Below are positions 1 to 64,000 of a DNA stretch of 64,000 bases, piece after piece; the first letter of the stretch is position 1, and every line of letters starts with the position of its first letter. Below the pieces are notes generated by a model. It ran no database searches, had not been told where the DNA came from, and saw only the letters and a program-made list of their open reading frames with translations. Source of the stretch: Pristiophorus japonicus. Taxonomy: Eukaryota. The translations under genes and the position numbers were made by a program. Where the stretch lies: contig NC_091995.1 of the NCBI RefSeq assembly GCF_044704955.1, positions 86,180,001 through 86,244,000 on the forward strand. Direction: 5' to 3'.

Positions 1-709
1 AAGAATAAAATATTAATAACAATCTAGCCTCTCAGCCTCTAATTTTGCCCTCTTGAGCATCCCCTATTGCACTCTACCTTTCTCTCCTCCTTGAAGATGC
101 TCCTTAAAACCTATCTCTTTGACATAGCTTTTGGTCACCTGTCCTAATATCTCCTTATGTGGCTAGGTGTCAAATTTTCGCTCTTGTGAAGCACCTGGGG
201 ACGTTTTACTACATTAAAGGCACTATATAAATGCAAATAGTTGTTGTCGGAAAGTTTTAGGTTGAAATCCCATTCCAGAGGTAGGGCACAAAATCTAGCA
301 ATATGGTGGCGTTTGTAGTGAGGGAAGTCATCCAGCCAAGTACTCCGGGTATGAGGTTACGGACGTATGAAGCTAAAAAAAGGGCTGGAGACCCAGTGGA
401 ATCAGGACCCAACCTAAATTTCATTCCATAAATTTCACTCAAAACCATTTTCCCAGTGGGTCTCATTCAACTCCCAGCACTTCTCCCGCCATGTGGCGCT
501 GTCACTCACAAGTTAGCTGTCCCTGAACTAACTGGTGCCTGTATATTGCAAGCTCTATGTGTTCATTCTTCAGTCTGGTGTCCCTCTGTCCGTATGTCTG
601 ACAGACTTGAGAGAGAGAGATGCCTCTGTGTCTTACTGCCTCAGACTGCCACACAAAGGGAGAGAGAAGAAAAGCCATAGTGTGCCCTGACCCCTCCCTC
701 ACTATGGGT

Positions 710-3700
710 TGTCATGTATCCTACATGGCTACTCTCACAAGGTGTGCCATCAGAGGGCACAGCAGTGGGAGATTTGTAGATTACCTGTACAGTTGTGCCT
801 GGCCTAGTATAAAAGGCAGGCCACCAGGTGTGATCCTCTCTCTGGAGTTAACAAATAAAGGACTACGGTCACTACAGTTCAAGTACAACACATCGCCTCG
901 TGGAGTAATTATTAGAACATCCAAAGACACAACAATTGGCAACGAGATTACGAACGTTCATGCGAAAATGGCTACCCTTGGTACGTTGCAGCAGTTCGCC
1001 GATGGTGATGATTGGGACGCCTTTGTGGAGAGGCTCGACCATTTCTTCACAGCAAATGACCTGGCAGGAGACAACCCGGCCACACTGGCTGATAAGCGCA
1101 GAGCTATCTTGCTAACCAGTTGTGGGCCTTATCAGGGACTTGCTGGCACCAACGAAGACAACGACCAAGACGTACGAGGAGCTTGTAACTCTGATCCATG
1201 AGCAACTCAAGCCCAAGGAGAGCATCCTCACAGCCAGACACCGGTTCTACACCCACTGACGGCCCGAAGGCCAGGAAATCGCGAAATACACCGCAGACCT
1301 CAGGAGGCTGGCAGCACCGTGTGAGTTCGACAACCACCTCAACAAAGCGCTGCGGGACATTTTTGTCATTGGAATCGGCCATGAGGGCCTTCTTCATAAG
1401 CTACTGTCGGTGGATACCACAGTCACACTGCAGAAGGCCATCTCCGTGAGCCAGGCATTCATGACCTCGACCAGCAGATGACTCACCCTCAGGACTCAAA
1501 CCCGGCAGGTACTGTGCACGGAATGGCATCGTTTAGATGCTGGACTGTAGAACGTGAATCCTCTCAGGGGAAGAGAGAACAGACCTCCGAGTCCCGTCAC
1601 TCAGAGTCGGCCGAGGGGGGCTAATCGAGTAGCTCCATGCTGGCATTGTGGAGGGAATCACAGGGCTCACCAGTGCCGCTTTAAAGACTATGTGTGCAAG
1701 GGTTGCAGCACAAAGGGCCACCTCCAGCGAATGTGTAAGAGAAATATGACTCACTGTGTTGATGAAGAGTCTGCAGATGGCTATGAATCCAGCTCGGATT
1801 ATGAAACAATAGACAGAGGTAGCTCAGCCACACGATGAGGTATATAGCATGTTTACCTGCACCACCGAGTGTTCCCCGTTGAGGATGGAAGTCAAGGTAG
1901 ATGGCATTCCAGTCTTCATGGAAGTGGACACGGAGGAGAGCCAGTTACTAATGAATCAAAAAGCCTTTGAGAGGCTATGGGATAATCAAGCTGAATGACC
2001 CAAGTTGGTCCCGGTTCAGACAAAGCTGCGCACCTACACGGATGAACTTATCCCAGTTGTTGGTAGTGCGAATGTAAAGCTACTACATGATGGCGCGGTG
2101 CACAAGTTACCTCTGTGGATTGTTGCAGGTGATGGACCAACGCTACTTGGCAGAAGGTGGATGGAGAAGATCCATTGGAAGTGGGAGGCACAGCAAGCCC
2201 TCACTTGAGGGTGGACCCGGCACCAGGGAGCAGACCAGCTCAGCACCCGAGGCACAGACCGCTCAGCATGACTGCGCGGAGATGATCCAGCTGAGACGAC
2301 CAAAACGCACTTTCCAGGTCCAGTGGCAGGACTCCAGAGAAGAAAATCGGATCCAAAGGTGACTTCTCAGCTTTGGTGGTAGAGCCCGGGGAAAAGAAGA
2401 TCACCGCAATCGGCATCATGGATGGAGGAAAGATGGCGCCCAAACCACAAGGTGAGTCGCTGAAGAAAAAGATGACCACGGCCAGACCATGAGTTGCAGC
2501 GCTGAAGGAACAACACGTGGCACCAAACGGAGAAGAGGATTGGGGTAAAGAAAGCAAGGCCTGCAACCTACTACAATTAAAGGGACAGTTCCACACACTC
2601 AAGCAATGTAATAACAACTGTAAGTTAGAGACAAAATGTGTAACTGACGATCAGAGTTGTGTACATGCAATAAGCAAGGAAAATTCGCGCGATCATGAAA
2701 ATGTGTAATTGATGATCAGAATTGTGTACATTGGTGCCTGAGAGGTGGAGCGATCAGGGGTGGAGTATCGATACTGGTGCTGTTACCCTGCTGAGATCGC
2801 TTGCTCTGAAGCTCGTGTGTATTGGCTGCTTGTGGCCACACTCCATGGTGCATAATTCTGGTCCCCGGGATGCACTGGTCCCCGGGACACAGGCTACAGC
2901 ATTGGGTAGCTCGCTAGACCGGTGTGCTCCCGATTGGTGTCTGCCCGCTGCATTGGCTGTGAGGAAAAGTCGCGCGATCACGATCGGAGCTACAGAATAT
3001 CCACAATAAGGAATGAAAAGTTGTGCGATGTAGGATTTCAACTGCAAAGTCAATGCAGCGGGCGGACACCAATCGGGAGCACACAGATCCAGCGAGCTAC
3101 CCAATGCTGTAGCCTGCGTCCCGGGGATCAGTGCGTCCTGGGGACCAGAATTATGCACCATGGAGTGTGGCCACAAGCAGCCAATACACACGAGCTGCAG
3201 AGCAAGCGATCTTAGCAGGGTAACGGCACCGGTATCGAAACCCTGTCCCTGATCGGCTCCACCTCTCAGGCACCCAATGGCACCAACCGCCAAGAGCCTG
3301 AAAGAGCAAACTGTGCTAAGGCGCAGCCCCCAGATCCCATCTCCATCAAGGCCATACCCGGAAACGAAGGGCCACCCGCCATAGTTCCCCCAAAGGGGAC
3401 CGGGACCAGACAGGATACCAAACCAAACAACGCCCAGGCTATAAGTTAGCAGTTCCCTGTGCACTACTAGACAACAGCTCCTGAGGGAGCAGCAGTGACT
3501 CAGGGCGCAAAGAAAGGACAGGGAGGTCACAGGCATCTGTGAACCTGCCCGACGCTAGGAACCACAGCAACAGCCCCAAGAGCAGGCAACTTGAGCTAAC
3601 TGCGTTCCCACTGCCAGCACTGGGCACCGCGCTGCCACCAGACTGCAGGGACACCATCCAGCAATTCTGGAACTAGTTTGTCCTTACGCACCGGTCACTG

Positions 3701-4237
3701 CATCAATAATGTACATCACCAGTCGAACGTACTTGTCTCACAACAGAACTACAAATGTAATGCAAACTTGTTTTTCTGAACTTGAATGTACATGAATGCA
3801 ATGAGCCTCCGGCATAATCTATATGTGGGGGGTGGGGAGAATGGAGTGTTCAGGAACACACACAAACAGCAACCACCAGCACTCTACTGCACCAACCACT
3901 CACCCAAGATTGAAACGACCTTGCAAGGGTCAACCAGATAGAGCCCAAATAGAACTAAGCCCAGAGCACAATCAATGCAGAGGCGATTTGCATTAAAGGC
4001 TTAGGGGAGAGTGATGTCATGTATCATACATGGCTCCTATTGGTACTATCACAAGGTGTGCCACCAGAGGCACAGCAGTGGGAGACTTGTAGGTTACCTA
4101 TACAGGTGTGCCTGGCCTAGTATAAAAGGCAGGCCACCAGGTGTGATCCTCACTCTGGAGTTAACAAATAAAGGACGATGGTCAAGTACAACACATTGCC
4201 TCATGGAGTCATTATTAGAGTATGCAAGAACACAACA
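710..4237 (+). mobile_element. Ty3/Gypsy LTR retrotransposon 1, non-autonomous (frameshifted gag with CCHC knuckle, degenerate protease, no RT/IN)
   Basis: LTRs 710-934 and 4015-4237 (TG...CA); 5-bp TSD TGGGT; PBS-like TGGCAACGAG; PPT AGGGGAGAG; CWHCGGNHRAHQC. Confidence 0.9.
2729..3279. repeat. Imperfect inverted repeat (about 230-bp arms, about 90-bp spacer) inside Gypsy-1
   Basis: The same peptide DTGAVTLLRSLAL...CAPDWC appears in + ORF 2722..3009 and - ORF 2754..3536. Confidence 0.88.
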
Positions 4238-4539
4238 TGGGTGTTACTCATTGGTTTGCTGAAGCACCAGACGGAGTTACGATCTTAAATGAAAAAGTGA
4301 AGCTCTTAGGACCTGTGTATTGTCTGTTCAGCTCGGCCCCTTGTTGGGCACACAGAATGTAAATTGTTCCAGCATCAGAGTGCCAACAGCTATGGTATGG
4401 AAAGCAACTTCCCATTATCCGTAATTAACATTCTAAGGCCCCGAACTTGGCGAAAGCTAAGTTCCGCCCAAGTGCCGCCCAAGTGGCACTCCACCAAACA
4501 GCGCGAGAGTGAGAGCCCAAACACCGACTCACCTGAAGA

Positions 4540-6448
4540 CAAAAAGTAGAAAGAACCAAAATCAAAGTTTGATGTCACAGGAAAGAAAGGAAGTGATTTG
4601 TTGGTCGTTTTTCTCTCTTTTCTGGGGCATTGGTTTGAATTAAGAGCTGGGATTAAAAACAAAACATGAAAACTTAATTAACAAAATACATTAAAGATGT
4701 CAGGACAGGCGGTGTGTTTCTGCTGTTGCATGTGGGAGCTAGTTGACTCCATTGAAGTCCACGGCGACCACATCTGCAGCAAGTGTCTGCAGCTCGAGGA
4801 ACATCGGCTCCGCGTTGATGAGCTGGTGTCCGAGCTGCGGGCACCACGACATATAAGGGAGTGGGAGAGTTACCTGGATGCTGTGTTCCAGGAGGCAGTC
4901 ACATGCCTTAGATTAATTAATTCAAATTTGGTCCATGCTCAGGGACAGGAGGGTGTGACTACAAGCGAGGCAGGTAAGGGGACCCAGGATGTAGTGATGG
5001 AGGAACCTCAGCCCTTGCTCTTGTCCAACAGATTCGAGGCTCTTACTCCCTGTGTGGACGAGAGCAGGGACTGCTGGGAGGATGAGCAAACTGACCACAG
5101 CACTATGGTACAGGGGGCCATTCAAGTGGGGGGAGTAAAAAGAAACGTTGTAGTGGTAGGAGACAGTATTGTTAGATGGATAGATGCTGTTCTCTGCAGC
5201 TGAGAGCGTGAGTCCCGAAGGCTGTGTTGCTGACCCGGTGCCAGGGTTAAGGAAATCTCCTCTGGGCTGGATAGGAACTTGGAGTGGGAGGGAGAAGATC
5301 CAATTGCCATGGGTAACGTGGGTACCAATGACAGATAGGTTAAAGAAAGAGTTCTGCTGTGGGAGTATGAGCAGCTAGGGGCCAAATTAAAAAGCAGAAC
5401 CACAAAGGTAATAATCTCTAGATTACTACCTGAGCCATGAGCAAATTTGCATAGGGTAAATAAGATCAGAGAGTTAAACACGTGGCTCAAAGACTGGTGT
5501 GGAAAAAATGGGTTGTGGTTTTTGGGGTACTCGCACCAGTACTGAGGTAAGAGGGAGCTGTTCTGTTGGGATGGGCTCCACTTAGACCGTGCTGGGACTC
5601 GGGTCCTGACAAATCAAATAACTAGGGCTGTAGAGAGGGCTTTAAACTAATTCGTGGGGGGGGAGGATTCAGATGGGCGAAAGTGTAAAAAGTCAAAGAA
5701 TAAGAAGAAGGTAATGGAGTAGGGCAGCACTGGGGGAAATGAAACCAGAGCATGCCAGGAAGGGACAGAATATATAAACATAACGGCGAATCAGAAAGTG
5801 GGGGTCAAAGCAGGGGAAAATGGTAAAAAAACAAATTTAAAAGCTCTTTATCTGAATGCACGTCACATTCGTAACAAAATAGATGAATTAACGGCAGTAA
5901 TAGATACAAATGGGTATGATCTGTTGGTCATTACAGAGACGTGGTTGGAAGGTGATCTGGACTGGGATCTAAATATTCAGGGGTATTTGACAATTCGGAA
6001 GGACAGACAGAAAGGAAAAGGAGGTGGGGTAGCACTGTTAATAAAGGATGAGATCAGTGCATTAGCGAGAAATTATATTGGCTCAGAAGATCAAGATGTT
6101 GAATCGGTTTGGGTGGAGATAAGGAATAATGAGGGGGAAACGTCGTTCGTGAGTGTAGTCTATAGGCCCCCTAGCAGTAGCTACACCGTTGGACGGAGTA
6201 TAAATCAAGAAATAATGGAGGCTTGTAAAAAATGAATGGCAATAATCATGGACGATTTCAACCTTCATATTGATTGGACAAAGCAAATTGTCCAGGGTAG
6301 CCTTGATGAAGAGTTCATAGAGTGAATCTGGCAGAGTTTCCTTCAACAGTACGTTGCGGAACCAACCAGGAAGCAGGCTATCCTAGATCTGGTATTGTGT
6401 AATGAGGCAGGATTAATAAATGATCTTGTAGTAAAGGATCCTTTAGGA
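4540..6448 (+). mobile_element. CR1 LINE 5' portion: ORF1 (Cys-rich finger + SGNH esterase) and ORF2 endonuclease, 3' truncated
   Basis: CFCCCMW...HICSKC and VVVVGDSIVR; LYLNAR...ITETWL...GGGVAL APE motifs; in-frame stops. Confidence 0.88.
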
Positions 6449-7219
6449 CCTGCCCGCTTCCCTCCGCACAGGATGTCCAAAGATCAGGAGCGTGGGACTG
6501 AAGCACAACCAGAATTTGAGGAGCAGCCCCTTCAAATATTGGAACAGGGACTCGCAGATTCAACATAAATATGGAACACGTTCTCTTCCAGACCGCAGAA
6601 ATTACAGGCGGCCTGGGATTCCATGAACCAACTTAAAAAACGATTGCACAGGACTGCCCCTTGCAACACCCTTCAGGCCAAGTCCCCAATAGCAACAGCT
6701 CTACAAACCTGTGAGCATACTCAAGGTTATGCTCATTACACTATCTTTAAATAAAAGGTTTATCATTTAACAATACTTTTCATTGCCAGTTCTTGGTGAC
6801 TGTTGCTCATTGCAATACAATACCATTTAGTTAATGATTTTATTGGTACCATTACCTGCCACATCAGCAAGTCAAACTCCTGTGACTCCCTCAAGATAGA
6901 TGGTGTAATCCAGGACAGCAGGAAACTGACTCAGTCATTACCAGATAAGGGAAGTGTTTCATCTTATTGGCATCTACTTGCAAAATGTTGGCTCCCCTTG
7001 GGAACATGGGAATGTAGAGGAACATCCTTCTCATCCTTGTTTACAAATACCTCCATGGCCTTGCTCCTCCCTATCTCTGTAATCTCCTTCAGCCTCACAA
7101 CCCCCCGAGAAATCTGCGCTCCTCAAATTCTACCCACTTGAGCATCTCTGATTATAACTGCTCAACCATTGGTGGCCGTGCCTTCAGCTGCCTGGGCCCT
7201 ATGCTCTGGAACTCATTCC

Positions 7220-7517
7220 TGTAATGAATGCACATGTGAGTATGCTCACAGGTTTAGAGCTGGTGACAACAAAATAGTTGTAGAGCTGGTGAGTTGGGAG
7301 TGGCTTAGCCAGTCACGTAATGTTCACAAGACTCAATAAAACCCCAGCCAGTTGGGTTCAGGGGATCCACGATGAGGCGGGTGGTTGTGAGCCTGGTGGA
7401 TGAACTGATAATGTGTAGTGTGGTTGTTAAACCTCTGCTAATAAACCAACTAGTTCTTAATAGCAGTGTGTTGCTATGAATTCTTAAGCAAAGAACCCAT
7501 GAAGCAAATACATTACA
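7220..7517 (+). mobile_element. Short solo LTR family (TGTAATG...CATTACA), inserted in an L2-like fragment; duplicate at 42686-42983
   Basis: Inverted termini; near-TSD attcc/actcc. Confidence 0.75.
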
Positions 7518-8124
7518 ACTCCCTAAACCTCTCCGCATCTCTACTTCTCTTTCCTCTTTTAAGACGCACCTTAAAACGTACCTTTTTGACAAAGCTTTTG
7601 GTCATCTGCCGTAATTTCTTCTTCTGTGGCTCAGTGTCAAATTTATTTGTTTTGTCTTATAACACTCCTGTGAAGCGCCTTGGGATGTTTTGCTATGTTA
7701 AAGGTGCTATATAAATACAAGTTGTTGTTGTTGAGCAGAGAAGCAGTTGTGATGGATCTGATCACTCCCATCTTGTTAATTGGAAAGTGGCTTGGATCAA
7801 AAATGATTGACAAACCTGGGCGAAGGGTCACGCCCACAGTGTAGGACAGCAGCCAGCTTGGAGAGAGGAGGAGAGAAGCTCAAGGAGCAGCAGTTAGGTG
7901 ATACCAAGCTTGGCTTTTAAAAGTTTCTGGCCAACAAATTAATGGGCTCTGCGCCCGTTTTACAGGCGTAAAATGGGTGCCTAAGTGTCCACTATGGCAG
8001 ACAAATTCCACGCCATAATGCGCTGCCCACCATATTGGTAAAGGCTGATATATAGACATCCAGGATTAGCCCCTGAAATGGCCGTTAGGCCCTTGGTGTA
8101 TGCAAATAGGGGGCTTAATACCTG

Positions 8125-8557
8125 TTGATACCACCCTTGCCTGAGTCAGAAGGTTGTGGATTTAATTCCCACTCCAGAGACTTGCGCGCATAAAATCTAG
8201 GCTGACTCTCCCAGTTCACTGCTGAGGGAGCGCTGCACTGTCGAAGGTGCCGTCTTTCGGATAAGATATTAAACCGAGACCCCATCTGCTCTCTCATGTG
8301 GACCTAACAGATCCCATTGCACTATTTTGAGCAAGAGCAGCAGAGTTATCCTGGATGTCCTGCGTTAATATTTAACCCTCAATCAACATCACTAAAACAG
8401 ATTATCTGGTCATTATCACACTGCCGTTTGCAGGAGCTTGCTGTGTGCAAGTTGGCTGCTGTATTTCCTACAGTGACTACACTTCAAAAAAGTACTTCAT
8501 TAGCTGCAATGCAATGTCTGGTGGACGTGTAAGACACTATATAAATTCAAGTCTTTC
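8125..8557 (+). mobile_element. tRNA-head SINE (shark DeuSINE/SacSINE1-like); duplicate at about 43590-44025
   Basis: tgagtcagaaggttgtgg...cccactccagagacttg...gctgagggagcgctgcactgtc body with L2-type tail; family name from recall, not searched. Confidence 0.65.
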
Positions 8558-8900
8558 GTTGGGGAGGATATTCCAGAGCATGGGCCCAGAAAATACTTTA
8601 ATTTTTACACCAATGATGAACAAGCAAACAGGAACTAGGTGCATTATATAGGGGACTACTACAAAATGTACCACACCGCCTTTAACAAGTATTGTAGCAG
8701 ACTGAGGATACCAACCAGCTTGACAATGTAACGTCTATTTCCCCAATGTACTGTGACCAGAATGCCACCATTTTCACTCCCCAGTGTGTGCTGAGCTAGC
8801 TGAAGGCTTGAGCATTACAACTGGCTTCAACGTTTCTGGGCTAGAGAAGGAGGAAAACACAGCCAGGGTTTCCACGAATGGCCGTAGTCCAGTAACCCAT

Positions 8901-9168
8901 TGTAATGTATTTGCTTCATGGGTTCTTTGCTTAAGAATTCATAGCAACACATTGCTATTAATAACCAGTTGGCTTATTAACAAACGTTTAACAAGCACAG
9001 TTACCAGTTCATCCACTAGGCTCACAATTACATACCTCATCATGGATGACCGCGACCCAACTGACTGGGGTTTTATTGAGTCTTGTAAACATTCCATGAC
9101 TGGCTAAGCCACTCACAATGCAACAGCTCTACAAACCTGTGCGCATACTCACAGGTGCATACATTACA
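8901..9168 (-). mobile_element. Short solo LTR family member
   Basis: TGTAATG...CATTACA; TSD CCCAT. Confidence 0.8.
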
Positions 9169-11007
9169 CCCATAGTAGTCTCCAGATAACATGTCAGCCA
9201 TTTAAGACTGAGATGGAATTTCTTCACACAGGGAGTTGTGAATCTACCCCAGAGAGCTGTGCATGCTCAGTCGTTGAGTATAATCAAGGCTGAGGTTGAT
9301 ACATTTTGGGCACTAAGGGAATCAAGGGATCGTGCAGGAATGTGGAGTCAAGGTGGAAGATCAGCCATGATCCTATTGAATGGCGGAGCAGGCTTGAGGG
9401 GCCGTATGGCCTACTTCTGCTCCTAATTTTTATGTTCTAACCCCTATTGGAAGGTTTCACATGTGAACGTGAAAGACAGACATGATTCGGCTCTGGAACG
9501 TAGGAACAGGAGTAGGCCATTCAGCCCCTCATGCCTGTTCAGGAGTAATAACTCTCAGCAGTTGATTAACCTGCCCACACACAGATGTATGGACACTTGA
9601 ATGAGCTACTGTTGAGATATTGATGTTAATGGACCCATTTCCCAGTGTGAGTCAACGCCTTCAGGAGGGATGGGGGAGAAATGTTTTCTTCCCCCCAAAA
9701 TCCTAACAGCAAGAATGAAATTAATTTTACATTAATGCCACCTACCTGGGACTACCGTGTGCACTGACTCTCGGCTGATCTATACCTCAACTCCATTTAC
9801 CTACCATAGCTCCATAATCCTTGATGCCCTTACCTAACAAAAGTGCAGCGATCTCAGTCTTGAAAGCTCCAATTGTCCCAGGCCGCCGCAAAACTGGACC
9901 CAGGGATGCCTGCAGGGCTCTGGAGGCTGATCACTCGCCCAAAACACCTCACCGCCGACATTGTCGCCGCTCGGAGCAAAAAAAGGAGCGCAGAATACCC
10001 GAAAATCCAGCCCCTTTGTGTGATTTCACTTCTGAATCACCTGGCACTCATTTTAAGATTATGTCTCCTTGCTCTTGATTCCCCCACCAGAAGAATTTGT
10101 TTCTCCATATCTACCCGATTGAATTATAGAATCATAGAACAGTACAGCACAGAAAGAGGCCGTTCGGCTCATCGAGTCTGCACCGGCCCTTTCGAAGAGC
10201 AATCCAGTCAGTCCCACTCCCGCTCTTTCCCATATCTCTGCAATTTTTTCTCCTTTGAGTATTTATTCAATTCCCTTATGAAGGCTACTGTTCAATCTGT
10301 TTCCACCGCCCTCTCAGGCCGTGCATTCCAAATCCTAACCACTCGCTGCGTAAAGAGGTTTTTCTTCTCTGGTTTCGCCTCTGGTTCTTTTGCCAATCAC
10401 CTTAAATCTGTGTCCACTGGTTATTGACCCTTCAGCCATTGGGAACAGTTTCTCTTTATTTACTCTTATCTAAACCCATTTTAAACAGTCAAATCTTCTC
10501 TTAGCCTTCTCTGATCCAAAGAGAACAACCCCAGCGTCTCCAGTCTATCCGTGTAACTGTAATCCCCATCTCTGGAACCCTTCTCGTACATCTCTACTGT
10601 ACCCTCTTCAAAGCCTTCACGCTCTTCCTGAGGAGTGGTGCCCAGAATTGGACACAATACTCCAGCTGGAACCGAATCCCTTTAACATTTTAAACACCTC
10701 GATCAAATTGCCCTTCAACCCTCGATGCCTTTGCCTAAATCAATCCTCCCCACACTGCACTTTCATTCCTATAAAATATTACGGCATAGATTTTATGAAG
10801 TGTTGTGCCTGGCATAATTATCCTGAGTGTGCCATAAAATCTACTCCCATATTTTTCAGACAAGCGGGAGATTAACTTTTTGTCCTTCAATGCAGTTTTG
10901 TTTTGCAAGCAAAAGAAAATGTCAAACTTGCTGCACCTCTGTTTTAACTTGTCCTTAACTTTTCAACCTTGGCAGTGCCCTGTAAAAGTGCCTTGGCCTT
11001 TCACCTT

Positions 11008-11735
11008 AGAATCATCGTCGAATTATTAAAATATTCCAACACAAAAGGAGGCCATTCAGCTCATTGTGTCAGTGCTGATCGAAAATGAGCTATCTAGCCT
11101 AATCCCACCTTTCAGCACTAGGTCGATAACCATGTAGGTCACGGCTCTTTAAGTGCATATCTTTAAGTACTTTTTAGCTGCAATGAAGGTTTCTACCTAG
11201 ACCACTCTTTCAGGCAGTGAGTTCCAGACTCCCAACCCCTCTGGGCGACATTTTTTTCCTCGTCTCCCTCTAATTCTTCTACCACTTACTTTAAATCTAT
11301 GCCACCTGGTTATTGACCCCTCTGTGAATGGAAATACATTCTTCCTAACCACTCTATCTAGGTCCATCATAATATTATACACCACAATTAGGTCTCCCCT
11401 CAGCCTCTTTTGTTCCAAAGAAAACAACCCCAGCCTATCCGATCTTTCCTCGTTGCTAAAATTCTCCAGTCCAGGGAACATCCTCCTACCGTGTCAGTGC
11501 AATCGCATCTTTCCTGTAATGTGGTGACCAGAACTCTATGCAGTACTCAAGCTGTGACCTAACTAATGCTGTGTACAGTTCAAGCATAACTTCCCTGCTG
11601 TTGTATTCCATGCCTCGGCTAATAAAGGAAAGCATTCCGAATGCCTTGTTAGCTACCTTATCGACCTGCCCTGCTACCTTTAAGGATCTGTGGACATACA
11701 CTCCGCGGTCCCTCTGTTACTCCACACCTCTCATA
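11008..11735 (-). mobile_element. CR1 3' fragment next to exon 1 in intron 1 of copy A
   Basis: ORFs 11197..11481 and 11486..11701 (LEYCIEFWSP, RRLRGDL-type); same insertion point as 32110-33765 and 62185-63850. Confidence 0.85.
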
Positions 11736-11788
11736 ATTACAAAGACAAAATGCCATCCTCCCCGAAATTTGCACTGTATTCTACTCAC

Positions 11789-11794
11789 TGCCAT
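11789..11794 (-). CDS. Galectin copy A exon 1 (ATG GCA); exons 2-4 expected left of position 1
   Basis: ggaaag ATG GCA|gtgagt in a block homologous to 33780-33960. Window positions 1-560 match intron-1 sequence 29761-30310, which lies about 1.3 kb from exon 2 in copy B. Confidence 0.7.
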
Positions 11795-11933
11795 CTTTCC
11801 GACTCTTTTGGGGACTCGAGTAGGTGAGAAGTGCAGGGGAACTCCAGGGAAGAGATGGAACGTAACAAAGGGGAGAGCATATATACCAGCTGAAGGAAGT
11901 TATTGTTGTTAATCATTGATCAGGATTTGTAAC
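11795..11933 (-). promoter_or_regulatory. Putative core promoter/5'UTR of galectin copy A with TATA box (TATATAT, 11879-11885)
   Basis: TATA-like box about 85 nt upstream of the ATG; homologous blocks at 33828-33967 and 63912-64000. Confidence 0.5.
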
Positions 11934-14900
11934 TGTCATGTATTTAACCCTTGGCAACCTGTATCACACCACCAGCAGAGGGCCTACCTATTGGAGTCCC
12001 AAGGAATCCCAGCATCCCTTGGGAGCACTGTATAGAAGCAGGACACCCACGCGGTACCTGCACTCTGGAGTCTTATTAAAGGAGTTAAGGTCACACTTAC
12101 TCATTGCTCACAGTACTCAGTTTCATCCTTTATTATGAGCGTATCAATTGGCGACGAAATAACGAATAACCGTGCGAAAATGCAAAGAACAGTTGGTATC
12201 CTGGAGAAGTTCTCAGAAGGGGACGATTGAGAGGCCTTCGTGGAGAGACTCGACCAATACTTCGTGGGCAACGAGCTGGAAGGGGACGAAAACGCTTCCA
12301 AACGAAGGGTGATCCTCCTAACTGTCTGTGGGGCAACAACCTACAGCCTCATGAAGAATCTTCTAGCTCCGGTAAAACCAACAACTAAATCCTATGAAGA
12401 ATTGTGTACGCTGGTCCGGGAGCACTTAAATCCTAAAGAAAGTGCTTTGATGGCGAGGTATTGGTTCTACACGTGTCAATGGTCGGAGGGCCAGGAAGTG
12501 GCGAGCTACATCGCCGAACTAATGCGCCTCGCAGGACATTGCGAATTTGATGGATTCCTAGAACAAATGCTGAGAGACGTTTTTGTGCTTGGCATTGGCC
12601 ATGAGGTAATCCTTCTCAAACTATTGACTGTTGAAACTCCGAATCTGAGCAAAGCCATAACGATAGCCCAGGCAGTTATGTCCACCAGCGATAACACCGA
12701 ACAAATTTCGCAGCATAAGGAGGTTTCGGCCAGTACTGTGCACAAAGTAATGTTGTTTCCGAGCAGGGATATACATGGCAGAACGTACACGCCGGCTGCT
12801 GCACGAGCTCAGATGACCCAGAGTCTGCCATCAATCGTTAATGCGAGGCAGTTAACACCCTGTTGGCATTGTGGAGGTGATCATCGGGCCCATCAATGCC
12901 GCTTCAAGCACTATGCGTACAATGGCTGCAGAACAATGGGACACCTCCAGCAAATCTGCAGGCGAGCTGCAAACCACCACGTTGCAGAGGAAGATCGATC
13001 CACTGTGGATCAGGCTGAATTGGAGACTCGAACCGAGGAGGCAGAAATAAACGGGGTACATACCTTCACCACGAAATGTCCACCAATAATGTTAAAAGTT
13101 GAACTGAATGGTATTCTGGTATCCATGGACCTGGACACAGGTGCGAGCCAGTCCATAATGAGCAAAAAGGCCTTCAACAGGCTGTGGTGCAACAAGGCAC
13201 ACAGGCCCAAGCTGAGTACCATTCACACCAAACTAAGAACTTACACCAAGGAACTGATCCCTGTAATTGGCAGTGCAGAAGTCAAAGTCTCCTATGATGG
13301 AGCAGTGCACGAACTCCCCCTGTGGATTGTGCCAAGGGGTGTTTGGCACAAGCTGGCTGGGAAAAGTCCGCTGGAACTGGGACGACATCCGAGCGCTTTT
13401 GTCCGCCGCCGACGCCTCATGTGCCCAGGTTCTGAGCAGATTTCCATCGTTGTTCGAGCCAGGCATTGGAAGCTTCTCAGGGGCGAAAGTGCAGATCCAT
13501 TTGGTTCCCGGTACGCGACCCATCCACCACAAGGCACGGGCGATACCGTATATGATGCAAAAGAAAGTAAAAATTGAGCTGGACAGGCTGCAGCGAGAAT
13601 GCATCATCGCGCTGGTGGAATTCAATGAGTGGGCTAGTCCGACTGTCCCGGTACTTAAAGGTGATGGCACAGTCAGAATTTGTGGGGACTATAAAGTAAC
13701 AATTAACTGTTTTTCGCTGCAGGACCACTACCCATTACCCAAGGCAGACGACCTATTTACGACCCTGGCTGGAGGAAAGATGTTCATCAAGTTGGACCTG
13801 ACCTCAGCCTACATGACGCAGGAGTTGGAGGAATCTTCGAAAGACCTCACCTGCATCAACACGCACAAAGTTCTGTTCATCTATAACAGATGCCCGTTCG
13901 GGATTCGGTCGTCCGCGGCAATCTTCCAACGGAACACGGAGAGCCTGCTAAAGTCGGTCCCTCGCATCGTGGTTTTTCAGGACGACATAATGGTTACAGG
14001 TCAGGACACCATTGAGCACTTGAAGAATCTGGAAGAGGTTCTTAGTCGGTTGGATCGCGTGGGACTCAGGTTGAAACGCTTGAAGTGTGTTTTCCTGGCG
14101 CCGGAGGTCAAGTTCTTGGGAAGAAGAATCGCAGCAGACGGCATCAGACCCACCGACGCCAAGACGGAGGCCATCAAGAATGTGCCGAGGCCACAGAACG
14201 TGACGGAGCTGCGGTCGTCCCTGGGACTCCTCAACTATTTTGGTCATTTTATACACGGGTTAAGCACCTTGCTAGAACCCCTACATGTGCTACTGCGCAA
14301 GGGAGCTGACTGGGTGTGGGGGAATTCACAAGAGGCTGCCTTTGAGAAAGCCAAAAATCTGTTGTGTCCTGTATGACCCATGTAAACTACTAGTGCTAGC
14401 TCGCGATGCGTCGACATACGGGGTCGGGTATGTGTTACAACAGGCTAACGAATCGAGGATTTTGCAAACGGTTGCTTATGCGCCCAGGAATCTGTCCGAA
14501 AGGGCCTACAGTATGATTGAAAAGGAGGCTCTGGCATGCGTTTACGGGGTAAAAAAAATGCACCAGTACTTGTTTGGTCTCAAGTTTGAGCTTGAAACTG
14601 ATCACAAGCCGCTCATATTGCTATTCTCTGAGAGCAAAGGGATTAACACCAATGCCTCTGCCCACATCCAAAGATGGGCGCTCACGCTGTCAGCATACAA
14701 CTATGTAATCCGCCACAGACCGGGCACAGAGAACTGTGCTGATGCTCTCAGTCAGCTACCATTGCCCACCACCGGGGTGAAAATGGCACAGCCTGCAGAC
14801 TTGCTCAAGGTAATGGATGCATTCGAAAACGAAAAGTCACCCATTACGGCCTGCCAGATCCTTTACTGTCCTTGGTAAAAAAAACTGTGTCCTCCATGGG

Positions 14901-16328
14901 AGCTGCTCCAGCGTCCCAGCGGACAAAATGTCCTTGCAGGCGGACTGTCTGTTGTGGGGTAATCGCGTGGTCTTGCCCAAGAAAGGCAGAGAAATGTTCA
15001 TTCGTGACCTACACAGCACCCACCCAGGCACTGTAATGATAGCCAGATCCCATGTGTGGTGGCCCGGCATCGACTCAGATTTAGAGTCATGCGTGCGCCA
15101 GTGCAACACTTGCTCTCAACTGAGCAATGCACCCAGAGAGGGACCGCTAAGTTTGTGGTCGTGGCCCTCCAAACTGTGGTCGAGGATCCACGTTGACTAT
15201 GCGGCCCATTTCTAGGCAAAATGTTCTTGGTTGTCGTGGATGCATATTCAAAATGGATTGAATGTGTAATAATGTCTGTAAACACGTCCACGGCCACCAT
15301 TGAAAGCCTAAGAGCCATGTTTACCACACACGGCCTGCCTGATGTCCTAGTCAGCGACAATGGGTCGTGTTTCACCAGTGCTGAATTCAAAGAATTCATG
15401 ACCCGCAATGGAATCAAGCACGTCACATCTGCCCCGTTAAAGCGCGCATCCAACGGCCAGGCAGAACGGGCAGTTCAGACCATCAAGTAAAGCTTGAAAC
15501 GCGTGTCGGAAAGCTCCCTGCAGCCGGCTGTCCCGAGTGCTGCTCAGCTACTGCACCAGACCCCACTCACTCACCGGGATTCCCCCAGCCGAGCTGCTCA
15601 TGAAAAGGGCGCTCAAAACAAGGCTCTCTCTTATCCACCTGATCTCCATGATCACATGGAGGACAGGCAGCATCAACGAAGTATGTACCATGACCGCGCA
15701 AATTTGTCACGCGATATTGAGGTCAATGATCCTGTGTTTGTACTCAATTATGGACATGGTCCCACATGACTTGCTGGCACGATCATAGCCGAAGAAGGGA
15801 GTAGGGTGTTTCAGGTCAAATTGGCCAATGGACTAACGTGCAGAAAACATTTGGACCAAATCAAATTGCGGTTCACCAACAGCTACGAACAATTCGAAGA
15901 AGACACCACCAACTTTGACCCTCCAACACACACACAAGTGGCAACCGACATCATGGTTGACCACGAAGCCGAACTCACTATCCCCAGCAGCCTGGCAAGG
16001 CCGGCTGCCCAGCAGCCCAGCGAAGAACTAACCAACTCGCCCACATCCGCATTTGTACCGAGACTATCGACAAGGGAGCGAAAAGCCCCAGATCGTCTCA
16101 CCTTGTAAATAAGTGTACTATTGACTTTATGAGGGAGTGATGTTATGTATTTAACCCTTGGCAACCTGTATCACACCACCACCAGAGGGCCTACCTGTTG
16201 GGGTCCCAAGGGAGCACTGTATATAAGCAGGTCACCCATGCGGTACCTGCAGTCTTATTAAAGGAGATAATGTCACACTTACTCATTGCACACAATACTC
16301 AGTTTCATCCTTTATTATGAGCTTATCA
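11934..16328 (+). mobile_element. Ty3/Gypsy LTR retrotransposon 2, near full-length but decayed (gag-PR-RT-RH-IN)
   Basis: LTRs 11934-12146 and 16141-16328; TSD GTAAC; PBS TGGCGACGA; CCHC knuckle, DTGAS protease, RT FQDD, RNase H DAS/TDHKPL, integrase SDNG/NGQAER; stops and frameshifts; empty site at 33963-33967. Confidence 0.95.
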
Positions 16329-16644
16329 GTAACAGTTTTAAATCCACTTGCAAATGACAGGTCTAATAGGGCGTGCAGCGGGCATGCGCTCAGTCCATGC
16401 CGTAAGTGCGCCGTACGCCATATTGGTCAGTTTGCCTTGTCGTCGTCCAGGACGCCCACCTCAAACGGGCATTCGGTCCATTGCCCAAGCAAACCGGGAG
16501 CGCCCAACATCTGTTTCAGGCCACTTCGCCAAATTGGCCTGCGCCTGAGCGCGTCATGAACTGTGCGTGCCACGGTCAGTTTTCCCGGCGCACAGCAGCG
16601 AAACCAGCGATCCTTAAAGGAACTGCCATCCCTGAAAAAAAGAG

Positions 16645-17110
16645 GAAGACTTGGATTTATATATCATCTTTCTCGGCCTCAGGACCTCACAAAAGGCTTT
16701 ACAGCCAATGAAGTACTTTCTGAAGTGCAGTCACTGTTGTAATGTAATAAATGCTGTAGCCAATTTGTGCAAAGCAAGCTCCCACAAGCAGCAACGTGAT
16801 AATGACCAGATAATTTGTTTTGGTTATGTTGATTGAGGGATAAATAATAGTCAGAACACAAGGGATAACTCCCCTGCTCTTCTTCGAAATTGTGTTATGG
16901 GATCTTCTACATCCACCTGAGAGAGCAGACTGGGCCTCAGTTTCACGTCTCTTCCAAAAGACAGCACCTCTGACATTGCAACACAACTTCAGCACTGCAT
17001 TGGTATGTCAGCCTAGATTTTTGTGGTGCAAGTCTCTGGAGTGGAAGTTGTACCCACAACCTTCTGACTGACAGGCAAGAGTGCTACCCACTGAGCCATG
17101 GCTGACACTC
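16645..17110 (-). mobile_element. Same SINE family, minus strand; homologous copies at about 34280-34705 and 47795-48250
   Basis: Reverse complement of the 8125-8557 body. Confidence 0.65.
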
Positions 17111-17488
17111 AATGGCACACTTTTATTCCTGCTTACTCTTAATGGGGAATAAATAGTGTAAAGGAGACAATGAGTGCTGAGATTTCAGAGCACTGTTATC
17201 GCTGAACATCACATCAACCCTTTCTTAACTAAGCTGCACCTAGCTCTGGAGTTCAGCATGAAACTAGCGAACCTTGGATCTTGAATGACTTCGGAAGAAT
17301 TGATAGTCTGTTCCTCAATCGTTTTTATTATCTCAGTACAGGTAAAGATTAACCAAAGTTTGCAGAACTTGTTCCAGTTGGCTGTGGCTGGCAGCTGGTG
17401 TGAAAGTTCTTTCTGTTTGCACCAGTGAGGATAGGAGATATATGCATGTGACTTCTGACCAATGGCATCACCTATGTTGGTACAAGCC

Positions 17489-18446
17489 TGTGACTGCACA
17501 TCATCATCATCATAGGCAGGCCCTCGGAATCGAGGAAGACTTGCTTCCTCTCTTAACATGAGTTCTTTGGTGGCTGTACAGTCCAATACGAGATCCACAG
17601 TCTCTGTAACAGATGGGACAGATAGTCGTTGAGGGAAGGGGTGGGTGGGACTGGTTTGCCGCACGCTCTTTCCGCTGCCTGTGCTTGATTTCTGCATGCT
17701 CTCAGCGACAAGACTCGAGGTGCTCAGCGCCCTCCCGGATGCACTTCCTCCACTTAGGGCGATCTTGGGCCAGGGACTCCCAGGTGTCAGTGGCGTTGTT
17801 GCATTTTATCAGGGAGGCTTTGAGGGTGTCCTTGTAACCTCTCTGCTGCCCATCTTTGGCTTGTTTGTTGTGAAGCAGTTCCGAGTAGAGCGCTTGCTTT
17901 GAGAGTCTCGTGTCTGGCATGCGAACTATGTGGCCTGCCCAGCGGAGCTGATCAAGTATGGTCAGTGCTTCAATGATGGGGATGTTGTCCCAGATGAGGA
18001 CGCTAACGGTGCGTCTGTCCTCAAAGGGGATTTGTAGGATCTTGCGGAGACATCGTTGGTGGTATTTCTCCAGCGACTTGAGGTGTCTACTGTACATGGT
18101 CCATTGAGGCGTACGAAAGCATGGGCCTTACGCTAAACATCAGTCAGAGAAAAGGTCCTCCACTAGCCTGTCTTCGCCGCACAGCACTGCCTCCCAGTCA
18201 TCAAGATCCACGGCACAACCCTGGTCAACGTGGACCACTTCCCTTATCTCGGGAACCTCCTATCAACAAGAGCAAGCATTGACGACGAGATCCAACGGTG
18301 CCTCCAGTGCGCCAGTGCAGTCTTCGGCTGCCTGAGGAAAAGAGTGTTCGAAGACCAGGCCTCAAACCTGCCACCATGGTCTACAGGGCTGTAGTAATAC
18401 CCGCCATCCTGTGTGGCTCAGAGACATGGACCATGTGTCTGCACAT
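17489..18446 (-). mobile_element. RTE-clade LINE 3' fragment with 5' inversion
   Basis: (ATG)n tail at about 17500; sense part to 18104 ([22 protein letters not shown]); inverted part 18105-18436; about 13-bp TSD tgtgactgcacat/tgtgtctgcacat; empty site near 35085. Confidence 0.88.
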
Positions 18447-18569
18447 ACAAAGTTTATTATGATACACAACAAAGGGCGGACGCGAGCAAAAGCTCTGCAT
18501 GCACAGAATTAGAAAAAGAGAGGGAAATGCACTTGCGTGGTGGGAAAGGGTATAATTTTTATTGAGCGC

Positions 18570-19010
18570 AATTTGCCCATCACCCCCTGTGCTCATTGAC
18601 CTGCATTGGCTTCCGGTTAAGCAACGCCTCGATTTCAAATCCCTCCATGGCTTCGCCCGTCGCTATCTCTGTAATCTCCTCCAGCCCCATCACCACCACC
18701 CCCGGCCGAGATATCTGCGCTCCTCTAATTCTGTGCTCTTGAGAATCACTGATTATAATCGCTCAACCATCGTTGCCTGGGCCCCAAGCTCTGGACCCCA
18801 CTGCCTAAACCTCTCTGCCTCTCTACCTCTCTTTCCTCCTGAAAGACGCTCCTTAAAACATACCTTGTTGACCAAATTTTTGGTCACCTGCGCTAATTTC
18901 TACTTATGCGGCTCAGTGTCAAATTGCTTTATCCCATAATACTCTTGTGAAGCGCCTTGGGACATTTCACTATGTTAAAGGCGCTATATGAATACAAGTC
19001 GCTGGTGTTA
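18570..19010 (+). mobile_element. L2-like LINE 3' fragment (related pieces at about 30-250, 7040-7730, 19720-20080, 29790-30005, 35210-35660, 36370-36710, 42500-43200, 59770-59985)
   Basis: DLHWLPVKQRLDFK...PxYL...LRS motif and aagcgccttggga...taaaggcgctatataaat tail. Confidence 0.7.
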
Positions 19011-20085
19011 TTGTGGCACGTTGTCTACATTACAACAGTGACGACAATCAAAAAGTGCTTCATTGGCTGTTAAAGCTTTGGGGTGCCCTGAGGTCATGAG
19101 AAGCTTTTTTTTTTCAGAGTGATTATTTGCACTCGTGTTTTGAACATCCCTCTGCGCCTGCCCGCCCTGGACTCCGCCCCTACGCCTATGCATTCGCACC
19201 ACTGCCCCCTGAGGTGAGGATGGGGCAGGAATTGGGCTGGGGCGGTCAGGAACATCCTGGATGTGTCAGGAACTTGGGCTGGGTTATGGGGCAGGAACTT
19301 GGGCGGGGTGGAGGGAGCGCTATCCTGTCTGGAGTCGACAGTCAGAATGGCTCGAATTACACTTTGCAAAGTCACTGAGAACGTAAGCTGGGCAGTTCTA
19401 ATTATACACTCCCGGGTGTGTCTTTTCCTCCAAGGAGACCAATCAGCAATCAGGTCATGTGATCACGGAGAGCCAATCAGAGCATTTTGCTAGTGCAAAT
19501 AAGCGTGTCCTTTTCTTTAAAACAATTTTATGGGTGCTGAGCAATAGATGTACCTTTATCGATGCTCTGGCTGGCGTCAGGTAACTCAGCACACACCAGA
19601 GATTGAACCTAGGTTCTTTCTGATCTATGAGAGAGTGACTTTACCTCTGAATCATCTGAGTGGCTCATTCAGATGTGAGTCTTCCGCCTGTTTGACAATA
19701 GGGTAAATCTTGTTCCCTGTTGTCGTGTGTATCCTAACTCGCACCAAGTCCCGCTCATTGCCCCCTGTTCTTGGTGACTTACATTGGCTCCTGGTCAGGC
19801 AACACCTCGATTTTAAAATTCTCCACCTTGTGTTCAAATCCCTCCAGGGCCTCGCCCCCTCTCTATCGCTGTAGTCACCTCCAGCCCCACAACCCCCTGA
19901 GTTCTCCGTATTCCACTAATTTTGGCTTCTTGAACATCCCTGATTTTAATGGCTCAACCATTGGTGCTCATGCCTTCAGCTGCCTAGGTCCTAAGCTCTG
20001 GAATTCCCTCTCTTAACCTCTTCACCTCTCTACTTTTATCTCTTTTATTAAACTTTCGGCCAGCTGTTCTAATATCTCCTTATGT

Positions 20086-21853
20086 TTATATACAGGTGAG
20101 CAAGCACACATGCCACATGTGTGCAGCCCGATGACCTCCGACCTTGGTGCCCTCTGGTGTCTGGTGACCCCCCAAGCATTAATACATAACAACATCCCCT
20201 TTTAAAATCTTAATAACAGTCTTTTTACAAATTAAGATGGTCTGCGGCTTTCCTCTCACGAGTTGATCGTCTCAGTTCAACTTTGGCTCTGGGCAAGCAT
20301 TCTGAGTCCGTTGAGACTGAGGGCTGAGTAGCCGATCTGATGGGAGTGGTCATGACCACATCAGAGACTGAAGGTTCAGAGTCAGTAATGTCAGCAGAGT
20401 CCTCTGATGCGTGAACAATGTTTGGTTGGTCATTGACTGCATCTTCCTCACTTGGTTCCAATTCATCCATGTGCCGCAGTTTAACCTGGTCAAAGTGTTT
20501 CCTGCATGTTTGCCCATTCTTGAGCATGACAATAAACACTCTGTTACCCTCCTTGGCTGTAACAGTGCCGGCGATCCACTTTGGACCTTGACCATAGTTC
20601 AGTATATAAACCGGATCATTGACCGAGATGTCACGGGACATGGCAACACGATCATGACACCATTGCTGACTTTGACGTCTGTTTTCAACACGATCATTCA
20701 GATCTGGATGAACAAGAGAAAGCTTGGTCTTGAGATTTCCCTTCATCAGTAGTTCAGCAGGAGCAACCCCAGTAAGCGTATGATGTCTTGACCTGTAACT
20801 GAGCAATATACATGACAACCTTCTCTGCAGTGAACCCTGAGTTACACATTTCATACTTTGCTTGATCGTTTGAACGGCATACTCTGCTTGACCTTTAAAT
20901 GCAGGCTTGAATAGAACTGATCTCACATGTCTGATGCCATTGAGTTTCATGAACATCCGTGGCATTGTCTAAATCGACACTGTTGAGGCCCATGATTTCC
21001 CCCACAACGGCAACAGGGTGAAATCTGGTTCGAACCAGTTGCCGGGCTCTGAGCAATGGCAGCTCTGCCAGAAGACAACGCCATCTTGTTGACAGTACTT
21101 ATATCTGCCTCAAATTATCATCAGTCGTCATGCATGCCTGGGCAGTCGCGATGGCCTTTTTCAAATCCAGTGTCTCTGCAGCCAATAGTTTCCTGAGGAT
21201 CGCATCATGGTTGATGCCTATCATGACGACATCACGCAGCATGTCTTCCAGCATGTTCCCGAACTTACACGGCTCAGCAAGACGTCGCAGATCAACGACA
21301 AATCCCGACACGTCCTGGCCCATAGCACGAACATGCGTGTAGAAACGGTAGCATGATATGATGATCCCCGCTTTTGGCTTCAGATGGTTACCCACAAACG
21401 TACACAATTCCGCCGGACGTATAAGCGAGAGAAGATTCTTCATGAGGCCGTAAATTTTCGGACCACAAACGGTGAGGAGAACTGCCCTGAGCTTAACTAC
21501 GTAGGCCTCTGCCTCCATGCCATTGGCCACAAAATACTGATCCTGGCAGTCCACAAAATCCGCCAAATCCTCGCCCTCCACGAATCTCTCCAGGATTCCA
21601 ACGGTGCCCATTGTGCATGCGAAGGTTCTTAAATTACCTCGTCGTCAATTGTAATGACTCAAGAGTCTGGTTACTGTAAACTCACTCAGGTGCAACCTGA
21701 TCCCTCTTTATTGCAGCCCAAGAGTGCCAGCTTGACAAAGACACACAGCTTACATACAGTGAGCAAGCACATATGCCACATGCGTACAGCCCGCTGACCT
21801 CCGACTGCAGCTCCCTCTGGTGTTTGGTGACCCCCAAGCATTAATACATAACA
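20086..21853 (-). mobile_element. Ty3/Gypsy element 3, internally deleted (gag joined to integrase C-terminus)
   Basis: 5' LTR 21650-21853; truncated 3' LTR about 20086-20191 with PPT; gag ORF 21099..21611; integrase tail ORF 20225..20965. Confidence 0.88.
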
Positions 21854-21854
21854 G

Positions 21855-22300
21855 AGGGAAGGGGATGTAGGCAGGCAGAGGTGCTAAGGTAGAGTGGGGG
21901 ATACATTGAAGATGGTGATTTTAAATGCGATGCGCTAGAGGACAGAGAGCCAGTGTAGGTCAGCGCGAAGATGGATGATAGGTGAAAAGAACTTGATGTG
22001 AGACAGGATGAATTTTAGACAAGTGGATTTTGGGGAGGGTGGAGTTCAATGAGGAGAGTAATCGAGAAATTGAGTTCCAAGGTGATGGATGTGTTGGGAA
22101 GGGTTTTGACGGTGTTGTGAATGAACTAAAGGCTGAGGCAGGTGATGCTGCGGAGGTGGTGATGGATACAGAGGGCTTTGAAGCCGAACTCTTGATTGGA
22201 CAGATACTGTGGGTGCGCACAGTCCGGTTCAGCCTGAGTAAGCAGCAAGGAGGTGGATTGACTCGAGACGGCAAGGGTGCAAATTTGATGGTGCAGCCTG
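21855..22300 (-). mobile_element. L2-like LINE fragment; duplicate at about 51780-52230
   Basis: Degenerate RT C-terminal sequence adjoining the Gypsy-3 5' LTR. Confidence 0.5.
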
Positions 22301-22454
22301 AAAACAATGGCAAGGGTCTCCGTGTTGTGGCTTTATCTTACCCTCCAAGACTATCTTGGAGTAATAGATGAATTTGGCTCTGGAGAAGGAGGTATGGGAA
22401 TTCCAGACAAGGTTGAGCCACTTCTGACAGTAATGACAAGACCCTGTTGTGCAC

Positions 22455-22710
22455 CTGATATACCCCAGCCTAATTATAACTCTTTGATATACCTCACCCC
22501 TGTATATCTCTTGATATACCCCACACCCCTAACTGTAACACTCTGATATACCCCACACCCCTCACTGCAACACTATGATATACCCCACACCCCTCACTGT
22601 AACACTCTGATATACCCCACACTCCACACTGTAACACTCTTATATACCCCATACCCCACACTGTAACACTCTGATATACCCCACACCCCTCACTGTAACA
22701 CGATGATATA
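22455..22710. repeat. Minisatellite, about 32-bp unit CTGTAACACTCTGATATACCCCACACCCCTCA; duplicate at about 52380-52605
   Basis: Direct tandem periodicity. Confidence 0.9.
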
Positions 22711-22769
22711 TTGCACCATTTGTCCAGCAGTTTCTGAAATACCATATTCACTGCTTTCAAATCGCATTC

Positions 22770-23285
22770 AATGATATACCGCGCCCCATATTATCTGATA
22801 TACCACACTCCATATTATCTGATATACCACACCCCATATTATCTGATGACCGCACCCTATGTTATCTGATATACCACATCCTTTATTTTCAGATGTACCG
22901 CACCCCATATTACCTGATATACTACACCTTATATTCTGATATACCACACCCCATATTATCTGATATACCACACCCCATATTATCTGATATACCGCACCCC
23001 ATATTATCTGATATACCACATCCCATATTATCTGATATACCGCACCCCATATTATCTGATATACCGCATCCTACAATATCTGATATACCATAACCCACAT
23101 TATATGATATACCGCACCATATATTATCTGATATACCACACCCCATATTATCTGATATACCGCACCATATATTATCTGATATACCACACCCAATATTCTC
23201 TGATACACCGCACCCCATATTATCTGACATACCGCACCCCATATAATCTGATATTCCGCACCCTATATTTTCTGATACACCACCC
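22770..23285. repeat. Minisatellite, 24-bp unit ATATTATCTGATATACCRCACCCC
   Basis: Direct periodicity; produces the spurious ISDNMGCG / YQIIWGVV repeat ORFs. Confidence 0.95.
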
Positions 23286-24093
23286 GCTTTCGACAACATT
23301 CCTCGACAGATTGGGAAAACGAGTGACCAACTGCAATTCTGTTAATTTACAATAATGCAAGAATCATCAGTGAACTGATCAGTCACAGAAAAGGCTTTAT
23401 TTATGAATGATTCACATGAGCTGCTGTTTCAATGAATAAAGAAAATACAGGAAACGCACAGGTCAGTCAGAAGAGAAAGGCAGGTTGTGTCAAACTCCTT
23501 GATCAGAACAGATGCAGCCAGGTTGGTAAAGCTTCCTCAAGGGACCTCTGCAGCCTAAATCCACAGGTACTGGTCCCTGTGCTGGATAATCGGACCGCTT
23601 TCCATTTCAGGCCCCGCATCCCAGTCCCAGGTCAGGTATACCACAGCTAGATGTTAAAGCTCCCTGTACTCAGCCCCAACCTCAGAATGGTGCTTCATGC
23701 TGCTGTAATGTGGCACTTTTTACTATTCCCCACACTGACCGTCCTTAGGCCTGTTCAAGGGAAAGTAACAATTGGTGCATCAGCGATAATTATATGCTTA
23801 CAGGCCCAAATGTCTAAGAACGGAATTAAGAGCTCTCAGACCTTTGTCACGTGGAAGTCTGCCAGTCCGCATTAAGGGCAGACCTTCACCCAATTAGTCG
23901 AGAGCAGATTTGAATCCAGAGCCCAGAGATGAAAGGTCAGCCTTTAAACCATTGCACCACCCAATTCCAACCCGCCAGGTTCAATTGCAGGTTCCACTTG
24001 AACGATCTTTGTTCCTCCAGACAGCTGACAGACCTGCGTCAAATTTCCGGCATTTTTCTGCTTTCTTCAGATTTACAGCATCCATGAGTGTTT

Positions 24094-24099
24094 TTTAAT
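24094..24099 (-). promoter_or_regulatory. Candidate poly(A) signal ATTAAA just after the copy B stop (same in copy C near 54156-54161)
   Basis: ATTAAA 6 nt downstream of TGA; an alternative AATAAA lies at 23396-23401. Confidence 0.4.
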
Positions 24100-24105
24100 G
24101 TTGTC

Positions 24106-24255
24106 TCAAGCACTGAACTTCAAGGAGATCATTTTGAAGTTTTCGCCCACACCCAGGTAGGTGATTTTGCCCAGTGCCAGTCTGTTGGGGAAAACTATCA
24201 CGTGACCGTTTGGGAGTTTGATCTCAAAGTTTTCTCCCTTGAAAGTAATTTGTAT
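24106..24255 (-). CDS. lgals2: Galectin copy B exon 4 (150 nt incl. TGA)
   Basis: tttatttccag|ATACAAATT...AGTGCTTGA; encodes [49 protein letters not shown]. Confidence 0.93.
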   Translation of the reverse strand: MQITFKGENFEIKLPNGHVIVFPNRLALGKITYLGVGENFKMISLKFSA

Positions 24256-27200
24256 CTGGAAATAAAGAAACCAAAAACAGAAATGAGAGAATACAGAGAG
24301 TTAGCATGCAGGTACAGCAAGCAATTAGGAAGGCAAACGGTACGTTGTCCTTTATTGCAAGGACATTGGAGTACAAGAGTAAGGAATATATTCAAAGCTG
24401 AGATAGATAGATTTCTGGACTCTAGAGGAATTAAGGGATATGGAAATCGGGCGGGTATGTTTAGTTGAGGTTTAAGATCAGCCATGATCTTATTTAATGG
24501 TGGAGCAGACTCGAGGGGTGGTATAGCTTACACCTGCTCCTAATTCTTAGGTTCTTATACATCAAGGCTGAGAAATCAGACTGGGCTTACTACCTACTTC
24601 TGTGACTGCACCAAAGAACCATATCCTTCAGCCTGCGGTAAGTCGATAGGGTGAATTCACATTGCAGCATGGCCAACAATTCTGTCAAACCAGCTGATTT
24701 TACCAGCTTGGAGGGCTTGTGTTGTTTCTCTCTATAGCCCAATGTAATTGGGTTGCCAACTTCTGGTTAGTTGTATTCCTGGAGGTTTAATCACATGATC
24801 CTTCTGCCCCCGCCCCCACACGCCTGCCATTGGTTGCCCGGCATGTCTAACCTCGCATCTCGTGTGACCAGATAGCAGCAGTCACTGTGACAGAGTTAGG
24901 AGCAGTGAATGAGCTAACAAACATGGCTGCATATGACACCGCTATTCCTGGCCACAATTGATATGATTGGGTAATTTCCCTGTCAATCACGGCAAGAGAC
25001 CGCAGTGCTGTAAGTAACTGGTGTAATGTATGTACCTGCGAATGTGCTCACAGGTTCACTGTGAGTGACTTAGCCAGTCACGTGATGTTCGCAGGACTCA
25101 ATAAAACCCCAGTCAATTGAGTTCAGGTTCTCTACGATGAGGCATGCATTTGTGAACCTGGTGGATGAACTAGTCGTGTTCAGTTTGATTTTTAAACCTT
25201 TGCTAATAAACCAGCTAGTACTTTACAGCAAATATGTAGCAGTGAATTCTTAAGCAAAGAAACCATGAAGCAAATACACTACAACTGGGGTTGATTTTAA
25301 GCACAGAATTCACTCACTGCACAGTGCTGGAGAAATCACCCTGCTTTTATCAGGAGACATTGCTGTAGTTTCGATCATAAGTTCTGCTTGCTGTAGTAAA
25401 CAGAGACTCTGTTTAAATAGACTGTAGGCTGTTTGCTGTCGTGTGCTATTTAGATAGACTCCTATGCTATAAAATAGACTGTTTGCTGCGAGTCCCGCCC
25501 CGCCTCCAACTCATTGGCTGACACAGTGACAACAGATACTCTGAACATTGATATTAGAATCAACAGCCTTCTTGTTTTGAAATACAGACAAATAACTGTG
25601 CCTCTTCAGCGATTTAAAGAACCAGGGAGATAGAATACCAGAGATGGAAAATGAGTGTTTTAACACAGTACAGTACACTACCCTCCTATTAGCTGTAATA
25701 TATACTGACAATTTTTTGATGTATGCCTGGCGCTACACCTTCAAACTGTGAGGTCAGAGTTGGTGGCGGGTAGGCGGGGGGTGGGAGGGGTGGTGGGGTG
25801 GTGGCGGGGATGTGTGGGGATGTTAGAAATCAGGGGTTCAAATTGTCTAAAACTAACACAAAGGATATTGTATTTAAATCGTTGTTTTGAACTGGAGCCA
25901 AAATGTCTCCTCAGAATCGTATTAGATGCTTAGAAATGCTAAACTTTTGGTACCCTGCTGAGATTCTGCACTATGACAGCTGTAATCTGTTGTTTTCAAG
26001 TTAAGACTTCAACTTTGTTTATGTATCTTCAAGACAATGTGTTAAACATTTGTTATGTCATAAAGGAGGTAACACTCTGAAGCGAGCAGTTTTCTGGTTT
26101 GGCCTCATGGCATCAAAGGCAGGATACGGACGAAAGAGATAAGATACGAATTTCAAACTGAAGAAACCCTGGGAAGTATAAACAAGACATGTTGCCAAAA
26201 TCGGAAGCCATCTTTAGGGCGGGTTCTTGAAACAAGAATCGAGACAAAGAATGAGAAGCCTTATTGAATAGCAAGTTTTTAGGAGAGCCTCTATAGGTCA
26301 AAAGATCTTGTCAATATCCCAGGTCAGGCCCACCCCATAAAAGAGAATAAAAATAACACTTGGAGAGGGGAGAGTGAAACAGAAGTTGAGCTGGTCGAAC
26401 ACTCTTCGAATGATCTCATGCTTTACCGAAAGAAGCTCTGGTCAAAGGGAAAGAGACTGCAAGCCAGAGAACTGCTCACATGTGTCAGCTGTTTGTCCGA
26501 ACGAATCGGTATTAACTATGTGCTACGGTCGTATGTTTTTGCTGTATAACTAATGTGTTAAATTCCATTTTAAACTCTGATTAAACACAATATATCCACC
26601 AGATTGGTTTACAGTCGATCCTGATTATTAAAGTGACCAACCAGAGATAGCCTGAAACTTGGCTATTTCCATTAGGTGGGAGATGATAAATGTGTTACAG
26701 TTTGCTCCTTTCATTATCAGCAAAGGGCAGCAAGGTTACCTCACTGAGCGATTTTCAGCCCAGCCCTGCCTTACCTTGACCTCCGCCCCGTGGCTGAAGG
26801 GAAAGTTGGAGTCTCTCTGCTCGCACTCCCAGCTGCCATGGCGCATGGAGTTGCAGACGATCACGGCTCCGTCACGCTCATCGTGGAAACGGGGGCTGAA
26901 GTGCATGGCGATGTGGTCCGCGCAGCTCCCAAGGTTCACCACAAAGCTGGGCCCGGAAAGAAAGCAGAGAATCAGTGTCTGCACCACGGATTTCAGTCAA
27001 CCTGGAAATGTGCCATGCCTTTCTGCCGGTGCGTGTCTGTGGCTCATTCACAGAAGAATAGTAAGCAAGGTTGGTACAGTGACAGACCCCATGCTATACG
27101 TCCCAGAATTATAGCAGAGAGTCGTAGAATCATAGAAATTTACGACACGGAAGGAGGCCATTTCAGCTCATCGTGTCCGCGCCGGCTGATAAACCCAGCC

Positions 27201-30200
27201 TCAACCCACTTTCCAGCTCTTGGTCCGTGGCCCTGTACGTTAATGCCGTTTCAAGTGCACATCCAAGTATTTTTTAAATGTGGTGAGGGTTTCTGCCTCT
27301 ACCACCCTTTCAGGCAGTGAGATCCAGACCCCCACCACACTCTGGGTGAACGAAATTCTCCTCGATTCCCCTCTAAACCTCCTACCAATTACTTTAAATC
27401 TATGCCCCTAGTTATTGACCTCTCTACTGTGGAAAATAAGTCCTTCCTATCCACTCTATCTAAGCCCCTCATAATTTTATACACCTCAATCATGTCTCCC
27501 CTCAGCCTCCTCTGGTCCCAAGAAAACAACCATCCTCATAGTTAAAATTCTCCAGTCCTGGCAACATCCATTTTTATTCTCAAGGTAAATGAAACAGTCC
27601 CTGTAATTATCATTAGTTCCTACATACTGTATTGTGAGGTACTCCTCACTAAAATGGTGGATTGGCCTTGGAGGGAGTGCAATGTAGGTTTACCAGAATG
27701 ATGCCCGGACTTCCAGGGTTAAGTAACGAGGAAAGACTGCACAAATTAGGGTTGTATTCCCGAGAAGTTGGAAGGATAAGGGGCGATCTGGTCAAACTTT
27801 TCATAGTATTATGAGGAACAGATGGGGAGAAACTATTTCAGCTGGTTGGGGATTTTAGGATAAGGGGGCATAGCGTAAAAATTAGAGCCAGACTTTTCAG
27901 GAGTGAAATTAGGAAAAACTTCCACACACAAAGGGTGGTATGAGTTTGGGAATTTCTTCCGCAAACGGCAATTGATGCTAGATCAATTGTTAATTTTAAA
28001 TCGGAGCTTGATAGCTTTTTGTTAACTAAAGGTATTAAGGGATGTAGGGCAAAGGTGGGTATATGTAGTTAGATCGCAGATCAGCCATGATCTCATTGAA
28101 TGGCGGAACAGGCTTGAGAGGATGAATATCCTCCTCCTGTTCTTATGTTCCGTTGATTCCAATATGAGGAAACTCAGGCGGGATCTACAACGGGCGAACG
28201 ATCTGATCCGTCAGGTTACCACCCATTGGCTAAGTGGAAAATGAACCCCGTTGAGCCTTAATACTGAAACGACTATTATCTTTGTTTACCCTCTCAGTGA
28301 AGAAACTTCTCCTCATCCGGCATTCGGTTAAGAAACGGAGGTGGGGGGAAAGAAAACGTTAATCTTACCTGGAACAATTATCTGCAATCCTCCCTTTAAT
28401 CTTCAGAGTGTCTCCGCGTGTCATATCCATGTTATGCACTTCAAACTGTTGTTTGATGTTGAAAAGAAAACAATATTAATATAATGCAATATTTTCTCTC
28501 TTATTTAAAAGAAACCTGTTGTGAGTATGCTCACAGCTTTGTCGAGCTGCTGCATTGTGAGTGGCTTAGCCAGTCACATGATGTTCACAAGACACCATAA
28601 AACCCCAGTCAGTTGGGTCTAGGTCATCTGCGATGAGGTATGCAGTTGTGAGCCTAGTGGATGAACTGGTAAGGTGTAGTTTGATTGTTAAACCTGTGTT
28701 AATAAACCAACTAGTTCTTAATAGCAATGTGTTGCTATGAATTCTTAAGCAAAGAACCCATGAAGCAAATACATTACAAAATCCTGAATGATATAAAACC
28801 CCACAGAATTTCACTTGTGAATAGGGATGCATTTGCACAACTATTTCCCCGAGTACACGGACGCGTATACACACACACATATCCTCGCAGGTGCACGTAT
28901 GCACACTCACGAGTGTATACAGACAAAACAACTGTCAAGATCATTACAAGCTCAAGAAGCTTGATCCCATCCTGGAGAAAGCAGCCCACTTGATCGGCAC
29001 CCATCCCTCCTTCAAGATTCACTCCCTCCCCCACCAGTGCACCATGTCTGAAACATGTACCATCCACAAGATGCATTGCAGCAACTTGCCAAGGCTTCTT
29101 CGACAGCACCTCCCAAACCCTTGACCTCTGCCGCCTAGAAGGACAGGGGCAGCAGACGCATGGGAACACCACTACCTGCAAGTTTCCCTTCAGATTATAC
29201 CCCATCCTGACTTGAAAATATATCGCCGTTCCTGCATCGTCGCTGGGTCAAAATCCAGGAACCCCCTCCCTAACAGCACTGTGGGAGCACCTTCACCACA
29301 CGGACTGCAGCGGTTCAAGTAGATGGCTCACCACCTCCTTCTCAAGGGTAATTAGGGTTGGGCAATAAATGATGGCCTTGCCAGCGACGCCCACACCCCA
29401 GGAAGGAATTTTAAAAAGTCACGAATATCCAAACGAAGTTCACAAAAAGGGACATAAAAGTTTGATTCTTCACACTCGATATTTAAGAGGGCTGATGGTG
29501 ACAGCCCTTCTTCCAGTATCTGAAGGCTTTTAAGTGGTAGCAATCTTTCCTCTGTGTCATGGGAGACGAATTGAACTTTAATTTCTGATACTAATAAATG
29601 GTAACGGAATGATGTATAGTATAATGGAATAATAACAATGTTATTAATGTCTTTAATGATGACTTTAACTTCTGCCACTAAAGGCTGATAAATGAATGAT
29701 TGCATGGTATGAAGGAATAATCACGATGTTTTAAATGTGTTTTACGCTGAATAAATCCAATAAAAATAAAATATTAATCACAATCTAGCCTCCAAACTTC
29801 TAATTTTGCCCTCTTGAGCATCCCTATTGCCTTCTACCTTTTTCTCCTCATTGAAGGCGCTCCTTAAAACCTACATCTTTGACATAGCTTTTGGTCACCT
29901 GCCCTAATATCGCCTTATGTAGCTTGTTGTCAAATTTTCGCTCTTGTGAAGCATCTTGGGATGTTTTACTACATTAAAGGCGCTGTATAAATGCAAATGG
30001 TTGTTGTGGGAAGGTTGTGGGTTGAAGTGCCACTCCAGAGGTAGGGCACAAAATCTAGCAATATGGTGGCGTTTGTAGTGAGGGAAGTTATCCAGCCCAG
30101 TACTCCGGGTGTGGGGTCACGGACGTATGAAGACAAAAAGGGCTGGAGACCCAGTGGATTCAGGACCCAACCTAAATTTCATTCCATAAATTTCACTCAA

Positions 30201-33200
30201 TATCATTTTCCCAGCGAGGCTCATTCAATTCCCAGTGCTTCACACTAGGTGACGCTGTCACTCACAAGTTAGCTGTCCCTGAACTAACTGGTGCCTATAT
30301 ATTGCAAGCTCTATCTCTTAAATGAAAAGGTGTGAAGCTCTTGGGAATCGTATGTTGTCTGTTCAGCTCGGCCCCTTGCTGGGCACACAGAATGTAAATC
30401 ATTCGAGCATCAGAGTGTAACCATCGGCTCCCCAAGGATTCATTGATGGGCATTATCTGGACATTGTGTTTTAATATTTCCCACTGCAGAAAAAGCTGGC
30501 AGCCTGTTGCGGGAGGGGCCCAGGTATTTTTCCATGTTGTACACGAAATTTACATCTGATCAGTGTAAAGTGGTCAGTGATAAAGCCATTACCTGGATGA
30601 GATAACTCCGAGAGGCGAGAAACCAGAACAAAAGAAAACCATTAAGCCCAGTCCGGTTGGAAGCGAAAACCCATCCCCAGCCATCACTGGAATACACATG
30701 GGCCACTCAGACAGAAGCTTCGACACAAGGAAAAACTTTATTTGGCCAGAAGAAGCAAACAGACTTTAGATATAAAAGTTGGCCGTGAGGCCATCTCTCC
30801 GTCTCTTTTGCTCTCGCTTGCTTCACCTCTACAAGGACCGAGCACGCCATCTGGGACAGAGAGAAGAAACCATCAACAAGCAACTAGAGTCTTACTATTC
30901 AACTGTGAAACATAGAAACATAGAAAATAGGTGCAGGAGTAGGCCAGCTAATCTTGAGACTGGGACTTGGATACCATAGACAGTACGGAACCAGAAGAGA
31001 CACGTTTTCACCAGGAGAAGCAGCAAGTAAGCCAACGAATCGGTGAACATCATCCCTGCCCACGCATCTTTAAGATCACAGTCACTGTGTGAGGAGGTGT
31101 CGTGTGATCTCCCAACCAAGCCGTAAGAAGGGTTTTAGTGGGGAGGTTTTGCTACAAGGACCATAGGGGTGTGCCCAGCCGGTCGGTACAGATTCGGCGG
31201 TACACTGTGGATCCGCGCAGAGAGTTTAGATGTTGGGTACTTCGCGATAGGAGCATTTAGACATGCCAGGGTATTGGACCGAACTGCATCGTCACTGTAT
31301 TTACTTGTAGTTTTGCTGTGTTGAGGTAGCTTTAATAAAGCATTGACGGTTGAGACCGAGGTATTTGTCCGTGACTCATTTATCTGTTCAGTATAGCAAT
31401 CACTCCCAGGTCTAGAACTAGTGTAACGTGGGGGTGCGTCGAACACCTAAGGGAAACTACTTTCAAGAGTGCAAACAACTATGGTATGAAAGCAACTTCC
31501 CATTATCCGTAATTAACATTCTAACGCCCCGAATTTGGTGAAAGCTAAGTTCTGCCCAAAGGACAGCTGAGATCCTGATGGTACTTTGGACAGAAGTTTC
31601 ATGAAAGTTCTGGAAAGACTGCCCGGCGGCAGAAAAAGAGACTTGCCCCCTGAATCTGGGCAGCAGCGGGCGGGAGCTCCCATTCTCGGCGGCAAATGCA
31701 ATCCTCGGCAAAGTACCGCCGAGGATTGAGTTGGGCCCAAGGAGGGGGGAACAGATAAAATTAAAGATTTCAAAACATTAAACGTTAGAAAACCTTCAGG
31801 GGACTCCATCCACCTGAATCGCTGCAAAAAAAAATAAAGTAAAGAAGTATATTAACCTTTTTTTGCAGGTCTTCTTCCGTACCGTTGAGGTTAGACCTGC
31901 CTCCACACGGTTGTCTTTTCCCCTGCTGGAGCGAAGGACCGCCCGGACCAAACTGGCAGCTCGGTGGGCGGGAGGACACTTACGTGCACTACATGCCAGC
32001 AGAAGTCAGCGGGCAGTCCCCAGTGGCCTTCCCTTCCCGTCAGCGGGAGGCCTCCACCAAACTCGCTCAGACGGGAGACCGCCCAGAAAACGCGGCAGCA
32101 ACGGATTGTAAGTCCACCAATTTCAGCCTAATCCCACCTTCCAGCACTAGGTGCGTAACCCTGCAGGTCATGGCTTTAAGTGCATATCCAAGTACTTTTT
32201 AGATGTGGACCCCAACCTCTGTCGTTGAGTACGCAGATGATGCCTCTGTCTGCACACATTCTGAGGCTGAACTCCAGGATATAGTCGACGTATTTACTGA
32301 AGCATACGAAAGCATGGGCCTTACGCTAAACATCCGTCAGACAAAGTTACTCCACCAGCCTGTCCTCGCCGCACAGCACTGCCTCCAAATCATCAAGACC
32401 CACGGCGCGGCCCTCGACAACGTGGACCATTTCCCATACCTCAGGAGCCTCTTATCAACAAAAGCAAACATTGATGCGATGATGCAACACCGCCTCCAGT
32501 GCAGTCTTCGGCCGCCTGAGGGAAAGAGTATTCGAAGACCAGGCACTGAAATCTACCACCAAGCTCATGGTCTACAGGGCTGTAGTAATACCCGCCCTCC
32601 TCTATGGCTCAGAGTAATGGACGATGTACAGAAGACACCTCACCAACGATGTCTCCGCAAGATCCTACAAATCCCCTGGGAGGACAGGTGCACCAACATC
32701 AGTGGTCTCGTCCAGGCTACCATTGAAGCATTGACAACACTCGATCAGCTTCGCTGGCAGGCCACATAATTCACATGCCAGGCATGAGACTTCCAAAGCA
32801 AGTGCTCTATGCGGAGCTCTTTCACGGCAAACGAGCCAAAGATGGGCAGCAAAAACGTTACAAGGACACCCTCAAAACCTCCCTGATCAAGTGCAACATC
32901 CCCACTGACACCCTGGAGTCCCTGGCCAAAGACCGCCCTAAGTAGAGAAAGTGGATCCGGGAGGGTGCTGAGCACTTCGAGTCTCAACGCCGAGAGCGTG
33001 CAGAAATCAAGCGCAGGCAGCGGAAAGAGCGCACGGCAAACCAGTCCCACCTGCCCCTTCCCTCAACGACTATCTGTCCCACCTGTGACAGAGTCTGTGG
33101 CTCTTGTATTGGACTGTTCAGCCACCAAAGAACTCAATTCAGGAGTGGAAGCACATCTTCCTCGATTCCGAGGGACTGCCTATGATGATAATGATGAGTT

Positions 33201-33827
33201 GTGATGAGAGTTTCTACCTCTACCAACCTTTCAGGCAGTGAGTACCAGACTCCCACGAATCTCTGGGTGAAAATTTTTTTCCTCCTCTCCCTCTAATCCT
33301 TCTACCACTTACTTTAAATCTATGTCACCTGGTTATTGACCCCTCTGCAAAGGGAAATAAGTCCTTCCTATCCACTCTATCTACGTCCATCATAATATTA
33401 TGCAGCTCAATAAGATCTCCCCTCAGCCTCCTCTGTTTCAGCAAAAACAACCCCAGCCAATCCAATCTTTCCTCATTGCGAAAATTCTACAGTCCAGGAA
33501 ACATCCTTGTAAATCTCTGTACCCTCTCTAGTGCAATCATATCTTTCCTGCAGTGTGGTCAGCAGAACTGCATGCAGTACTCAAGCTGTGGACTAACTAT
33601 TGTTGTATACAGTTCAAGCATAACCTCCCTGCTGTTGTATTCTATGCCTCGGCTAATAAAGGAAAGCATCCCGAATGCCTTGTTAACTACCTTATCGACC
33701 TGCCCTGCTACCTTTAAGGATCTGTGAACATACACTCCGAGGTCCCTCTGTTCCTCACACCTCTCATAATTACAAAGACAAAATGCCAACCTCCCCGAAA
33801 GTTTCACTGTATTTTACTCGCCGTCAT
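24106..33827 (-). CDS. lgals2: Prototype galectin (galectin-2/-1-like), copy B, 4 coding exons: 33822-33827, 28369-28445, 26775-26946, 24106-24255; 134 aa
   Basis: Manual splice gives [134 protein letters not shown]. Galectin motifs present (FVVNLG, HFxPRF, IVCNS, WxxEQR, FPNRL). Intron phases 0/2/0 as in vertebrate LGALS1/2. The EVxNMDMxxGxTLKI N-terminus is LGALS2-like. The exon-1 donor is GC. The symbol means lgals2-like; orthology is untested. Confidence 0.85.
25022..25283 (+). mobile_element. Short solo LTR family member in galectin intron 3; duplicate at 55083-55344
   Basis: TSD ACTGG; same family as 7220 and 8901. Confidence 0.8.
26775..26946 (-). CDS. lgals2: Galectin copy B exon 3 (172 nt, carbohydrate-recognition exon)
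   Basis: cccag|CTTTGTGGTGAAC...GAGGTCAAG|gtaagg; lies inside ORF 26736..26987; encodes FVVNLG...HFSPRF...IVCNS...WECEQR. Confidence 0.95.
27120..28150. mobile_element. Two head-to-head CR1 3' fragments in galectin intron 2 (minus about 27120-27570, plus about 27650-28150); duplicate at about 57130-58190
   Basis: tagaatcatagaa tail and [14 protein letters not shown]...RRLRGD (ORF 57413..57598); plus-strand copy ends ttcttatgttc. Confidence 0.75.
28369..28445 (-). CDS. lgals2: Galectin copy B exon 2 (77 nt)
   Basis: ttttcttttcaacatcaaacaacag|TTTGAAGTG...TGTTCCAG|gtaaga; encodes [25 protein letters not shown]. Confidence 0.9.
28517..28778 (+). mobile_element. Short solo LTR family member about 70 bp from the exon 2 acceptor; duplicate at 58557-58818
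   Basis: Homology to 7220-7517; ends CATTACA. Confidence 0.75.
28928..29415 (+). mobile_element. CR1-group LINE 3' end; duplicate at about 58972-59460
   Basis: LKKLDxIxxKAAxLIG...[12 protein letters not shown] motif; gggcaataaatg tail. Confidence 0.7.
30416..31465 (+). mobile_element. Solo LTR (about 1.05 kb, 4-bp TSD; ERV- or Gypsy-derived) in galectin B intron 1
   Basis: TGTAAC...TTTCA ends; TSD AGAG; TATAAAAG near 30771 and AATAAA near 31334; empty site catcagagtgcc at about 4375 in copy A. Confidence 0.8.
31520..32110. mobile_element. GC/CpG-rich non-coding interspersed element, possibly a non-autonomous DNA transposon remnant; duplicate at about 61580-62180
   Basis: Abrupt CpG-rich block whose start is shared with 4437-4510; no terminal inverted repeats confirmed. 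Confidence 0.35.
32201..33197 (+). mobile_element. RTE-clade LINE 3' fragment inserted in CR1
   Basis: [27 protein letters not shown]; (ATG)n tail. Confidence 0.88.
33200..33765 (-). mobile_element. CR1 3' fragment (copy B intron 1), interrupted by an RTE; its 3' end continues at about 32110-32200
   Basis: ORF 33559..33807; homologous to 11160-11735. Confidence 0.85.
33822..33827 (-). CDS. lgals2: Galectin copy B exon 1 (ATG ACG, Met-Thr)
   Basis: Minus strand cgcaaag ATG ACG|gcgagt. Homologous sites read ATG ATG|gtgagt (63906-63911) and ATG GCA|gtgagt (11789-11794). A 6-nt coding first exon matches LGALS2. Confidence 0.7.
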
Positions 33828-36714
33828 CTTTGCGTCTCTCTCGGGCACTCGAGTAGGTGACAAGTGTCGGGGAACTCCAGGAAAGTGACGGACTGTAACG
33901 GAGGGAAGAGCATACATACCAGCTAAAGGAGGTCACTGCTGTTAATCAGTGATCAGGATTTTGTAACAGTTTAAGTCCACTTGCAAATAACAGGTCAAAT
34001 AGGATGTGCAGCAGGCACGCGCTCAGTCCGTGCCGGAAGTGCGCCATACTCCATATTGGCAAGTTTGCCTCGTAGTCGTCCAGGGCGCCCACCTCAAAAG
34101 GGTGTTCGGCCCACTGCTGAAGCAAATCGGGAGGGCCTAAGGTCTGTTTCAGGCAACTTTGCCAAATTGGCCTGTGCCTTAGCACGTCATGCACCGTGTG
34201 TGCCACAGTCAGCTTTCCTGGCGCACAGCAGCCAAACCAGCGCTCCTTAAAGGAACTGCCATCCCAGAAAAAAAGGGAACGACTTGGATTTATATATCAT
34301 CTTTCACGGCCTCAGGACCTCCCAAAAGGCTTTACAGTCAATGAAGTACTTTTTGAAGTGTAGTCACTGTTGTAATATAGGAAATGCTGTTGCCAATTTG
34401 CGCACCGCAAGCTCCCACAAGCAGCAACGTGATAATGACCAGCTAATCTGTTTTAATTATGTTGATTGGGGATAAATACTGGTCAGGACAGGAGAGATAA
34501 CTCCCCTGCTCTTCTTCGAAATCATGTTATGGGATCTTTTACGTCCACATGAGAGGGCAGAATGTGCCATGGTTTAACATCTTATCCAAAAGACAGCACC
34601 TCTGACAGTGCAGCACTCCTTCAGCAATGCACTGGAGTGAGTTTTGAACCCACAACCTTCTGACTGAAAGGCAAGAGTGCTACTCACATAGCTGTGGCGG
34701 ACACTCAATGGCTCGCTTTTATCCCTCCTTACTCTTAATGCGGAATGAATGGTGTAAAGGAGACAATGAATCTGCTGAGATTTCAGAGCACTGGTATCAC
34801 TGAACTTCCATCAACCCTTTCTTAACTAAGCTGCAACTAGCCTAGGATTTCAGCATGACACGAGCGAACCTTGGCCCTTGAATGACGTAGGAAGAATTGA
34901 TAGTCTGTTCTCCAATCGTTTTCATCATCTCAGTACAGATAAGATTAACCGAAGTTTGCAGAACTAGTTCCACCTGGCACTGGCTGACAGCTGGTGCCAA
35001 AGTCCTTTCTGTTTGCCCCAGTGAGGATGGGAGATATTTGCATGTGGTTTCCGATCAATGACAACACCTATGTTGGTACAAGCCTGTGATTGCACATACA
35101 AAGGATATCAAAGGGTGGATGCAAGCAAAAGCTCTGCATGCACAGAATTAGAAAAGGAGAAGGAAATACACTCGTGTGGTGGAAAAGGTATATTTTTATT
35201 GAGCGCAATTTACCCATCACCCCCTGTGCTCACTGACCTGCATTGGCTTCCGGTTACGCAACGCCTCGATTTTAAATGCCTCCATGGCCACGCCCCTCCC
35301 TATCTCTGTAATCTCCTCCAGCCCCACCACCACCCGCCCCCCCCGAGACATCTGTGCTCCTCTAATTCTGTGCTCTTGAGAATCCCTGATTATAATCACT
35401 CAACCATTGGCGGTCGTATATTCTGTTGCCTAGGCCCCAAGCTCTGGAACTCCCTGCCTAAGCCTCTCCGCCTCTCTACCTCTTTCCTCCTTCAAGACTC
35501 TCTTTAAAACATACTTTGTTGACCAGGTTTTTGGTCACCTGCGCTAATTTCTACTTATGCAGTTCAGTGTCAAATTGTTTCATCTCATAATAGTCCTGTG
35601 AAGCGCCATGGGACGTTTCACTATGTCAAAGGCGCTATATAAAAACAAATAGTGGTGTTATTGTGGCGTGCTGTTTACATTACAACAGTGACATCACTTC
35701 AAAAAGTGCTTCATTGGCTGTTAAAGCCTTGGGGTGCCCTGAGGTCATGAGTAGCCTTTTTTTTTGCACTCGCGTTTTGAATGTCTCTCTGCACCTGCCC
35801 GCCCTGGACTCCGCCCATACGCCTACGCATTCGCACCACCGCCCCCTGAGGTGGATATGGGGCAGTAATTGGACTGGGGCGGTCAGGAACATCCTGGGTG
35901 TGTCAGGAACTTGGTCTGGGGGATGGGGCAGGAACTTGGGCGGGGAGGAGGGAGCTCTATCCTGTCTGGAGTCGACAGTCAGAATGGCTCGAATTACACT
36001 TTGCAAAGTCACTGAGAACTTAGGCTGGGCAGTTCTAATTATACATTCCAGGGAAACTGCTGGGTGTGTCTTATCCTCCAAGGGGATTAATCAGCAACAG
36101 GTCATGCGATCACGGAAAGCCAATCAGACAGAGCATTTTGCTCGTGCACATAAGTGTATCCTTTTCTTTAAAACATTTTTATGGGTACTGAGCAATAGCT
36201 GTACCTTTATCAATGCCCTGACTAGGGTCAGGTAATTCAGCACACACCAGAGATTGAACCTAGGTCCTTTTTGGTCGATGAGAGAGTGACTTTACCTCTG
36301 AATCATCTGAGTGGCTCATTCAGATGTGAGTCATTCGCATATTTGACATTAGGCTGAAACTCGATCCCCGTTGTCACGTGTATTCTAACTCACAGCAAGT
36401 CCTGCTCATCCATTGCCCCTGCGCTCACCGACCTACATTGGCTCCCGGTCAGGCAACACCTCAATTTTAAAATTCTCCTCCTTGTGTTCAAATCCCTCCA
36501 GGGCCTCGCCCCCTCTCTCCTCCAGCCCACAACCCCCCGAGATCTCTGCGCTCCACCAATTTTAGCCTCTTGAACATCCCTGATTATAATGGCTCAACCA
36601 TTGGTGGCTATGCCTTCAGCTAGCTAGGCCCTAAGCTCTGGAATTCCCTCCGTAAACCTCTTCACCTCTCGACCTTTATCTTTTTTATTCAGCATTTTGC
36701 CAGCTCCATATGTG

Positions 36715-38445
36715 GATCGGCTCGTCTGAAGCACCGTCTTCTACTACTCGATTAAGGACCAAAATGGTAACCTATGTGTGAAGGTGGAGGATGTGGGTCA
36801 TGTACTTAATGAATACTTTGCTGCTAACTTCACAAAAGATGGGGATGATGCCAACGTTGAAATTAAGGAGGAAGAGAATGAAATATTGGATGGGATAAAC
36901 ATAGTAAGAGGGGCAGTATTAAGGGGTTTAGCATCTTTGAAAGTAGACAAATCACCAGGACCAGAGAAAATATATCCTAGGCTATTAAAAGCTGCAAGGG
37001 AGGACATTGCGGAGGCTCTGACCATCATTTTCCAAACCTCCCTGACAACAGGAATGGTGCCAGAGGATTGGAGAACTGCGAACATTGTACAATTGTTTAA
37101 AAAGTAAGGAAGGGATAAACTGAGTAATTGCAGGTGAGTTAGTTCAACCTCGGTGTTGGGCAAATTATTGGAATCAATTCTGAGGGACAGTATAAACCTT
37201 CATTTAGAAAGACACAGATTAATCAAGGACAGTCAGCCTGGATTTGTTAAGGGAAGGTCGTGTCTGACTAACTTGATTAAATATTTTGAGGAGGTAACAA
37301 GGAGGGTCGATGAGGGCAGTGCGTTTGATATAGTCTACATGGATTTTATCAAGGCTTTTGACAAGGTCCCACATGGCAGGCCGATCAAAAAAGTAAAAGC
37401 CCATGGGATCCAGGGGAGAGTGGCAAATTGGATCCAAAATTGGCTCAGTGGCAGGAAGCAAAGGGTAATGGTTGACCGGTGTTTTTGCAACTGAAAGGCT
37501 ATTTCCAGTGGGGTTCCACAGGTCTCAGTACAAGGTCCCTTACTTTTTGTAGCATATTAATTATTTAGACTTCACTGTAGGGAGCATGATAAAGAAATTT
37601 GTAGATGATACAAAAATTGTTCGTGTGGAGGAAAGTGGCAAATGGAATTCAGTCCGGAAAAGTGTGAGGTAACGCATTTGGGGAGGGGCAACAAGGCAAG
37701 AGAATACACAATAAATGGGAGGATACTAAAAGGTGTGGAGGAACGGAGGGACCTTGAAATGTATTCTACAGATCCTTAAATGTAGCAGGACAGGTCAACA
37801 AGATAGTTAAAAAGGCATACGGAATGATTTCCTTGATGAGCAGAGGCATAGAATATAAGAGCAGAGAAGTTATGCTAGAACTATATACAACACGAGTTAG
37901 GCCACAGTTTGAGTACTGCATGCAGTTGTGGTCACCACATTATATGAAAGATGTGATTACACCAGAGACGGTGCAGACAAGATTTACGTGGATGTTGCCA
38001 GGACTGGAAAATTTTAGCTATGAGGAAAGCTTGGATAGGCTGGGGTTGTTTTCCTTGGAACAGCGGAGGCTGAGGGGAGATATAATTGAGGTGTATAAAA
38101 TTATGAGGGGCCCAGCTGGAGTGGATAGGAAGGTCTTATTTCCCTTAACAAAGAAGTCAATAACCAGAGGGCATAGATTTAAAGTAGCGGTTGGAAGGAT
38201 TAGAAGGGAGATGAGGAAAAATAATTTCGCCCAGAGGGTGGTGGGGGTATGGAACTCACTGCCTGAGAGGGTGGTAGTGGCAGAAAACATCATCACATTT
38301 AAAAAGTACTTGGCTGTGCACTTAAAGAGCTGTAATCTACAGGGCTACGGATCTAGTGCTGAAAGGATTAGGCTGGGTAATGCTTTTTTGACTGGCATGG
38401 GCACAATGGCTTCCTTCTGTGTTGTAATTTTTCTATAATTCTATG
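36715..38445 (+). mobile_element. CR1 LINE ORF2 RT / 3' end, decayed
   Basis: KSPGP...[42 protein letters not shown]; ttctat-type tail. Confidence 0.9.
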
Positions 38446-38503
38446 ATAACTATATTAACCCTTGATTCCTGATTATTAGGTTTCCTGATGAGCTATGTAT
38501 TTG

Positions 38504-38544
38504 CTATAGCTCTCTCTGATATACCATATCAGAGAGAGCTATAG
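38504..38544. repeat. Perfect 19-bp inverted repeat with 3-nt loop at the duplication junction
   Basis: ctatagctctctctgatat-acc-atatcagagagagctatag. Confidence 0.95.
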
Positions 38545-38547
38545 TCA

Positions 38548-39696
38548 GGCAGACACCAATCGGGAGCACACAGATCCAGCGAGCTACCCAATGCTTTAGC
38601 ATGTGTCCCGGGGACGAGGGCGTCCTGGGGACCAGAATTATGCACCATGGGGTGTGGCCACAAGCAGCTAATACACACGAGCTGCAGAGCAAGCGATCTC
38701 AGCAGGGTAACGGCACCAGTATCGAAACCCTGCCCCCGATCGGCTCCACCTCTCAGGCACCCAATGGCACCAACCGCCAAGAGCCTGAAAGAGCAAACTG
38801 TGCTAAGGCCCCATCTCCACCAAGGCCATACCCGGAAATGAAGGGCCACCCGCCATAGTTCCCCCAAAGGGGACCGGGACCAGACAGGATACCAAACCAA
38901 ACAACGCCCAGGCTATAATTCAGCAGTTCCCTGTGCACTACTAGACAACAGCTCCTGAGGGAGCAGCAGTGACTCAGGGCGCAAAGAAAGAACAGGGAGG
39001 TCACAGGCATCTGTGAACCTGCCCGACGCTAGGAACCACAGCAACAGCCCCAAGAGCAGGCAACTTGAGCTAACTGCGTTCCCACTGCCAGCACTGGGCA
39101 CCGCGCTGCCACCAGACTGCAGGGACACCATCCAGCAATTCTGGAACTAGTTTGTCCTTACGCACCGGTCACTGCATCAGTAATGTACATCACCAGTCGA
39201 ACGTACTTGTCTCACAACAGAACTACAAATGTAATGCAAACTTGTTTTTCTGAACTTGAATGTACATGAATGCAATGAGCCTCCAGCATAATCTATATGT
39301 GGGGGGTGGGGAGAATGGAGTGTTCAGGAACACACACAAACAGCAACCACCAACCACTCACCCAAGATTGAAACGACCTTGCAAGGGTCAACCAGATAGA
39401 CCCCAAATAGAACTAAGCCCAGAGCACAATCAATGCAGAGGCGATTTGCATTAAAGGCTTAGGGGAGAGTGATGTCATGTATCATACATGGCTCCTATTG
39501 GTACTATCACAAGGTGTGCCACCAGAGGGCACAGCAGTGGGAGACTTGTAGGTTACCTGTACAGGTGTGCCTGGCCTAGTATAAAAGGCAGGCCACCAGG
39601 TGTGATCCTCACTCTGGAGTTAACAAATAAAGGATGATGGTCAAGTACAACACATTGCCACATGGAGTCATTATTAGAGTATGCAAGAACACAACA
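38548..39696 (+). mobile_element. 3' part of Gypsy-1 (duplicated copy) with 3' LTR 39473-39696
   Basis: Matches 3061-4237; followed by the TGGGT TSD. Confidence 0.88.
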
Positions 39697-39999
39697 TGGG
39701 TGTTACTCATTGGTTTGCTGAAGCACCAGACGGAGTTACGATCTTAAATGAAAAAGTGAAGCTCTTGGGACCTGTGTGTTGTCTGTTCAGCTCGGCCCCT
39801 TGCTGGGCACACAGAATGTAAATTGTTCCAGCATCAGAGTGCCAACAGCTATGGTATGGAAAGCAACTTCCCATTATTCATAATTAACATTCTAAGGCCC
39901 CGAACTTGGCGAAAGCAAGTTCTGCCCAAGTGCTGCCCAAGTGGCACTCCACCAAACAACGCGAGAGGGAGAGCCCAAATACCGACTCACCTGAAGACA

Positions 40000-41908
40000 A
40001 AAAGTAGAAAGAACCAAAATCAAAGTTTGATGTCACAGGAAAGAAAGGAAGTGATTTGTTGGTGCGTTTTTCTCTCATTTCTGTGGCATTGGTTTGAATT
40101 AAGAGCTGGGATTAAAAACAAAACATGAAAACTTAATTAACAAAATACATTAAAGATGTCAGGATAGGCGGTGTGTTTCTGCTGTTGCATGTGGGAACTG
40201 GTTGACCCCATTGAAGTCCACGGCGACCACATCTGCAGTAAGTGTCTGCAGCTCGAGGAACTTCGGCTCCTTGTTGATGAGCTGGTGTCCGAGCTGCGGG
40301 CACCACGACATATAAGGGAGTGGGAGAGTTACCTGGATGCTGTGTTCCAGGAGGCAGTCACATGCCTTAGATTAATTAATTCAAATTTGGTCCATGCTCA
40401 GGGACAGGAGGGTGTGACTACAAGCGAGGCAGGTAAGGGGACCCAGGATGTAGTGATGGAGGAACCTCAGCCCTTGCTCTTGTCCAACAGATTCGAGGCT
40501 CTTACTCCCTGTGTAGACGAGAGCAGGGACTGCAGGGAGGATGAGTAAACTGACCACAGCACCATGGTACAGGGGGCCATTCAAGTGGGGGGAGTAATAA
40601 GAAACGTTGTAGTGGTAGGAGACAGTATTGTTAGAGGGATAGATGCTGTTCTCTGCAGCTGAGAGCGTGAGTCCCGAAAGCTGTGTTGCTGACCCGGTGC
40701 CAGGGTTAAGGAAATCTTCTTTGGGCTGGATAGGAACTTGGAGTGAGAGGGAGAAGATCCAGTTGCCATGGGTAACGTGGGTACCAAGACAGATAGGACA
40801 AAGAAAGAGGTTCTGCTGCGAAAGTATGAGCAGCTCGGGGCCAAATTAAAAAGCAGAACCACAAAGGTAATAATCTCTAAATTACTACCTGAGCCATGAG
40901 CAAATTTGCATAGGGTAAATAAGATCAGAGAGTTAAACACGTGGCTCAAAGACTGGTGTGGGAAAAATGGGTTTTGGTTTTTGGGGCACTGGCACCAGTA
41001 CTGAGGTAAGAGGGAGCTGTTCTGTTGGGACGGGCTCCACTTAGACCGTGCTGGGACTAGGGTCCTGACAAATCAAATAACTAGGGCTGTAGAGAGGGCT
41101 TTAAACTAATTCGTGGGGGGGGAGGATTCAGGTGGGCGAAAATGTAAAAAGTCAAAGAATAAGGCGAAGGTAATGGAGTAGGGCAGCACTGGGGAAAATG
41201 AAACCAGAGCATGCCAGGAAGGGACAGAATGTATAAACATAACGGCGAATCAGAAAGTGGGGGTCAAAGCAGGGGAAAATGGTAAAAAAACAAATTTAAA
41301 AGCTCTTTATCTGAATGCACGTCGCATTCGTAACAAAATAGATGAATTGACGGCAGTAATAGATACAAATGGGTATGATCTGTCGGTCATTACAGAGACG
41401 TGGTTGGAAGGTGATCTGGACTGGGAACTAAATATTCAGGGGTATTTGACAATTCGGAAGGACAGACAGAAAGGAAAAGGAGGTGGGGTAGCACTGTTAA
41501 TAAAGGATGAGATCAGTGCATTAGCGAGAAATTATATTGGCTCAGAAGATCAAGATGTTGAATCGGTTTGGGTGGAGATAAGGAATAATGAGGGGGAAAA
41601 GTCGCTCGTGAGTGTAGTCTATAGGCCCCCTAGCAGTAGCTACACCGTTGGACGGAGTATAAATCAAGAAATAATGGAGGCTTGTAAAAAATGAATGGCA
41701 ATAATCATGGATGATTTCAACCTTCATATTGATTGGACAAAGCAAATTGTCCAGGGTAGCCTTGATGAAGAGTTCATAGAGTGTATCCGGGATAGTTTCC
41801 TTGAACAGTACGTTGTGGAACCAACCAGGAAGCAGGCTATCCTAGATCTGCTATTGTGTAATGAGGCAGGATTAATAAATGATCTTGTAGTAAAGGATCC
41901 TTTAGGAC
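40000..41908 (+). mobile_element. CR1 LINE 5' portion, duplicated copy
   Basis: Near-identical to 4540-6448 (ORFs 40171..40548 and 41257..41694). Confidence 0.88.
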
Positions 41909-44051
41909 CTGCCCGCTTCCCTCCGCACAGGATGTCCCAAGATCAGGAGCGTGGGACTGAAGCACAATCAGAATTTGAGGAGCAGCCCCTTCAAATATTG
42001 GAACAGGGACTGCAACCTCTCACATTCAACATAAATATGGAACACGGACTCTTCCAGACAGCAGAAATTACAGGCGGCCTGGGATTCCATGAACCGACTT
42101 AAAAAACGATTGCACAGGACTGCCCCTTGCAACACTCTTCAGGCCAAGTCCCCAATAGCAACAGCTCTACAAACCTGTGAGCATACTCAAGGTTATGCTC
42201 ATTACACTATCTTTCAATAAAAAGTTTATCATTTAACAATACTTTTCATTGCCAGTTTTTGGTGACTGTTGCTCATTGCAATACAATACCATTTAGTTAA
42301 TGATTTTATTGGTACCATTACCTGCCACATCAGCAAGTCAAACTCCTGTGACTACCTCAAGATAGATGGTGTAAACCAGGACAGCAGGAAACTGACTCAG
42401 TCATTACCAGATAAGGGAAGTGCTTCATCTTATTGGCATCTACTTGCAAAATGTTAGCTCCCCTTGGGAACATGGGAATGTAGAGGAACATCCTTCTCAT
42501 CCTTGTTTACAAATACCTCCATGGCCTTGCTCCTCCCTATCTCTGTAATCTCCTTCAGCCTCACAACCCCCCGAGATATCTGCGCTCCTCAAATTCTACC
42601 CACTTGAGCATCTCTGATTATAACTGCTCAACCATTGGTGGCCGTGCCTTCAGCTGCCTGGGCCCTATGCTCTGGAACTCATTCCTGTAATGAATGCACA
42701 TGTGAGTATGCTCACAGGTTTAGAGCTGGTGACAACAAAATAGTTGTAGAGCTGGTGAGTTGGGAGTGGCTTAGCCAGTCACGTAATGTTCACAAGACTC
42801 AATAAAACCCCAGCCAGTTGGGTTCAGGGGATCCACGATGAGGCGGGTGGTTGTGAGCCTGGTGGATGAACTGATAATGTGTAGTGTGGTTGTTAAACCT
42901 CTGCTAATAAACCAACTAGTTCTTAATAGCAGTGTGTTGCTATGAATTCTTAAGCAAAGAACCCATGAAGCAAATACATTACAACTCCCTAAACCTCTCC
43001 GCATCTCTACTTCTCTTTCCTCCTTTAAGACGCATCTTAAAATATACCTTTTTGACAAAGCTTTTGGTCATCTGCCGTAATTTCTTCTTCTGTGGCTCGG
43101 TGTCAAATTTATTTGTTTTGTCTTATAACACTCCTGTGAAGCGCCTTGGGATGTTTTACTATGTTAAAGGTGCTATATAAATATAAGTTGTTGTTGTTGA
43201 GCAGAGAGGCAGTTGTGATGGATCTGACCACTCCCATCTTGTCAATTGGAAAGTGGCTTGGATCAAAAATGATTGACAAGCCTGGGCGAAGGGTCAGGCC
43301 CACAGTGTAGGACAGCAGCCAGCTTGGAGAGAGGAGGAGAGAAGCTCAAGGAGCAGCAGTTAGGTGATACCAAGCTTGGCTTTTAAAAGTTTCTGGCCTA
43401 CAAATTAATGGGCTCCGCGCCCATTTTACAGGCGTAAAATGGGTGCCTAAGTGTCCACTATGGCAGACAAATTCCATGCCAGAATGTGCCGCCCACCATA
43501 TTGGTAAAGGCTGATATATAGGCATCCAGGATTAGCCCCTGAAATGGGCGTTAGGCCCTTGGTGTATGCAAATAGGGGGCCTAATACCTGTTGATACCAC
43601 CCTTGCCTGAGTCAGCAGATTGTGGATTTAATTCCCACTCCAGAGACTTGCGCACATAAAATCTAGGCTGACTCTCCCAGTTCACTGCTGAGGGAACGCT
43701 GCACTGTCGGAGGTGCCGTCTTTCGGATGAGACATTAAACCGAGGCCTCGTCTGCTCTCTCACGTGGACCAAAAAGATCCCATTGCATTATTTTGAGCAA
43801 GAGCAGCGGAGTTATCCTGGATGTCCTGCGTTAATATTTAAGCCTCATTCAACATCACTAAAACAGATTATCTGGTCATTATCACACTGCTGTTTGCAGG
43901 ATCTTGCTGTGTGCAAGTTGGCTGCTGTATTTCCTACAGTGACTACACTTCAAAAAAAGTATTTCATTAGCTGCAATGCAATGTCTGGTGGACGTGTAAG
44001 ACACTATATAAATGCAAGTCTTTCGTTGGGGAGGATATTCCAGAGCATGGA

Positions 44052-47000
44052 CCCAAGGAATCCCAGCATCCCTTGGGAACACTGTAAATCTGCAGGCGAG
44101 CTGCAAACCATGACGTTGCAGAGGAAGATCGATCCACTGTGGATCAGGCTGAATTGGAGACTCGAACCGAGGAGGCAGAAGTGTACAGGGTACACATGTT
44201 CACCATGAAATGTCCACCAATAATGTTAAAAGTTGAACTGAACGGTATTCTGGTATCCATGGACCTGGACACGGGTACGAGCCAGTCCACGATGAGCAAA
44301 AAGGCCTTCAACAGGCTGTGGTGCAACAAGGCACACAGGCCCAAGCTGAGTACCATTCACACCAAGCTAAGAACTTACACCAAGGAACTGATCCCTGTAA
44401 TTGGCAGTGCAGAAGTCAAAGTCTCCTATGATGCACGAACTCCCCCTGTGGATTGTGTCAGGGTATGTTTGGCACAAGCTGGCTGGGAAAAATCCGCTGG
44501 AACTGGGATGACATCCGAGCGCTTTCGTCCGCCGCCGACGCCTCATGTGCCCAGGTTCTGAGCAGATTTCCATCGTTGTTCGAGCCAGGCATTGGAAGCT
44601 TCTCAGGGGCGAAAGTGCAGATCCATTTGGTTCCCGGTACGCGACCCATCCACCACAAGGCACGGGCGGTACCGTATATGATGCAAGAGAAAGTAAAAAT
44701 TGAGCTGGACAGGCTGCAGTGAGAATGCATCATCACGCTGGCGGAATTCAATGAGTGGGCCAGTCCGACTGTCCTGGTACTTAAAGGTGATGGCACAGTC
44801 AGAATTTGTGGGGACTATAAAGTAACAATTAACTGTTTTTCGCTGCAGGACCATTACCCGTTACCCAAGGCAGATGACCTATTTACGACCCTGGCTGGAG
44901 GAAAGACGTTCATCAAGTTGGACCTGACCTCAGCCTACATGACGCAGGAGTTGGAGGAATCTTCGAAAGACCTCACCTGCATCAACACGCACAAAGTTCT
45001 GTTCATCTATAACAGATGCCTGTTCGGGATTCGGTCGTCCGCGGCAATCTTACAACGGAACACGGAGAGCCTGCTAAAGTCGGTCCCTCGCATCGTGGTT
45101 TTTCAGGACGACATAATGGTTACAGGTCAGGACACCATTGAGCACTTGAAGAATCTGGAAGAGGTTCTTAGTCGGTTGGATCGCGTGGGACTCAGGTTGA
45201 AACGCTTGAAGTGTGTTTTCCTGCTGCCGGAGGTCAAGTTTTTGGGAAGAAGAATCGCAGCAGACGGCATCAGACCCACCGACGCCAAGACGGAGGCCAT
45301 CAAGAATGTGCCGAGGCCACAGAACGTGACGGAGCTGCGGTCGTCCCTGGGACTCCTCAACAATTTTGATCATTTCATACACGGGTTAAGCACCTTGCTA
45401 GAACCCCTACATGTGCTACTGCGCAAGGGAGCTGACTGGGTGTGGGGGAATTCACAAGAGGCTGCTTTGAGAAAGCCAAAAATCTGTTGTGTCCTGTATG
45501 ACCCATGTAAACTACTAGTGCTAGCTCGCGACGCGTCGACATACGGGGTTGGGTGTGTGTTACAACAGGCTAACGAATCGAGGATTTTGCAAACGGTTGC
45601 TTATGCGCCCAGGAATCTGTCCGAAAGGGCCTACAGCATGATTGAAAAGGAGGCTCTGGCGTGCGTTTACGGGGTAAAATAAATGCACCAGTACTCGTTT
45701 GGCCTCAAGTTTGAGCTTGAAACTGATCACAAGCCGCTCATGTTGCTATTCTCTGAGAGCAAAGGGATTAACACCAATGCCTCAGCCCACATCCAAAGAT
45801 GGGTGCTCACGCTGTCGGCATACAACTATGTAATCCGCCAAGACCGGGCACAGAGAACTGTGCTGATGCTCTCAGTCAGCTACCATTGCCCACAACCGGG
45901 GTGGAAATGGCACAGCCTGCAGACTTGCTCAAGGTAATGGATGCATTCGAAAACGAAAAGTCACCCATTACGGCCTGCCAGATCAGGACCTGGACCAGCC
46001 AGGATCCTTTACTGTCCTTGGTAAAAAAAACTATGTCCTCCATGGGAGCTGCTCCAGCGTCCCAGCGGACAAAATGTCCTTGCAGGCGGACTGTCTGTTG
46101 TGGGGTAATCGCGTGGTCTTGCCCAAGAAAGGCAGAGAAACGTTCATTCGTGACCTACACAGCACCCACCCAGGCATTGTAATGATAGCCAGATCCCATG
46201 TGTGGTGGCCCGGCATCGACTCAGATTTAGAGTCATGCGTGCGCCCATGCAACACTTGCTCTCAACTGAGCAATGCACCCAGAGAGGGACCACTAAGTTT
46301 GTGGTCGTGGCCCTCCAAACTGTGGTCGAGGATCCACGTTGACTATGCGGCCCATTTCTAGGCAAAATGTTCTTGGTTGTCGTGGATGCTTATTCAAAAT
46401 GGATTGAATGTGGAATAATGTCTGTAAACACGTCCACGGCCACCATTGAAAGCCTAAGAGCCATGTTTGCCAAACACGACCTGCCTGATGTCCTAGTCAG
46501 CGACAATGGGCCATGTTTCACCAGTGCTGAATTCAAAGAATTCATGACCCGCAATGGAATCAAGCACGTCACATCTGCCCCGTTCAAGCCCGCATCCAAT
46601 GGCCAGGCAGAACGGGCAGTTCAGACCATCAAGCAAAGCTTGAAATGCGTGTCGGAAAGCTCCCTGCAACCAGCTGTCCCGAGTGCTGCTCAGCTACTGC
46701 ACCAGACCCCACTCACTCACCGGGATTCCCCCAGCTGAGCTGCTCATGAAAAGGGCGCTCAAAACAAGGCTCTCTCTTATCCATCTGATCTCCATGATCA
46801 CATGGAGGGCAGGCAGCATCAACGAAGTATGTACCATGACCGCGCAAATTTGTCACGCGATATTGAGGTCAATGATCCTGTGTTTGTACTCAATTATGGA
46901 CATGGTCCCACATGACTTGCTGGCACGATCATAGCCAAAGAAGGGAGTAGGGTGTTTCAGGTCAAATTGGCCAATGGACTAACGTGCAGAAAACATTTGG

Positions 47001-47476
47001 ACCAAATCAAATTGCGGTTCACCAACAGCTACGAACAATTCGAAGAAGACACCACCAACTTTGACCTTCCAACACACACACACAAGTGGCAACCGACATC
47101 ATGGTTGACCACAAAGCCAAACTCACCATCCCCAGAAGCCTGGCAAGGCCGACTGCCCAGCAGCCCAGCGAAGAACTAACCAAATCACCCACATCCGCAT
47201 TTGTACCGAGACGATCGACAAGGAAGCGAAAAGCCCCAGATCGTCTCACCTTGTAAAAAAGTGTACTATTGACTTTACGAGGGAGTGATGTTATGTATTT
47301 AACCCTTGGCAACCTGTATCACACCACAACCAGAGGGCCTACCTGTTGGAGTCCCAAGGGAGCACTGTATATAAGCAGGTCACCCATGCGGTACCTGCAG
47401 TCTTATTAAAGGAGCTAATGTCACACTTACTCATTGCTCACAGTACTCAGTTTCATTCTTTATTATGAGCTTATCA
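44052..47476 (+). mobile_element. Gypsy-2 duplicated copy, 5' deleted (35-bp LTR remnant, most of gag lost)
   Basis: Matches about 11998-12032, then 12953-16328; 3' LTR 47289-47476 followed by GTAAC. Confidence 0.92.
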
Positions 47477-48636
47477 GTAACAGTTTTAAATCCACTTGCA
47501 AATGACAGGTCTAATAGGGCGTGCAGTGGGCATGCGCTCAGTCCATGCTGTAAGTGCGCCGTACGCCATATTGGTCAGTTTGCCTTGTAGTAGTCCAGGA
47601 TGCCCACCTCAAACGGGCATTCGGTCCATTGCCCAAGCAAATCGGGAGCGCCTAACATCTGTTTCAGGCCACTTCGCCAAATTAGCCTGAGCCTGTGCGC
47701 GTCATGAACTGTGCGTGCCACGGTCAATTTTCCTGGCGCACAGCAGCGAAACCAGCGATCCTTAAAGAAACTGCCATCTCTGAAAAGAAGATGAAGACTT
47801 GGATTTACATATCATCTTTCATGGCCTGAAGTACTTTACAGCCAATGAAGTACTTTCTGAAGTGCAGTCATTGTTGTAATGTAAGAAATGCTGTAGCCAA
47901 TTTGTGCACAGCAAGCTCCCATAAGCAGCAACGTGATAATGACCAGATAATTTGTTTTGGTTATGTTGATTGAGGGATAAATAATAGTCAGGACACAAGG
48001 GATAACTCCCCTGCTCTTCTTTGAAATTGTGTTATGGGATCTTCTACATCCACCTGAGAGAGCAGACTGGGCCTCAGTTTAATGTCTCATCCAAACGACA
48101 GCACCTCTGACATTGCAGCACAACTTCAGCACTGCACTGGTGTGTCAGGCTAGATTTTTGTGGTGCAAGTCTCTGGAGTGGGATTTGTACCACAACCTTC
48201 TGACTGACAGGCAAGAGTGCTACCCACTGAGCCACGGCTGACACTCAGTGGCACACTTTTATTCCTGCTTACTCTTAATGGGGAATAAATAGTGTAAAGG
48301 AGACAATGAGTCTGCTGAGATTTCAGAGCACTGTTATCGCTGAACTTCACATCAACCCTTTCTTAACTAAGCTGCACCTAGCCCTGGAGTTCAGCATGAC
48401 ACTAGCGAACCTTGGCCCTTGAATGACTTCGGAAGAATTGATAGTCTGTTCCTCAATCATTTTCATTATCTCAGTACAGGTAAAGATTAACCAAAGTTTG
48501 CAGAACTTGTTCCAGTTGGCTGTGGCTGGCAGCTGGTGTCAAAGTCCTTTCTGTTTGCGCCAGTGAGGATAGGAGATATATGCATGTGACTTCTGACCAA
48601 TGACATCACCTATGTTGGTACAAGCCTGTGACTGCA

Positions 48637-48845
48637 CATCATCATCATCATAGGCAGGCCCTCGGATTCGAGGAAGACTTGCTTCCTCTCTTAACATGAG
48701 TTCTTTGTACAGTCCAATATGAGAACCACAGTCTCTGTCACAGATGGGACAGATAGTCGTAGAGGGAAGGGGTGGGTGGGACTGGTTTGCCGCACGCTCT
48801 TTCCGCTGCCTGTGCTTGATTTCTGCATGCTCTCGGCGACAAGAC
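48637..48845 (-). mobile_element. RTE 3' end (duplicate of 17497-17714), cut off by a CR1 insertion
   Basis: catcatcatcataggcagg tail; homology to the first copy stops at gacaagac. Confidence 0.8.
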
Positions 48846-49383
48846 ATAGAAACATAGAAACATAGAAAATAGGTGCAGGAGTAGGCCATTCGGCCCTTCT
48901 AGCCTGCACCGCCATTCAATGAGTTCATGGCTGAACATGCAACTTCAGTACCCATTCCTGCTTTCTCACCATATCCCTTGATTCCCCTAGTAGTAAGGTC
49001 TTCATCTAACTCCTTTTTGAATATATTTAGTGAATTGGCCTCAACAACTTTCTGTGGTAGAGAATTCCACAGGTTCACCACTCTCTGGGTGAAGAAATTC
49101 CTCCTCATCTTGGTCCTAAATGGCTTCCCCCTTATCCTTAGACTATGTCCCCTGGTTCTGGACTTCCCCAACATTGGGAACATTCTTCCTGCATCTAACC
49201 TGTCTAACCCCATCAGAATTTTCTATGAGGTCCCCTCTCATTCTTCTGAACTCCAGTGAATACAAGCCCAGTTGATCCAGTCTTTCTTGATAGGTCAGTC
49301 CCGCCATCCCGGGAATCAGTCTGGTGAACCTTTGCTGCACTCCCTCAATAGCAAGAATGTCCTTCCTCAGGTTAGGAGACCAA
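48845..49383 (-). mobile_element. Young CR1 3' fragment unique to duplicon copy 2
   Basis: (CATAGAAA)3 tail; ORFs 48899..49213 and 49143..49340 (LGLYSLEFRRMRGDL). Confidence 0.88.
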
Positions 49384-51777
49384 CCCCATATGATGAAGCA
49401 TCACAGGCCAATACAAGATGCTAACATGGATCATAATGAACAAGCAACTTGTTTGAACATAGCAGATTCTTGGCTTTCTTAAAGACGCACCCAGACCCAG
49501 TTCTCACCTTTTCTAAGTAACACATGCAGTGGCTCTAGTAAAGTGCTCAATCTGGGTAAGAAATTACCAAAGTAGTTGAGTAGCCCAAGGAACGAACGCA
49601 GCTCCATTACATTCTGAGGTCTGGGTGCATTTTTGATGGCCTCAGTTTTCGAATCAGTGGGCCTGATGCCATCAGCAGCAATCTTCCTCCCGAAGAATTT
49701 GACTTCAGGTGCCATGAATACCCACTTAGAGCGTTTCAGCCTGAGTCCCACTTTGTCCAGACGCTGTAGGACTTCTTCAAGATTGTTCAGATGTTCAGCA
49801 GTGTCGCGACCTGTGACCAGAATGTCATCTTGAAACATGACAGTTCTAGGAACAGACTTCAGTAAACTCTCTATATTCCTCTGAAATATGGCTGCAGCCG
49901 AACGAATCCCAAAAGGACACCTGTTGTCGATGAACAGTCCTTTATGGGTGTTGATGCAGGTGAGTTTCTTCAAAGTGTCGACAAGCTCCTGTGTCATATG
50001 GCCGACATCAGATCAAGTTTCGTGAACGACTTTCCACCAGCTAGCATGGCGAACAGGTCATCAGCCCTCGGTAACGGAAACTGATCCTGTTTCAAAAATC
50101 GGTTAATCGTAGCATTGTAGTCTCCACAAATCCTGACAGTGCCATCACTCTTCAACACAGGAACATTGGGACCATCCCACTCGTTAAACTCGACCGCTGA
50201 TATGATCTCTTCACGCTGGAGTCTGTCAAGCTCAATTTCAACCGTCTCCCTCATCATGTACGGAAGAGCTTTGTGATCGACAGGCCTTGCATTGGAGTCC
50301 AGGTGAATCTGCACCTTGGCTCCTGTAAAATTGCCAATGCCCGGTTCAAACAAAGAAGGAAATCTTTTCAATACTTGAGCACACGAAGTATTATCCACCA
50401 AGGACAACATCTTGACATCATTCCAGTTCAGCTTTATTTTCTTGAGCCAATTCCTACCGAACAGCATTGGACCATTACCGGAACGATTCATATTGGTAGC
50501 TCGTAAATCACACCGTCATATGACACGTGGATTACTGCATTGCCGAGCACCGGTATGAGTTCTTTAGTGTAAGTACGCAATCTGGCATTGACGGGACTCA
50601 GCTTCGGTATCGCAGCCTTTGTGTCCCACAGTTTGTCGAATGCCCTTTGGCTCATTATCGATTGGCTCGCGCCTGTGTCCAGCTCCATTGAAACAGGCAC
50701 GCCATGAACGACTATTGGCTGGCTCTTGCTCAGGAATGAATACAGTCCATTCACTTCCTCCTCGGGTTGCGTATCCGGGCCATCACTGAACTGGTTCTCA
50801 TCAACCACGTGATGAGCCTCACCAAGCTTGCTCCGTTGTGGAAACATCCTGTGAAGATGCCCCACTTTCGAACATCCGTGGCATGAGTATCGTCTAAATC
50901 GACACTGTTGAGCCCATGATTTCCCCCACAACGGCAACAGGGTGAAATCTGGTTCGAACCAGTTGGCAGGCTCTGAGCAGTGGCAGCTCTGCCAGAAGAC
51001 AACGCCATCTTGTTGATAGTACTTATATCTGCCTCAAATTATCATCAGTCATCATGCATGCCTGGGCAGTCGCGATGGCCTTTTTCAAATCCAGTGTCTC
51101 TGCAGCCAATAGTTTCCTGAGGATCGCATCATGGTTGATGCCTATCATGAAGACATCACGCAGCATGTTTTCCAGCATGTTCCCGAACTTACACGGCTCA
51201 GCAAGATGTCGCAGATCAGCGACAAATCCCGACACGTCCTGGCCCATAGCACGAACATGCGTGTAGAAACGGTAGCATGATATGATGATCCCTGCTTTTG
51301 GCTTCAGATGGTTACCCACCAACGTACACAATTCCGCCGGACGTATAAGCGAGAGAAGATTCTTCATGAGGCCGTAAATTTTCGGACCACAAATGGTGAG
51401 GAGAACTGCCCTGAGCTTAACTGCGTAGGCCTCTGCCTCCATGCCATTGGCCACAAAATACTGATCCTGGCAGTCCACAAAATCTGCCAAATCCTCGCCC
51501 TCCACGAATCTCTCCAGGATTCCAACGGTGCCCATTGTGCATGCGAAGGTTCTTAAATTACCTCGTCGTCAATTGTAATGACTCAAGAGTCTGGTTACTG
51601 TAAACTCACTCAGGTGCAACCTGATCCCTCTTTATTGCAGCCCAAGAGTGCCAGCTTGACAAAGACACACAGCTTACATACAGTGAGCAAGCACATATGC
51701 CACATGCGTACAGCCCGCTGACCTCCGACTGCAGCTCCCTCTGGTGTTTGGTGACCCCCAAGCATTAATACATAACA
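49384..51777 (-). mobile_element. Gypsy-3 duplicated copy (LTR, gag, protease, RT, start of RNase H; 3' part missing)
   Basis: 5' LTR 51574-51777; DTGAS in ORF 50488..50937; RT FQDD in ORF 49479..49997; ends at ACDASSYGV. Confidence 0.9.
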
Positions 51778-52664
51778 GAGGGAAGGGGATGTAGGCAGGC
51801 AGAGGTGCTAAGGTAGAGTGGGGGATACATTGAAGATGGTGATTTTAAATGCGATGCGCTAGAGGACAGAGAGCCAGTGTAGGTCAGCGCGAAGATGGAT
51901 GATAGGTGAAAAGAACTTGATGTGTGACAGGATGAATTTTGGACAAGTTGTATTTTGGGGAGGGTGGAGTTCAATGAGGAGAGTAATCGCGAAATTGAGT
52001 TCCAAGGTGATGGATGTGTTGGGAAGGGTTTTGACGGTGTTGTGAATGAACTAAAGGCTGAGGCAGGTGATGCTGCGGAGGCGGTGATGGATACAGAGGG
52101 CTTTGAAGCCGAACTGTTGATTGGACAGGACACTGTGGGTGCGCATAGTCCGGTTCAGCCTGAGTAAGCAGCAAGGAAGTGGATTGACTCGGGACGGCAA
52201 GGGTACAAATTTGTTGGTGCGGCCTGAAAACAATGGCAAAGGTCTCCGTGTTGTGGCTTTATCTTACCCTCCAAGACTATCTTGGAGTAGTAGATGAATT
52301 TGGCTCTGGAGAAGGAGGTATGGAAATTCCAGACAAGGTTGAGCCACTTCTGACAGTAATGACAAGTCCCTGTTGTGCACCTGATATACCCCAGCCTAAT
52401 TATAACTCTTTGATATACCACACCCCTGTATCTCTCTTGATATACCCCACACCCCTAACTGTAACACTATGATATACCCCACACCCCTCACTGCAACACT
52501 ATGATATACCCCACACTCCACACTGTAACACTCTGATATACCCCACACCCTTCATTGTAACACTCTGATATACCCCACACCCCTCACTGTAACACTATGA
52601 TATATTGCACCATTTGTCTCGCAGTTTCTGAAATACCATATTCACTGCTTTCAAATCACATTTA

Positions 52665-53372
52665 ATGATATACCGCGCCCCATATTATCTGATATACCAC
52701 ACCCCATATTATCTATTATACCACACCCCATATTATCTGATTACTGCACCCTATGTTATCTGATATACCACATCCTTTAATTTCAGATATACCGCACCCC
52801 ATATTACCTGATATACTACACCTTATATTCTGATATACCGCACCCCATATTATCTGATATACTACATCCCATATTATCTGATATACCGCACCCCATATTA
52901 TCTGATATACCGCATCCTACATTATCTGATATACCATACCCCATATTATATGATATACTGCACCATTTATTATCTGATATACCACACCCCATATTATCTG
53001 ATATACCGCACCATATATTATCTGATATACCACACCCCATATTATCTGATATACCACATCCCATATTATCTGATATACCGCACCCCATATTATCTGATAT
53101 ACCGCATCCTACATTATCTGATATACCATACCCCATATTATATGATATACCCGCACCATATATTATCTGATATACCACACCCCATATTATCTGATATACC
53201 GCACCATATATGATGTGATATACCACACGCTATATTCTCTGATATACCATACCCTATATTATCTGATATACCACACCCTATATTATTTGATACACCGCAC
53301 CCCATATTATCTGACATACCGCACCCCATATAATCTGACATCCCGCACCCTATATTTTCCGATACACCACCC
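52665..53372. repeat. 24-bp minisatellite, duplicated and longer copy
   Basis: Same unit, about 190 bp longer than 22770-23285. Confidence 0.95.
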
Positions 53373-54167
53373 CCTTTCTACAACATTCCTCGACAGATTG
53401 GGAAAACGAGTGACCAACTGCAATTCTATTAATTTACAATAATGCAAGAATCATCAGTGAACTGATCAGAGTCACAGAAAAGGCTTTATTTATGAATGAT
53501 TCACATGAGCTGCTGTTTCAATGAATACAGAAAATACAGGAGTTGTGTCAAACTCCTTGATCAGAACAGACACAGCCAGGTTGGTAAAGCTTCCTCAAGG
53601 GACCTCTGCAGCCTGAATCCACAGGTACTGGTCCCTGTGCTGGATAACAGGAACCCTTTCCATTTCAGGCATCGCATCCCAGTCCCAGGTCAGGTATACC
53701 ACAGCTAGATGTTAAATAAAGCTCCTTGTACTCAGCCCCAACCTCAGAATGGTGCTTCATGCTGCAGTAATGTGGCACTTTTTACGATTCCCCACACTGA
53801 CCATCCTTAGGCCTGTTCAAAGGACAGTAACAATTGGTGCATCAGCGATAATTAAATGCTTACAGGCCGAAATGTCTAAGAACTGAATTAAGAGCTCTCA
53901 GACCATTGTCACGTGGAAGTCTGCCAGTCCGCATTAAGGGCAGACCTTCACCCAATTAGTCTAGAGCAGATTTGAATCCAGAGCCCAGAGATGAAAGGTC
54001 AGCCTTTAAACCATTGCACCATCCAATTCCAACCTGCCAGGTTCAATTGCAGGTTCCACTTGAACGATCTTTGTTCCTCCAGACAGCTGACAGACCTGCG
54101 TCAAATTTCCGGCATTTTTCTGCTTTCTTCAGATTTACAGCATCCATGAGTGTTTTTTAATGTTGTC

Positions 54168-54317
54168 TCAAGCATTGAACTTCAAGGAGATCGTTTTGAA
54201 GTTTTTGCCCACACCCAGGTAGGTGATTTTGCCCAGTGCCAGTCTGTTGGGAAAAACTATCACGTGACCGTTTGGGAGTGTGATCTCAAAGTTTTCTTCC
54301 TTGAAAGTAATTTGTAT
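54168..54317 (-). CDS. lgals2: Galectin copy C exon 4 (150 nt incl. TGA)
   Basis: C-terminal part of ORF 54168..54548 after the ttccag acceptor: [49 protein letters not shown]. Confidence 0.93.
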   Translation of the reverse strand: MQITFKEENFEITLPNGHVIVFPNRLALGKITYLGVGKNFKTISLKFNA

Positions 54318-57300
54318 CTGGAAATAAAGAAACCAATAAACAGAAATGAGAGAATACAGAGAGTTAGCATGCAGGTACAGCAAGCAATTAGGAAGGCAAA
54401 TGGTACGTTGTCCTTTATTGCAAGGACATTGGAGTACAAGAGTAAGGAATATATTCAAAGCTGAGATAGATAGATTTCTGGACTCTAGAGGAATTAAGGG
54501 ATATGGAATTTGGGCGGGTATGTTTAGTTGAGGTTTAAGATCAGCCATGATCTTATTTAATGGTGGAGCAGACTCGAGTGGTGGTATGGCTTACTCCTGC
54601 TCCTAATTCTTAAGTTCTTATACATCAAGGCTGAGAAATCAGACTGGGCTTACTAGCTACTTCTGTGACTGCACCAAAGAACCATATCCTTCAGCCTGCG
54701 GTAAGTCGATAGGGTGAATTCACATTGCAGCATGGCCAACAATTCTGTCAAACCAGCTGATTTTACCAACTTGGGGGGCTTGTGTTGTTTCTCTTTATAG
54801 CCCAATGTAATTGGGTTGCCAACTTCTGGTTAGTTGTATTCCTGGAGGTTTAATCACATGATCCTTCTGCCCCCGCCCCCACACGCCTGCCATTGGTTGC
54901 CCGGCATGTCTAACCTCGCGGCTCGTGTGACTATATAGCAGTAGTCACTGTGACAGTTAGGAGCAGTGAGTGAGCTAACAAACATGGCTGCATATGACAC
55001 CGCTATTCCTGGCCACAATGGATATGATTGGGTAATTTCCCTGTCAATCACGGCTAGAGACCGCAGTGCTGTAAGTGATTGGTGTAATGTATGTACCTGC
55101 GAATGTGCTCACAGGTTCACTGTGAGTGACTTAGCCAGTCACGTGATGTTCGCAGGACTCAATAAAACCCCAGTCAATTGAGTTCAGGTTCTCTACGATG
55201 AGGCGTACAGTTGTGAACCTGGTGGATGAACTAGTCGTGTTCAGTTTGATTTTTAAACCTTCGCTAATAAACCAGCTAGTACTTTACAGCAAATATGTAG
55301 CAGTGAATTCTTAAGCAAAGAAACCATGAAGCAAATACACTACAACTGGGATTGATTTTAAGCACAGAATTCACTCACTGCATAGTGCTGGAGAAATCAC
55401 CCTGCTTTTATCAGGAGACATTGCTGTAGTTTCGACCATGAGTTCTGCTTGCTGTAGTAAACAGAGACTCTGTTTAAATAGACTGTAGGCTGTTTGCTGT
55501 AGTGTGCTGTTTAGATAGACTCCTATGCTATAAAATAGACTGTTTGCTGCGAGTCCCGCCCCGCCTCCAACTCATTGGCTGACACAGTGACAACAGATAC
55601 TCTGAACATTGATATTAGAATCAACAGTCTTCTTGTTTTGAAATACAGACAAATAACTGTGACTCTTCAGCAAGTTAAAGAACCAGGGAGATAGAATACC
55701 AGAGATGGAAAATGAGTGTTTTAACACAGTACAGTACACTACCCTCCTATTAGCTGTAATATATTTTTTGATGTATGCCTGGCGCTACTTCTTCAAACTG
55801 TGAGGTCAGACTTGGAGGGGTTGGGGGTGTTAGAAATCAGGGGTTCAAATTGTCTAAAACTAACACAAAGGATATTGTATTTAAATCGTTGTTTTGAACT
55901 GGAGCCAAAATGTCTCCTCAGAATGGTATTAGATGCTTAGAAATGCTAAAGTTTTGGTACCCTGCTGAGATTCTGCACTATGACAGCTGTAATCTGTTGT
56001 TTTCAAGCTAAGACTTCAACTTTATTTCTGTATCTTTAAGACAATGTGTTAAACATTTGTTATGTCATAAAGGAGGTAACACTCTGAAGCGAGCAGTTTT
56101 CTGGTTTGGCCTCATGGCATCAAAGGCAGGATACGGACGAAAGAGATAAGATACGAATTTCAAACTGAAGAAACCCTGGGAAGTATAAACAAGACATGTG
56201 GCCAAAATCGTAAGACATCTTTAGGGCGGGTTCTTGAAACAAGAATCGAGACAAAGAATTGGAAGCTTTATTGGATAGCAAGTTTTAAGGGGAGCCTCTA
56301 TAGGTCAAAAGATCTTATCAATATCCCAGGTCAGGTCCACCCCATAAAAGAGAATAAAAATAACACTTGGAGAGGGGAGAGTGAAACAGAAGTTGAGCTG
56401 GTCGAACACTCTTCGAGTGATCTCATGCTTTACCAAAGGAAGCTCTGGACAAAGGGAAAGAGACTGCAAGCCAAGAACTGCTCACGTGTGTCAGCTGTTT
56501 GTCCGATCGAATCGGTATTAACTATGTGCTACGGTCGTATGTTTTTGCTGTATAACTAATGTGTTAAATTCCGTTTTAAACTCTGATTAAACACAATATA
56601 TCCACCAGATTGGTTTACAGTCGATCCTGATTATGAAAGTGACCAACCAGAGATAGCCTGAAACTTGGCTATTTCCATTAGGTGGGAGATGATAAATGTG
56701 TTACAGTTTGCTCCTTTCATTATCAGCAAAGGGCAGCGAGGTTACCTCACTGAGCGATTTGCAGCCCAGCCCCGCCTTACCTTGACCTCCGCCCCGTGGC
56801 TGAAGGGGAAGTTGGAGTCTCTCTGCTCGCACTCCCAGCTGCCATGGCGCTTGGAGTTGCAGACGATCACGGCTCCGTCACGCTCATCGTGGAAACGGGG
56901 GCTGAAGTGCATGGCGATGTGGTCCGCGGAACTCCCCAGGTTCACCACAAAGCTGGGCCCAGAAAGAAAGCAGAGAATCAGTGTCTGCACCACGGGTTTC
57001 AGTCAACCTGGAAATGTGCCATGCCTTTCTGCACTGGTGCGTGTCTGTGGCTCATTCACAGAAGAACAAGAAGCAAGGTTGGTATCTGTGAGTACAGTGA
57101 CAGACCCCATGCTGTACCTCCCAGAATCATAGCATAGAGTCGTAGAATCATAGAAATTTATGACACAGCAGGAGGCCATTTCAGTTCATCGTGTCCGCGC
57201 CGGCTGATAAAAGAGCCACCCAGCCTAAACCCACTTTCCAGCTCTTGGTCCGTGGCCCTGTACGTTATACCGCTTCAAATGCACATCCAAGTATTTTTTA

Positions 57301-60300
57301 AATGTGGTGAGAGTTTCTGCCTCTACCACCCTTTCAGGCAGTGAGTTCCAGACCCCCACCACCCTCTGGGTGAACGAAATTCTCCTCGATTCCCCTCTAA
57401 ACCTCCTACAAATTACTTTAAATCTATGCCCCTAGTTATTGACCTCTCTACTGTGGAAAATAAGTCCTTCCTATCCACTCTATCTAAGCCCCTCATAATT
57501 TTATACATCTCAATCATGTCTCCCCTCAGCCTCCTCTGCTCCCAAGAAAACAACCTCAGTCCATCCTCATAGTTATAATTCTCCAGTCCTGGCAACATCC
57601 ATTTTTATTCTCAAGGTAAATGAAACAGTCCCTGTAATTATCATTAGTTCCTACATACTGTATTGTGAGGTACTCCTCACTAAAATGGTGGATTGGCCTT
57701 GGAGGGAGTGCAGCGTAGGTTAACCAAAATGATGCCCGGACTTCCAGGGTTAAGTAACGAGGAAAGACTGCACAAATTAGGGTTGTATTCCCGAGAAGTT
57801 GGAAGGATAAGGGGCGATCTGATCAAAGTTTTCATAGTATTATGAGGAAAAGATGGGGTAGATAGAGAGAAATTATTTCAGCAGGTTGAGGATTTTAAGA
57901 CTAGGGGGCATAATGTAACAATTAGAGCCAGACCTTTCAGGAGTGAAATTAGGAAAAACTTCTACACACAAAGGGTGGTATGAGTTTGGGAATCTCTTCC
58001 GCAAACGGCAATTGATGCGAGATCAATTGTTAATTTTAAATCGGAGCTTGATAGCTTTTTGTTAACTAAAGGTATTAAGGGATGTCGGGCAAAGGTGGGT
58101 ATATGGAGTTAGATCGCAGATCAGCCATGATCTCATTGAATGGCGGAACAGGCTTGAGAGGCTGAATATCCTCCTCCTGTTCCTATGTTCCGTTGATTCC
58201 AATATGAGGAAACTCAGGCGGGATCTACAACGGGCAAACGATCTGATCCGTCAGGTTACCACCCATTGGCTAAGTGGAAAATGAACCCCATTGAGCCTTA
58301 ATACTGAAATGACTATTTTCTTTGTTTACCCTCTCAGTGAAGAAATTTCTCCTCATCCGGCATTCGGTTAAGAAATGGAGGTGGGGGGAAAGAAAACGTT
58401 AATCTTACCTGGAACAATTATCTGCTATCCTCCCTTTAATCTTCAGTGTGTCTCCGCGCTTCATATCCATGTTATGCACTTCAAACTGTTGTTTGATGTT
58501 GAAAAGAAAACAATATTAATATAATGCAATATTTTCTCTCTTATTTAAAAGAAACCTGTTGTGAGTATGCTCACAGCTTTGTCGAGCTGCTGCATTGTGA
58601 GTGGCTTAGCCAGTCACATGATGTTCACAGGACACCATAAAACCCCAGTCAGTTGGGTCTAGGTCATCCGCGATGAGGTATGCAGCTGTGAGCCTAGTGG
58701 ATGAACTGGTAAGGTGTAGTTTGATTGTTAAACCTGTGTTAATAAACCAACTAGTTCTTAATAGCAATGTGTTGCTATGAATTCTTAAGCAAAGAACTCA
58801 TGAAGCAAATACATTACAAAATCCTGAATGAAATAAAACCCCACAGAATTTCACTTGTGAATAGGGATGGATTTGCACAACTATTTCCCCGGGTACACGG
58901 ACACGTATACACACACATATCCTTGTAGGTGCACGTATGCACACTCATTGTAGGTGCACGTATACATACAAAACAACTGTCAAGATCATTACAAGCTCAA
59001 GAAGCTTGATACCATCCTGGAGAAAGCAGCCCACTTGATCGGCACCCATCCCACCTTCAAGATTCACTCCCCCCACCAGTGCACCATGTCTGAAGCATGT
59101 ACCATCTACAAGATGCAATGCAGCAACTTGCCAAGGCTTCTTCGACAGCACCTCCCAAACCCCCGACCTCTACCGCCTAGAAGGACAGGGGCAGCAGACG
59201 CATGGGAACACCACTACCTGCAAGTTTCCCTTCAGATTATACCCCATCCTGACTTGAAAATATATCGCCGTTCCTTCATCGTCGCTGGGTCAAAATCCAG
59301 GAACTCCCTCCCTAACAGCACTGTGGGAGCACCTTCACCACACGGACTACAGCGGTTCAAGTAGGTGGCTCACCATCTCCTTCTCAAGGGTAATTAGGGT
59401 TGGGCAATAAATGCTGGCCTTGTCAGCGACGCCCACACCCCAGGAAGGAATTTTAAAAAGTCACGAATATCCAAACGAAGTTCACAAAAAGGGATATGAA
59501 AGTTTGATTCTTCACACTCGATATTTAAGAGGGCTGATGGTGACAGCCCTTCTTCCAGTATCTGAAGGCTTTTAAGTGGTAGCAATCTTTCCTCTGTGTC
59601 ATGGGAGACGAATTGAACTTTAATTTCTGATACTAATAAATGGTAACGGAATGATGTATAGTATAATGGAATAATAACAATGTTATTAATGTCTTTAATG
59701 ATGATGTTTTAAATGTGTTTTACGCTGAATAAATCCAATAAAAATAAAATATTAATCACAATCTAGCCTCCCAACTTCTAATTTTACCCTCTTGAGCATC
59801 CCTATTGCCCTCTAACTTTTTCTCCCATTGAAGACGCTCCTTACAACTTACCTCTTTGACATAGCTTTTGGTCACCTGCCCTAATATCTCCTTATGTGGC
59901 TCGTTGTCAAATTTTCGCTCTTGTGAAGCACCTTGGGATGTTTTACTACATTAAAGGCGCTGTATAAATGCAAATGGTTGTTGTGGGACGGTTGTGGGTT
60001 GAAGTCCCACTCCAGAGGTAGGGCACAAAATCTAGCAATATGGTGGCATTTGTAGTGAGGGAAGTTATCCAGCCCAGTACTCCGGATGTGGGGCCACGGA
60101 CATATGAAGACAAAAAGGGCTGGAGACCCCGTGGATTCAGGACCCAACCTAAATTTAATTCCATAAATTTCACTCAATATCATTTTCCCAGCGAGGCTCA
60201 TTCAATTCCCAGCGCTTCACACTAGGTGACACTGTCACTCACAAGTTAGCTGTCCCTGAACTTGCCTATATATTGCAAGCTCTATCTCTTAAATGAAGCT

Positions 60301-63300
60301 CTTGGGAATCGTATGTTGTCTGTTCAGCTCGGCCCCTTGCTGGGCACACAGAATGTAAATGATTCGAGCATCAGAGTGTAACCATCAGCTCCCCAAGGAT
60401 TCATTGATGGGCATTATCTGGACATTGTGTTTTAATATTTCCCATTGGAGAAAAAGCTGGCAGCCTGTTGCGGGAGGGGCCCAGGTATTTTGCCATGTTG
60501 TACACGAAATTTACATCTGATGGGCGGGGTTGCCTGGGACAAGTTACAATGGCCAGGAGAAGGAATAATGGGCAAAGCTGGAGGGTCCATTGTTCAGCAA
60601 TGTGAACTTGTCAGAGATGTAAAGTGGTCAGTGATCAAGCCATTACCTGGATGAGATAACTCCGAGAGGTGAGAAACCAGAACAAAAGAAAACTATTAAG
60701 CCCAGTCCGGTTGGAAGCGAAAACCCATCCCCAGCCATCACTGGAATACACATGGGCCACTCAGACAGAAGCTTCGAAACAAGGAAAAACTTTATTTGGC
60801 CAGAAGAAGCAAACAGACTTTAGATATAAAAAGTGGCCGTGAGGCCATCTCTCCCTCTCTTTTGCTCTCGCTTGCTTCACCTCTACAAGGACCGAGCACG
60901 CCATCTGGGACAGAGAGAAGAAACCATCAACAAGCAACTAGAGTCTTACTATTCAACTGTGAAACATAGAAACATAGAAAATAGGTGCAGGAGTAGGCCA
61001 GCTAATCTTGAGACTGGGACTTGGATACCATAGACAGTACGGAACCAGAAGAGACACGTTTTCACCAGGAGAAGCAGCAAGTAAGCCAACGAATCGGTGA
61101 ACATCATCCCTGCCCACGCATCTTTAAGATCGCAGTCACTGTGTGAGGAGGTGTCGTGTGATCTCCCAACCAAGCCGTAAGAAGGGTTTTAGTGGGGAGG
61201 TTTTGCTACAAGGACCATAGGGGTACGCCCAGCCGGTCGGTACAGATTCGGCGGTACACTGTGGATCCGCGCAGAGAGTTTAGATGTTGGGTACTTCGCG
61301 ATAGGAGCAGTTTAGACATGCCAGGGTATTGGACCGAACTGCATCGTCACTGTATTTACTTGTAGTTTTGCTGTGTTGAGGTAGCTTTAATAAAGCATTG
61401 ACGGTTGAGACCGAGATATTTGTCCGTGACTCATTCATCTGTTCAGTATAGCAATCACTCCCAGGTCTAGAACTAGTGTAACGTGGGGGTGCGTAGAACA
61501 CCTAAGGGAAACCACTTTCAAGAGTGCAAACAACTATGGTATGAAAGCAACTTCCCATTATCCGTAATTAACATTCTAACGCCCCGAATTTGGTGAAAGC
61601 TAAGTTCTGCCCAAGTGCCGCCCAAAGAACAGCTGAGATCCTGATGGTACTTTGCACAGAAGTTTCATGAAAAAGTTCTGGAAAGACTGCCCGGCGGCAG
61701 AAAAAGAGACTTGTCCCCTGAATGTGGGCGGCAGCGGGCGGGAGCTCCCATTTTCGGCAGCAAATGCAATCCTCGGCAAAGTACCGCCGAGGATTGAGTC
61801 GGGCCCAAGGAGGGAGGATCAGATAAAATTAAAGATTTCAAAAAATTAAATGTTAGAAAACCTTCAAGGGACTCCATCCACCTGAATCGCTGCAAGAAAA
61901 AAATAAAGTAAGAAGTGTATTAACCTTTTTTTGCAGGTCTTCTTGCGTACCGTTGAGGTTAGACCTGCCTCCACGTAGTTGTCTTTTCCCCTACTGGAAC
62001 GGAGGACCGCCCGGACCAAACTGGCAGCTCGGTGGGCGGGAGGACACTTACGTGCACTGCACACCAGCAGAAGTCAGCGGGCAGTCCCCAGTGATCTTCC
62101 CTTCCCGTCGGCGGGAGGCCTCCACCAAACTCGCTCAGAGGGGAGACCGCCCAGAAAACTCGGCAGCAACGGATGGTAAGTCCACCAATTTCAGCCTAAT
62201 CCCACCTTCCAGCACTAGGTGCGTAGCCCTGCAGGTCATGGCTTTAAGTACATATCCAAGTACTTTTTAGATGTGGACCCCAACTTCTGTCGTTGAGCTA
62301 CAGTACACAGACAACGCCTGTGTCTGCACACATTCTGAGGCTGAAATCCAGGATATAGTCGACGTATTTACTGAGCATGGGCCTTACGCTAAACATCCGT
62401 CAGACAAAGTTCTTCCACCAGCCTGTCCTCGCCTCACAGCACTGCCTCCAAGTCATCAAGTTCTACGGTGCGGCCCTCAACAACGTGGACCATTTCCCAT
62501 ACCTCAGGAGCCTCTTATCAACAAAAGCAAACATTGATGCGGTGATTCAACACCGCCTCCAGTGCAGTCTTCAGCCGCCTGAGAAAAAGAGTGTTCGAAG
62601 ACCAGGCCCTGAAACTTACCACCAAGCTCATGGTCTACAGGGCTGTAGTAATATCCGCCCTCCTGTATGGCTCAGAGTCATGGACGATGTACAGAAGACA
62701 CCTCAAGTCGTTGGAGATAAATCACCAACGATGTCTCCGCAAGATCCTACAAATCCCCTGGGAGGACAGGCGCACCAACATCAGTGTCCTCGTCCAGGCT
62801 AACATCCCCAGCATTGAAGTATTGGCCACACTCGATCAGCTTCGCTGGGCAGGCCACATAGTTCACATGCCAGGCACGAGACTCCCAAAGCAAGTGCTCT
62901 TATGCGGAGCTCTTTCACGGCAAACGAGCCAAAGATGGGCAGCAGAAACGTTACAAGGACACCCTCAAGGCCTCTCTGATCAAGTGCAACATCCCCAACA
63001 TCGGTCCCTGGCCAAAGATCGCCCTAAGTAGAGAAAGTGCATCCGAGAGGGAGCTGAGCACTTCGAGTCTCAACGCCAAGAGCATGCAGAAATCAAGAAC
63101 AGGCAGCAGAAAGAGCGCACTGCAAACCAGTCCCACCTGCCCCTTCCCTCAACAACTATCTGTCCCACCTGTGACAGAGTCTGTGGCTCTTGTATTGGAC
63201 TGTTCAGCCACCAAAGAACTCACTTCAGGAGTGGAAGCAAGTCTTCCTCGATTCCGAGGGACTGCCTATGATGATAATGATGAGTTGTGATGAGAGTTTC

Positions 63301-63911
63301 TACCTCTACCAACCTTTCAGGCAGTGAGTACCAGACTCCCACGAATCTTTAGGTGAAAATTTTTTTCCTCTTCTCCCTCTAATCCTTCTACCACTTACTT
63401 TAAATCTATGCCACCTGATTATTGACCCCTCTGCGAAGGGAAATAAGTCCTTCCTATCCACTCTATCTACGTCCATCATAATATTATGCAGCTCAATAAG
63501 ATTTCCCCTCAGCCTCCTCTGTTCCAACAAAAACAACCCCAGCCAATCCAATCTTTCCTCATTGCTAAAATTCTCCAGTCCAGGAAACATCCTCATAAAT
63601 CTCTGTACACTCTCTAGTGCAATCATCTTTCCTGCAATGTGGTGAGCAGAACTGCACGCAGTACTCAAGCTGTGACCTAACTAATGTTGTTTTCAGTTCA
63701 AGCATAACCTCCCTGCTGTTGTATTCTATGCCTCGGCTAATAAAGGAAAGCATCCCGAATGCCTTGTTGATTAACTTATCGGCCTGCCCTGCTACCTTTA
63801 AGGATCTGTGGACATACACTCCGAGGTCCCTGTGTTCCTCACACCTCTCATAATTACAAAGACAAAATGCCAACCTCCCCGAAAGTTTCACTGTATTTTA
63901 CTCACCATCAT
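54168..63911 (-). CDS. lgals2: Prototype galectin (galectin-2/-1-like), copy C, 4 coding exons: 63906-63911, 58409-58485, 56781-56952, 54168-54317; 134 aa
   Basis: All GT-AG introns and an open frame: [134 protein letters not shown]. Confidence 0.9.
56781..56952 (-). CDS. lgals2: Galectin copy C exon 3 (172 nt)
   Basis: AG/GT flanked, inside ORF 56742..56993; encodes HFSPRF...IVCNS...WECEQR. Confidence 0.95.
58409..58485 (-). CDS. lgals2: Galectin copy C exon 2 (77 nt)
   Basis: caacag|TTTGAAGTG...TCCAG|gtaaga; encodes [25 protein letters not shown]. Confidence 0.9.
60377..61520 (+). mobile_element. Same solo LTR in galectin C intron 1 (about 95 bp longer)
   Basis: TG...CA ends; AGAG TSD. 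Confidence 0.8.
62271..63283 (+). mobile_element. RTE-clade LINE 3' fragment, duplicated copy
   Basis: ORF 62591..63031; same junctions as 32201-33197. Confidence 0.88.
63285..63850 (-). mobile_element. CR1 3' fragment (copy C intron 1)
   Basis: ORFs 63306..63668 and 63565..63891. Confidence 0.85.
63906..63911 (-). CDS. lgals2: Galectin copy C exon 1 (ATG ATG)
   Basis: cgcaaag ATG ATG|gtgagt, canonical donor. Confidence 0.78.
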
Positions 63912-64000
63912 CTTTGCGTCTCTCTCGGGGACTCGAGTAGGTGACAAGTGTCAGGGAACTCCAGGAAAGTGACGGACTGTAACGGAAGGGAGAGCATACA

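Follow-up and report, generated by a model that had tools for sequence, protein, structure and literature searches.

Asn46 of galectin-1 hydrogen-bonds the 4-OH of galactose together with His44 and Arg48, according to PMC3396283 and PMC4422656, and the same sources support the view, taken in the preliminary description of the locus reported here, that this Asn is a conserved galactose-contacting residue. Position 46 can be critical, since galectin-1 N46D lacks glycan binding, as confirmed by lactose affinity chromatography in bioRxiv 10.1101/2024.01.03.574113. In PMC6294630, a galectin-13 engineered to His53/Arg57 has lactose in its crystal even though Arg occupies the place of the Asn, and the galectin-13 variants failed to bind lactose beads. 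Two further papers state that not all eight signature residues are essential (PMC5297725) and that sponge galectins vary in this heptapeptide, some having Asp or Gly at position 46 (PMC13084444). LGALS1 and LGALS2 are treated as one locus with a late split, with elfn2, gga1 and tmem184b as synteny markers of the lineage, in PMC10343441, so that on this account "galectin-2-like" is only a similarity label.

Tandem duplication followed by binding-site variation is seen in the conger eel congerins and in the primate placental cluster, and is seen again in the sawshark array described below. The congerins underwent accelerated evolution, which has no counterpart in the comparison of the two sawshark copies, and placental galectin-13 lost the equivalents of His44 and Arg48, both of which the sawshark copies keep.

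We analysed a window of 64,000 nucleotides from the Japanese sawshark, Pristiophorus japonicus (contig NC_091995.1, positions 86,180,001 to 86,244,000, forward strand). It holds two galectin copies, B and C, each with four exons and an open frame of 134 codons, of which the first exon contributes two, and the predicted first exon of a third copy, A, the remaining exons of which would lie left of the window. In window coordinates, the features are:

20951..33916, no strand assigned: duplicated block with copy B inside it; aligns piecewise to 50870-64000 (copy C), identity 90-97%
33822-33827, minus strand: copy B, predicted coding end of exon 1, Met-Thr, placed by homology to copies A and C and by the Met-Thr start of paralog P0007
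33820-33821, minus strand: copy B, putative exon-1 donor, non-canonical GC, placed by homology to A and C
28369..28445, minus strand: copy B, exon 2
26775..26946, minus strand: copy B, exon 3 (172 nt), encoding the sugar-binding strands; the split codon AG/C for Ser29 ends with the first base of this exon
24106..24255, minus strand: copy B, coding part of exon 4 and stop codon
63906..63911, minus strand: copy C, predicted coding end of exon 1, Met-Met, canonical GT donor
58409..58485, minus strand: copy C, exon 2
56781..56952, minus strand: copy C, exon 3
54168..54317, minus strand: copy C, coding part of exon 4 and stop codon
11789..11794, minus strand: copy A, predicted coding end of exon 1, Met-Ala, GT donor; same start as paralog P0008, to which copy A would correspond

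Exon 1 of A, B and C was located by homology among the three copies. The segment that all three share (1-558 scanned against 29762-30314) contains no exon-1 start, and the exon was found further upstream. Copies A and C have a GT donor here, whereas that of B is GC and stands in a weak context. Neither B nor C contains a stop or a frameshift, and the splice sites of C are canonical. Both had been called complete; this stands for C, and for B only if its weak GC donor is used. The database model of B (P0006) skips exon 1 and has an N-terminus of 92 residues pieced together from segments near 40311-39944 and 32754-32698, probably a mis-annotation, while that of C (P0003) begins in intron sequence, also without exon 1. 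Contigs of four runs over positions 23700-31500 are dominated by intronic repeats and, among the matches listed, offer neither a splice joint nor any information about the Ser codon discussed below.

The introns of B and C differ at 122 of 3883 positions (3.1%), plus many indels. High-copy repeats fill the introns of the window, and downstream of each copy lies a tandem array with units of about 22-24 bases (about 22500-23290 and 52380-53370), longer at C. More duplicated blocks, at about 96% identity (3061-8588 matching 38548-44055, and 12952-17714 matching 44086-48845), are present upstream of copy A and between B and C.

From exon 2 onward, B and C match P. japonicus proteins named galectin-2-like: P0006 is B (UniRef entry UPI00398E6A9F) and P0003 is C (UPI00398F05EA). 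Each has a single CRD in 134 residues and matches PF00337 (Galectin) in a single stretch (E=3e-30; 104.8 and 98.8 bits, cut-off 22.1). The AlphaFold model of copy C (pLDDT 93.6) predicts a beta-sandwich galectin fold with a TM of about 0.9 to galectin-1 and galectin-2, and its best VIA-align match is chicken galectin-2 2YMZ (Z 25.4, rmsd 0.8 over 130 residues). Given this E-value and a TM of 0.9, the galectin identity is no chance match. Shark and ray galectin-2-like orthologs are 52-67% identical to B and C and group with them in an 18-row elasmobranch group of moderate support (82/85). Judged by sequence, B and C belong with the prototype galectins, in the galectin-1/2 lineage of sharks. They resemble vertebrate galectin-1/-2 (LGALS1/2) in single CRD, four exons, two-codon first exon and fold, and keep six of the seven core residues together with Val59 and Asp54. 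They differ from them by Ser46, by Ser29 where other sharks have Arg/Lys, by Glu at the His52 position, and by belonging to at least five tandem-like paralogs in the sawshark.

Translation of the minus-strand exon 3 gives H-F-S-P-R instead of H-F-N-P-R in both copies, which bears out the original observation at this locus:

26889..26903, minus strand: copy B, H-F-S-P-R motif, Ser46 codon AGC at 26895-26897
56895..56909, minus strand: copy C, H-F-S-P-R motif, Ser46 codon AGC at 56901-56903

The interval first given for copy B, 26895..26915, thus marks a real motif but is offset by six bases, beginning at the Ser codon and omitting Pro-Arg. AGC is a single A>G transition away from the Asn codon AAC, and a base-calling error is unlikely, because the same codon is found in two copies with introns about 3% diverged. 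Aligned to galectin-1, the equivalents of His44, Arg48, Val59, Asn61, Trp68, Glu71 and Arg73 are intact and identical in B and C, as had been claimed, and so is that of Asp54. The His52 equivalent is Glu in both copies, as in the Xenopus galectin 3WUD.

We then place position 46 within the family. The principal set comprised 123 galectin-1/2-like domains from 122 proteins, drawn from database hits for galectin-1/2-like proteins plus one chimaera sequence; here position 46 is Asn in 113, Ser in 7 and Gln in 2, with one gap. A broader census took in 504 domains of 190 proteins; once 15 with gaps at core positions had been dropped, the remaining 489 gave Asn 374, Ser 36 and Asp 18, Ser being the commonest non-Asn residue; this census is enriched for repetitive multi-domain proteins, and its counts are not independent events. 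In the 206 domains with the six other core residues intact, Asn is found in 188, Asp in 9, Ser in 8 (two of them B and C) and Ile in 1. The textbook Asn46 is absent from B and C without being strictly family-defining, as Ser takes its place in 7/123 and 36/489 domains.

Five of the seven Ser46 domains are from birds, 5/53 bird galectin-2 cluster representatives carrying HFSPR. Within these clusters, Ser46 is found in 8/8 Falco records and in Herpetotheres, in 5/6 Columba/Patagioenas records and in 2/3 Alopecoenas/Caloenas records, where two records of Caloenas nicobarica differ (N/S), possibly a polymorphism. Both pelican galectin-2 records (2/2) have Ser46, and both also have Ser29. The bird and skate variants at this position are in records P0260, P0257, P0266, P0285, P0283 and P0296-P0310. 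His-x-Ser-Pro-Arg is also present in P0160 (Heptranchias galectin-4-like) and in the teleosts P0056 (Muraenolepis), P0054 (Clarias) and P0131 (Colossoma). Whether Ser is common here in galectins with normal binding had been named as decisive against altered specificity; the recurrence of Ser supplies half of that. The falcon, pigeon and pelican proteins share with B and C the identical HFSPRF and intact other core residues; they differ in their independent origin, in a shorter S4-S5 loop and in being annotated as ordinary galectin-2 rather than as members of a young array.

Structures exist for one further comparison, the nematode Tl-gal (4HL0/5GLT/8YZQ), the N-domain of which has Ser46 between His and Arg with the signature Asn, Trp, Glu and Arg present, as in B and C; 5GLT is titled "Tl-gal with LNT". 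Unlike B and C, the nematode galectins are two-domain proteins with Val rather than Pro after the Ser, and they keep Arg29, absent from B and C, which makes them an imperfect model. The N-domain of C. elegans LEC-1 reportedly binds galactosides more weakly.

Three further P. japonicus paralogs, P0004, P0007 and P0008, all have Asn46. A 28-row tree unites all five paralogs of the sawshark in a single clade (100/97) and pairs B with C as sisters (88/94); an earlier tree of 19 rows agreed on both groups, less firmly (86/94 and 84/68). In 14 other cartilaginous-fish orthologs, position 46 is Asn in 12, Gln in 2 (skates) and Ser in none; Gln46 occurs in the skates Rhinoraja, Leucoraja and Amblyraja. 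Asn46Ser is thus one recent A>G change in a species-level tandem expansion, found in two copies of one species as far as sampled, the squalomorph sampling besides the sawshark consisting of Heptranchias. The change had been proposed to predate the B/C duplication. This is the simplest account: the 250-base bin with exon 3, at 9/250 mismatches against 3.1% in introns, shows no closer match between the copies than the block does elsewhere, and the tree makes B and C sisters. Recent gene conversion was considered as a cause of the shared Ser but is not needed, there being no low-divergence tract at exon 3.

The exons of the array look mosaic. Exons 2 and 4 of B and C are nearest P0007 (for B, 2/26 and 5/49 differences), while exon 3 is nearest P0004 (7/57 differences versus 15/57); exon 3 is nearly the same in P0007 and P0008. 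This mosaicism suggests gene conversion or unequal crossing-over. P0004 has Asp at the nearly invariant Glu71, the sole case in 123 domains, and this is likely to be more damaging than Asn46Ser. Three binding-site designs are found in the one array: Ser29 with Ser46 in B and C, Asp71 in P0004, and an S4-S5 loop four residues shorter in P0007 and P0008.

A second change, missed by the preliminary description, lies at site-B position 29, which is Ser in B and C and Arg/Lys in the other 17/19 chondrichthyan galectin-2-like sequences. The split codons are:

26946 and 28369-28370, minus strand: copy B, Ser29
56952 and 58409-58410, minus strand: copy C, Ser29

Ser29 is absent from the three sister paralogs as well. 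Residue 29 corresponds to galectin-8N Arg45 and, matched through it, to galectin-3 Arg144. According to PMC2966122, basic binding is retained in galectin-3 R144S, but affinity is lost for galactosides that are 3'-sialylated, sulfated or GlcNAc-extended (polyLacNAc) and is gained for one that is GalNAc-extended. Ser29 itself is common, occurring in 55/316 Asn46 domains. The pair Ser29+Ser46 had looked unique (0/17 other Ser46 domains), an idea ruled out by pelican galectin-2, which has both.

Between the coding sequences of B and C, there are 7 synonymous changes over 81.5 sites and 8 non-synonymous changes over 314.5 (dN/dS 0.28, Fisher p=0.019). Fourteen codons differ, none at a signature residue. 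The ratio is low because pS is high (8.6%, above introns, p=0.015); pN, at 2.5%, is not below the intron divergence of 3.1% (p=0.74). Purifying constraint on the two copies is thus suggested, equivocally. This comparison of B with C gave no positive-selection signal and no non-synonymous excess.

Together, these results lead us to favour, with some confidence, the reading that B and C are young tandem duplicates sharing Asn46Ser and are ordinary beta-galactoside binders, if somewhat weaker or retuned ones. Asn46Ser is probably tolerated, with weaker or retuned binding as its utmost effect; still, Asn occupies the site in 113 of the 123 vertebrate galectin-1/2-like domains. Galactose would still stack on Trp68 and hydrogen-bond His44, Arg48, Asn61 and Glu71, while Ser46, a shorter and uncharged residue, would lose the contact that Asn makes with the galactose 4-OH or preserve it by way of water alone. 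Asp may harm through its added charge beside Arg48, where a neutral Ser could act through water. With Ser29, B and C would lack the basic side chain through which galectin-3 prefers glycans that are 3'-sialylated, sulfated or of the polylactosamine type. Both changes would most likely have drifted in under relaxed constraint, the array being redundant, with five or more copies that exchange exons. Searches of the literature outside most subscription journals turned up no paper on sawshark galectins or on sugar binding by a Ser46 vertebrate galectin, and nothing bearing on position 46 was found in PMC9402972, PMC3039406, PMC6272529, PMC2934707 or PMC5584048. The earlier proposal of altered or weakened specificity is plausible on this footing, given that galectin-1 N46D loses lactose binding in the study cited above, but its extension to a new, neofunctionalised subfamily is not supported: there are two copies about 3% apart in one species, Ser46 is found in 0/14 chondrichthyan orthologs and 0/3 sister paralogs, the same motif occurs in falcon, pigeon and pelican galectin-2, in teleosts and in another shark, and no positive-selection signal was obtained between B and C.

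The alternative that survives best, though we think it unlikely, is that B and C are redundant and in early decay, Ser46 and Ser29 together largely abolishing binding in copies that are weakly expressed or becoming pseudogenes. The GT>GC change at the exon-1 donor of B, in its weak context, would fit, as would database models of both copies lacking exon 1, a pN close to the intron divergence, the Glu71Asp of P0004 and the loss of binding reported for N46D. Against decay stand two frames free of stops and frameshifts, signature residues untouched by the B/C differences, a dN/dS of 0.28 (p=0.019), canonical splice sites in C, and the keeping of the same Ser across falcon genera.

We give slightly less credence to an adaptive origin, in which Ser46, Ser29 and Glu52 were selected because they conferred a novel glycan specificity while an array of defence lectins diversified. 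Three binding-site designs in one array speak for it, as do a position 29 that is basic in all chondrichthyan galectin-2-like sequences except B and C (17/19) and the fact that positions 29 and 46 and the S4-S5 loop are known specificity determinants. But a non-synonymous excess is absent between B and C, Ser29 and Ser46 are each a single-base step away and occur together in pelican galectin-2, N and S alternate among pigeons, and only two copies in one species are concerned. A little more doubtful is the specific form of this idea, that within an array of at least five exon-exchanging copies the Ser29+Ser46+Glu52 proteins were adaptively retuned, giving up 3'-sialyl, sulfo and polylactosamine ligands for GalNAc-capped or microbial glycans; if true, a shark would show a lectin radiation resembling that of the congerins, with convergence on the Ser46 of falcon and pelican galectin-2. 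Finally, it is very improbable that B and C are a single gene present as two haplotypes, or that the Ser codon is an assembly error, for although the two copies are highly identical over about 13 kb, their introns mismatch at 3.1% with many indels, 14 codons differ, and both carry the same Ser codon.

For tolerated variants in young duplicates, the reading we prefer, the significance is modest: databases already label these genes galectin-2-like, and Asn46Ser turns up repeatedly in other galectins. Sawshark B and C against their Asn sisters, together with the Ser/Asn pairs of falcon and pigeon galectin-2, form a natural test set for the need for Asn46, which would tell whether the loss seen in galectin-1 N46D reflects the added charge rather than the missing Asn. 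Should the array prove to have diversified adaptively, sharks would have their own equivalent of the congerins of fish mucus, a matter for glycobiologists and comparative immunologists alike.
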